From positions 18,600,001 to 18,664,000 of the forward strand of contig OZ024757.1 in NCBI GenBank assembly GCA_964016885.1: a stretch of DNA of 64,000 nucleotides, given 5' to 3'. The first letter of the stretch is position 1, and every line of letters begins with the position of its first letter. The DNA is from Eledone cirrhosa. Its lineage: Eukaryota. The translations under genes and the position numbers were made by a program. The notes under the pieces are model-generated. The model saw only the letters and a list, made by a program, of their open reading frames with translations. It ran no database searches and was not told the origin of the DNA. Below, one piece after another: positions 1 to 64,000 of this stretch.

Positions 1-135
1 GAACTTTCTTTCCTCTGCTTCCCTTCTTGCGAAGTACACTTGTCTCCTAGCTTCCCTCCTGGCCACTAGATAGTCTTCTCTACTTCCCCCATCCCGCCAT
101 ACTTTCCAAGCCTGCTTTTTGGCCTTAATTGACTC

Positions 136-225
136 ATATAGATATAGATATATATATAGATAGATATAGATATATATATATATATGTAGATATAGATAGA
201 TATAGGTAGATATAGATAGATATAG

Positions 226-258
<33 letters not shown>

Positions 259-270
259 TAGATATATATC
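136..270. repeat. (TA)n/(TAGA)n/(GA)n microsatellite
   Basis: Simple repeat visible directly; it explains the IYIY ORF 66..272. Confidence 0.95.
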
Positions 271-1022
271 AATGGAACTTTACATCTTGTTTGGATATTT
301 GTCTAAAGTTTCCTAGTCACATGGGGGTGTTCTGATCCCCAAATTCTCACATTATGTGTTCAGTTTCCCTGAAACATGAAAGGTTGCCTCATCACTAAAA
401 CAAACTCGGGTGAGAAATATTTCATCCTCAGAAATTCATTCCAGCATGTTGCCTGCAAACTCTTTTCATCTTGGTTTATCATTTGGTTCGAGTGCCTGTA
501 AGAGTTGCACTTTGTAAGCATACAATCGCAAGTTCTTGTTTAGGACTTTATCTACTGTTGAACATGGCAGCTGTAATTGTCTGACAGCAGTACAGATGGA
601 GTTTGTAGGAGAACGATGAAAGACTTGTCTTATACGATCGATGTTTTCCTCGGATGTTCTTCGTCGTCCACTCCTCCCTTTATCCAACAATGTCTCCAGA
701 AATTTCTTGTGCCATGCACGAATTGACGGACGTGACGGTGGATCTCTTCCATACTTAGTTCTGTAGTTTCGCCGAGTCTGCATATCTGATTTTGTTTCAA
801 TAAACCATGACACACATTGTGCTTTTTCTTGAGGAGTAGCCATTTTTAGGGGTTCGTTTAACAGTACCTCTTTCATCAACAGGATATCTGAAATACACAG
901 ATGCAGTTTGATTAAAAACTTTGATAACTGCTGAGGACATAGAACAAATCTGATTAAGATATCTCCTCAATTGCCTTTGTAATATATTTTTTAAATTGTA
1001 AAGAGAATTTATGGACACCCTG
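271..1022 (-). mobile_element. Degenerate Tc1/mariner-superfamily transposon (DUF4817-type HTH transposase), one end retained
   Basis: ORF 466..879 reads MATPQEKAQCVSWFIETKS..YGRDPPSRPSIRAWHKKF (HTH). Beyond the stop, the minus strand reads VCFSDEATFHVSGKLN..HNVRIWGS (first catalytic Asp region). The terminus CAGGGTGTCC ends at 1022 and is followed by TA. Confidence 0.85.
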
Positions 1023-1085
1023 TATATATATGTGTGTGTGTATATATATATATATATACACTCACACACCGCATTTCCATTGAAA

Positions 1086-1717
1086 TTTTCTTGTCGTGTC
1101 CACAAGAGTGTCAATTACAAAGCTTGGCTAGATATGGTTCCGCCACAGCTGAAGACATTGCTGTTCTTTCTCATTAAACTCTGCCAAGTCCAATACTGTG
1201 CAGGGGTGTGCCAGCAGGGGGGCATATCAGGAGGTGCTGCGTAGTCTGTGGTTCAATGCCACAGTCACACACAACGTGCCCCATCCATTAACCCTTTAGC
1301 ATTCATATTACTCTATATATACTATTATATTTTCATGGTAAATGCTTTATCTCACATAATTATCTCACATAATATCGAATCTATGAGATTTTTAAAGTAC
1401 TTATTTTGAGAACAATACCTTAACATCAGTTTGAGCGACCAGTTACAGCCTGTTTCAACAGAAAAGGGTAGAGAATTCTGGCCGGTTTTGGCTGGTTTGA
1501 ACATTAAAGGGTTAAAAATGCCCATTTTGCAAGATTGACTTTTGCACGTCCAACACCAGATGTTAGTCTGTTGAGGCATTTCCACACTGCATAGTTTGTA
1601 TCTGCTCCTTGGGGGCAGTGCCTCGCTCACCTTTAGCTGCATTGAGTAGGAGCCGATGTCTGTGTGTGTCTGAGGTGACGCTGTGGTAGGTTCCTTCACT
1701 CCACAGGCAACCTTGGT
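1086..1717 (-). mobile_element. 3' fragment of an Ingi/Vingi-type LINE, split by a piggyBac MITE
   Basis: The minus strand reads VWKCLNRLTSGVGRAKVNLAKWG, then after the MITE CVCDCGIEPQTTQHLLICP (C-terminal zinc motif). It ends in GACACGACAAGAA. Confidence 0.75.
1292..1511 (+). mobile_element. 220-bp non-autonomous piggyBac-type MITE
   Basis: TTAA(1288-1291)-CCCTTTA...TAAAGGG-TTAA(1512-1515); the insertion interrupts a LINE reading frame. Confidence 0.85.
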
Positions 1718-2488
1718 TTGTCCTGCCTGTTGAATGCTGGTCACTTCACCAGCTACACTGAACTAAACCTGATCATTAAGTGGGCACTAGCTCGGGTAAC
1801 TATCCCATCACTTCTGGAACCGGCTGGAATATCAAGAAGTGATGGGAAGAGACCATACGACCTTACCCTTTATCCCTGGGTAAGAGGCAGATGTCTCATG
1901 TGGGACACCACAGTCAGTGACTCTTTTTCTCCCTCCTTCAAATTATGGACGCCGCGGTAAATGTGAGGGTCGCTGCTTCCGTTACCAAACGGAATAAAAT
2001 TTGGAAATAACTGGATTTAACTAATGATTATTTTCTCCAGTCTGAGACGTTTGGTGGAACTGCGTTGCTGACAATGAAGTTCTTTTCATCGCTGGTGGCT
2101 CACTTTACTGAGGTGACAGGTGATGTCCATGAGGGTGCTTGGTTGTTTCAGCACCTTAGCCTCGCCATCACCTGCAGTAATGCTGGCAGAGTGTTGGCGT
2201 GCCTTGAAATATTCCATTGACCATTTTAATGTGTTGTGTGGTCGATTGTCACACTTGGTGGTATATTGATAGTTGTTTTTGTTATTGTCCCGATCCCCCC
2301 CATCCTTTTTTTTCTCTCACTTTCATCATATATTTTGGTGTGTTGTATTTGTAAGGTTCCAGGCAATACTTAATTGTATTTATTATATGTGTTTATATTT
2401 TCATTCTGAAAGAATTATGAACAATTTGTAATGTTATTTATACAACTTCGAATAAAATATCTGTAATGTTTCTGTTAAAAAAAAAAAA
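1718..2488 (+). mobile_element. 5'-truncated CRE-clade-like (restriction-like endonuclease) non-LTR retrotransposon with 3' UTR and poly-A
   Basis: LEPAGISRSDGKRPYDLTLYPW..G..LMWDTT..D, then ETFGG and GD..EGAWLFQHLSLAI..SNA; AATAAA near 2451 and an A-run at 2477-2488. Confidence 0.75.
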
Positions 2489-3587
2489 GGACGAGAATGA
2501 AACTCTGGCGGTCTTCCAGCTTATTCCAAAGTCTGTAAAAAAGACTTGCTGTTGTTGATTGTATAACCAAACGTAAGAGAGTTTAAACAAAATACAAAGC
2601 TATAATTCGGGATAATTTCGCTACTATTTCTAGCAGAGTGAGAGACTACATAGAGGTTTTCCTCATTGACATATAATTGATATTTTACTGGTGGATATTT
2701 TTTCATTTGTCATCGGTTAAATACGATTGGAACTGTCTGAATGTATTAAATTGTATCAGGGACTTTTACCGTATATCACCGGTGTCGTTTAACAGAGGTG
2801 TAATATTGTTAACGACACCGTATACCTGCTATTTTCATTATAACTTTAATTAATCTAGTTATAACTTGTGTAGCAATTATATATTTATACACACAGTTTT
2901 CTTTCCCGACATCAGTCTTACACTGTCATATCTATTCTTACTTTACAATTGTGTCTACTAAGACTTCCATTACAATATGTAGTAGAAAAAATACTATTTC
3001 ACCAGAACATCTGCTATCAGTCGTTTATGGACAATATATATATTAGACCACATATCAACCTTATAAATACATATTTCCTACCAAATCTGTGGCTAATGAC
3101 ATATAGTCAGCTTCACTACTTCATTCTGACAAGATATAAATTCATGGAATATAGCTAATAAAATCTTTGAAACTTCTAATTTGACAACCAAGAAATTATT
3201 TCTTTACTTGTTTAGTAAAAGCTAACAATACAACCGAAGGAGGTAAGTTGACAGATTTACTTGAAGTCTATAATAATGTATGGTTTAAGTTGTGTTTTGT
3301 ACAGACATCACACAATGTTATATGATGTAATATTAAAAACAAATTAAAGTCAGTTGATATTTCAATTAAAAGTTTTTTTAATATTTGACTAATTTTTCTG
3401 TTTGTGTTATTAAACGGGAAAAGGAGGAAGAACTTATAAAACTTGTTAAAACGGTAAATGTTTCGTGTTTTATTATTCGTTAGTATAAAATAAGATGAAA
3501 CGGAGTGAAAAAAAAAGAATTAAATATTAAAATTAATTAAACTAGAGGTTGTAAGTATAACTTGGATTAGTATCAGTTTATATATAT

Positions 3588-3692
3588 AATTGTTTCTACT
3601 TTTGGCACAAGGCCAGCCATTAACCAGTGTATTACTGGTACTTTATTTTATCGACCCCGACGGAATTTGAACTCAGACCGTAAAGGGGCATA
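3588..3692 (-). mobile_element. tRNA-derived SINE family A, partial
   Basis: Reverse complement of GGGGTCGATAAAATAAAGTACCAG...GCTGGCCTTGTGCCAAAAGTAGAAACAATT, seen in more than 15 other copies in this window. Confidence 0.8.
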
Positions 3693-3696
3693 TATA

Positions 3697-3920
3697 ATCA
3701 TCATCATTTAACGTCCATCTTCCACGCTAGGACGGGCTGTCCTTTTGTGAGAGATCAGATCGGGGGACCCTGATTCGCTCACACAAAACTGATTTGGGCT
3801 TGCTTTCTACGGCTGGATGACCTTCCTAACGCCAACCACATTTACAGTGTGTGCTGGGTGCTTTTCGTCGTGATATCTACACGACCACTTTACAGTGTGG
3901 ACTGGGCGCTTTTGTCGTGG
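3697..3920 (-). mobile_element. SINE family B / RTE-type 3' tail
   Basis: Reverse complement of GTGGTTGGCGTTAGGAAGG..ATCCAGCCGTAGAAA...GGACGTTAAATGATGATG. Confidence 0.75.
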
Positions 3921-4089
3921 CTCCAGGGGGGGGGGGATCACTTTGTGAAGGGTTGGGAACTTGGGAGGAGTGGGGAAGATGCATGGGAAAATTGGAGGTG
4001 TAGGTAGAGGGGTGGGATGATTGTGAGGTAGATTTATGGTAGGGGAAAGTGTTGCCTACTAGATATATACCTCAGCTCGAGAATATAAG

Positions 4090-6450
4090 AGGGCGGGTCT
4101 TCATAGCGCCAGAGGTCACGGTCCCGTATCATCGCCTTAGTGAGGTGTAACTGAGCAAGTTCAGCTTTTATTACCTCATCCCAAGTCTTCCTAGGCATGC
4201 CAAGTCCATGGCTACCGTCAACTTTGAGCGCTCTGCACCTTTTTATACAGCTGTCATCCTTCATAAACATCATGTGTCCATACCAATGCAATCTCCTCTC
4301 CTGCATACAACAACTGATCCCTCTTATGCCTCATTACTCACATATATTGCTATTGCACATCCAGTGAAGCATGGAGGCATCATTTCTTTCCAATCTCTGC
4401 AGGTCCTCAGCACACAGTGCCCAGGTCGTACTGCTGTTCAACATAGTCTGCCTTTCATTTTGAGGGGGAAACCTTTTGTAGTTAGCAACAGTAGTAGCTC
4501 CCTGAACTTTCTCCAACCCAATCTCATTCTGGTTACTGTACTTTCAGAACACCCACCCCCACTGCTGGTTTGGTCACCCAAGTAACAGAAACTATCTACC
4601 ACATCTATAGAGCCCTCTGGGTGATTGTATCCTGAGAGCTCTTGCTACTTATTGCCCCTGTGCACTGACCACATGTAAAACATACATTCTTTGTTAGCCT
4701 GCCTGAGATCCCACTCCATCTCTGGTGTACCCATAGCTTGCACTTGGGACATAGAATGGAATTTCTACCTATTCATAGTCATTGTTAATTCTGACCTTGC
4801 TGACTGTTCTGTAAATGGCTTGTACTGCCCTCACAAGCCACTTGTCAACTCCTAGTTTTCTATGAGTCCACCAGATAATGGAACGGGGGACTCTGTCAAA
4901 AGCTTTCTCCAGATCTACAAAAGTGAAGTAGAGGGGTTTACTCTTAGCTAGGTACTTCTGCAGTTGTCTAACAAGGAAGAGGGCATCAGTGGTACTTTTA
5001 CCTGGTTCAAACCCAGACTGCATCTCATCTAGATTAACTCGTTCCCTAATCAACTGAGCTATGATGATTTCAGTGACCTTTATAACCTTGTCAATCAACT
5101 TAATGCCTCTATAGTTTTCTCTATCTAGAGCACCTCCTTTGCCCTTGTAGCAGTTTACGATGATGCTGCTACACCAGTCATTGGGAATGACACCATTTTG
5201 TATGACTTGGTTTACAATGCGGGAGACTAAGATGTGGCCCACCATTCCTGAAGTTTTCAACATCTCAGCAACTATCCCTGAGGGGCCAGCTACCCTGCCT
5301 GACTTCATATTCTTGATTGCCTTACTTACCATACTACCGCTAACTTGTACAGTCGGTCCCTCTGTTGGGTCGACATGTGACAGACTCTTTATACCATGCA
5401 TTCTCCTCATTTAGTAGTCTTTCATAGTGGCACTTCCATACTACCTTCTTTTCAGTGTCAGTGAGGGCAAGTTCGCCAAAATCATTTCAGACACACTTCT
5501 CCCATCACAATTTTCCCTGACACACTATCTAGCGATCCTGAACACCTTACGTCTTTGATCCTCACGCTGCAAGACATGCTTAAAATTTTTGTTTTCTGCT
5601 TCTCTTCTAGCAAGGTAAACTTGTCACCTAGCTTCTCTCCTAGCCTTCTGGTAAAGTTCCCCACTACCTCTATTACGCCAATCTTTCCAAGCCTGTTGTT
5701 TCATCCACTTTACTATTCCACCACCAAGTCACTCTGTCTTCCTAGGGACCTACTCTAACCACAGATTTCATCTGTCGCCTTCAGTAGGTTACCTTTCAGG
5801 AACTACCACTGCTCCTCTATATTGTGTGTCTCTATTTGCTCGTCTTTGCTGTCGAAGGCGTCAGTCAACATATTTCTAAATTTGTCACTGTTTGATGGGT
5901 CTTTTAACTTCCATACTCTTCTCCTCCAGATTGGTTGCCATTGCCAGGTTCTTTTAGCCCTGACTATAAGGTTGCTACTGAGTTAGGTTGGGAGGTACGT
6001 TCTTCAATAGGGAGGGACTTTGTGTTCGTAACAGTCACTCTGTCTCATCTTCAGGTAAGAATGAAATCAATTTGGCTGGCGTGCTCACCTGATCTATAGG
6101 TTATTAAGTGGTTGTCTTATTTTTTGATATTCGTGTTACAGATAGATAGGTCATTTATGTCGCAGAATTCCAGCAGTCTAAAACGTTGTCATTTCTAGTG
6201 CCGAACGCGTAACCCCTGTGGATCTCATTGAAGGCCTCCCAGTGTTGGCTAACATGCCCGTTAAAGTCACCTGCAATGAGTATGAGGTTGCTGTTTATTT
6301 AGTAGTGTGTATTAGGGACTCATAAAACCTTTCTTTTAGTTTATCTGGCTGTCCAGATTGAGGAGCGTAGGCAGATATAATTGTCATGGTTGTTCTATTT
6401 AGTACAATTCTTTAATTATTCTGTGATATACTGTTTACATCAATTCTTTG
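4090..6450 (-). mobile_element. Degenerate RTE-clade LINE (APE and RT fragments)
   Basis: GDFNGHV (APE); GPSGIVAEMLK, NYRGIKL, QSGFEPGKSTTDALF, FVDLEKAFDRVPR (RT); RRLHWYGHMM..PRKTWDEV (C-terminus); many frameshifts. Confidence 0.9.
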
Positions 6451-7239
6451 TCTACCCATTTTATTGTTATGTCTACCTATTTTATGTGTTAATACATAGA
6501 ATTTAACTAATTGGAGTCATAAACAGTTAACACCAGATTATACATTTTTCTCTTATACACAAATTAATCAGCAATTACCTCCCCTTTCCAATTAGCTCCC
6601 CTTAGTGTAGATCTGTAATCACTTCTTGAAATTAAACCGTCAGACAGATCACTCCAGAACAACTCTAATCTTTGATAAGATTGTAGTGAGACCAATACAC
6701 AATCCATAGTTGTAGCTACTGATAAATATTTCCTAAAATATAACCAATGTAATGGAAAGGAAAACCTTGGTATTAACACTCACAGCACATATATATTTGA
6801 ACATTACTGGAACAATTATCACACTACATCCACCATAAACTTCATAGAAACTGCTTTTCATACCCACACATCTCTGCCTGCTTGATATGCTTTTACACCT
6901 GTATTGTATTATGTGATACCTTTGCCATACTGTGATATATATGCTTAGTACCATAGCTTGTTTTTTCATCTTGTTACTCTGTACATGCCTAACACATCTG
7001 CACTCTTTCTTTACGTTTGCCTATGTACCGCTAATGTCCTCATTTTGCGAGTAACTTTCTTCTTTAATTCTTCTATAATTGTTGTATTATTATTTTATAA
7101 TCTTTGTCGCATCCAATGATACTAACCACATCACCTTCACTTTTTAAATATGACACCGTAGGTGACCACAGTAATATCTACGTTCCTTTGCGATTGTTCT
7201 GTGGAATAGGATGTTAATTATATGTCTAAACTTTGCTAA

Positions 7240-7286
7240 TGCTCTGATGATTCCAAACGAAAGTTTGGAGGAAACGATTGTCAGCA
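7240..7286 (+). ncRNA. Type I hammerhead ribozyme motif (Penelope-like-element type)
   Basis: TGCT-CTGATGA-TTCCAAAC(GAAA)GTTTGGAG-GAAAC(GATT)GTC-AGCA. Intact core, GUC cleavage triplet at 7280-7282, AATAAA immediately after. Confidence 0.7.
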
Positions 7287-7481
7287 ATAAAATGTTTTGA
7301 ACATAATTTTGATTATTCTCTAATTTATATTCCTGCTCAGTAAGACATCTGATGTATTTACATTGAGCTATTTTTCAAACTGGTATTAAGGTGGTATAAA
7401 AAAATACTGACCTTTCCTGTTTATAATTATATATAGTGTATATATAAGTATAAATAATATTATTATTATTATTATTATATA

Positions 7482-7676
7482 TAGGTGGATTGGCAGTATC
7501 GGTAGAGAGTCGGACACCATGCTTTGACGCATAGATTTACGCCCCTTGCTATTCTGAGTTCAAATCCCGCCAAGGTTAACTTTGCCTTTCATCCTTCCGG
7601 GGTCGATAAAATAAAGTACCAGTAATGCACTGGGTAATTGCTGGCCTTGTGCCAAAAGTAGAAACAATTATTATTA
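7482..7676 (+). mobile_element. SINE family A, near full length
   Basis: GGTGGATTGGCAG..CGGTAGA (A-box-like), GAGTTCAAATCC (B box), GCCTTTCATCCTTCCGGGGTCGATAAAATAAAGTACCAG core, (ATT)n tail. Confidence 0.85.
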
Positions 7677-8236
7677 TATATAAATATATATATATATACC
7701 ATTTAAGTTATTTTGATCAGCTAAGTGTAGAACTGGTGGTTCTGGTAGGTAAACCATGAGGCAACAAATTATTAAAGCACTCAACGTTAAGGACATCATA
7801 GATGTGGTATACAATGGTTGGCAGAGGAAATGGAGTAAAGTATATATAAAACTACAACAGAAGGCCGGACTGGAAGATATGCTGTAAATTGTAATTCCCT
7901 GAAATCACTATAAATATTTCAATGACACAGCACCATCATCCGATTATGATGTAAGACAGGACAGTCTCATCAGTGGCCATCACATATAACGACACACACA
8001 CACACAACAATTTACACAAGAAAGTTGCTTCCATGAGATAATACATACGGCAATTGGCGTCATCCTTCTGCTTCTCATGAATACAGCAAATGTACATTAC
8101 CGGAACAATACTACAGCAAATGTCAAACAATGCTTGAAAGCAGTTTATAAATTTTAAATTTAAATCTAATTTCAAAGCTAACAGACTAAATAGTCAGAAT
8201 GACTGATATTTAAAAGAGCAGTGTTTCTTGACCATT

Positions 8237-8515
8237 TTGTATGGACCTGTAACTCTTGGTGGAGTCATAGGGGACACCTTAGTGACATACATTGTTTCTT
8301 GGACATTTTAAACCTGATGGAGGCCACAGCCTCCTTCCAAATTTGAATACAGCTGATTTCTTATAGACAAAGGGATATATTTATTATGTATGGATCTGTA
8401 ACTCCTGGTGCAGTAAAAGGGGCACTGTAGCAATATACAGCATTCTTTGGGTATTTTTCGAAACCTGGTGGAGCCCATATCCTCTATTCAGGTCTGAACA
8501 TAGCCAATTTCTCCA
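8237..8515 (+). repeat. Unclassified dispersed repeat (family D), two tandem ~150-bp units
   Basis: TGTATGGA.CTGTAACTC.TGGTG.AGT..AGGGG..C...AAACCTG.TGGAG.CCA occurs twice; similar copies at 18783-19030 (+), ~23290-23345 (+) and 63670-63790 (-). Confidence 0.6.
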
Positions 8516-8559
8516 TAAGAAGGAGAGAGAGTGCTAGAGAGGAAATGAGAAAAAGATAC

Positions 8560-8780
8560 ACTGAGGGAATCGACTCACTTTAATAAAAAGAAGGTTAAAC
8601 TGGTTTGGATGTGTCATCAGGTGAGGAGATAATAGCTATATTAGAAAGTCCTATATGAACAAATTTCCTGAGAAAAGGGTATAGGGCAGACCTCCCAAGA
8701 GATAGAAGGATCAAATTTGAGAGGATGCTGGAATACCACTGCTCACATAGGAAAGAATTCCTCAGGCCAGGAAAGTTATT
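8560..8780 (+). mobile_element. Degenerate RTE-like LINE 3' fragment
   Basis: RRLNWFGCVIR...GRPPKR.KDQI motif with stops. Confidence 0.55.
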
Positions 8781-9253
8781 TACAGTTTACCAATATAGAA
8801 ATGTAAAATTTCCAGTTAAAATGTCTGCTTTTTTAGTATTCTCTAATATCTCATACTATTGCTTTCTTTTTTCAGAATACCAAATAACATTGGGATAAAT
8901 TACTTTTTAAACCTTGGATAAATCATCAACATTTATCATCATTTAAAGACTAAAGTGTTTTACACAGAACTGATATAACACTGTTTATATAAATCTATGG
9001 CTGACTTACTGTGAAATATTTCTTCAGAAGTGGGGTTTTGGGCAAAATTTCTTTTCTTCACTCTCTGGAATGTTTACGAGAGGGTTTTGTATTTTAATTA
9101 AATTTGGATGACAAAGAAGTTTTCGTAATCTTCAGATATTAACTGAGATCACAGTTGATATAATAGAAATATAGAATAAGACAATATTTCTAGAAATATA
9201 ATATAAATATAACACAAGAAAAATATCTATATACTTTGTTGAGAAGAAGAAAC

Positions 9254-10351
9254 ATGGAAAATAAATTGAGGGAGAAAAAGATTAAATGTGAAACACTATC
9301 TAAAAGTATTAGTATTCCTAATGAGATACCAAAGAATAGTGGAGAGAAGCCATACCACTGTGATATCTGTAAAAAGTCATTCTCTGATAAGAAAAACTTA
9401 ACTAAACACATACATATTCATAGAGGACAAAAGACATATCACTGTGATATCTGTAGTAAATCATTCTCTCTAAATTCTACTTTTATTATTCACAAACGTA
9501 TACATACAGGAAAGAAGCCATACCACTGTGATATCTGTGATAAATCATTCTCTCAAAAAGTACACCTAACAACACACAAGCTTATTCATACAGGGGAAAA
9601 GCCATATCACTGTGGTATCTGTGGTAAATCATTCTCTGTAAGTGGTTCCTTAACATTACACATACTTATTCATACAGGAGAGAGGCTATACCACTGTGAT
9701 ATCTGTGATAAATCATTCTCTCAAAAAGGACACTTAACAACTCACAAGCTTATTCATACAGGAGAGAAGCCATACCACTGTGATATATGTGGTCAATCGT
9801 TCTCTCTCAATAGTTCCTTAACAAAACACAAACGTATTCATACAGGAGAGAAACCATATCTCTGTGATATCTGTGGTAAATCCTTCTCTCAAAAAGGAAA
9901 CTTAAATATTCACAAAAGTATTCATACAGGACAAAATCTATATCATTGTCAGATCTGCAGTAAATCATTCTCTATAAATGAGAGCTTAACTAAACACAAA
10001 CGAATTCATACAGGAGAGAGGCCATATCATTGTAATATCTGTAGCAAATCATTCTCTGTAAGTAGTTCCTTAACAAAGCACATACGTATTCATACAGGAG
10101 AGAAGCCATATCACTGTGATATCTGTAGTAAATCATTCTCTCTAAATTCTACCTTTATTAGTCACAAACGTATACATACAGGAGAGAAACCATACCGCTG
10201 TGATATCTGTGATAAGTCATTCTCTCAAAAAGGACATTTAACAAAGCACAAATTTATTCATACAGGGGAGAAGGCATATCACTGTAATATCTGTGGTAAA
10301 TCATTCTCTGGGAGTAGTTCCTTAACTAAGCACAAACAAACACATACATGA
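9254..10351 (+). CDS. C2H2 zinc-finger protein, 12 tandem fingers, 365 aa, single coding exon
   Basis: ATG at 9254 (MENKL...) followed by 12 YxCxxCxKSFSxxxxLxxHxxxH units with TGEKP-type linkers. Candidate acceptor TTTTTTCAG at 8875 and candidate upstream donor AG|GTAAGT at 3243. Confidence 0.9.
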
Positions 10352-10965
10352 GAGAAGCCATATCACTGTGATATCTGTGGTAAATCATTCTCTGAAAGTA
10401 GGTCCTTAACTATGCACAACTGTCTACATTCAGTGATAAATTATTCTCTCAAAAAAGAAACTTAACAACTCACAATCTTATTCATACAGGAGAGCAGGGA
10501 TATCATTATGATATCTGTGGTAAATTATTCTCTGTAAGTAGTAATTTAACTATACACAAACATACACATACAGGACAAAAACCATATCACTGTGATATCT
10601 GTGTAAATCATTCTCTCGTCATTTTAGTTTAACTACACACAAATGTATACATAAAGAACAGAAGCCATATCACTGTGATATCTGTGGTAAATCATTGTGC
10701 AACAGGTAATTTAACTAAGCACAAATATATACATACAGGAGAGTAACCATGTTACTATGACATCTGCGGTAAATCATTCTCTGTAAGAAGTTACTTCACT
10801 GGACACTAACATATACATACAAGAGTGAAGCCATATCACTGTGATGTCTGGTAAATTATTCTCTCAAATTACTCACTTTGCTAGATACTAACATATACAT
10901 ACAGAAGAGAAGCCATATCACTGTGATGTCTGTGGTAAATCATTCTCATGTAAAAGTTGTTTAAT
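10352..10965 (+). pseudogene. Decayed continuation of the ZNF array (~8 fingers) downstream of the stop
   Basis: GAGAAGCCATATCACTGTGATATCTGTGGTAAATCATTCTCT units continue with stops, indels and lost cysteines. Confidence 0.85.
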
Positions 10966-11479
10966 GAAACAAAAAAAAAACGATAAAAACCACACCAGTC
11001 ACCCAGAATTGGTCCACCTATATTGTAAATGTTCATAATAAAACTGGTTTACTAAAATATTACTCTCCTCTCAGTTTATTTGTAGAAGATCTAACCAAGA
11101 CCTGTGTTGAAACTACTGTATGGTATAGAACTTATGAATTTGGTCAATTTATTATCCAAGTTGAATATGATTCCGAATGAATAGAATGGGACACACTCAG
11201 TAAACCCTGTAAAATGGTGAATAAATAAACCAAGACAACATAGGGTAGATGTGACCCTTACGGTCCCTGGAGTACCTGACAACTTCTGCTGTTCCTAGGA
11301 TAAAAGACACCCAGTATACTCTGTAAATAGTTGGCTATTGAATGAAGATTATAAAAGCTAAAAAGATTTCTTCAGTCTTGCCAAGTACATGAAAACATTT
11401 CTAGTGCCAGTGTCATGATAAAATACACCCAGTATGCTCTGTAATGTGGTAGTCCTGGTGCCATCATATCATATTATAT

Positions 11480-12310
11480 TATGTTGTGGGCAATGCTAGG
11501 TCAGGTGACTATGTCTTGCTCATACAGGACTGTTTCTGGCTTGGTTTCTACTGTGTGGGCTGGGTGCTTTTTGTTATGTCGCCATCGTGACCACTTTACA
11601 GTGTGGGCTGGAGGCTTCGCTAGATATATGCTACAGCCTGTCCTTCTGAGAGATGTGGGGGTGGTGCATACAATATATATGCTTCTGCTATGGCCTGTGC
11701 CCGTGAGAAGGCAGGTCTTCTGTATTACTGCATAACACCAGAGATCTCCATCCTGTGACATCACCTTTGAGAGGTGCAATTGATTGAGGTCAGCTTTTAT
11801 TACCTCATCCCAAGTCTGACTGGGTCTCCCCACTCCAAGGCTTCCATCAACTTTGAGGGTTCGGCACCTTTTTATACAGCTGTCATTCTTTATACGCATC
11901 ACATGTCCATAGCAATGCAGTTTCCTCTCTTGCACACTGCATCTGATCCCTCTTATGCCTAGTTTCTCTCTCAGTTTGTTTATGCTTCATGTATATTACT
12001 ATTACACATCCATCAGAGCATGCAAGCTTCATTTCTCTCCAATCTATGCAAGTCTTCTGCACACACTGACCAGGTCTCATAGTTCCCTGTGCCACAATCT
12101 GGTACGTTCTTAGAAAACCAGGGGAGCAGTCAGCCAAGTTAGGATTAACGACTATAACAAGGAATTAAGTGTGCAGGTGGGCGTTCACCAGGGCTCTGTT
12201 TTTAGCTCTCTCCTGTTTATTATCATACTGCAGGCTATAACAGAGGAGTTTAAGACTAGCTGCCCATGAGAACTTCTATACATAACTGATCTTACACTCA
12301 TAGCGGTGTC
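11480..12310 (-). mobile_element. RTE LINE 3' fragment with family-B tail, plus an inverted RT segment (12120-12310, +)
   Basis: ERKLHCYGHVMR..GRPSQTWDEV on the minus strand; VGVHQGSVFSSLLFIIILQAITEEFK on the plus strand. Confidence 0.8.
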
Positions 12311-13317
12311 TATGTGCACACCTCAGCAGAATGGTAAATCTGGCAGTGATATTATGGTTATGTTCACAGGAAAGGTTTTAATTATCCTTCATGGCTTTAT
12401 TTGATAGAACCTTTGTTAATATATTTAAAGTGATTCACAGACTTTCATCAGTCTACCACACGAATATGCTGTCTTCTCACTCAATATGTCCTCTACCTCT
12501 ACTAAATAGGCATTGAAGACAGGGGCCCATCTTCCTGCCAAAAATGTTATTTCCTTCAGGGCCCAAGTAAGAGGCCTCATAACTTAACTAGCAGAGGGCC
12601 TTGTTTGTCCTAAATCCAGCATTGCATAATATCCAACATTGTCATACTAATTATGACACCAGTACCCTTGCTTCATCTTACATAGCTCCCTAATAATATT
12701 AAGTTCAGATTACATGGAGGTAGGATGAAATTTTTATTAAAAAAATTTTATTCTCACAAATAAGGTAACCAAAAATAAGGATAAGATAAAGAAAAAAAGA
12801 AATTCATCAAGAAAGCTAAGGAAGGGGGTGAGTGGCTCAGCATCCACCCTACCATGTCGGGCTCCTAACTCTTTAGTGACGTGTTATGAATTAAAATCTT
12901 AAGATAAAGATAAAGTATTTTGGGGGCTTTTAAAGGATGAAAACTTCTTTACAAAGCCCTAGTAATAATAATTATATTACGTACCACTTCGTTCATATAT
13001 AAATATATGTATGCATATGTATACACAAACACATGTATATTCTCTAGTAGTTCACGATTTTATCGAGTTTATATTCATAGAAATCTGGGACTTGTCTCTT
13101 TCCTCTCACTTTCTGTTGCTTAAACCATTTTGTTTGTTCACCCTAACGTTCTCTTTATTTACGTGTCCCAACGACTTTTTTTAGCCGTTGTTCGCACCAA
13201 CCTGAGGTATATGGCCCTTAAAGCGATGAAATGCCTGGGACGGTTGGAGGGTCACTGATGAAGGACTCCCCCCCTTTTTTATATGTAACCCATTTGCAAC
13301 GCCGCAGCTCCATTATT

Positions 13318-13375
<58 letters not shown>

Positions 13376-13394
13376 ATGTGTCTGTATATGTATC

Positions 13395-15920
13395 ATTATC
13401 ATCGTTTAACGTTCATCTTCCACGCTAGCATGGGTTGGACGGTTTTGTTCAATTTGATGCGGAAATGGTTGGGAGACCGTGTCTCGCTCACACGGAAGTG
13501 TCTCTGGTAGGTTTTTTTACGGTGTGGACGGAGAGGTGTACATTGAGTTAAAAGGTGTCTACTGGCTGTAGGTTTGTATACAATGGTAGTCAGGTCTTCT
13601 GAACAGCTGCAAGGCGCCAAAGGTCTCGATCCAGTCTCATTGTCTTAGAGAGGTGTAGGTGGGCAAGGTCAGGTTTTTCTTGGTCTACCCACTCCACAGG
13701 TTCCATCAATTTTCATTGCCCTGCACTTTTTTATACAGCTGTCGTCCTTCATACGCATCACATGTCCATACCAACGCAATCTCCTCTCCAGAACACAACA
13801 TTTGATACCTCTTATGCTTAGTCTCCCTCTTAGTTCGTATATGTATGTATTATTTCATTAGTATATATCATCATCATCACCGTTTTACATCCATTCTTCC
13901 ACGCTAGCATGGGTTAGACAGGTTGTCCTGTTGTGGGCAATGCAAGGTCAGGTGACCATGTCTTGCTCATACAGAACTGATTCTGGCTTGGTTTCTACAG
14001 CTGGATGCCCTTCCTAACACCAACCTCATTTACAGTGAGTGTTGGGTGCTTTTTACTGTGTCACCTACACGACCACTTAACAGTGTGGGCTGGGTGATTT
14101 TTGTCGTGACATCTCCACGACCACTTTACCGTGGTAGGGCATACTGTCTATATACTTCAGCTTCGTCTTGTACCCGTGGGAAGTCGGGTCTTCTGTATTA
14201 CTGCGTAACACCAGAGGTCTCGGTCCTGTGTCATCCCCTTTGAGAGGTGCAATAGGGTAAGGTCGGCTTTTATCACCTCATCCCAGGTCTTCTTGGGTCT
14301 CCCCATTCCAAGGCTTCCATCAACTTCTAGTGCTCTGCACCTTTTTATGCAGCTGTCATCCTTCATACGCATCACATGTCCATACCAACGCAACTGCCTT
14401 TCCTGCACACAGCATTTGATTCCTCTTATGCTCAGTCTCTCTCTCAATTCATTTATGCTTTGCCGTTCGCGTATATTACTATTACACATCTATTGGAGCG
14501 TGCAGTCTTCGTTTCTAATTCTACAGACAGCGCCCAGGTCTCACTACCAAGTAACATTATTGCTGTTCGTATGCATGCATCATAGAGTCTGCCTTTCATT
14601 TTGAGGGGAAAGCGTTTTGCAGCTAGCTGTAGTAGTAGTTCCCTGAACTTCTTCCATCCCGTTCTTACCCTAGTTATTGTACTTTCCGAAGACCCACCTC
14701 CGCTGCTAATTCGGTCACCTAGGTAGCAGAAGCTGTCTACTGTTTCTACAGAGCCCTCCCAGTTTGGTGGTGCTTGTTTCATGTGGTCATTACTTGCTTG
14801 CTGTCCCAGTGCAACTACTACATGTAAAGCTTATATTCTTTGCTAAACTTCCTGAGATCCCACTACATCTCTTATGTACATTTGCATTTGTGGCAGAGAA
14901 TGGAATTTATACCTACACCTTTCCTACATTCTGAGCAAGGCCATTTCCCTGGGGGGATCTGGGTTCTGTTTTCTCATCCACTTACGAGGACCTTTGTCTT
15001 TGTCAGGTTGACTTTGAGACCCACTTTTTCTAGGCCCTGCTTCCATGTTTGGAATTTCTTCTCTAGTTCCACCATAGATTCAGCTATAAGTTTAAGATCA
15101 TCCACGTACAGAAGTTCCCATGGGCATCCGATCTTAAACTCCTCTGTTATAGCCTGCAATATGATAATAAACAGGAGAGGGCTAAGAACAGAGCCCTGGT
15201 GGACACCAGCCTGTATGCTAAATTCCTCGCTATAGTCATTGTTAACCCTAACTTTGCTGACTGCTCCTCTATACAAGGCTTGTACAGCCTTTAGAAGCCA
15301 TTCATCTAAGAGCCCACCAGATTATGGCACGGGACACTCTGTCAAAAGCTTTCTCCCGATCAACAAATGCCAGGTCGAGCGGCTTACTTTTAGCTAGGTA
15401 CTTTTCCTGTCGCTGCCTCACAAGGAAGAGAGCATCAGTAGTGCCTTTTCCTGGCACAAACCCAAACTGCATCTTATCTAGATTTACGCAGTCCCTAATC
15501 AGTTGTGCTACTCTTTCTGTTACTTTCATGGTCCATCAGCTTTATACCTCTATAGTATCCTCTATCTAGTACATCTCCTTTACCCTTGTACCAGTTGACA
15601 ATGATGTTGCTGAACCAATCATTTGGTATGTCGCCCTCTAGTATTACCTAGTTAACAGTACGTGTGGTTATGGCGTGACCTACCGACCCAGGTGCTTTCA
15701 GTATCTCAGCAGCTATACCCGATGGACCGGTTGCTTTCCTAGTTTTCATATCCTTAATTGCCTTACTTACTACACTGCTGCTGACTTGTATTGCTGGACC
15801 CTCTTGGGGTAGGGACTCTTTATCCTATGCATTCTCCTCATTCAGTAATCTTTCATAATGGCTCTTCCACAAAACTTTCTTCTTGGCACTTTTGAGAGCA
15901 AGCTCACCTTTATCATCCCG
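13395..15920 (-). mobile_element. Stacked RTE LINE fragments and family-B tails
   Basis: LRWYGHVMRMKDDSCIK, FCYLGDRISSGGG, GVHQGSVLSPLLF, LLYVDDL, QFGFVPGKGTTDALF, KAFDRV. Confidence 0.9.
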
Positions 15921-16329
15921 ATATATATATATATGTAAAAGTAATAAATAAAACAAATGGCACAGTACATAGAAGATATATACAGTAGAATCTTGCAATA
16001 CTAGTGCCCCATTGTATGAGTAATTTGCTGCACAAGCCAAGGGTCATACAAATTTTTGTCTTGTAGTATGAGTGGAAATCTGCAGTACGAGTGAGTTTCA
16101 TACAAGCAACCACTAGTCAGGACTGAGCTCGCACAGCCTCCACTCACTCAGCTCACGTGTTTATCTCATTGTGACAGCATCCCTATTGTGTTTTTCCCAG
16201 TGGTTTTTTTAGTTTTGTGTGTTTTTTTGCTATGTAATAATAATTAGTGGAAGAGACTGTTCCCTGGAGGAGGACATTATAGCGAAGAAGGCTATCTCTC
16301 CGAGTGACATAAAGGCATGTGGATCTTAA

Positions 16330-18210
16330 AAGTGAGACACCAGTCCAGGGTTACACCTAGATAGACTGGGTGCTCACGGTGTTCAAAGGGGGTTCCTGAC
16401 TAGTTGACGCTTGGCTTCACAGTTTCGCAGGTGGAAGGCACACATCTGTCTCTTGGATAGATTTGCACACAGGTGGTTGTTTTCATAATAAGGTGTTAGC
16501 TCTTCCAGAGTCTATCTTCCACAACTTTGAAATCAGTGTCTTGTGCACCTATGCCAAGATCATCTGCATAGATGAAGCGGCGGGTGTCTGCACTTTTTTG
16601 GTAGGTCGTTGGTGTAGATGTTGAAGAGAAGTGATGCAAGCACACTTCCCTGTGGGATGCCATTCTTGAGTCTTCGCCATCTGCTGAGAAGTCGACAAAC
16701 ACCACACCAGTTACCATCCCTTCCTCTCATAGCCATCCTCAATGTACTGGGTGAGGTTGAGTACTGGACTAGTTGTCAAATGCTTGTTTGGGGGATGAGG
16801 TGTTCATCCACAAAGGGGCCAATTCTGTTGAGGATCAGGCGTTTAAAAAGCTTGTAGGTGTGATTCAAAAGTGAGATTGGTCTAAAGTTCTTAGAGCTGA
16901 TGGATCTTTCCCAGGTTTCAGCAGTGCTATAACATGAGCTTTCTTCCAGATGTTGGGGAGCTTGTGTGTTGTTAAGCACTCATTGTAGAGCTGTAGAAGC
17001 CACATATTTGCCTTGTGACTGCAACCAAACCGATCAAGCACTTCAATGTTATCCAGTCCAATTGATTTGAGGGTAGAGATTCCTGCTTCCAGCTCTTCTA
17101 TGATAACCAGTCTTGTAAAAGCAGGGTCCGCAGTGTATTTCTTGCGGTTTAGTTTCATCTACTTCCAGCTCTTCCCATTCTCCAGCAATTGGCTGACAAC
17201 TTGGTTGGCAGTGACTTTTGGGTGCCGAGGGGCTGCTTTAGGAGTACCATGTAGCTTGTGAATAAGTGTCCATGCTTTCTTGCACTTTTTTTTACATGTC
17301 CATAGACTCAATAAGAGATTTCCATGACTTGCTTTGCTCTTGGGCAATGCTTTCCATCACCTTCTCACCTTGGGCAGTTGTTTCTTCTGAGAAGGGGTCT
17401 ACTTTAAACATGATATAGTTGGCATAGAGTTCTGTACATTCCTTTGAAAGTCCAGGTATATATTCAACTCTACAGCCTCGTGGGATATGTTTCCAAGCAA
17501 TTTTCAGCACCAGGTAAGTAAAGAGGTTGTAGTTATATGTTTGATCTTCTCTTCCAGTTTGTTGGTGAAACCTTTCCAGTCTGCTTTGTTGTAGTTGAAG
17601 CACCTTTTGAAAGGCTGGGACTACAGCTGTATTGATTAGGATCCCAATTGGATGGAGTTGGCTTGATGGAATAGGATCCAGCACAGTCTTTGTACACAGT
17701 CCAGCTATGTTACTTGTGACCATGGTGAGATCTGGGTTATAGCCACGTTTCCAGTGAGAATTGAAAAATGAGTGGTAGCTTGGGGTCATGGATAAGACTC
17801 AGTTGGTTAGTATCCATCCAGTCCTCTACTGCTTCTCCATCCTTGTTCATTTCAGGGTAGCCCCGCTGGGTACTGTGGCTATTGAAGTCACCGATAATGA
17901 TCTGTGGTTTGCTGTGTAGTTTGGGGATTGGTTAGGAAAACAAAGTCTACAGGTGGTGGTTTATAGACAGATGTTACTGTCATGGTCATCTGACATGTTC
18001 ATTTCTTCTATAGCTAAGCCTGTTTTTACAAACATAGCACTACTGATGGGGTCACTCATTGGCCAGGACCATTCCAGGTATGGTGGGATGGTTGTTTTCA
18101 CTCCCTCTGTGTGTTGTGTCTCTTGCAAGCAGAGAACGTCACAGTGCTGCTTGCTGAATAGGTCAGCTAACATGTTTTGTTTTGCGAGGAGAGCCCTTTA
18201 ATATTTGCAG
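16330..18210 (-). mobile_element. Degenerate Vingi/Ingi-type LINE (APE and RT)
   Basis: DVLCLQET, GDFNSHS, RGYNPDL, IPRGCR..YIPGL, WKKAHVIALLKPGKDP, FRPISLL, KNGIPQGSVLASLLFNIYTNDLP, RRFIYADDL. Confidence 0.85.
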
Positions 18211-19324
18211 ATATGCCAACTATATCAGCATGTTCGAAGCAGACCCCTTCTCAGAAGAAACAATTGCTCAAGGCAAGAAGGTGATGGAAAGCATTGCCCA
18301 AGAGCGAAGCAAGTCCTGGAATGCTCTTATTGAGTCTATGGACATGTAAAAAAACAGGAATAAGTGTGAGGAGGAGAAGAGTGCCGTCCTGACCCATGGG
18401 GCATGTTTGGGGAATTTTAACTCTTAACGTCCTGTACCACATCAAACAGCATTAGAGTATAAAACAGCCTGCGTCACATTAAAAATTAAAGTTTTATTCA
18501 ATTGCGGTAGATTATCACAATATGTTTATGTGTTCTAAATACAAAATAAGAAAATAATTTATGAGTAAAAACAAGGTTTATTTAAATTTCAGTTTATTAA
18601 AAATATTTACAAAACAGGTGATGACTTCGGAATTGAGGACTCTGGAACACTGATAAAAGATTGAAAACCTGTGCTGATATTTATAACATGTCCAGCATGA
18701 TGTATGACAAGTCCAGCTCATGTCAACATGACGACTATATTGATGTTAAATCTTCAAATAATTACATAATAGATAAGAGGCATACATGGTCCTGCAACTC
18801 CTGGTGGAGTCGTAGGAGCGCCATAATGGCATATGGCATATTTCTAGAGCATTTTAAACCTGGTGGAGCCCATCCCTCAGGAGGTGAGAAAGATATATAT
18901 AGTATAGTATTGTCCCGTAACTCTTGATGGAGTCATAGGGGCACCATTGTGACATAAAGTGTTTCTAGGACATTTTAATCCTGGTAGAGCCTATCACCTC
19001 TCCAGGTCTGAACATTGCAGATTTCCTCCAGAGATGGATAGAAAGTGAGAAAGAGAAATATACAGAAAGAATCAACCCCAGTATTAGACTGATACTTTTT
19101 TTTATCAACCTCGAATTAATAAAGGGCAAAGTTAACCTCCACAAGATTTCAACTCAGAGAGCAGAGCCAGAATGAATACCACAAAACATTCTATCCGACA
19201 TTCTAACAACTCTGCCAATTCACTGCTGTCTTCTTTAGTTTATTAAAGTTATATAAATCTTACCAGAAGCCTTCTATTGATATAACTGAATCCAGAATAT
19301 ACACAACATATATTTATATCATAT

Positions 19325-19560
19325 AGTGAAGTTGTGTGGCTTTGTGGCTAGACAATTAGATTCACAATTGTGAGGTTTTGAGTTCGATTCCTGATTCCTG
19401 GACCGAGGAATACGTTGTCCTTGAGCAAGACTCTTTATTTCATGTTGCTCCTTCTGCCAGGAGTTGCAGGAGATAGTATCAGCAATGGAGAGACCAATTG
19501 TTTCCTTGATTTGATCTGATGAGTACCACTCCACATTTCTGATAGGAAGGACATCTTACC
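19325..19560 (+). mobile_element. tRNA-derived SINE family C
   Basis: GTGTGGCTT..TGG.TAG...GAGTTCGATTCC then GTCCTTGAGCAAGAC.CTTTATTTCA.GTTGCTCC; other copies at 28640-28745, 37561-37770 and 49662-49880. Confidence 0.75.
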
Positions 19561-20234
19561 ATAGAAAACAACTTGCCAAACAAAAGGTAGAGAGGACTGT
19601 TGTGTTATGTGAAAAACATAACAACCTCATTAGTGCAGGTGCCACAATAAAATGTAGCCAGCATGCTGTGTGTGTGAGAACATATGTGAAATACAGACCC
19701 CTGATTCATCTGAAAGGACAGTATTTCTGATTAAATACTAATTTGGTCTGTGATGAGATATCCAACCATTTCTATGAGGGAAAGCAGACAATAAATTATG
19801 ATGACAGTGATGAAATGCTTTTTTTATGGTTTGTGTATCTAATCCAATCTAGGGCCTTCTCATTCTTGTTGGAAGAACCCCTTCATGGTTGACCTCCACC
19901 ACTTTTTGTTTGATTTTGGTCATGTGAGGGGTGTATTCACCACACTTGGCCAATGTTGGTGTATATCATCCTTTATACAACAGTAGTGATACTAAGCTTG
20001 ATTTATAAGAATGAGCCTCATCTTCATGGAAAAGTACAACATTGATGCCTGACCTGACAGAAATGAGACCACCAAAACATTGCAATATTGCCAGAAGATA
20101 TCGTCCTTCATGTGGGATAACAAGGGATGTGTTCGGGCTCAACGGGAAATACGTCTAACCCATGTTAATGTGGAAAATAGATGCTAAACAGTGAGGATGA
20201 TGATGATGATTTGAGGCTTTTGACAGTAATAGAT

Positions 20235-21758
20235 TTAATTTCCTGTATGAGTAAATACATGAGTAGCTAAATGAGTTCTTTGAGAGAATGAGCTACCACA
20301 GATATCACATTGATATGGTTTGTCTTCTGTATGAATATACCTGTGGCTTGTTAAGTTTCCTCTTTGAGCAAATGATTTCCCACAAATATCACAGTTATAT
20401 GGCTTCTCCCCTGTGTGAAGAGTTTTGTGTCTAGCTAAGTTACTACTTTTCGAAAATGATTTACCACAAATATCACAGTTGTAGTCTTTCTCGCCTCTAT
20501 GAAAACGCTTGTGAGTTTTTACATAACTTGTTTCAGAGAATACTTTCGGAGTGATATCAAATTGATATGGCTTCTGACTTGTATGAATGTGTTTGTGTTT
20601 AGTTAAATTACCGGGGTCAGATACTGCTTTACCACAGATATCACAGTGATATGGTTTCTCTCCAGTATGAATGTATTTGTGTACAGTCAATTTCCCACTT
20701 ACAGAGAATGATTTACCACAGATATCACACAGATATGGCTTTTCACCTGTATGAACTCGTTTGTGAGTAGTTAAGCTACCATTTGCAGTGAATGCCTTAC
20801 CACAGACATCACAGTGATATGGCTTCTCTCCAGTATGAATACGTCTATGAGTGGTTAGGTGATTACTTGCAGAGAATGATTTACCACAGACATCACAGTC
20901 ATATGGTTTCTCTCCTGTGTGAATACGTTTGTGTGTAGTTAAGTCACTACTTATAGAGAATGATTTACCACAGACATCACAATGATATGGCTTCTCTCCT
21001 GTGTGACTGCGTTTGTGTATAGTTAAGGCATTTCTATGTGCAAAGGATTTACTACAGACATCGCAATGATATGGCTTCTCTCCAGTATGAGTACGTATGT
21101 GAGTAGTCAAGTCACTACTTCCAGAGAATGATTTACCACAGATATGACAAGGGTATGGCTTTTCACCTGTATGTATGCGTTTGTGTTTAACTAAAATATT
21201 TGCTTTCAAGAATGATTTACCACAGACATCACAGTGATATGGCCTCTCTCCTGTATGAATACGTTTGTGAGCAGTGAATTGATTACTTTCAGCAAATGAT
21301 TTACCACAGATATCACAGTAATATGGCTTTTCTCCTGTATGACTACGCCTGTGTGTTGTTAAGGCATTAGCTTGAGAGAATGATTCATTACAGATAGTAC
21401 AGTGATAGGGTTTGTCTCCTGTATGAGTACGTTTGTGCCTTGCTAAGTTACTACTTTGAGAGAATGATTTACCACAGACATCACAATCAAACTGTCCTTC
21501 TCCTGTATGAATGCGTTTATGAATAGTTAAGTTACGTGGATGAGAGAATGATATTTTACAGATATCACAGTGATACGGCTTTTCTCCCGTATGAATAGTT
21601 TTATGTCTAGTAAGGTTGCTTTTATGAAAGAATAATTTACCACAGATATCACAGTGGTAAGTTTTCTTGTCTGTGTCTTTCAGCATCTCATCAGGAAAAG
21701 CAATACTTTCAGATTCTGTTTTAATTTCAACTTGTTGCTCACATAATTCATTTTCCAT
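20235..21758 (-). CDS. C2H2 zinc-finger protein, 16 intact fingers plus 1 Cys-less finger, 507 aa, single coding exon
   Basis: ATG at 21758 (MENELCE...) followed by 17 units of 28 aa; unit 14 ([10 protein letters not shown]) lacks both cysteines. Candidate acceptor TTTTACTTTAG at 22041-22042 (-) and candidate upstream donor CGAG|GTATAT at 26380 (-). Confidence 0.92.
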
Positions 21759-22844
21759 AATTATTTCTTCTAGTATAACCACCTCTTTAGTTTTTATATT
21801 TTATATCTAACAAATATTTACACCAATTGTAAACTTTGTTGATATCTGAAGATGCTGTAAATTCCTTTGGATATTTGTCCAAGTTTAATTAGAATGGTAA
21901 ATACTTTTGTACATATTCCACACACTGAAGTTGAGAAAATTTTTTTAAATTTCAGTTGGCAAATATTTCAGAGTTTATATTCCAGTTTATATCTGTTCTG
22001 TGTAATGACTTCTAATCTCTACAAGATGATATTGATGCATCTAAAGTAAAAAAGTAAAAAGAAATTAATTTCTGCCAATGTCATGTGCTATTGTGAAATA
22101 TACAAACAGTGTATCAAATAAAGAAGAATTATAGACAGACTCAGTGTTTTAATCCTTTTGTTTCAAAACTAGATGAAACTGGCCATAGTTCTACAATACA
22201 GTTTGATTTGGAGATGTTTGTGTTTATCTAAGAGCCTTCCAATGATGGTTTATTTTCTGAGCATTAGCTTCGTAATTAGAAACTTATATTACGAAATCCC
22301 TCCAAAATTGATATTTTTTCTCAAAATTATTTGAAAATTACGAGTATTGAATTTCATGAGAAATATGGTAACGAAAGAGTTGAGTGACGGAAGATCAGGA
22401 AAGAGTTGAGTTTTTCACTGAAGATCAGAAACAGATACTCCAATGGGTTTCCACACAGTTTCTATCTATTAAAAGTCGCCTGCTAGACTAACTTTGGTTG
22501 ACCCAAGAATATAGGAGGTATACGGATTTTTTTATACTTCTTTTTTTTCTAAAAATTAAGATAAACTGCCCTTTTCAAAGCTTGCACTAGAAATAGGGAC
22601 AAGGTGAACTTTATGTAGGTGTTTATCCCCCACCCCTACCCATTTTTATGGCATACAATTGGGGGAAAAACACATTTATGGACTGACCCAATAGTTTGAG
22701 GGATATTTCAAAAGGAGAGATTCAACAGTGAAAGATTACATTTCTCTCTCAATAAACTGTAAACATATTGGCCCCATCTATATCAACCATTCTACTTCTC
22801 TGGGCCATCACAATAGCTATGAATGAGGGATTGCATTAGATATC

Positions 22845-23045
22845 TATATACTCAATACACCCTCCCGATCTGTATTTACACAATACACTATGCCAGATCT
22901 GTATGTGCACAATATACCCTCCAGATCTGTATATACCTAATACACCCTCCAGATATCTATATATCCAATACACCCTCCAGATCTGTTTGTACCCAATACA
23001 CTATGCCAGATCTGTATGTACCCAATACACCCTCCAGATCTGTTG
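22845..23045. repeat. ~27-bp minisatellite (CCCAATACACCCTCCAGATCTGTATGTA-like), ~7 copies
   Basis: Tandem units visible directly. Confidence 0.85.
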
Positions 23046-23659
23046 GTACTACAATAAAATGTACCCAATACATTTAACAGTGGGTACTCTATAGTCTAGT
23101 GGTATATAAGGCAACTTATAAATTTGTGAAGAGCCCTAATAATTACCACAACACATTTACCCGAAGCTCTACCGATTATACCAATCCACTGCCGAGCGTT
23201 AAATAATGTTTTACCTGAATAATGGGACTTTGCTTAATTTCTAAAATTACCACCAAATTGCAGCTACACTATGGAGGGGTACTTAACTGCTAATAGTCAC
23301 AGGGGCACCATAGTGACATGCAGCCTCTCTGAACACAGCTGATTTCATCACAACAAAAAAAAAAATCAACCCGAGTACAGGACTGGTATTTTATCGTGAA
23401 AGGATGAAAGGCAAGAGTTGACATCAGTGGGATTTGAACTGAAAGCTGAGGGAGCCATAACATCACAAAACATTCCTTAACAACGACTCTGCCAATTCAC
23501 TGCCTTACTTCTTCTTGAGTTATCCCTCCATTGAAGGTGATGCAGCTTCACTTGGCTTTTTCTAATGGCTAGAATATATGTGGCTCACCACACCTGCTTA
23601 TTCATAGGTTTCTCCACTAACTGAAACAATCGTGCCAACCCATTGTCGAATTAATAATC

Positions 23660-24433
23660 GATCATCTGTGAAGCCACTAGTAATCCATCATCTGTGAAGC
23701 CACTAATAATAGATCATCTGTGAAGCCACTAGTAATCCATCATCTGTGAAGCCACTAATAATAGATCATCTGTGAAGCCACTAGTAATCCATCATCTGTG
23801 AAGCCACTAATAATAGATCATCTGTGAAGCCACTAATAATAGATCATCTGTGAAGCCACTAATAATAGATCATCTGTGAAGCCACTAATAATAGATCACC
23901 TGTGAAGCCACTAATAATCCATCATCTGTGAAGCCACTAATAATCGATCATCTGTGAAGCCACTAGTAATCCATCATCTGTGAAGCCACTAATAATCCTT
24001 CATCTGTGAAGCCACTAATAATAGATCATCTGTGAAGCCACTAATAATCCATCATCTGTGAAGCCACTAATAATCCATCATCTGTGAAGCCACTAATAAT
24101 CCTTCATCTGTGAAGCCACTAATAATAGATCATCTGTGAAGCCACTAATAATCCATCATCTGTGAAGCCACTAATAATCGATCATCTGTGAAGCCACTAA
24201 TAATAGATCATCTGTGAAGCCACTAATAATCCATCATCTGTGAAGCCACTAGTAATTCATCATCTGTGAAGCCACTAATAATAGATCATCTGTGAAGCCA
24301 CTAATAATCCATCATCTGTGAAGCCACTAATAATCAATCATCTGTGAAGCCACTAGTAATCCATTATCTGTGAAGCCACTAGTAATCCATCATCTGTGAA
24401 GCCACTAATAATAGATCATCTGTGAAGCCACTG
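23660..24433. repeat. 26-bp minisatellite ATCATCTGTGAAGCCACTAATAAT(CC/AG), ~30 copies
   Basis: Tandem units visible directly. Confidence 0.95.
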
Positions 24434-24659
24434 ATGTTCACGACACCGAGGTCTCTAATTCAACTGATGGTCACCACATGAACCATTGCTTACTATGAGA
24501 CATGTAGGATTTTTATCGAGGATTACTCCTCCATCCTATGACAGTCATATCAACGGCACCTCTTCACCACACAGATCAGTCTTCCGACAGGCTATATACT
24601 TAGCCTCAATGAGCATATATTACCCTTCATATATTACCCTTCATGACATGCACGCCACA

Positions 24660-25122
24660 TGGACATCTCAACTTACCAACAGGCTAAAACTGGAAATATT
24701 CCAAGCAACCATTAAGCCCATATTACTTTATGGATCCGAAACTTGGACACTAACATCACAACTTGAGAGGAGATTGGATGGCACATATACCCGCCTCTTA
24801 ATGAGAGTGCAAAACCTATCCTGGAAACGACATCCCACCTTGTCTAAAATCTATGGCAAACTCCCTCGAGCCTCTGCCCTTCTAAAATCCCGGAGAGCTC
24901 AATTTGCTGGCCACTGTCACCGTGCCAGCAATGAAATCATATCCGCTCTCTTGCTCTGGAACCCTGACTCCAGCCTGACTAGGAGTAGAAAGCTGTCATT
25001 CCCTGACGTTATCTCTAGGGATACGGGAATCAGCAAACAGGACCTGGGGGCAGCGATGAGGGACAGGGGATTCTGGGGCATGAGAGTGAGATCCATCATC
25101 TCGACAGTAGTCGACGAGTGAT
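24660..25122 (+). mobile_element. 3' fragment of a Proto2/RTEX-like LINE
   Basis: ILLYGSETWTLT..LDGTYTRLL..RRAQFAGHCHR..EIISALLLWNP; ends GTCGACGAGTGATG. Clade assignment is from memory. Confidence 0.8.
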
Positions 25123-25210
25123 GGTGTATGACCCTTCATCAGTTCTTCTGAGTGGTATGTTGAACAGACTCTGGGACACACGGAGACGTCACAAAATACT
25201 ACCCAATGAC

Positions 25211-25523
25211 AACCAGTTACAGCTCTGCACACACATTAACATATACATATTTACACACACACACACACACAATATATATATATATATACATATGTACACA
25301 CTGTTGGATGACCGCTCACTCTCATCAGTTCCTCCACTTATTATCAGGTTTTTTTTTTCCTCCTGCAGGGAACCAGTTACAGCTCTGCACACACATTAAC
25401 ATATACATATTTACACACACACACACAATATATATATATACATATGTACACACTGTTGGATGACCGCTCACTTTCATCAGTTCCTCCACTCATTATCAGG
25501 TTTTCTCTTTTTCCTCCTGCAGG
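25211..25523. repeat. Local tandem duplication of ~160 bp
   Basis: ACCAGTTACAGCTCTGCACACAC...TTTCCTCCTGCAGGG at 25211-25370 and 25372-25523. Confidence 0.85.
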
Positions 25524-25667
25524 GTAGTCAAATACCACCCTCCTTACCAAGGAATGTTGGTGGTGTGGCAGGTTTAGTTGCCGACGATCGTGTCAGGTTG
25601 TACAGGGTTAGTTACATGTTACCAGTAGCACTCGGGAATGACTAAACTATGGAACAGTATATACGAT

Positions 25668-25820
25668 AATTGTTTCTAGTTTAGGCACAAGGCCAGCAAA
25701 AAACCCAGTGTATTACTGGTACTTTATTTTATCGACCCCCGTAAGGATGAAAGGCAAAGTTAACCTCGGCGGGATTTGAACTCGGAGAGTTACGGGCCGT
25801 AATTCTACGCTGCAAAGCAA
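25668..25820 (-). mobile_element. SINE family A
   Basis: Reverse complement of the core and B box. Confidence 0.8.
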
Positions 25821-26609
25821 ATTATTTCTTTGTTTTTCTCCCGAGATTGTCGTGGGTGCAAAGTCCTCAAACAGGTCTTGTCAGAAGCAACTGTCTCCAA
25901 CTGATCCGGCTGCATCCCCAAGAGAGACCAGCCAAGCTCATGGATGTTATCCAACCATTGCTCTGGGTCTACTGCCGGTTGGTTTTGCCTATAAAATATG
26001 TCCAGCGATTCTTTTCTGAGACATTCTAACCCCATACCCATGAGAAGTAGCGGCTCTACCTGGGGCAACTCTCTCATCTTCGAGCTATGCACTCTATCAA
26101 GTAACGTTACTCCAAAGACCCTTTAGAGGAACCCCATTTCGGCAGCTAGTATTCGCGATCGTATTCTTTCGGTCATTACCCAAGATTCATGACCATAGGA
26201 AAGGCTTGGCAGGAATACTGAATTGAAGATAGCGGTATTTCTTTGTTGATAATTATTATCAGATTTAGGTTGTTTTCAGGATTGTTATAAATGCTATTAC
26301 AGATCAAAGAAAAACATTACAATGACGAAAGAATAAAAGAGGATTAAATGATAAAACCGTTAATAAAAGACAATATATACCTCGTAGATATCACAGATGT
26401 GATGCTGGTAAAATATGTTGCAGAATAATGAACAATTACTACTATATATAAATATAGAGAGAGACACAGACAGATTTTAAATAGGAGATAAATATAATTA
26501 CTTTTACATAATTTTATGCTTCGTGTAAAATCGATAATTTAACAGATCGATGGGATGTGATTTGATTGAAAATATTATTTAGATGTTTTTAATCTTTGAC
26601 AAGCTAAAA

Positions 26610-26660
26610 CACAACATCCGGTTGAACATGCGCACAACGAAATGTCGTTTACGCAGACGA
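26610..26660 (-). promoter_or_regulatory. Candidate promoter of the minus-strand ZNF gene
   Basis: CpG-rich patch with TGCGCATG (NRF1-like half site, 26627-26634), ~250 bp upstream of the candidate donor at 26380. This is inference only. Confidence 0.3.
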
Positions 26661-26777
26661 CAAATGTACATTTCTATATTTAATGGGCTCCTATATGTAC
26701 ACACACACACACATATAAGTATATGTGTGTGTGTGTGTATATAAATATGTATATATATATATATATATGTGTGTGTG

Positions 26778-26812
<35 letters not shown>

Positions 26813-26848
26813 ATATATATAAATATGTATATATAGATATATATGTGC

Positions 26849-26889
<41 letters not shown>

Positions 26890-27196
26890 TACATAAAGTA
26901 TACCTCCGTCATTGACGGAATTTTACCCAGAACCTAACTAATAATTGTTCGTGAAACCACCATATATTCGCGGAATCGTAAATATCTTTCGCGATTTTTC
27001 CATGGCTTTTTTCGTGACAATATAAATTTTTTAACGCTAAATTATTAATAACAACATACCGTATTTGCTGGCCTATATTTTACGTTATGTTTTGACGTTT
27101 AAAGGCATTTTTATAGACCACGTCCAATGTTCGCGGTTTTTCACTCTTCGCGGGTGCTCTAGAAACGTAACCCTCTCGAATACCGAGGAACAACTG
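26890..27196. mobile_element. Pogo/Tigger-like non-autonomous DNA transposon remnant
   Basis: CpG-rich segment ending ...TTCGCGGGTG..CGTAACCC.C.CGAATACCGAGG..CAACTG|TA, typical of Tc1/pogo termini. Confidence 0.55.
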
Positions 27197-27228
<32 letters not shown>

Positions 27229-27229
27229 C

Positions 27230-27505
27230 ATAACACCCAGCCCACACTGTAAAGTGGGCGTGGAGGTGTCACGACAAAAATCACCCAATCCACACTGCAA
27301 AGTGGTCATGTAGACGCCATGACAAAAAGCACCCAGTACTCACTGTAAATGAGGTTGGCGTTAGGAAGGGCATACAGCTGTAGAGACCAAGCCAGAAACA
27401 GTCCTGTATAAGCAAGACATGGTCACCTGATCTGGCATTGTTCACAACAGGACAACTCGTCTAACCCATGCTAGCATGGGAAAATGGACGTTAAATGGTG
27501 ATGAT
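27230..27505 (+). mobile_element. SINE family B / RTE tail
   Basis: CACCCAG..CACACTGTAAAGTGG internal repeats, GTTGGCGTTAGGAAGGGCAT, GGACGTTAAATGGTGATG. Confidence 0.8.
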
Positions 27506-27523
27506 ATATATATATATATACAA

Positions 27524-27651
27524 AATATCTTATACATGTCACTGATGGGACAATAAAACATCTGGGGATATATAAAACTTGTTAATTTGCTTCAGATTTC
27601 ATATATCCCCATATATATAAATTGTCCCATCAGTGACATGTATAAGATATT
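27524..27651. repeat. Perfect 31-bp inverted repeat (hairpin)
   Basis: AATATCTTATACATGTCACTGATGGGACAAT at 27524-27554 and its reverse complement at 27621-27651; inner pair GGGGATATAT/ATATATCCCC. Confidence 0.9.
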
Positions 27652-27847
27652 CGATATATATGTTTGATTCTCTGAATAAGATATCTTAAAGACATTTTCA
27701 TTAAGATGTTATGTATATTTGTGACGAATTTTAATTGTGTATAATTATATATATTTTGCGCATGTCTGTGGATAGTAATTATATAATTATATAATTATAT
27801 AATTATATAATTTTGCGCATTATATATATTTTGCGCATGTCTGTGGA

Positions 27848-28368
27848 TAGGATTCAGGATAAAGGATACCAAGTACAGCCTAGGAGAAGCTCACGCTACC
27901 CAGCAAAATACTTAACCGACACCGACTTTGCTGACGACATCGCATTGATCAGTCGGTCACTGGAAAATGCTGAGAGTCTTTTGAAGTCATTAGACACTAA
28001 CATCACAACTTGAGAGGAGATTGGATGGCACATATACCCGCCTCTTAATGAGAGTGCAAAACCTATCCTGGAAACGACATCCCACCTTGTCTAAAATCTA
28101 TGGCAAACTCCCTCGAGCCTCTGCCCTCCTAAAATCCCGGAGAGCTCAATTTGCTGGCCACTGTCACCGTGCCAGCAATGAAATCATATCCGCTCTCTTG
28201 CTCAGGAACCCTGACTCCAGCCTGACTAGGAGTAGGAAGCTGTCACTCCCTGACGTATCTCTAGGGATACGGGAATTAGCAGACAGGACCTGGGGGCAGC
28301 GATGGGGGACAGGGGATTCTGGGGCATGAGAGTGAGATCCATCATCTCGACAGTAGTCGACGAGTGAT
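27848..28368 (+). mobile_element. Proto2/RTEX-like LINE fragment with internal deletion
   Basis: RRSSRYPAKYLTDTDFADDIALIS (RT motif) fused directly to the same 3' segment as 24660-25122. Confidence 0.8.
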
Positions 28369-29094
28369 GTGGTGATGATATATATTTTCATTTTTCATTT
28401 TCATTTCATTTTACGTCCTCTTTTCCCTGCTTGCAAGGGTGGGATGGGAACTGATTCTGGCTTGATTTCTACAGCTGGATGCCCTTTCTAACACCAACCT
28501 CATTTACAGTGAGTGCTGGGTGCTATTTTCCGTGGCGCCTACACGTCCACTTTACAGTGAGTGCTGGGTGCTTTTTTGCCGTGGCACCTCCACGACCACT
28601 TTGCAGTGGAATGATAGGGACCCCAGTCCCTATCATCTCATTTCTACAGCTGAGTAAACTGGAGCAATGTGAAATAAAGTGTCTTGCTCAAGGAAACAAC
28701 ACATCACCCGGTCCGAGAATTGAACTCACAACCTTTCGATTGCAAATCAAAATGGATAAAAACAGCCAGTACATGCTGTAAAGTGGTTGGTGGTAGGAAG
28801 GACATCCAGCCATAGACAGCTTACCAAACAAGGGGTTGCAGGGCCCTTTAGTTTGTGTGAAAAAACTTGACAGCTTCTCTGCACTCGATAGAACATATGA
28901 CCATACATAAGCGTGATGCAGACCCCTCAGTCTGCCTGGGAAGTCAGTCGCCTCGCTTCAGTACTGACTTGGTCTATGAAGACCCATACAAACCTTGCTA
29001 GCAGGGAAAGTGGACATTAAACGATGATGATGATGTATGTATATATATATAGGGTGGTTGTATCCATAGGCTACAAGAAACAAGAGGGAGGAGA

Positions 29095-29283
29095 AAAGCG
29101 TGGATTGGCAGTATCGGTAGAGGGTCGGACGCCATGCTTTCCAGCATAGTTACGTCCCTTTATGATCTGAGTTCAAATCCCGCCGAGGTTGACTTTGCCT
29201 TTCATCCTTACGGGGTCGATAAAATAAAGTATCAGTAATGAACTGGGTAATTGCGGGCCTTGTGCCTAAAGTAGAAACAATTA
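29095..29283 (+). mobile_element. SINE family A, full length
   Basis: A/B boxes, core and tail as in other copies. Confidence 0.85.
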
Positions 29284-29745
29284 TGAAACATACCAGCAAC
29301 ATTATCCAGTAAACCCTTGGTAGGTCTAAAATGGCATGCCTGATATAAACATCCAAACTGAATAGGTTTTTCAGATCCTCATACATGGAAATTGACAAGA
29401 GAATCCAACATGGTGGTTGTCTGATCCTTACAGAGCTTGCCCTCTCCTTTTACCTATAATTACTATTCCTTAGCATCAGATCTTAAATGACTTTTGAGCT
29501 CTGAAAGACATTTGAATATCTATCTGACTGCAAATACTGCAGCAACATCCCATTTCAGCATTGGCTCCATTTTCTGCTTGTTTATTAAGAATGTTCAAGT
29601 GCTGCTTCATTCCTCCACATAACTTGCAGGTTTTTGACAAACATGGCATTCAGACTGGTCATCCGGAATAAGATTCCAATAATTCATTCGTTCCTTACCA
29701 ACACGAGCATGCTGATGCAATCTTTTTCGTATAAAGAAAATTTAA

Positions 29746-29842
29746 CCCTTTAGTATTTACATCACTCTATATTTACGATTATATTTTCATGGTAAAGGCT
29801 TTATCTCACATTGTATTGAAGGCTTTATCTCACATAGCATCT
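29746..29842 (+). mobile_element. Truncated third copy of the piggyBac-type MITE
   Basis: TTAA-CCCTTTAGTATTTACATCACTCTATAT...TTTTCATGGTAAAGGCTTTATCTCACAT matches 1292-1360; cut off by an RTE fragment (29845-30200 -). Confidence 0.7.
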
Positions 29843-30351
29843 CATCTAGTTTGACCCTTTCTCTAATTAGTTGCGCTAGTATTCTTTCTGTCACTTTCAT
29901 AACCTGATCCATCAGTTTTAAGCCCATATAATTACTCCTCTCCAGAGCATCCCCTTTACTTTTGTAGCAATTTATAAGAATACTGCTGCACGAGTCTTTG
30001 GTTTGACTCCGCCATATATAGCTTGATTGACGATGCGTGAAACCAGTTTAGTTCCTACTTCTGATGCCTTCAGCATCTCAGCAACTATCCCTGATGGTCC
30101 ACTGGCCTTACCACTTTTCATTTCTTTAATTGCCACTTTGACCCTATAGTCGTCAATCTCGATAGCTGGTCCCTCTGTTGGGTCTACTGGGGGTAGTTTT
30201 GTCAGTTATTAAATGCTTGAAATCTTAGATTATCATTTACATTGTATTCCAGCTCTGTATTATACTTGTTATTTTACATCACGCTATTTTCATACTTATA
30301 ACTGGGTAAAAACAGGAGGCTAGACTGGTGTAATTCCTGAAAAGGTTTATT

Positions 30352-30409
30352 ATACTATGATCATTTCAATGACCGGGTTCAGTATGAATCCGGTGACATC
30401 ATCAGGTAT
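30352..30409 (-). ncRNA. Minimal type I hammerhead ribozyme motif
   Basis: The minus strand reads ATAC-CTGATGA-(TGTC ACCGGATTCA TAC TGAACCCGGT CATT)-GAAA-TGATCA-TA-GTAT-AATAAA; palindromic stem III (ATGATCAT). Confidence 0.6.
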
Positions 30410-30554
30410 TCGAAATATAACAAAGGAATATAATAGACAAAATCCATGGGGCTGAAAATCAGAGACATGGGGGCAACCGAACATTTAGCAGCTTCTACCT
30501 CGGTCGGCCACCCTCAATGTCCAGTTCTATCCAGTGGTGAACCAACAAACCTAA

Positions 30555-30593
<39 letters not shown>

Positions 30594-30775
30594 AATATTA
30601 AAACAATGAAATTAAACACAAAACTGTTAATTCATAGTAAAACACATTATTTTACGATCGTTTCTGGGGGATAGTTCTCTGTATATTCATTCAATTATTG
30701 ATCTATGTAAAACATATTACAAAATATCATAGTGAGAAAAAAATACACATGTCTTCACTACCCGCCGTCTTCAGA

Positions 30776-30825
<50 letters not shown>

Positions 30826-31249
30826 TTTCAGTCAAATTGTTGAAACTGCAGGTGGTCTGAAAGCTGATGAGTGTATTTAAATGTTTGTGATATCCTTTCA
30901 TCCATTCTATTTCTTCCTTCCTATTTGTGAGTGTGTATATGTGTGTGTATCTGCATATGTGTGACTGTGTGTGTGTGTGCATGTATGCATAGGTGTATTA
31001 GTCTTTGTGCATGTCTGCAAGTATGCATGTCTGCATGTGTGTGTGTGTGTGCATGTGCGTGCATGTATGTGTGTGTCTATGTACATGACTTGCAAGTCTG
31101 TATGTGCATGACTGCAAGTATGTGTGTGTCTGTGTGCGCATGTCTTCAAGTATGTGTGTGTGTGTGTGCATGACCTCAAGTGTGTCGTCAAGTATGTGTC
31201 TGTGTGTCTGACTCATCTCCTCCTGAGAAACAAAATACACTTTCTAGTG

Positions 31250-31257
31250 ACACCACT

Positions 31258-31298
<41 letters not shown>

Positions 31299-31940
31299 CA
31301 GCACCACCACCACTACTACCACTACAACCACCACCATCACCACCAACAACACTACTACCACCACCACCACCAACACTATTACCACCACCACCACTACTAC
31401 CACTACCACCACTACCGCCACCACTTCCACTACTACCACTACCACCACCACTACTACCACCACCACCATCACCACCAATAACACTACTACCACCAACACC
31501 ACCACCACTACCAACAACAACAACACTACCACCACCAACACTATTACCACCACCACTACCACCACTACTACCAATACCATCACCACTACCACCACCACCA
31601 ACAACAACAACACTACCACCACCAACACTATTACCACCACCACTACTACTACTACACCACTACTACCACCACCACTACCACCACCACCACCAACAACAAC
31701 AACACTACCACCACCAACACTATTACCACCACCACCACTACCACTACTACCACCACCACCAACAACAACACTACCACCACTACCACTACACCACTACTAC
31801 CACCACCACTACCACCACCAACACTATTACCACCACCACTACCACCACTACTACCACCACCACTACCATCACCACCAACAACAACAACAACAACAACACT
31901 ACCACCACTACCACTATTACCACCACTACCACTACTACTA
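31250..31940. repeat. (ACC/ACT/ACA)n trinucleotide tract
   Basis: Visible directly; it explains the poly-T/P/V/H ORFs. Confidence 0.95.
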
Positions 31941-31954
31941 GTGTTGCTACTAAT

Positions 31955-31985
31955 TTTATGCCGGAAGTGCGCGAGACTCAACCCA
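31955..31985 (+). promoter_or_regulatory. Candidate housekeeping promoter for the small-ORF/RABEPK locus
   Basis: CCGGAAGTG (ETS/GABP consensus, 31961-31969) next to GCGCGAGA; candidate donors AG|GTACCA (32043) and AAG|GTAAGC (32743) lie downstream. This is inference. Confidence 0.35.
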
Positions 31986-32340
31986 GTTCAGCAGAAAGCA
32001 TCAACAAGAGACAGCTTCAGTAGAACCTTATCAGTTAAATAGGTACCACCATACAACTAGCACCATCACAATCTTTAACAATAACCACACTAACGATCTG
32101 AAGCCAGTGTTATGCTTAAATTACTTATTCTTCTTTATTGAAACCCAGACATCACCATTCCAGTTTTTATCGCAGCTTCTTTTATTTTAACAAGCATCAA
32201 CAGTTTATTTTTTTATTTCTCCTTCGTTATTATTAATATTGAGGTCCCCCTCTCACCTTTCTCTTTCATATAATCCCCATTCGGTTCCTTGTTTACCACG
32301 ATACCAAGGAATCAGTCTCCAAGCAACTATATATACACAC

Positions 32341-32372
<32 letters not shown>

Positions 32373-32446
32373 ACTGTATATACGCACACATATATATATA
32401 TATACAATTATACTCACATATATATACAACTATACACACACACACA

Positions 32447-32497
<51 letters not shown>

Positions 32498-33435
32498 CAA
32501 CAATTAACGGATATTTCCGATTATTTTAGTTGAGGGCGTCCTACCTTTATTAGTTCTTTTTAATTTGCGATTTCGGATTATTTTTGATTTCATGTTGAAA
32601 CCAATTCTCATGTGAGTTCTTTGAGGAATTTTACTTCAATTATTTTATCATCCGCAATAATAACACCTGTAATCACATCACCTGTCTACTTCAATTAATT
32701 CTTAAAAATAAACCAACACCGAACAGCAATTACAGTTAAAAGGTAAGCGAAAAACTATATATATATATATATATACATATGTAATCTGAGTTTTTCGAAT
32801 ATTAATAATTGTTTCTACTTTTGGCACAAGTCCAGCTAATAAATACCCCAGTGTATTACTGGTACTTTATTTTATCGACCCCGTAATTTATATATATATA
32901 TATATATAAGCAATGAATTATTTAATTTGTTGATTATTCAACAAATTTAATTTATAACAGATTAGATTAGATTATATATGTGTGTGTGTGTGCATATATG
33001 TGTCTATGTATGTGTATGTATGCATATATATATATATGAATAAAGTTAGTCCTTCATCAGTGATCTTCCAACCATCATTGGTATTTCATCGATATTTACA
33101 TATATATATATATATACACACACACGTACTTACATATCTGGAATTAACTCCCACATTCTTCGTTATGTTTACAAGTTTCTTTTTCTTTCAGTGGGAATCA
33201 ATTTATGAACATATTAAACATATATTTAACGTACAACTTTTCTACACCTTTCTTTATTCATTTATCTTTTATACTCATTTTAATATTGAGTTTCTGTAGA
33301 ATTTCCTTCTAAAACACTCCGTATATATATTTTGGGGTTAAGTGATGTTTCTTTTGTTTAGAAACCTGTGATGAAAATATTCGATGTGTGTACATACGCT
33401 GTTCCCTGTATGTAAACTAGGGGGCACTATGTATA

Positions 33436-33482
<47 letters not shown>

Positions 33483-33813
33483 ATAAAACTTTGGTTAAAT
33501 ACCATGGCGTGACTGGGGGTTTAAAGCCGACCCTTAGTTAGATATTGGGGTTTTAAGGGTTACTATGAAGGGCTCCCTTAGAAACAGGTTGAGATACCGA
33601 AGAATCAACTTCTCCACGTTTTATATTAACAAAACAATCGACATTTTTATCTGGAATTATTATTTCTCTATAAATATTTTCATAGAGGAAATCAAATATA
33701 AGATAAGAATGTGATAACGTCAGAACTGTGTATTTTATATAACCACAACTGTAGCTAGATTGTTGAGATAATTTACCAGTGATATTGTTAATAAAAGCAT
33801 TACTTTCTATATA

Positions 33814-33852
<39 letters not shown>

Positions 33853-33975
33853 CAAGGGCAACCAAGGCAGATTATGGTACGCTTTCATCAGATAAAACAA
33901 ATCTGTATATATATATATATATATATGAAATATGAAATATATGAAATATAATATATATATATATATATATGTATA

Positions 33976-34024
<49 letters not shown>

Positions 34025-34531
34025 AATGAAGTAATTCCGTCGGAAAAGTCCAGAAAAAAAGAGTGCTCTATGTAGGTAACAGAGCTTAATAGTTATGTTA
34101 AATTCCTATAGAATACACAAGAATCAAAGCTATGTTAGAACATTTAATTGCCTGCAATTGTTACTTCCAAGCCTAGGCTTGGAGTCTTCGGAGAATTATT
34201 AATAATGTTTTTACATATAATCCAAAAAAAAGAAATAGGATTTCGCTTCAAGCATAGCTTTATACAATATGTATAAATATTTCGTATCTCCAAAGAAATA
34301 CAGTTTTAGGAAGCCGTAGCTATGCAGATACCCGGGGGCTAACGCCTTCTGGTGATGTCCAGTAGAAGCAAGGGGGACAAATATATATATAGTTATGTAA
34401 TAAACAACATAAGATAATTATTTCATTTACCAATGGTTTCTTGAAGACAGATACTTATGTCTGTCTTCATTCAACAGAAGAAATATTTATTTATTTTTCC
34501 TTTTCCTTTACTTTTCCTACGGAAATACTTC

Positions 34532-34565
<34 letters not shown>

Positions 34566-34569
34566 GCAT

Positions 34570-35355
34570 ATTGTTGGTGTTAGGAAGGGCATCCAGCCGT
34601 AGAAAACCTGCCAGACAGTCCTATACGAGCAAGACAACCAATCTTGCCTCAAGTGGAACAATTCCCGTCTAAAGCCATGCTAGCGTAGAAGACAGATGTT
34701 AAACGATGATGATGATATATATATAATATATATATATGTGTGTGTGGGTTCTATAGAAATGGTTGATAGCTTCCTGTACCTGGGTCATCAGATTAGCATG
34801 GGAGGGGGTTGTTCCGAGGCCATAGTGTCTAGAATAAGGACAGGTTTAGGGAGCTGCTTCCTCTGTTGACAAAGAAGGGCATCTCCCTGCGTACGAAAGG
34901 CCGGTTATATGATGCCTGTGTGAAATGCGCGATGCTGCATGATAGTGAGACATGGGCAGCAACTGCAGAGGATATGCGACGGCTGGAGAGAAATGAAGCA
35001 GGCATGCTCCGTTGGATGTGCAATGTCAATATGCGTGAACGACTAAGCATAGACGAGTTGAGAGAGAAACTGTGTATAAGAGGGATAAGTTGTAGTGTGC
35101 GGAAGAGAAGACTGAGATGGTATGGACATGTGATGCGCATGAAGGACGACCACTGGGTAAAGAAGTGCCAAGTAATCCCAGTAGAAGGAAGACCACGAAA
35201 AACATGGGTGGAGGTGGTGAGAACAGACCTCAGATCAATGAAGCTCACAGAGGAGATGACTAGGGACAGTGACAAGAGGAGAGATGCTGTGCTGAAAAGG
35301 ACCCGTCCCACCCTTGCAAGCAGGGAAAAGCAGACGTAAAATGATGATGATGATG
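34570..35355 (+). mobile_element. Family-B tail followed by an RTE LINE 3' end
   Basis: KGRLYDACV..SETWA..RRLERNEAGMLRWMC..RRLRWYGHVMR..GRPRKTW; ends GACGTAAAATGATGATG. Confidence 0.9.
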
Positions 35356-35360
35356 ATATA

Positions 35361-35391
<31 letters not shown>

Positions 35392-35797
35392 TATATATAT
35401 ATCAATTAAAAGTGAGAAAGGCGCTGTGTGTTTACTAATAATATATATCTCCTGGAATGAGAGGTCTGGGTGATGTGTTGAGAAAGGTTGAGAGAAAGGA
35501 ATAGTGGAAATGTATGTGGAAGGAAGTACGTGGGTCGGCTGACCAAGATACTCTCATGAAACGAATCAAATATTATTATCTCCTATGTTAGAGTGAAAAA
35601 TCAAATTCTCATTTTGTTTATATATATATATATATATATATGGGGTAACAGATTATTGTTATATAGCAAACCGTGTCACTCTTCTTTCCTGATTTATATA
35701 TATATATATATATATATATAACAAAGGAAATGTGGTAAGGAACCAGGTGGACCATAACGCACCAAAGTACTCAATACTTAGGGTAGTAGAGTGGGTA

Positions 35798-35890
35798 ATA
35801 GGAACCAGTAAGACCCCGACGGCTAATTCTGGACCGAATTAGCCGTCAAAACGGCTTGAGCTCAGCCGTCGGGGTCTTACTGGTTCCTAT
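35798..35890. repeat. Palindromic MITE-like element with 27-bp perfect arms and an inner hairpin
   Basis: ATAGGAACCAGTAAGACCCCGACGGCT / AGCCGTCGGGGTCTTACTGGTTCCTAT; inner GACGGCTAATTC..GAATTAGCCGTC. Confidence 0.85.
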
Positions 35891-36787
35891 ATATATATAT
35901 ATATACAATATATTAACAAATGGAAACTATATTTATAAAACCATATTTATTTTATTATACATATTTCAAGGGCCACCAAGGCAGATTATGGTGTACTTTC
36001 ATCAGATGAAATATAATACAGATTAGTTTTATAAATAAATATTGACATACCCTGAAAAAATGCAACCTTACCAGTTGGAGCTTCCTGGATAGTGGAGATA
36101 TTAGACTTATTGTTGATTTAGTATGCAAATATGTTAATATATTGTATATTTACTCCAATAATTTGTTGAGTGCTTTATATCAGTTATAAAAATATTTTAG
36201 CTTGTTGTATCCCAACAAATTAAATATAACCTCTACATATATATATATATATATATAAATGTATAACATAAAGTACAAATCAACAGGTTATAATTCACAT
36301 CATATATTCATAATCACTGTTATTTATATTTTGGTGATATGTTATATAACAGCTATGACCTCATCAGACAGCTAGAAGTTGAACAGAAAAACAATGAAAA
36401 AATAAAACTTTTTGATTTATTGATATACTCCGGGCTGATATTTGGTGTTGCTTTCTGAAAGCACTGTTGACATATGACTTGGAATAAACAGCCTCACAGC
36501 ATCAGCAAAGTGGGTATATAAGGCCTGCTATCAGAGTTAGCTGCTGGTCAGAGTTAGCTTCACCACAACATCATTAAGTTATTTGAATTGCTTAGTGGTG
36601 CCATTGTCTGAGATGTAGCTTCAACTTGTTCAGGAATCAGGTCAGTCAGCCAAGGATTGACCTGGTAGATAGGTTGCTGTGTCAGATGGAATTGTTTTCA
36701 GTAGCAACAAGAACCAATGATATCTTAGTTAGAAGTGGCAGTTGACCCCAGTGACCATGGTAGTAGTAGCGGCACTAGTGATAATAT

Positions 36788-36975
36788 AATTGTTTCTACT
36801 TTTGGCACAAGGCCAGCAATTACCCAGTACATTACTGGTACTTTATTTTATCGACCCCCGTAAGGATGAAAGGCAAAGTTAACCTCGGAGGGATTTGAAC
36901 TCAGTCCGTAAAGGGACGTAACTCTATGCTAGAAAGCATGGCGTCCGACCCTCTACTGATACTACCAATCCACTT
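36788..36975 (-). mobile_element. SINE family A, full length
   Basis: Reverse complement of the full SINE. Confidence 0.85.
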
Positions 36976-36999
36976 CAGTATATAATATAGTATAATGAC

Positions 37000-37480
37000 C
37001 TCCACCTGCTTTCCTGTCGCTACAGTGCCGGCCGCCTTCCACGCCATGCTGCCCTCAATGAGGTCATAAAGCAGGGCTTGGATGTGCAGGCTTCCCCTGC
37101 CAGGTCGAGCCGGTGGGGTTGGACTGAGGGGACGGCAAAAAGTCAGACGGTATGACCATCTTCCCGTTCTGCGGTGGCGAACCCCTCGTCTGGGATGCCC
37201 ACTTGCAGCGACACTTTCTCCACTTGCCACATGGTGCAGTCTGCGACTATCCCAAGTACTGGTCGCTCTCCGACAGGTTTGCAGTCGTGCCCTTGGCAGT
37301 GGAGACTTCTGGTGTCCTTGGTCCTAGGGCTACCTCCATAGGCACTGAGCTGGCGAGCCACAGGTGTGAGCCTCGCGAGATGGAATGGCTCTTCCAGTGC
37401 ATCTCCCTTACCATCCTCTGGCGAAATGCCTTCTCCATTCTGTCCACTGGGGCTGTGGGATGTGTGGAAAGTCCTAGACT
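37000..37480 (+). mobile_element. CRE-clade-like retrotransposon 3' fragment (RLE domain)
   Basis: HLLSCRYSAGRLPRHAALNEVI, EPVGL..DGKKSDGMTIFPF..G.PLVWDA, KY..L..RF.VVPLAVETSGVLG, WLFQCISL.I..NA. Confidence 0.8.
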
Positions 37481-37560
37481 CTGCCAATGTCTAATATGTC
37501 TCACAATATTGTGGGATGTGTGAAAAGGCCTAAACTCTGACAATGTCTAATGTCTCACAA

Positions 37561-37771
37561 AGGAAACGATCGACTTTGGTGAAATCGGACCGTGGGAACA
37601 ATGTTTCCGTTGGTCTTTCCAATTGCTAATACTATCTATCGGTCGCAACTCCAGGTAGAAGGAGCAACGTGAAATAAAGTGTCTTGCTCAAGGACATAAC
37701 GCATCGCCTGGTCCAGGAATCGAACTCACAACCTTACGATTGTGAATCCAATTCTCTAACCACTCAGTCTC

Positions 37772-37819
<48 letters not shown>

Positions 37820-38450
37820 TAGAGATAAGAGGGATCAGATGTTGTTTACTCGAGAGAAGGCTACGTTGGTATGGACACGTGATGCGCATGAAAGTCGATA
37901 GCTGTATAACAAAGTGCAGGGCAATAAAGATAGACGGTAGCCACGGAATAGGCAGACCTAGAAAAACCTGGGACGAGCTGATAAACTCCGACCTCACACA
38001 CTTACACCTCTCCAAGACAATGTCACTGGACCGAGACCTTTGGCGGTACTCAGTAACAGAGAAGACCCGCCTTGCCAGTAGGCATCTCTAACAAAATACA
38101 CCCGTCCCACCACCTCCCCCACCCATCCACACCACCCGTCCTATGTAAAGTTATGTTGGTGCCGCGCCATCCAGGCCGAAACAAATGAGATCGTGTAGGT
38201 GTCACGACAAAAAAACACACAGTCCACGCTGTAATGTGGCCGTGTAGGCAACACGGTAAAAACCTCCCAGACCCACACTGTAAATGTGGTTGGTGTTAGG
38301 AAGGGCATCCAACTGTAGAAAACCTGCCAGACAGTCCTATGCGAGCAAGACAATCACTCTTGCCTCAAGTGGGACTACCCCCGTCCAAACCCATGCAAGC
38401 GTGGAACACGGACGTTAAACGTTGATGATGATGATGATGATGATGATGAT
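37561..38450. mobile_element. Cluster: SINE C (-, 37561-37770), RTE 3' fragment (+, 37815-38090), family B (+, 38180-38450)
   Basis: Motifs as in other copies; RRLRWYGHVMR..GRPRKTWDEL. Confidence 0.8.
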
Positions 38451-38744
38451 ATATACAGGGATATAGAATATACTAAGAAACGAATTATATTTGCAAGGAG
38501 GAAATGGGGGAAATCTAAAGAAACAAAGGCAAGTTGTCTCTGATCAAGACGAAGTGAGAGTGTATTTAAATACATATAAAAACAGCGATGGGCAAATATG
38601 TCTCAGAGGACAGAGATCAGCGACCAATGGTGAACAGAGAGACAATCCACAAGATGGGTGACATTCCAGTCACATCTGTCTATCATCACACTTCTCATTG
38701 TTCTCCTCCTTTTTCAATCTTTTCTATATTTCATCTGTCACCCA

Positions 38745-38798
<54 letters not shown>

Positions 38799-38834
38799 CT
38801 TTGCAGGTTTAGTGCTCTCTCCTCCTGCAGCTAA

Positions 38835-39083
38835 ATGAATAAACCACCGGTGCCCTACCTGGAGTCTACATTCCACATCCACCAACGCTACGAAGACACG
38901 GCGCTGCTCATTTTCCAGCAAATTCAGAAGAAAAAGAGGTCCAACTATTCCCAGTTTTCCAACAAACCTTTCCCGTCGACGTCCAATTACATCCAGGTGG
39001 ATCACTATGGTAACAGTGGAGTGGTGGCAAAAAAGGAAGTGCTCCAGCCTGCCGAGGCAATGGTAACAGACAAGATAAAATAA
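38835..39083 (+). CDS. Unassigned 82-aa small protein upstream of RABEPK (putative)
   Basis: ATG just after two splice acceptors (TTTGCAG at 38807, CCTGCAG at 38830) with an in-frame TAA immediately before it. Non-repetitive; about 52 of 82 codons end in G/C in an AT-rich background. No family recognised. Confidence 0.55.
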   Translation: MNKPPVPYLESTFHIHQRYEDTALLIFQQIQKKKRSNYSQFSNKPFPSTSNYIQVDHYGNSGVVAKKEVLQPAEAMVTDKIK

Positions 39084-39336
39084 CTTCAAAGACATGTACA
39101 ATACTGTAAAGCTTGCAGTAGTTAAAGTCCAAGGAATCTCTTCAGTATTATTGTCAAGCTTTACTTTCAATTATCGAATGAGTGAAAGATGGGTAAAGGA
39201 GACTTGATAGGGGTTAAAACTGAGAATAACGATCTGATTAATTAATGATTGTAGAATAATGAATGATCATTAGATGCCTGGTTACATGAACTTACACAAA
39301 CCTTATTAAATGTGCTGCTTTCTTCTTGTTTGAGGT

Positions 39337-40168
39337 ATGGAGGTTCTACCTTATTTCAAAGCTGATAGTGAACCTGTGGCTTTTGTGTGGTACTTGCTTG
39401 AAACTAGTGGGGATGAGCCGAAATGTAGAGTAGGTCATAGTGCATACGTAGTCAAACGAAACAATGCAGAGGCACCAAACGATAATGGACAGCTTTATCT
39501 AATTGGAGGTGCTAATCCGGATAATACGTTCTCTGATAATCCAATTCTGGACTTGAACTCTTGGCAATGGAGTTACAAAGAGTTCAGTGGATTCGTGCCA
39601 CGCTACGAACAGTCGCTGTTCTCCATCCGGAATGAACCCAGATCCATTTATATCTTCGGTGGAGCAAACCAAACAGACACCCTAAACAACATCCAGTACT
39701 TGGACACGAATGCCAGAAAATGGCTGATGCTGACCCCTGGAGGGGACATCCCGGCAGCCAGGACCCATCACTCAACCACTTCGGTTGACGATCACTTTGT
39801 CGTGTTTGGGGGTGGAGCGCAAGGCACAAGCCCGGTGATGGATGCCAAAGTACACTGCTTCTGTGTGTCCACATCAACATGGTCAACGCTGGACATCAGT
39901 GGACCAGCACCAAAAGCTCGCCTTGGCCATATCTCGGTTGGTATAGGCCAGAAGGTCTATATTCATGGTGGTCTGTGTGAGGATGAGTTTTTTGATGATG
40001 TCCATGTGTTGGACATGGAAACGGAGTCATGGCAACAGCTGGAACTATCTGGACAACGTCCATCTGCTCGAGCAGCTCACGGTGCTGTTGCCAATGGTGA
40101 TATCATCTACATCTTCGGAGGAATGTCTGTAGATGGCGCTCTTAATGACTTTTACCAATTGGATACAG
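39337..40168 (+). CDS. RABEPK: Rab9 effector protein with kelch motifs, coding exon 1
   Basis: WY.L...GD.P..RVGHS, IGGANPD..FSD, PRYE, IFGGANQ, RT.H, VFGGG..G..PV.D.K.H.F, IHGGL....F.DD.H and YIFGGM...GAL match RABEPK/p40; donor ACAG|GTGATT after 40168 (phase 1). Confidence 0.88.
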
Positions 40169-40199
40169 GTGATTGGTTATTTCTTTCTCTGTTACTGCA

Positions 40200-41390
40200 T
40201 CACCACCACTACCTTACTACAACCTATACCACCACTACCATACTACAGCCTATTCCACCACCGCTACCTTACTACAACCACTACCATACTACAACCTATT
40301 CCACTACTACCATACTACAGCCTATACCACCACCACTACCATACTACAGTCTATACTACCACCACTACCATACTACAGCCTATACCACCACTACCATACT
40401 ACAGCCTATACCACCACCGCTACCTTACTACAACCACTACCATACTACAACCTATTCCACTACTACCATACTACAGCCTATACCACCACCACTACCATAC
40501 TACAGTCTATACTACCACCACTACCATACTACAGCCTATACCACCACTACCATACTACAGCCTATACCACCACTACCATACTACAGCCTATACCACCACC
40601 GCTACCTTACTACAACCACTACCATACTACAACCTATTCCACTACTACCATACTACAGCCTATACCACCACCACTACCATACTACAGTCTATACTACCAC
40701 CACTACCATACTACAGCCTATACCACTACTACCATACTACATTCTATACCACCACCACTACCATACTACAGCTTATACCACCACCACTACCATACTACAG
40801 CCTATACCACCACCACTACCATACTACAGTCTATACTACCACCACTACCATACTACAGCCTATACCACCACTACCATACTACAGCCTATACCACCACCAC
40901 CATACTACAGCCTATACCACTACTACCATACTACAGTCTATACCACCACTACCATACTACAGCCTATACCACTACTACCATACTACAGTCTATACCACCA
41001 CCACTACCTTATTACAACTTATACCACCAATACCATACTACAGCCTATACCACCGCCACTACCATACTACAACCTATTCCACCACTACCATACTACAACC
41101 TATTCCACCACTACCATACTACAGCCTATACCACCACCACTACCATACTACAGTCTATACCACCACCACTACCATACTACAGCCTATACCACTACTACCA
41201 TACTACAGTCTATACCATTACTACCATACTACAGTCTATACCACTACTACCATACTACAGTCTATACCACCACCACTACCTTACTACAACCTATACCACC
41301 ACTACCATACTACAGCCTATACCACTACTACCATACTACAGCCTATACCACCACCACTACCACCATACTGTAGCCTATACCACCACATAG
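40200..41390. repeat. Intronic minisatellite (ACCACTACCATACTACAGCCTATACC-like, ~27-30 bp units)
   Basis: Visible directly; it is open in all three plus-strand frames and produces the artefactual 678-aa ORF. Confidence 0.95.
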
Positions 41391-41829
41391 TGTTGTTTTG
41401 TACTAAATGTTTATAGTATCTTTACTAGTTGACAGATTATTGTGAAAATTTACAGCATTACAGTAAAGACTTCAATATTTAATGTGATGTAGTCATAGTA
41501 CTGTTTTGTACTAAATGTTTATAGTATCTTAGGGGACAGATCATTATGAAAACAGTCATAGTGCTGTTTTGTACTTTTCAAGAATGTCTTGTTAATGCAG
41601 TTTTGTGTAGTTTGTTAATTTAAATGTTTATAGTATCTTTACTAGTGAACAGTTTATTGTGACAATTTACAGTATTAGCCATAATAATGTTTTATACTTG
41701 TCAATAATGGCTTGTTAATGTGGTGTCATGTAGGACAGGACATTAAGAGTTAAATTTACCTTAAGGTTTTTTAATATATAATAAGTTGTACATGTGTGTT
41801 TATTTATTTATTTTATATATTTCTACTAG

Positions 41830-42018
41830 TTTCTCTGACTTCCACACGAATTGCTGTTGATGCACCAGCCCCAAGCCCTCGGCTAGACTTTGCCATGACG
41901 ATCACTGAAATATCTTTAGCTCAGCTACGATCACAACGAAAATCCTGCTCAGATGATAATTTGGAACCCTTGGCAGACCCTGAGCAAAGCGCGGAGTCAG
42001 ACCTTCAGCCTTCTAATG
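41830..42018 (+). CDS. RABEPK: RABEPK coding exon 2
   Basis: Acceptor TTCTACTAG|; VSLTSTRIAVDAPAPSPRLDFAMT (compare PPGRLDHSM in RABEPK); 189 nt, phase 1/1; donor AATG|GTAATG. Confidence 0.8.
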
Positions 42019-42234
42019 GTAATGTCCCCTCTTTTTCTCACTGTTGTTACAGTTCAAACCTGGGTTTAACTGACCTCTCTATGATGTTATATCTCATAAG
42101 AGGTTTCTTGGATGTTTTAATGATAATAGTTTCTAGTTTAAGAACAAAACTATTTTGTGTGTGTAAGAGGAGAGTGGTGTAAGAGGAGAGTGGCGTGAGA
42201 GGGGAGTGGCGTAACAGGGGAGTGGCGTAACTAA

Positions 42235-43265
42235 TCCGTAATTTCCATCAATTTTGTTCGCCCTGCACTTTCTCATGCACCTGTTGTCTTTCATGCACAT
42301 CACATGACCATACCAACGTAATCTCCTCTCAAGTAAACACCATCTGATCCCTCTTATTCCTAATTTCTCACTCAGTTTATTTATGTTTTGCCGTTCGCGT
42401 ATATTACTATTAAACATCCAACGGAGCATACATGCTTCGTTCCATTCTGCGCAGGTCCTCTGCACGCAATGCCCATGTCTCACTGGCATGTAGCATTGCT
42501 ATAATAATAGTGAAATTATTGTGTACAGTGCTCAGGTGCACTACAACTCATCAAAGATGCATGTATAGTACATAGAATAATGTACAAATGTCAGGAAAAT
42601 GAACAGTGTATGAGTCATGATATAATAATAATAGCAATAATGAAATATTGTGTACAGTGCCCAGGTGCACCACAACTCATCAAAAAAGTGCATGTACAGT
42701 ACATAGGGCAATGCACAAACATCAGTAAAATGAACAGTGCACGAGTCATGATACACACATGTGTGCATGTGTATGGAAGGGGTACATCAGGTGTAGTGCT
42801 GTTTGTATACAAGCATCATACAATCATTTTTAGAGCGAAACTTTTTGTGGCCCACAGCGGTATAAGCTTTCTGAACTTTTTCCATCCTGTTCTAACTCTG
42901 GCTACTGTACTTTCAGAGCACCCTCCACCACTGATTTTGTCACCCAGGTAACGGAAAGTGTCTACTATTTCTATAGAACCATCTTGGCAGTGAAGGAGAT
43001 AGCATCCAGTGGGCACTTGCGACTTACTGCACCTTAGCATCGGCCACATATAAAATCTACATTCTTAGATAGCTTGCCTGTGATCCCACTACATTTTTTA
43101 TGTACCTATAGTTTGCATTTGGGGCATTGAATGGATTTTCTACCTACTTTTTTCCGACACACTGAGCATGGCCATTTTCCTTTTTACATACTAGAACTTT
43201 AGTCTTATACAAGTTAACTTTAAGGCCTTTTGATTCTGGGCCATGCTTCCATGTTTTGAATTTTT
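42235..43265 (-). mobile_element. Intronic RTE fragments interrupted by a duplicated insert (42500-42810)
   Basis: RRLRWYGHVM, FRYLGDKISGGG..ARVRTGWKKFR, KGLKVNL.KTKVL. Confidence 0.8.
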
Positions 43266-43294
43266 TTTTATATATATATATTATATTATTATTG

Positions 43295-43600
43295 TTATTC
43301 CCGCCGAGGTTAACTTTGCCTTTCATCCTTACGGGGTCGATAAAATAAAGTACCAGTAATGTACTGGGATAATTGCTGGCCTTGTGCCAAAAAGTAGAAA
43401 CAATTATTGTTATTATTATTATTATCGGTAGAGGGTCGGACGCCATGCTTTCCAGCATAGAGTTACGTCCCTTTACGATCTGAGTTCAAATCCCGTCGAG
43501 GTTGACTTTGCCTTTCATCCTTACGGGGTCGATAAAATAAAGTACCAGTAATGCACTGGGTAATTACTGGCCTTGTGCCTAAAGTAGAAACAATTATTAT
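43295..43600 (+). mobile_element. Two SINE A copies in tandem
   Basis: The core appears twice, separated by (ATT)n. Confidence 0.85.
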
Positions 43601-43754
43601 TTTTTATTTTATTTTATTTTATTTTATTTTTCGTGCAATGGCCATACTCGATAACGAGGGGGCAGCCATTAAATATATATACACACTGTATGTAGAGAGA
43701 CAACAGGTGTATATTCAGAATTTGTCACACTAATACACTTGTATAATATTGCAG

Positions 43755-44160
43755 AAGTACTACTACTACTACTACCTCTACTACCACAATTACCACCAAT
43801 ACCACTACTACCCCCACCACCACCAATACCACTACTACCCCCACCACCACCAATACCACTGTCACCATTACCACCACCACTACTACTACTACTACCACTA
43901 TCACTATCACCACTACCACCACCACCTCTACTACTACTAGCACTACTACCACTACCACCACTACTACTACTACCACCACCATTACCACTACTACTACCAC
44001 CAGTACTACCACCACTACCACTACTTACCACCGCCCCTACCACTACTACTGCTACTACTACCACCATTACCACCGCCACCACTACTACCACCACCACCAC
44101 CACCACCACCACCACCACTACCACTACCAGTACAACCACTACTACTACCACCACTACTAT
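43755..44160. repeat. (ACC/ACT)n tract
   Basis: Visible directly. Confidence 0.95.
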
Positions 44161-44211
44161 AATGTGTCATCTCCAAGTTGTTTTCATCTGACTCTCTTTC
44201 TTTAATTGCAG

Positions 44212-44330
44212 GCTGTGAAGCGGAAGCTGAGTGTAGTCCAAGTGAGACATACACAGTTTGTCTCATCCATGGTGGTATGGACACTGAGGGTGGAATCTTT
44301 AACGACACCCTTCTTATCTTTCTTTCTTGA
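44212..44330 (+). CDS. RABEPK: RABEPK coding exon 3 (with stop)
   Basis: Acceptor TTTAATTGCAG|; GCEAEAECSPSETYTVCLIHGGMDTEGGIFNDTLLIFLS* (compare CLVFGGMNTEGEIYDD). Total CDS is 832+189+119=1140 nt, 379 aa. Confidence 0.85.
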
Positions 44331-44967
44331 ACTATTTCACACAATTTCCCATTCTTCACTCGAACAAATATTTTTGTCTTTTATACCTTCGACTATTCTT
44401 CTTAACTCCTCTATTTGATGTCCCAACCTTTGGCAATGCTATCTCCTAAGCCCTACCAATATATATATATATATATACCCCCCCATCTCCTAATAAAGTC
44501 CTGAATCCCCAACAAAACAGTTCCCTACACTCACACAAATGTAGCCCCTATAACTCCACTATCCTTTATATTCAGCTCTATAGTTCCTTAAACTCCCACC
44601 AGCCTCATACTCCTTAATAAAGTCCTGAATCCCCAACAAAACAGTTCCCTAAACTCACACAAATGTAGCCCCTATAACTCCACCATCCTATGTCCTGATC
44701 TCAAATAGTATAGTTCCTTAAAATACCCCCAATGCAGCCCCAATAACTCCACTATTACATGTCTGAATCTCCAACAGTATAGTTCCCTAAACACCACCAA
44801 TAATGACCCCTAAATTTCATCATTCTATGCCCTAATCAGATCAATTTTTTACCCTCTTTTAATATTTCCCGAGTATGTGGGACTACATGTTTGAACATGT
44901 GTGTATTTATGTGCATTTTAGGGAGTTCTTTTCATTATCAATTCACAAGAATCCCTTTTATTAGCAT

Positions 44968-45225
44968 CTTCGTCTTAATACTTCACTTTTAACTAGATCT
45001 TAGTCTTAATACTTCACTTTTAACTAGATCTTCGTCTTAATACTTCACTTTTAACTAGATCTTCATCTTAATACTTCACTTTTAACTAGATCTTCGTCTT
45101 AATACTTCACTATTAACTAGATCTTAGTCTTAATACTTCACTATTAACTAGATCTTAGTCTTAATACTTCACTTTTAGCTAGATCTTAGTCTTAATACTT
45201 CACTATTAACTAGATCTTAATCTTA
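44968..45225. repeat. 31-bp minisatellite (AGATCTT.GTCTTAATACTTCACT.TTAACT), ~8 copies
   Basis: Visible directly. Confidence 0.9.
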
Positions 45226-45749
45226 ACTGTACCTTAATCTTAAAACTTCAGTGTTAACTAAACCTCAGTCTTAATACTTAACTTGATTCCCACAGTCATT
45301 GAATATCATAGTTTTTATAAAACTTACTTTTCTGTCTGTAACTGTCATATAATGGATTCTCTATTAATCCACATCTGTTGGTCTGTTAATTCACGTCTGT
45401 TGCTCAACAAATCCACATCTGTTGGTCTGTTAATTCACATCTGTTGTTCAACAAATCCACATCTGTTGGTCTGTTAATTCACATCTGTTGTTCAACAAAT
45501 CCACATCTGTTGGTCTGTTAATTCACAACGGATGCTCAACAGACATCTTAACCTACTCACAGATTAGTTATACCAAATAAATACCAACAGGGGGTAGTAA
45601 TGTTTCCCACCACTACCATCACCCATACAACACCCCCCTCCCTATATCACTGCAATTGATCAAATATCATAAACATATCTTCTTCCCCGTCCTCACTCAA
45701 AAACTATTGTAACATCTTATTTTTTACCTATTAAATGATACATCCCCGT

Positions 45750-47412
45750 GTTGAGTACCACAACACATACTGTACACTACACTATGCCACAACATACACT
45801 GTACACTACACTATACCACAACATACACTGTACACTACACTATACCACAACATACACTGTACACTACACTATACCACAACATACACTGTATACTACACTA
45901 TACCACAACATATACTGTACACTACACTATACCACAACATACACTGTACACTACACTATACCACAACATACACTGTACACTACACTATACCACAACACAT
46001 ACTGTACACTACACTATACCACAACATACACTGTACACTACACTATACCACAACACATACTGTACACTACACTATACCACAACATATACTGTACACTACA
46101 CTATACCACAACATATACTGTACACTACACTATACCACAACATATACTGTACACTACACTATACTACAACATATACTGTACACTATACCACAACATATAC
46201 TATACACAACATATACTGTACACTACACTATAACACAACATATACTGTACACTACACTATAACACAACATATACTGTACACTACACTATACCACAATATA
46301 CACTGTACACTACACTATACCACAACATACACTGTACACTACACTATACCACAACACATACTGTACACTACACTATACCACAACATATACTGTACACTAC
46401 ACTATACCACAACATACACTGTACACTACACTATACCACAACATACACTGTACACTACACTATACCACAACATACACTGTACACTACACTATACCACAAC
46501 ACATACTGTACACTACACTATACCACAACATATACTGTACACTACACTATACCACAACATATACTGTACACTACACTATACCACAACATATACTGTACAC
46601 TACACTATACCACAACATATACTGTACACTACACTATACCACAACATATACTGTACACTACACTATACTACAACATGTACTGTACACTACACCACAACAT
46701 GTACTGTACACTACACTATACCACAACATATACTGTACACTACACTATAACACATACTGTACACTACACTACACTACAACATATACTGTACACTATACCA
46801 CAACATATACTATACACAACATATACTGTACACTACACTATGCCACAACATATACTGTACACTACACTATGCCACAACATATACTGTACACTACACTATA
46901 CCACAACATATACTGTACACTACACTATACCACAGCATATACTGTACACTACACTATAACACAACATATACTGTACACTACACTATGCCACAACATATAC
47001 TGTACACTACACTATACCACAACATATACTGTACACTACACTATAACACATACTGTACACTACACTACACTACAACATATACTGTACACTATACCACAAC
47101 ATATACTATACACAACATATACTGTACACTACACTATGCCACAACATATACTGTACACTACACTATGCCACAACATATACTGTACACTACACTATACCAC
47201 AACATATACTGTACACTACACTATACCACAACATATACTGTACACTACACTATACCACAACATATACTGTACACTACACTATAACACAACATATACTGTA
47301 CACTACACTATGCCACAACATATACTGTACACTACACTATACCACAACATATACTGTACACTACACTATACCACCACATATACTATACACTACACTATAC
47401 CACAACATATAC
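45750..47412. repeat. 29-bp minisatellite (TACTGTACACTACACTATACCACAACATA)
   Basis: Visible directly; over 50 copies. Confidence 0.95.
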
Positions 47413-47544
47413 TATCATTGCTGGCCTTGTGCCATTATTAACAGTAACCAAGAGGTATTTTTGCTCCTCTTTCTTCTGAATTCAAATCCAGCAGTTGATC
47501 TTTGTTACCCCAGCACATTTATTTCAAAACAAAAAAATACTTTT

Positions 47545-48680
47545 CAACTAGTATATATATCAACTAGTATATATATCAACTAGTATATATATCAACTAGT
47601 ATATATATCAACTGGTATATATATATCAACTAGTATATATATATCAACTAGTATATATATCAACTGGTATATATATATCAACTAGTATATATATATCAAC
47701 TAGTATATATATCAACTAGTATATATATATCAACTAGTATATATATATATCAACTATTATATATATCAACTAGTATATATATATCAACTAGTATATATAT
47801 CAACTAGTATATATATCAACTGGTATATATATATCAACTAGTATATATATCAACTGGTATATATATATCAACTAGTATATATATATCAACTATTATATAT
47901 ATCAACTAGTATATATATATCAACTAGTATATATATATCAACTAGTATATATATATCAACTAGTATATATATATCAACTAGTATATATATATCAACTAGT
48001 ATATATATATCAACTAGTATATATATATCAACTAGTATATATATATCAACTAGTATATATATATATCAACTAGTATATATATATATCAACTAGTATATAT
48101 ATATCAACTAGTATATATATCAACTGGTATATATATCAACTAGTATATATATCAACTAGTATATATATATATCAACTAGTATATATATCAACTAGTATAT
48201 ATATATATCAACTAGTATATATATACCAACTAGTATATATATATATCAACTAGTATATATATATCAACTAGTATATATATATATATCAACTAGTATATAT
48301 ATATCAACTAGTATATATATATCAACTAGTATATATATATATATATCAACTAGTATATATATATATATATATCAACTAGTATATATATATCAACTAGTAT
48401 ATATATATATATATATCAACTAGTATATATATATATCAACTAGTAACTATATATCAACTAGTATATATATATCAACTAGTATATATACCAACTGGTATAT
48501 ATATATCAACTAGTATATATATCCTGTCTTCCCTCTATACAAATGGCACTGCCCCAGACTAGTATATATATATATATATCCTGTCCTTCCTCTATACAAA
48601 TGGCACTGCCCCAGACTAGTATATATATATATATATATATATCCTGTCCTTCCTCTATACAAATGGCACTGCCCCAGCAT
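47545..48680. repeat. TCAACTAG(TA)n variable-spacer satellite followed by 3 copies of a ~55-bp unit
   Basis: Visible directly. Confidence 0.9.
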
Positions 48681-48814
48681 GACTGCAGCTTATGGCTTTG
48701 GAAACAGTTGAAAGAACATGAACAACCTTTGTAAAAAGAAAACCCATTTTTTTATAAACCTAAACCAATCCAGTTGGTGGCCATCTAGAGATATTGTTCA
48801 TTATTTTACAATCA

Positions 48815-50560
48815 AGGGCGGGTGATTGGCAGTATAGGTACGTCCCTTTATGATCTGAGTTCAAATCCCGCTGAGGTTAACTTTGCCTTTCATCCTTACG
48901 GGGTCGATAAAATAAAGTACCAGTAATGTACTGGGTAATTGCTGGCCTTTTTCCAAATGTAGAAACAATTATTTTACAATCTTCAATAGAAAACCACATT
49001 GTGTATAAAATAATTAAATGTTTTGTTACAGCTTTTATTGAATTTTTGTGTGTTTTATATATATATTTATATATGCATGTGCGTTTCTTATATATATTTA
49101 TATATTCACACACACATATGTATATGTATATTTAATTTGATACATATATATCTATATATATGCACACATATATATATATGTATATTTAATTTGATACATA
49201 TATATTTATATATATGCACACACACACACATATATATGTATATTTAATTTGATACATATATATTTATATATATGCACACACACATATATATATGTATATT
49301 TAATTTGATACATATATATTTATATATATGCACACACACACATATATATGTGTATATTTAATTTGATACATATATATTTATATATATGCACACACACACA
49401 TATATATATGTATATTTAATTTGATACATATATATTTATATATATGCACACACATATATATATCATCATCATCATCATCATCGTTTAACGTCCATGTTCC
49501 ACGCTTGCATGGGTTTGGACGGGAGTTTTCCCACTTGAGGCAAGAGTGGTTGTCTTGCTCGCATAGGACTGTCTGGCGGGTTTTCTACAGTTGGATGCCC
49601 TTCCTAACACCAACCACATTTACATATGTATATTTAATTTGATACATATATATTTATATATAAGGAACGATCGACTTTGTTGTCAAATCGGACCGAGGGA
49701 ACAATGTTTCCGTTGGTCTTTCCAATTGCTAATACTATCTATCGGTCGCAACTCCAGGTAGAAGGAGCAACGTGAAATAAAGTGTCTTGCTCAAGGACAT
49801 AACGCATCGCCTGGTCCAGGAATCGAACTCACAACCTTACGATTGCGAATACAATTCTCTAACCACTCAGCCGCACGCCTTCACTATATTTATATATATG
49901 CACACATATATATATGTATATTTAATTTGATACATATATATTTATATATTCACACACACATATGTATATGTGCATGTGTTTTTTATATATACTTATATAT
50001 AAGCAGGTGTGGCGAGCCGCATATATTCTAGCCATTAGAAAAAGCAAAGTGAAAGCTTCATCTTTGAGAGAGAGAGATGATTCAAGGATATATGTGTGTG
50101 TGTTATTGACCGACATGAGAACAAGTTCTCGATACTGAAGTAGAGTTTAAATACATTTATTATGGCTAAGTAGTGAGTCTCGTTACTCTGGAGTTTCACC
50201 TGCACGCTCACAATTTCATATGAACAGATGATTCTGTGAGCCTGCAGATGAAACTCCAGAGTAACAAGACTTACTACTTAGCCATAATAAATGAACATTA
50301 TCGACTTTGCCTTTCATCCTTACGGGGTCGATAAAATAAAGTACCAGTAATGTACTGGATAATTGCTGGCCTTGTGCCTAAAGTAGAAACAATTATCTGT
50401 CTAAATGTGGTTGGTGTTAGGAAGGGCATCCAACTGTAGAAAACCTGCCAGACAGTCCTATGCGAGCAAGACAATCACTCTTGCCTCAAGTGGGACTACC
50501 CCCGTCCAAACCCATGCAAGCGTGGAACACGGACGTTAAACGTTGATGATGATGATGATA
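48815..50560. mobile_element. Cluster of SINE A (48815-48972, 50300-50395), family B (49463-49625 -, 50400-50560 +) and SINE C (49662-49880 -) in TA/CA-rich repeats
   Basis: Family motifs; the SINE C and family B copies are near-identical to those at 37561 and 38280. Confidence 0.8.
50154..50293. repeat. Long imperfect inverted repeat (~58-bp arms, 4 mismatches)
   Basis: CATTTATTATGGCTAAGTAGT...GCTCACA / TGTGAGC...ACTACTTAGCCATAATAAATG. Confidence 0.85.
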
Positions 50561-50784
50561 TCCCAGTGCATTATCTATCTATATATCTATATATAGTAGA
50601 GAGTTGGGACCCAACGGCTGAGCTCTTGCCATTTCAACAGCTAGTTCCAAACTGGAATTAGCTCTTGAAGCGGCAAAAGGTCAGTCGTTCGGTCCCAACT
50701 CTATATAATATAACCATACTCTACTACCCCAAGTATTGAGTACTCTGTTGAGTAAAGGTCTAACCAGTTTTAAAATGGTTCTAT

Positions 50785-50814
<30 letters not shown>

Positions 50815-50820
<6 letters not shown>

Positions 50821-51821
50821 TATATAAATTGGAAGTGGTCGGACGTTGTATATGTAGGTGTAGTCGGATAAACGTCGAAACGGCTTGGTGGAATGCAGCG
50901 AAAATTTACATAGTTATGCAGAATGACCCGAGGAGGCGTTGGGTCGACTTTCAAGCTACAAGCTTCCATGGTTACGGAGAAAATCGATGAAACAGGAATT
51001 TCCCATTCAAATTGAACTGAGAGTAATCTGTGAACTCAGAAGTAAATATTTCGAGAAACGTTGCAACCGAACGAAAACAGGAAGACGATATTTTGGTTCG
51101 TGAAGACGTTCCCTGGCAATGAACGGGAAAAAAGTGAGGATAATACGTCATTATGTGGAGCGAGAAGAACAATTTCATGCAAAGACAAGACCAAGTTTAT
51201 GGTATAAATGGAGTCGTTAGACTAATATTCTATTTAACATAACAGAATGATGTAAATAAAATTGAAAACGAAAATGACAGGTTATTAAAATAGTAAAAGT
51301 AAATAGTGAAGATTTAGGCCAGTACATACGTATGCCCTGAAGAACATACACACACACAAATACATACACAAACACAAACGCGCGCGCGCGTATGTATAAA
51401 CCTTATACATTTTTACAGTATTTTCACCAAACTTAAGACATAGGTTACTTATGTACTCCGGATGGTCATGGGCACTTTTCCAGATATTGATTATAGGGCC
51501 TACCGGCAGATAACCCCCTTTAACCACTTCCTTGGAGTCGACTGAAGCACTGCAGTGCAATGCAACAAAACGTCATAACTTCTGGAGTTCGCAACCGATT
51601 TTCACAAAACCTGACACATGGGCTACATTTGTTCTACAGATGAATGTGAACTCTCAGAATTGGCACATATTGAGTAGGGAACCCCTGGGAGCAGGAACCC
51701 CCTTTTGGAAAAAGCCGATGATTTTGTAAAAGTATAGTTTTCAAAGCAGCACTGAAGTATTGACATAAATGGTATACACAACTGCTATTTAATACCCAAG
51801 CAACGCCGGTTACCTCTGCTA

Positions 51822-51822
<1 letters not shown>
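50815..51822 (+). mobile_element. Non-autonomous Helitron-like element
   Basis: 3' terminus CCCAAGCAACGCCGGTTACCTCTGCTAG|T; internal CCGATTTTCACAAAAC / TTTTCACCAAACTT motifs; 5' end approximate (TATACTATATAAA). Confidence 0.6.
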
Positions 51823-51878
<56 letters not shown>

Positions 51879-51880
51879 AG

Positions 51881-52219
51881 TATGTTATTCGAAGTCTACG
51901 ACAATGCAGAATGGACGGTAGGTTTTGGAATAAATTGAAGGCAATGAAGAGGTTGGTGTGACACTTTTTATTTTATTTCCTGTCTTAATATTTCGGGATG
52001 AGAATCCCTTCATCAGAAGATTATAAGAAACTAGTTCGAAGGTATGTGTTTTTGTTATAGGCATGCTATCTTACTTTTTATAAGAACAAAAACATACCTT
52101 CAAACCAGTTTCTTATAATCTTCTGCTGAAGGGTTTTTGATCCCGTAATATTAAGACAGGAAATAAAATAAAAAGGTGACACACCGACCTCTTCATTGTC
52201 ATAGCCTTCGAATAACATA
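51881..52219. mobile_element. Inverted pair of Penelope-like terminal repeats; left arm carries an intact minimal hammerhead (51983-52020, -)
   Basis: Inverted arms of ~115 bp. The minus strand reads TCTT-CTGATGA-A-GGGAT(TCTC)ATCCC-GAAA-TA-TT-AAGA then AATAAA; the right arm has mutated CTGCTGA/GTAA. Confidence 0.65.
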
Positions 52220-52388
52220 TTTTATATACTAACACAATGGCTTCAATCAAACTACAACAAACTCTTATATATATGAGAGAGAGAGAGAGTACTTGTGTGT
52301 AAGGTTTAGTTTACTATTGGTTCACTAGTTTGAGCAGTCAATGGCAATATTGGTCTGACTGGTATTACATCGTTGTAGATATACTTAA

Positions 52389-55300
52389 CCCTTCATTGTT
52401 CAAACTGGCCAGAATTCTCTACCACTTTCTCTTGAAACTGGCTGTAACTGCTCACTCAAACTGATGTTAAGGTATTGTTCTCAAAATAAATACTTTCAAA
52501 ATTTCATAGATTCGATATTATGTGAGATAATTATGTAAAGTAGAGCATTTACCATGAAAATATAATAGTATATATAGAATAATGTGAATGTTATGTGAGG
52601 TAAAGCATTTACCATTAAAATATAATAGTATATATAGAGTAATGTAAATGTTATGTGAGATATTATGTGAGGTAAAGCTTTTACCATGAAAATATCATAG
52701 TATATATAGAGTAATGTGAATGTTGTGAGATAATTATGTAAGGTGAAGTATTTACCATGATCATATAATAGTATATATAGAGTAATGTGAATGTGATGAG
52801 TAATATAAATGTTATGTGAGGTAAAGCCTTTACCATGAAAATACAATAGTATATATAAAGTAATGTGAATGTTATGAGATAATTATGTGGGATAAAGCCT
52901 TTACCATGAAAATACAATAGTATATATAGAGTAATATAAATGTTATGTGAGGTAAAGCCTTTACCATGAAAATACAATAGTATATATAGAGTAATGTAAA
53001 TGTTATGTGAGGTAAAGCCTTTACTGTGAAAATACAATAGTATATATAGAGTAATGTAAATGTTATGTGAGGTAAAACCTTTACTGTGAAAATACAATAG
53101 CATATATAGAGTAATAAAAATGTTATGTGAGGTAAAGTCTTTACTGTGAAAATACAATAGTATATATAGAGTAATGTAAATGTTATGTGAGGTAAAACCT
53201 TTACTGTGAAAATACAATAGTATATATAGAGTAATAAAAATGTTATGTGAGGTAAAGCCTTTACTGTGAAAATACAATAGTATATATAGAGTAATGTAAA
53301 TGTTATGTGAGGTAAAGCCTTTACCATGAAAATACAATAGTATATATAGAGTAATGTAAATGTTATGTGAGGTAAAGTCTTTACTGTGAAAATACAATAG
53401 TATATATAGAGTAATGTAAATATTATGTGAGGTAAAGCCTTTACCATGAAAATACAATAGTATATATAGAGTAATGTAAATGCTATGTGAGGTAAAGCCT
53501 TTACCATGAAAATACAATAGTATATATAGAGTAATGTAAATGCTATGTGAGGTAAAGCCTTTACCATGAAAATACAATAGTATATATAGAGTAATGTAAA
53601 TATTATGTGAGGTAAAGCCTTTACCATGAAAATACAATAGTATACATAGAGTAATAAAAATGTTATGTGAGGTAAAGCCTTTACTGTGAAAATACAATAG
53701 TATATATAGAGTAATATAAATGTTATGTGAGGTAAAGCCTTTACTGTGAAATTACAATAGTATATATAGAGTAATATAAATGTTATGTGAGGTAAAGCCT
53801 TTACCATGAAAATACAATAGTATATATAGAGTAATGTAAATGCTATGTGAGGTAAAGCCTTTACTGTGAAAATACAATAGTATATATAGAGTAATGTAAA
53901 TGTTATGTGAGGTAAAACCTTTACTGTGAAAATACAATAGCATATATAGAGTAATAAAAATGTTATGTGAGGTAAAGTCTTTACTGTGAAAATACAATAG
54001 TATATATAGAGTAATGTAAATGTTATGTGAGGTAAAACCTTTACTGTGAAAATACAATAGTATATATAGAGTAATAAAAATGTTATGTGAGGTAAAGCCT
54101 TGACTGTGAAAATACAATAGTATATATAGAGTAATGTAAATGTTATGTGAGGTAAAGCCTTTACCATGAAAATACAATAGTATATATAGAGTAATGTAAA
54201 TGTTATGTGAGGTAAAGTCTTTACTGTGAAAATACAATAGTATATATAGAGTAATGTAAATATTATGTGAGGTAAAGCCTTTACCATGAAAATACAATAG
54301 TATATATAGAGTAATGTAAATGCTATGTGAGGTAAAGCCTTTACCATGAAAATACAATAGTATATATAGAGTAATGTAAATGCTATGTGAGGTAAAGCCT
54401 TTACCATGAAAATACAATAGTATATATAGAGTAATGTAAATATTATGTGAGGTAAAGCCTTTACCATGAAAATACAATAGTATACATAGAGTAATAAAAA
54501 TGTTATGTGAGGTAAAGCCTTTACTGTGAAAATACAATAGTATATATAGAGTAATATAAATGTTATGTGAGGTAAAGCCTTTACTGTGAAATTACAATAG
54601 TATATATAGAGTAATATAAATGTTATGTGAGGTAAAGCCTTTACCATGAAAATACAATAGTATATATAGAGTAATGTAAATGCTATGTGAGGTAAAGCCT
54701 TTACCATGAAAATACAATAGTATATATAGAGTAATGTAAATGTTATGTGAGGTAAAGCCTTTACCATGAAAATACAATAGTATATATAGAGTAATGTAAA
54801 TGTTATGTGAGGTAAAGTCTTTACTGTGAAAATACAATAGTATATATAGAGTAATGTAAATATTATGTGAGGTAAAGCCTTTACTGTGAAAATACAATAG
54901 TATATATAGAGTAATGTAAATGTTATGTGAGGTAAAGCCTTTACCATGAAAATACAATAGTATATATAGAGTAATGTGAGGTAAAGCCTTTACTGTGAAA
55001 ATACAATAGTATATATAGAGTAATGTGAATATTATGTGAGGTAAAGCCTTTACTGTGAAAATACAATAGTATATATAGAGTAATGTGAATGTTATGTGAG
55101 GTAAAGCCTCTACTGTGAAAATACAATAGTATATATAGAGTAATGTGAGATGTTATGTGAGGTAAAGCCTTTACCATGAAAATACAATAGTATATATAGA
55201 GTAATGTTATGTGAGGTAAAGCCTTTACTGTGAAAATACAATAGCATATATAGAGTAATGTAAATGTTATGTGAGGTAAAGCCTTTACCATGAAAATACA

Positions 55301-55816
55301 ATAGTATATATAGAGTAATATAAATGTTATGTGAGGTAAAGCCTTTACTGTGAAAATACAATAGTATATATAGAGTAATGTAAATGTTATGTGAGGTAAA
55401 GCCTTTACCATGAAAATACAATAGTATATATAGAGTAATATAAATGTTATGTGAGGTAAAGCCTTTACTGTGAAAATACAATAGTATATATAGAGTAATG
55501 TGAGATGTTATGTGAGGTAAAGCCTTTACTGTGAAAATACAATAGTATATATAGAGTAATGTGAGATGTTATGTGAGGTAAAGCCTTTACTGTGAAAATA
55601 CAATAGTATATATAGAGTAATGTAAATGTTATGTGAGGTAAAGTCTTTACTGTGAAAATACAATAGTATATATAGAGTAATGTGAATATTATGTGAGGTA
55701 AAGCCTTTACCATGAAAATACAATAGTATATATAGAGTAATGTAAATGTTATGTGAGGTAAAGCCTTTACCATGAAAATACAATAGTATATATAGAGTAA
55801 TGTAAATGCTAAAGGG
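52389..55816 (-). mobile_element. piggyBac-type MITE inflated by an internal 60-bp satellite array
   Basis: TTAA(52385-88)-CCCTT...AAAGGG-TTAA(55817-20). The unique part is the reverse complement of 1292-1511; the internal 60-bp unit is repeated more than 50 times. Confidence 0.9.
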
Positions 55817-55989
55817 TTAAGAAGCAGAGTTAATAGAGTAGGAAGAAGGTATCAATATAAGATATTGATTCCAGAGTGAAGTCTGATCACTATTGATTGT
55901 TGCTTGAGCTGATTAATCATGGAACATGCGTCACATATCAATAAACATTGATGTTATATTGATACTTTGTTCCTGCTACTTATTATTAT

Positions 55990-56836
55990 GTGTGTGTGTA
56001 TAATTATATATATATAATGTGTGCGTGTGTGTATATATATATATGTGTGTGTATATATATATATATGTGTGTGTGTGTATATATATATATATATGTGTGT
56101 GTGTTTATATATATGTGTGTGTGTTTATATATATATATGTGTGTGTGTGTATATATATATATATGTGTGTGTGTGTATATATATATATATATGTGTGTGT
56201 GTTTATATATATGTGTGTGTGTTTATATATATATATGTGTGTGTGTGTATATATATATATATGTGTGTGTGTTTATATATATGTGTGTGTTTATATATAT
56301 GTGTATGTGTGTGAGTATATATATATATGTGTGTGTGTAAATATATATATATGTGTGTGTAAATATATATATATATGTGTGTGTGTGTAAATATATATAT
56401 ATATATGTGTGTGTGTAAATATATATATATGTGTGTGAGTATATATATATGTGCGTGTGTAAATATATATATATATGTGTGTGTAAATATATATATATAT
56501 ATGTGTGTGTGTAAATATATATATATGTGTGTGAGTATATATATATATGTGTGTGAGTATATATATATATGTGTGTGTCAATATATATATATATATGTGT
56601 GTGTAAATATATATATATATATATATGTGTGTGTAAATATATATATATATATGTGTGTGTAAATATATATATATATATGTGTGTGTCAATATATATATAT
56701 ATATGTGTGTTAATATATATATATATATGTGTGTTAATATATATATATATATGTGTGTTAATATATATATATATATGTGTGTTAATATATATATATATGT
56801 GTGTGTGTCAATATATATATATATATATGTGTGTTA

Positions 56837-56870
<34 letters not shown>

Positions 56871-57030
56871 AAATATATATATATATATGTGTGTGTAAAT
56901 ATATATATATATATATGTGTGTGTAAATATATATATATATATGTGTGTGTAAATATATATATATATATGTGTGTGTTAATATATATATATATATGTGTGT
57001 GTGTAAATATATATATATATGTGTGTATAT
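55990..57030. repeat. (TA)n(TG)n compound microsatellite
   Basis: Visible directly. Confidence 0.95.
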
Positions 57031-57142
57031 AGACATTCTTATCTAACCTGTACAGTTTCTCTAGAATTCTATGAAATAATGTAAATACTTTCTCCAATCT
57101 TTTCATCTCATTGTGGCTTTTCTTTCTATTTAGACATTTCTT

Positions 57143-58020
57143 CCTGTACTCCTATAGCTGTGGTACTCCTCTACTGTACTCCTATAGCTGTGGTACTCCT
57201 CTACTGTACTCCTATAGCTGTGGTACACCTCTACTGTACTCCTATAGCTGTGGTACACCTCTACTGTACTCCTATAGCTGTTTTACTCCTCTACTGTACT
57301 CCTATAGCTGTGGTACACCTCTACTTACTCCCTATAGCTGTGGTACACCTCTACTGTACTCCTATAGCTGTGGTACACCTCTACTGTACTCCTATAGCTG
57401 GGGTACTCCTGCACTGTACTCCTATAGCTGTGGTACTCCTCTACTGTACTCCTATAGCTGTGGCACTCCTCTACTGTACCCCTATAGCTGTGGTACTCCT
57501 CTACTGTACTCTTATAGCTGTGGTACTCCTCTACTGTACTCCTATAGCTGTGGCACTCCTCTACTGTACTCCTATAGCTGTGGTACTCCTCTACTGTACT
57601 CCTATAGCTGTTTTACTCCTCTACTGTACTCCTATAGCTGTGGTACACCTCTACTTACTCCCTATAGCTGTGGTACACCTCTACTGTACTCCTATAGCTG
57701 TGGTACTCCTATAGCTGGGGTACTCCTCTACTGTACTCCTATAGCTGGGGTACTCCTGCACTGTACTCCTATAGCTGTTTTACTCCTCTACTGTACTCCT
57801 ATAGCTGTGGTACACCTCTACTGTACTCCTATAGCTGTGGTACACCTCTACTTACTCCCTATAGCTGTGGTACACCTCTACTGTACTCCTATAGCTGTGG
57901 TACTCCTCTACTGTACTCCCTATAGCTGTGGTACACCTCTACTGTACTCCTATAACTGTGGTACTCCTCTACTGTACTCCTATAGCCGTGGTACTCTACT
58001 GTACTCCTATAGCTGTGGTA
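57143..58020. repeat. 30-bp minisatellite (CTGTACTCCTATAGCTGTGGTACTCCTCTA)
   Basis: Visible directly; ~29 copies. Confidence 0.95.
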
Positions 58021-58485
58021 CACAGGTACTCCTTTGCATTCTTTATTTTGTAAATCTTCCAATCCCTGAAATGTTATGCACCATGTACCCCCCTCTACAC
58101 CATGTACCCCCCTCTGCACCATGTACCCCCCTCTGCACCCTCTAACAATCCCTGTACTCTTTGTGGCAGCAAATATGGGAGCTCAACCATCTTATTTCTT
58201 ATCAGAATTTTCCTCTCCTTTATGCTGGGGTCGATATAATCAGTTTTCCAGAGAATAACTGACCTTGTTTTAGAAAGAATTATTAAGGGTGGTGGGTTAA
58301 TTCACTCAGCCCAAGCAGAGCAATATAATCCCTAAAATATGCGGGCTTACTGAGAAGGGAGAAGGACATAATTCAAGGAGAGATGATAATTGATGTTGCA
58401 TTGCTGAAATGCTTTGCTGTATTTATTCCAGTTATTTATGTTCTGAGTTTAAATCCCATCGAGGTCAACTTTCCATCCATCATCA

Positions 58486-58880
58486 TCACTCGTCGACTAC
58501 TGTCGAGATGATGGATCTCACTCTCATGCCCCAGAACCTCCTGTCCCCCATCGCTGCCCCCAGGTCCTGTCTGCTGATTCCCGTATCCCTAGAGATAACG
58601 TGAGGGAATGACAGCTTCCTACTCCTAGTCAGGCTGGAGTCAGGGTTCCAGAGCAAGAGAGCGGATATGATTTCATTGCTGGCACGGTGACAGTGGCCAG
58701 CAAATTGAGCTCTCCGGGATTTTAGGAGGGCAGAGGCTCGAGGGAGTTTGCCATAGATTTTAGACAAGGTGGGATGTCGTTTCCAGGATAGGTTTTGCAC
58801 TCTCATTAAGAGGCGGGTATATGTGCCATCCAATCTCCTCTCAAGTTGTGATGTTAGTGTCCAAGTTTCGGATCCATAAA
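58486..58880 (-). mobile_element. Proto2/RTEX-like LINE 3' fragment inserted into an old SINE A
   Basis: Near-identical to 24730-25122; SINE halves lie at ~58400-58478 and 58880-58980. Confidence 0.85.
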
Positions 58881-59014
58881 GGGGGTCAATGAAATAAGTA
58901 TCAGTCAAATAGAGGGGTTGATATAATCCACTTTCCCTTCCCCAAAAATTGTTAGCCTTGCGCCTAAATTATAAATGATTATTTTTATTATTATTCAGCA
59001 GTGTTAGTAGAGCG

Positions 59015-59425
59015 ATGCTGGTTGATTGGCAATATCGGTAGAGCGTCGGACAACATGCTTTATGGCATAAAGTTAGAGCCCTTTACGTTCTGATTTCAAA
59101 TCCTGCTGGGGTTATCTTTGCCTTTCGTCATTGAGGGGGTCAATGAAATAAAATACCAGTAACACACTGGGGTCAATTTAATCACCCCCCCCCCCCCCCT
59201 CTCCCCAAAATTGCTGGTCTTGTGCCTAAATCAGAAACCATTATTGGCAGTAACGGTAGAGAGTCGGACGCCATGCTTTCCAGCATAGTTACGTCCCTTT
59301 ACGATCTGAGTTCAAATCCCGCCGAGGTTGACTTTGCCTTTCATCCTTACGGGGTCGATAAAATAAAGTACCAGTAATGCACTGAGTAATTGCTGGCCCT
59401 GTGCCTAAAGTAGAAACAATTATTA
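59015..59425 (+). mobile_element. Old SINE A followed by a young SINE A
   Basis: Two cores in tandem. Confidence 0.85.
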
Positions 59426-60114
59426 AATTCCTTCTTATGAGAATAAGATTGTTAGTTAATGGACCCCACCCTCACTACATGTGAACTAGAAGATTTCTAA
59501 TCAAACTCTCTGCCTATGGGGCATGGAGCCAGCCTATGTGTTATTCCTTGATCTGGTCGAAATAATAGTCAAATTTTCCTTAAATCACCATGTTAATATT
59601 TAAAAAAAATAGGATGGTCACAGTTGGAAGACACTTTTAGCTGTTTATCAGTCTTCTCAGTCAGTGCTGACCCCTGGGTGAGAGGGGTCAAACAACAGTA
59701 GTTTGGCCACATATTGATGTCAAGAGCAATTGCAGGCACTACCCCGTCACTCTCCTTCCTCTAAACTCCACCCTGCAGCCATAACTCCACCCTGACAAGA
59801 AGTTAAGCTGAAGACACTAACTGACTGACCCACAGAATTCAGGGGCTTACCTGTGACACCCTCTCCACCTAAACACCCGGTATTGAAACCCTATCAGGGG
59901 GATGTGTGAAATGTATCAACCCTTTTGATACCAACCCACCCACCCCTGGTTTTATGATGCAAAGTTGTCCATTTAAAAATGTTCAAAGTTATATTAGAAT
60001 CTTCCTTCATAATTTAATTTAAGAAATTTTTGTTAAGTTTTGTCCTAAATATCAGTTTAATAATGAACAAATTAGTTATTAATTACTCCAATTTGTTTTT
60101 ATTATTTTCCAAAT

Positions 60115-60310
60115 TATTAGAAATATGGTAATGAAAGGATTACTGGCATAGACAGTGTCTTTCATTAGAAATATGGTAATGAAAGGGTTAATGACATAGA
60201 CAGTGTCTTTCATTAGAAATATGGTAATGAAAGGATTAATGACATAGTGTCTTTCATTAGAAATATGGTAATGGAAGGGTCAATGACATAGACAGTGTCT
60301 TTCATTAGAA
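60115..60310. repeat. ~50-bp tandem repeat x4 containing a piggyBac-like terminus (GGTAATGAAAGGGTTAA)
   Basis: Visible directly; a matching left end CCCTTTTGATACC lies near 59920. Confidence 0.7.
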
Positions 60311-60471
60311 ATAGGGTCTTTGTAATTTTTAAGTTTTGTTCCAAATATCAGTTTATTTATGAATAAATTAGTAAAACATTGGGGGGTTGACTCCCCCCCC
60401 CCCACCAAAAAAAGAAAAAAACTGGTGGCCTTATGCTTTAATCAGAAACCATTATTAATGAACAAACAAAG

Positions 60472-60660
60472 GGCGGTGGATTGGCAATATCGGTAGAGAG
60501 TCGGACGCCATGCTTTCCAGCATAGTTACGTCCCTTTACGATCTGAGTTCAAATCCCGCCGAGGTTGACTTTGCCTTTCATCCTTACGGGGTCGATAAAA
60601 TAAAGTACCAGTAATGCACTGGGTAATTGCTGGCCTTGTGCCTAAAGTAGAAACAATTAT
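60472..60660 (+). mobile_element. Young SINE A with a 16-bp flanking direct repeat (likely target-site duplication)
   Basis: ATTATTAATGAACAAA at 60451-60466 and 60656-60671. Confidence 0.85.
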
Positions 60661-61122
60661 TAATGAACAAATTAGTTATTTATTAAATTACTCCAAGTTA
60701 TTTATTATATTCCAATTTAAACACAAACAATGTTTTCCATGAAAAATCTGGTAGAAAAAATGTGTTAACCCATTAAATGTTAGTGTCATTTGAATCTGGC
60801 TGTCCTCCTTTGGCCCTCCCTCTCTTCAATTTTTGCCAAGAAATATCAAATCAAATATATATATATATATATGTGTGTGTGTATGTCTATATATATATAT
60901 ATATATGTATATATGTGTGTATATATATATGTGTGTGTATATATATATATAAATAAAATATAAAATTTTTTTTAAATCTCATTCCAGCAGCAAAAATGTT
61001 TTCAATATTTTTTTTTGTAAATTTTTACCTTTTTCCTTGATTTTTTTAAAAGATTTTTTTTAGACTTTTATCTCACATTCCTATTGTCTTGCATGATTAC
61101 CATTATTATTATTATTATTAAA

Positions 61123-62390
61123 GGCGGTGGATTGGCAGAATCGGTAGAGGGTCGGATGCCATGCTTTGAAGCATAGAGTTACCTCCCTGTATGATCTGAG
61201 TTCAAATCCCGCCCGAGATTAACTTTGCCTTTCATCCTTCCGGGGTCGATAGAATAAAGTACCAGTAATGCACTGGGGTAATTGCTGGCCTTGTGCCAAA
61301 AGTAGAAACAATTATTATTATTATTATTATTATTGGATTGGCAGAATCGGTAACGGGTCGGACGCCATGCTTTGCAGCATAGAGTTACGGCCCTTTATGA
61401 TCTGAGTTCAAATCCCGCCTGAGGTTAACTTTGCCTTTATCCTTACGGGGTCGATAGAATAAAGTACCAGTAATGGACTGGGGTAATTGCTGGCCTTGTG
61501 CCAAAAGTAGAAACAATTATTATTATTATTATTATTATTGGATTGGCAGAATCGGTAACGGGTCGGACGCCATGCTTTGCAGCATAGAGTTACGGCCCTT
61601 TATGATCTGAGTTCAAATCCCGCCTGAGGTTAACTTTGCCTTTCATCCTTACGGGGTCGATAAAATAAAGTACCAGTAATGCACTGGGGTAATTGCTGGC
61701 CTTGTGCCAAAAGTAGAAACAATTATTATTATTATTATTATTGGATTGGCAGAATCGGTAATGGGTCGGACGCCATGCTTTGCAGCATAGAGTTACGGCC
61801 CTTTATGATCTGAGTTCAAATCCCGCCTGAGGTTAACTTTGCCTTTCATCCTTACGGGGTCGATAGAATAAAGTACCAGTAATGCACTGGGGTAATTGCT
61901 GGCCTTGTGCCAAAAGTAGAAACAATTATTATTATTATTATTATTATTGGATTGGCAGAATCGGTAACGGGTCGGACGCCATGTTTTGCAGCATAGAGTT
62001 ACGGCCCTTTATGATCTGAGTTCAAATCCCGCCGAGGTTAACTTTGCCTTTCATCCTTTCGGAGTCGATAAAATAAAGTACCAGTAATGCACTGGGGTCG
62101 ATTTAATCGACTTACCCCCCCCCCCCCCCCCTCCCCAATTGCTGGCCTTGTGCCTATATAAGAAACCCTTATTAGGGCAGTTGATTGGCAGTCGTAAGAG
62201 CATCGGACAACATGCTTCGTGGTATTTCTTCCAGCTCTTTACATTCCAAGTTTGAAACTCGCCGAGGTCAACTTTGCCGTTTGTCCTTTAAGGTTGATAA
62301 AATAAAGTACCAGTGAAATACTGGGGGTTGATTTAATCGATTCACCCTAAAAAAAATATTGCTGGCCTTGTGCCTAATTTAGAAATCATT
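61123..62390 (+). mobile_element. Head-to-tail array of five SINE A copies plus one older copy
   Basis: Starts near 61123, 61334, 61539, 61742, 61949 and 62176; separated by (ATT)n. Confidence 0.92.
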
Positions 62391-62485
62391 GTTGTTGTTG
62401 TTGTTGTTGTTGTTGTGCTTTATTAAATAATAATAAAACATGTTTTGGAAATAATTTGAGTTTATTTTAACTTTTGATTCAGCAT

Positions 62486-63315
62486 TACGATTTTACAGAG
62501 TGTACTGGGTGCTTTTATCATGGCAGCAACTCTACGATTTTACAGAGTGTACTGGGTGCTTTTATCATGGCAGCAGCTCTACGATTTTACAGAGTGTACT
62601 GGGTGCTTTTACCATGGCAGCAACTCTACGATTTTACAGAGTGTACTGGGTGCTTTTATCATGGCAGCAATTCTACGATTTTACAGAGTGTACTGGGTGC
62701 TTTTATCATGGCAGCAGCTCTACGATTTTACAGAGTGTACTGGGTGCTTTTATCATGGCAGCAACTCTACGATTTTACAGAGTGTACTGGGTGCTTTTAT
62801 CATGGCAGCAGCTCTACGATTTTACAGAGTGTACTGGGTGCTTTTATCATGGCAGCAGCTCTACGATTTTACAGAGTGTACTTGGTGCTTTTACCATGGC
62901 AGCAACTCTACGATTTTACAGAGTGTACTGGGTGCTTTTATCATGGCAGCAGCTCTACGATTTTACAGAGTGTACTTGGTGCTTTAATCATGGCAGCAAC
63001 TCTACGATTTTACAGAGTGTACTGGGTGCTTTAATCATGGCAGCAACTCTACGATTTTACAGAGTGTACTGGGTGCTTTTATCATGGCAGCAACTCTACG
63101 ATTTTACAGAGTGTACTTGGTGCTTTAATCATGGCAGCAACTCTACGATTTTACAGAGTGCACTGGGTGCTTTTATCATGGCAGCAAGTCTACGATTTTA
63201 CAGAGTGTACTGGTTGCTTTTATCATGGCAACAACCCTACGATTTTACAGAGTGTACTGGGTGCTTTTATCATGGCAACAACCCTACGATTTTACAGAGT
63301 GTACTGGGTGCTTTT
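62486..63315. repeat. 47-bp minisatellite (TACGATTTTACAGAGTGTACTGGGTGCTTTTATCATGGCAGCAACTC), ~18 copies
   Basis: Visible directly; the core matches the internal repeat of family B. Confidence 0.95.
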
Positions 63316-64000
63316 TACTGTGACATCAGCACTGAGGAAGTTGTCAGATTTTCAGCTAAATTAATGAGTAGAAAAACCAAGTTTCTGCTACAAAAAATTC
63401 TCAGATTCAAGGGAGACATTCAGTTTAAGTATGGTGTACTGTCACATAGGCGGCAAATTGGCAGAGTCGCTAGAATATCGGATAGCATTCTTTGCATTAT
63501 TTGTTTCAGCTCTCTGTTCTCTCAATTCAAATCCTGCTCAGGTCAACTCTGCCTTTCATCCATACAAAATAGATTTTAAAAAAGTACCAGTGTAGTACTG
63601 GGGTCAATTCTTCTTCTAACTCTTCTGCACTTCCATTCTCTCACTCTCTCTATCCTTCTTTAGAAGACATCTGCTGTATTCAGACCTGGAGCGGAGATGG
63701 GCTCCACCAAGTTTTAAAAATTGCCCTTTAAGCGCTGTATGTCAATATGGTGCCCCTATGATTCCCTCAGGAGTTATGGGGCCATACATACTGTCAATTG
63801 TAAAGAATAACAGAGATATTCAGTGCTAGTGTGGTGTTCTGTCAGTTGTGGAGATTGATGAATCTAAACAGAAATATCAACAGCACTTTTCATTTCTGAG
63901 TAACACATTTGTTACCAAGTGCTGCATGGCTGGAATGAAAATCAGTGCTGTGAAAACCAAGACATTCGTCCTCTCAAGGAATCTTGTGCAGTGCACTCTA

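What the first reader, a model, noticed from the sequence alone, without database searches (positions are those of the whole stretch)
38807..39340. Coding-like 82-aa ORF directly upstream of RABEPK: candidate bicistronic or uORF-encoded microprotein
Seen: after two splice acceptors (38807, 38830) there is a non-repetitive ORF, MNKPPVPYLESTFHIHQRYEDTALLIFQQIQKKKRSN...DKIK. An in-frame TAA directly precedes its ATG, so it cannot be an internal exon in that frame. About 52 of 82 codons end in G/C in an AT-rich region. It stops 253 nt before the RABEPK ATG, with no canonical AATAAA between them. RABEPK has no YAG acceptor just before its ATG (only TTGAG), so both ORFs may lie on one exon. The RABEPK ATG also sits inside a donor-like GAG|GTATGG. 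Established: bicistronic animal mRNAs with conserved upstream proteins exist (ASDURF/ASNSD1, MIEF1-MP/MIEF1, MOCS2A/B), but I do not recognise this peptide. Inference: either an undescribed microprotein co-transcribed with a Rab9 effector, possibly toggled by splicing, or an N-terminal extension through a weak TATG|GT(39010) to GAG(39334) splice that would be in frame.
Basis: partly seen in the sequence, partly recalled or inferred. Interest (0 to 1): 0.75.

Follow-up and report, generated by a model that had tools for sequence, protein, structure and literature searches.

The report
Ancient small protein sharing RABEPK's mRNA
In an octopus, one exon carries an unnamed, conserved small-protein gene directly in front of the trafficking gene RABEPK, a pairing also seen in annelid worms and likely read from one shared message; the family is predicted to be lipid-anchored, but this copy has lost the in-frame anchor signal, which an intact copy elsewhere in the genome likely supplies.

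Summary
The 82-codon ORF is a real gene. A spliced contig puts it and RABEPK's first 277 codons on one 1,362-nt exon. A processed copy on contig C2 carries both ORFs across a RABEPK splice junction, which points to one shared mRNA. There RABEPK decayed while the small ORF stayed intact (dN/dS 0.07). The protein belongs to an unnamed mollusc and annelid family with no Pfam or PDB match. It has an N-terminal RYxD/IF helix and a YG/VV motif, and 20 of 22 family hits end in a CaaX box. Family members lie upstream of RABEPK in 4 of 6 informative animal loci. The window's copy lacks one base, so its CaaX tail sits in the -1 frame at the stop. Best reading: an ancient bicistronic mRNA encoding a predicted prenylated adaptor; RABEPK is likely reached by leaky scanning and reinitiation. 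The N-terminal-extension splice is unsupported. It is not a G-gamma homologue. Translation and binding to RABEPK are unshown. This scan had not noted it before.

The parts
32469..32742 (+). Non-coding first exon; donor AAG|GTAAGC. Holds a 7-codon uORF at 32592-32615.
   Evidence: The last 30 nt match the X1 contig's loose end, uniquely in the genome.
38807..40168 (+). Exon 2 (1,362 nt), carrying both the small ORF and RABEPK codons 1-277
   Evidence: X1 contig lies on it with 0 differences and 0 gaps, with loose ends at both splice sites
38835..39083 (+). 82-aa microprotein ORF of an unnamed CaaX family; weak start context (T at -3); this copy has no in-frame CaaX
39080..39109 (+). Out-of-frame (-1) remnant of the family's C-terminus, ending in CaaX (CTIL) and a stop
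   Evidence: 8 of 9 residues identical to the in-frame end of the C2 copy; the other three differing codons are synonymous or stop-to-stop
39084..39336 (+). 253-nt spacer: 33% GC, 9 ATGs, ATTAAA at 39305, and a pyrimidine tract with a GAG ending at 39334 (possible minor acceptor)
39337..40168 (+). RABEPK (Rab9 effector with kelch motifs) CDS, part 1; strong start context
   Evidence: Pfam Kelch hits; 85% identical to O. vulgaris RABEPK
41830..42018 (+). RABEPK exon 3
   Evidence: X1 contig piece 41828-42019; GT-AG ends
44212..44514 (+). RABEPK last exon (stop ends about 44330; 379-aa protein); AATAAA at 44492-44497
   Evidence: It rests on the acceptor, the match to the RABEPK C-terminus, and the contig's remaining length ending about 17 nt after AATAAA.

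Best explanation
The ORF is a conserved protein-coding gene that shares one exon, and likely one spliced mRNA, with RABEPK; its family is predicted to be prenylated membrane-tethered adaptors, but this copy's anchor signal is out of frame and the intact C2 retrocopy likely supplies the anchored form. Shown: exon structure, purifying selection, the family, its position upstream of RABEPK in annelid-like and one bivalve-like locus, the one-base frameshift, and an intact ORF beside decayed RABEPK in the C2 copy. Inferred: (1) The small ORF is the first long cistron and is translated from a weak start (about 0.85). (2) RABEPK is made from the same mRNA at lower, regulatable level by leaky scanning and reinitiation after short uORFs, as proposed for STREMI-SLC35A4-type messages (about 0.55). 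(3) CaaX-bearing members are farnesylated (X mostly Met) or geranylgeranylated (CTIL) and sit on membranes, presenting the invariant RYxD/IF helix and YG/VV motif to a partner (prenylation about 0.85). (4) The most likely partner is the RABEPK/Rab9 endosomal machinery, so that it works like a G-gamma-type lipid anchor for a propeller that has none of its own (about 0.25). (5) The parent copy lost its CaaX frame once the retrogene was available (about 0.6).
For: One exon: X1 contig. One molecule: the C2 copy holds the small ORF and then RABEPK remnants running through the exon 2/3 junction (mRNA model 1618-1703). That intron sits at the same place in L021, so its absence on C2 points to reverse transcription of a spliced message carrying both ORFs. 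L022 is a second transcript-like contig with the small ORF, a 175-nt gap and an uninterrupted 392-aa RABEPK. Selection: dN/dS 0.073; three annelid-like pairs give pS 0.80-0.91 against pN 0.21-0.26. On C2, codon positions 1+2 differ at 11 of 134 sites in the small ORF against 29 of 138 in the RABEPK remnant (p 0.003), and an 18-nt in-frame gap keeps CaaX in frame. Family: 22 of 23 profile hits are members and 20 of those 22 end in C-x-x-x. Named members come from Pinctada, Littorina, Mactra, Plakobranchus and Paralvinella, all hypothetical or uncharacterised. L027's ORF is letter for letter the Paralvinella protein P0073. Start context: the small ORF has a pyrimidine at -3 in 3 of 4 loci; RABEPK has a purine at -3 and G at +4 in 4 of 4. 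Mammalian p40 is mostly cytosolic with about 30% on membranes (PMC2138197, abstract).
Against: No ribosome profiling or peptide data. X1's kind is not on record (RNA is inferred from its splice joints), it is one sample, and a short-read contig can merge overlapping transcripts. 14 ATGs precede the RABEPK ATG in the window mRNA model and 16 in L022, several in strong context, so scanning to RABEPK must be inefficient. 2 of 6 informative loci (L023, L030) show no family ORF within 4 kb upstream. L023 and L027 have canonical acceptors just before RABEPK, so RABEPK-only isoforms may exist. Retention of the small ORF without RABEPK on C2 shows that it can be selected without the shared message, and STREMI and SLC35A4 are reported not to depend on each other functionally (PMC13303939, passages). 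No G-gamma homology.
Confidence: 0.7

Rival explanations
1. Two neighbouring genes that share exon 1 but mostly use separate messages. The small gene ends at ATTAAA 39305. RABEPK comes from a minor exon 1-to-39335 (GAG acceptor) isoform or from a start inside the spacer. The long RNA is read-through that yields only the small protein.
For: 9 spacer ATGs. The GAG at 39334 has 15 of 17 pyrimidines upstream, the most of five sites compared. Canonical acceptors lie just before RABEPK in L027 and L023. ATTAAA followed by a U-rich stretch.
Against: The only X1 contig on this stretch is unbranched and uses the 38807 acceptor. L021, L022 and L027 have no A(A/T)TAAA in the spacer, and L022 has no pyrimidine-rich acceptor near its ATG. 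The retrocopy derives from a message with both ORFs.
Confidence: 0.2
2. The window's copy is a decaying parent. Since the retrogene took over, the CaaX-less 82-mer has no protein function and the ORF survives only as a cis-acting brake on RABEPK translation.
For: CaaX is out of frame in the assembly and in all four runs laid (0 gaps; at most 2 samples), although the motif is nearly invariant in the family (28 of 29 rows in alignment A5).
Against: The window's 82-mer scores higher against a non-octopod family profile (73-80 bits) than the C2 copy or P0003 (68-74 bits), so it shows no decay. CaaX-less forms also occur as annotated Littorina isoforms and in P0058. A recent frameshift would leave no time for decay, so this does not exclude the rival.
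Confidence: 0.15
3. The parent copy still makes some anchored protein by a -1 ribosomal slip on the A run just before the stop, so it produces both forms.
For: The zero frame up to the stop matches P0045 (5 of 15 identical, BLOSUM 22, against 1 of 15 and -3 for the -1 frame). The C2 copy and P0003 use the -1 frame over this stretch, so the missing base may predate the duplication. The -1 tail is still nearly unchanged: if neutral, 4.7-7.9 amino-acid-changing differences are expected; P(2 or fewer) is 0.125-0.004.
Against: No stimulatory structure follows the upstream A_AAA_AAG heptamer (z -0.49 to -1.18). A recent, independent deletion in the same A run explains the same data without recoding. 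The grouping of C2 with P0003 rests on 3 sites against 1. -1 recoding is very rare in animal cellular genes (own knowledge).
Confidence: 0.07
4. The ORF is an N-terminal extension of RABEPK, joined by the 39010-to-39334 splice.
For: The join is in frame and keeps the YG motif.
Against: Not seen in X1. The donor is not conserved. No fused protein among 23 profile hits or 17 longer candidates. Named octopus RABEPKs start at the same Met. The family's C-terminal CaaX needs its own stop.
Confidence: 0.03
5. A neutral or transposon-derived ORF.
For: Repeat-rich surroundings.
Against: Two copies found in the genome (counts are lower bounds), strong purifying selection, and homologues in two phyla at the same locus.
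Confidence: 0.01

Closest known systems
Human bicistronic mRNAs with a conserved upstream protein: STREMI-SLC35A4, ASDURF-ASNSD1, MIURF-MIEF1, PYURF-PIGY (PMC13303939; I read section 7, found passages, and searched its supplements)
   Same: A 70-105-codon conserved protein ORF ahead of an unrelated enzyme or trafficking ORF on one spliced message; purifying selection on both; the downstream CDS is largely intron-poor.
   Different: A different, unnamed protein family. It is predicted to be prenylated rather than mitochondrial or a chaperone subunit. Found in molluscs and annelids. RABEPK is not in that paper's list of human candidates (0 hits in Dataset EV1). Here the upstream cistron has spawned a retained retrocopy. 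Translation is not shown here.
Heterotrimeric G-protein gamma subunits (PF00631)
   Same: Small, N-terminal helix, C-terminal CaaX; encoded next to a beta-propeller protein. Top ESM Atlas feature hits for P0073 are G-gamma clusters at 0.76, a lead only.
   Different: No Pfam match. Profile-profile probability is 0.3%, aligning only 4 CaaX columns. Neither copy appears in the genome-wide G-gamma search. The neighbour is a Kelch propeller, not WD40.
Yeast Gpb1/2 (Krh1/2) kelch proteins with Gpg1 (PMC3247754, passages)
   Same: Precedent for a small protein proposed as a gamma-like partner of kelch propellers.
   Different: That review says the gamma-like role was only 'initially considered'. No sequence relationship was tested or is implied.
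RABEPK/p40 (PMC2138197, abstract; PMC12035522, passages)
   Same: The downstream ORF is its orthologue.
   Different: No upstream protein is reported for RABEPK in the library searched (none of the 20 papers listed mentions RABEPK).

Membership tests
Bicistronic mRNA with uORF-encoded conserved protein | Both ORFs on one mature transcript | tested here: met
   Spliced contig with both ORFs on one exon; processed copy holding both; second transcript-like contig L022. No long read.
Bicistronic mRNA with uORF-encoded conserved protein | Upstream ORF under protein-level purifying selection | tested here: met
   dN/dS 0.073, with frame and permutation controls; annelid-like pairs
Bicistronic mRNA with uORF-encoded conserved protein | Arrangement conserved across species | tested here: met
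   Directly upstream of RABEPK in 3 of 6 informative loci, 2.65 kb upstream in 1, not within 4 kb in 2
Bicistronic mRNA with uORF-encoded conserved protein | The two-ORF form is the predominant isoform | tested here: inconclusive
   Only contig laid in X1; one sample, and contigs drop rare variants
Bicistronic mRNA with uORF-encoded conserved protein | Both ORFs translated from that transcript | not testable with these tools
   Needs Ribo-seq, proteomics or reporters
CaaX-prenylated proteins (family level) | Cys four residues from the C-terminus | tested here: met
   20 of 22 family hits; 28 of 29 rows of A5; C2 copy and P0003
CaaX-prenylated proteins (window copy) | In-frame terminal CaaX | tested here: not met
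   Stop at 39081-39083; the CaaX lies in the -1 frame
CaaX-prenylated proteins (family level) | Lipid attached, membrane-bound | not testable with these tools
   Inferred from the general CaaX rule (own knowledge)
G-protein gamma subunit (PF00631) | Sequence or profile homology | tested here: not met
G-protein gamma subunit (PF00631) | Obligate binding to a beta-propeller | not testable with these tools
   Needs a binding experiment
RABEPK orthologue (downstream ORF) | Kelch repeats; nearest named proteins are RABEPK | tested here: met
Processed retrocopy (C2 copy) | Loss of an ancestral intron | tested here: met
   Continuous across the exon 2/3 junction; the intron is present at the same site in L021
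Processed retrocopy (C2 copy) | Poly(A) tail and target-site duplication | not tested
   Not searched for specifically
Programmed -1 ribosomal frameshift | Slippery heptamer plus 3' stimulatory structure | tested here: not met
   A_AAA_AAG at 39029-39035, but no structure beyond shuffles; the A run before the stop is not a canonical heptamer

The most novel reading that the evidence does not exclude
Since the mollusc-annelid ancestor, RABEPK's mRNA has co-encoded its own prenylated anchor subunit, a G-gamma-like partner for a Kelch propeller from an undescribed family. Molluscs switch that anchor on and off: by alternative last exons in a snail and a bivalve-like locus, and in this octopod by splitting it between an anchored retrogene and a parent whose CaaX tail is reachable only by a -1 ribosomal slip at the stop.
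Probability: 0.12. Interest if true: 0.9.

Novelty: new variant of a known kind. Interest (0 to 1): 0.7.

Why it matters
The well-documented animal bicistronic messages in the papers I read are human. This one appears to be shared by molluscs and annelids, which split more than 500 million years ago (own knowledge). It encodes a protein family with no name, Pfam entry or solved relative, and gene finders miss it or call it hypothetical. The C2 copy is a natural experiment: from one two-gene message, selection kept the small ORF and let RABEPK decay, which is strong evidence that the microprotein itself matters. If it is a lipid anchor for RABEPK, it offers a testable answer to how this mostly cytosolic Rab9 effector reaches membranes in these animals. 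The CaaX-on and CaaX-off forms give a ready handle for experiments.

Tried and rejected
Complex prediction of P0004 (RABEPK) with P0003 gave no verdict (score 0.02, alignments not used, controls not folded); it is not evidence either way. No run on record as RNA was listed. No C2-copy contig lay in X1, which does not show silence. A resemblance to the C-terminus of Ras GTPases, recalled from memory, was dropped: no Pfam or PDB match, and family members are complete short proteins. G-gamma membership was rejected. A-to-I read-through of the TAA before the ATG was rejected: exon 1 is non-coding and homologues start at this Met. I first placed the missing base at A_AAA_AAG and then moved it to the A run before the stop after comparison with P0045. 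The family profile separates the two placements by only 2-3 bits, so the site is not certain. The AlphaFold2 model of A3 gave one helix (12-41), pLDDT 64.5, pTM 0.29; no fold search was run on it. Atlas on P0001 gave nothing usable. Rfam found 0 hits in 32300-44600. The single PDB profile hit (E 0.72) was treated as chance. P0059 (819 aa, repeated bacterial-type protein) was dropped as a false hit. Alignment A5 omits P0001, P0055, P0058, P0059, P0070, P0071 and P0074, five of them family proteins without terminal CaaX besides the window copy, so its 28 of 29 overstates the share; 20 of 22 is the unselected count. Of 12 loci, six were set aside: L031 and L032 (distant kelch, 27-29%), L028 and L029 (no 5' end), L026 (17 nt upstream) and L024 (98% identical to L025, 403 nt upstream). 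No Logan RABEPK with the same longest-contig length as P0003 (2454) was found, so P0003's context is unknown. A third RABEPK-like copy seen in X2-X4 was not found in the assembly. Literature: RABEPK with 'upstream open reading frame' 0 papers; RABEPK with uORF 0; a family motif 0; (listings only) showed nothing on this pair. The library lacks most subscription papers, four large supplement archives of PMC13303939 were unreadable, and bioRxiv supplements are closed.

Full report
OBSERVATION. The window is G000:C18:18,600,001-18,664,000 of a 3.0-Gb genome. The RABEPK tree places it with octopods, as sister to O. vulgaris and O. bimaculoides at about 86% identity. The downstream ORF is RABEPK.

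TRANSCRIPT. A 2,128-nt contig of run X1 lies on 38807-40166 and 41828-42019, with 0 differences and loose ends at both ends of exon 2. Its upstream 30 letters occur once in the genome, at window 32711-32740, just before a GTAAGC donor. X1's kind is not on record; I take it as cDNA from these joints. The model is exon 1 (to 32742), exon 2 (38807-40168), exon 3 (41830-42018) and exon 4 (44212 to about 44514), giving a 379-aa RABEPK. Exon 4 and the 5' edge of exon 1 are inferred. I set their outer ends from the contig length, so the total is not an independent check, but the 3' end then falls about 17 nt after AATAAA. Exon 1 holds only a 7-codon ORF, so the small ORF is the first long cistron. 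14 ATGs precede the RABEPK ATG.

THE C2 COPY. One other copy was found, on C2. It has an intact 85-codon ORF ending in CTIL. After it come RABEPK remnants with stops, frameshifts and a deletion of about 700 nt, running without a break across the exon 2/3 junction. L021 has that intron at the same position, so the C2 copy is most simply a processed copy of a message that held both ORFs. This supports a single mRNA independently of contig assembly. Between the copies, codons 1-67 give dN/dS 0.073; the other five frames and 5000 permutations do not reproduce this. Positions 1+2 differ at 11 of 134 sites in the small ORF against 29 of 138 in the RABEPK remnant (p 0.003). So the small ORF was likely kept by selection on C2 while RABEPK decayed. 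A GC3 difference between the copies (63% against 40%) may inflate dS. P0003 (Logan, 91 aa, CTIV) groups with the C2 copy at 3 informative sites against 1 and may be the retrocopy's orthologue in another species. Expression of the C2 copy is not shown.

THE FAMILY. A three-sequence profile found 23 proteins among 1.84 billion representatives, of which 22 are family members of 85-511 aa. They share an N-terminal motif with invariant R, Y, D, I and F, a linker of very variable length, a YG/VV motif, and Ser-x-x-Cys-a-a-X at the end; 20 of the 22 end in CaaX. Five of ten clusters looked up have named members: Pinctada, Littorina, Mactra, Plakobranchus and Paralvinella, all hypothetical or uncharacterised. 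There is no credible Pfam or PDB match. The fold model shows one helix over the conserved motif and is otherwise extended. The range outside molluscs and annelids was not tested.

SYNTENY. A metagenome scan with a RABEPK alignment gave 12 loci, six of them informative. In L021, L022 and L027 a CaaX member ends 368, 175 and 338 nt before the RABEPK ATG (E 1e-8 to 1e-11 with the octopod profile). These loci group loosely with Capitella (93/96, not starred), and L027's ORF equals the Paralvinella protein. L022 is transcript-like, with an uninterrupted 392-aa RABEPK. In L025 (mollusc-like, weak support) a family exon ending CVIT lies 2.65 kb upstream. Between it and RABEPK is a 411-codon repeat-rich ORF that opens at an acceptor of the same phase and stops 230 nt before RABEPK; it could be an alternative, CaaX-less last exon, but the shared upstream exon lies outside the locus. 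L023 and L030 show no member within 4 kb.

THE MISSING BASE. In the window the family's tail is present at 39080-39109 but in the -1 frame, overlapping the stop. All four runs agree with the assembly (at most two samples of one study), so this is not an assembly slip. The zero frame up to the stop matches P0045 better than the -1 frame does, which places the lost base most likely in the A run before the stop, though not with certainty. Two histories fit. One is a recent deletion, tolerated because the retrogene makes the anchored form; I prefer this. The other is an old deletion with the tail kept by -1 recoding, for which no stimulatory structure was found. CaaX-less forms also appear as annotated Littorina isoforms and in P0058.

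MECHANISM. Shown: shared exon, conserved linkage, selection, CaaX in the family, frameshift in this copy. Inferred: ribosomes start at the weak ATG of the small ORF, and some pass it and reach the strong RABEPK start through leaky scanning and reinitiation after short uORFs. The weak-then-strong pattern holds in 3 of 4 and 4 of 4 loci, but the many upstream ATGs imply low output, and a minor RABEPK-only isoform through the GAG at 39334 remains possible. By the general CaaX rule (own knowledge), members ending in Met would be farnesylated and the CTIL form geranylgeranylated. The simplest function is a membrane-tethered adaptor. I commit to RABEPK/Rab9 endosomal machinery as its likeliest partner at about 0.25. 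This rests on long linkage and on p40 being mostly cytosolic (PMC2138197, abstract), against the precedent that co-encoded proteins can be functionally independent (PMC13303939, passages).

COMPARISON AND NOVELTY. It works like the human STREMI-SLC35A4 and ASDURF-ASNSD1 messages and meets the transcript, selection and conservation criteria; translation could not be tested. It resembles G-gamma in layout only (Atlas lead 0.76; homology not met). No paper in the library searched links RABEPK to an upstream ORF, and human RABEPK is absent from a list of candidate human bicistronic transcripts. Earlier scan notes hold nothing on this pair. One unchecked note describes a different multi-cistronic leader (MKKS) in this genome.

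VERDICT. A real, ancient and apparently undescribed small-protein gene on RABEPK's exon and probably its mRNA; a new variant of a known kind. Interest 0.7.

Noticed in passing
L025:1032-1355 and 2535-3770: Two same-phase acceptor-led exons upstream of RABEPK: a CaaX-ending family exon and a 411-codon repeat-rich ORF on the RABEPK exon. Possibly alternative last exons giving anchored and unanchored forms.
   Followed up: partly
P0070, P0071 against P0052, P0072: Littorina isoforms of the family diverge at one point into CaaX-less and CaaX-bearing ends, suggesting alternative splicing of the anchor.
   Followed up: partly
window 39657-40145 (X2-X4 contigs): A further RABEPK-like DNA copy with many substitutions and deletions appears in the three large runs but was not found in the assembly by two exact patterns.
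   Followed up: partly
window 39337-40168 and P0007, P0008, P0012, P0014, P0016, P0017, P0019: RABEPK's first ~277 codons seem to lie on one exon in many invertebrates: several predicted proteins end at 278-291 aa just past the same position. This fits an old retroposition of RABEPK behind the small gene, as proposed for SLC35A4, but was not tested.
   Followed up: no
G000:C13:28.23-28.91 Mb (L033-L035): A cluster of at least three single-ORF G-protein gamma genes; one (L035) has its CaaX-like motif followed by extra residues.
   Followed up: no
window 9194-10348 (+) and 20238-21800 (-): Two long C2H2 zinc-finger ORFs (385 and 521 aa), read by eye.
   Followed up: no
window 4772-5410, 14456-15535, 16499-18198 (-), 24468-25118 (+): Fragments that look like LINE reverse-transcriptase ORFs (label by eye, not searched).
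   Followed up: no
L002, flanks of the C2 ORF: An element with inverted ends appears to lie about 35 nt upstream of the C2 ORF (resemblance to an octopus MITE is recalled, untested), and a short piece of RABEPK exon 3 appears tandemly repeated downstream.
   Followed up: no
P0052: A family member listed from a Digyalum oweni transcriptome clusters with Littorina proteins; probably host contamination (own knowledge: a gut parasite of Littorina).
   Followed up: no
L021:7182-7421: An ORF downstream in the RABEPK locus ends in a CaaX-like CVVM but scores only E 3 against the family profile.
   Followed up: no
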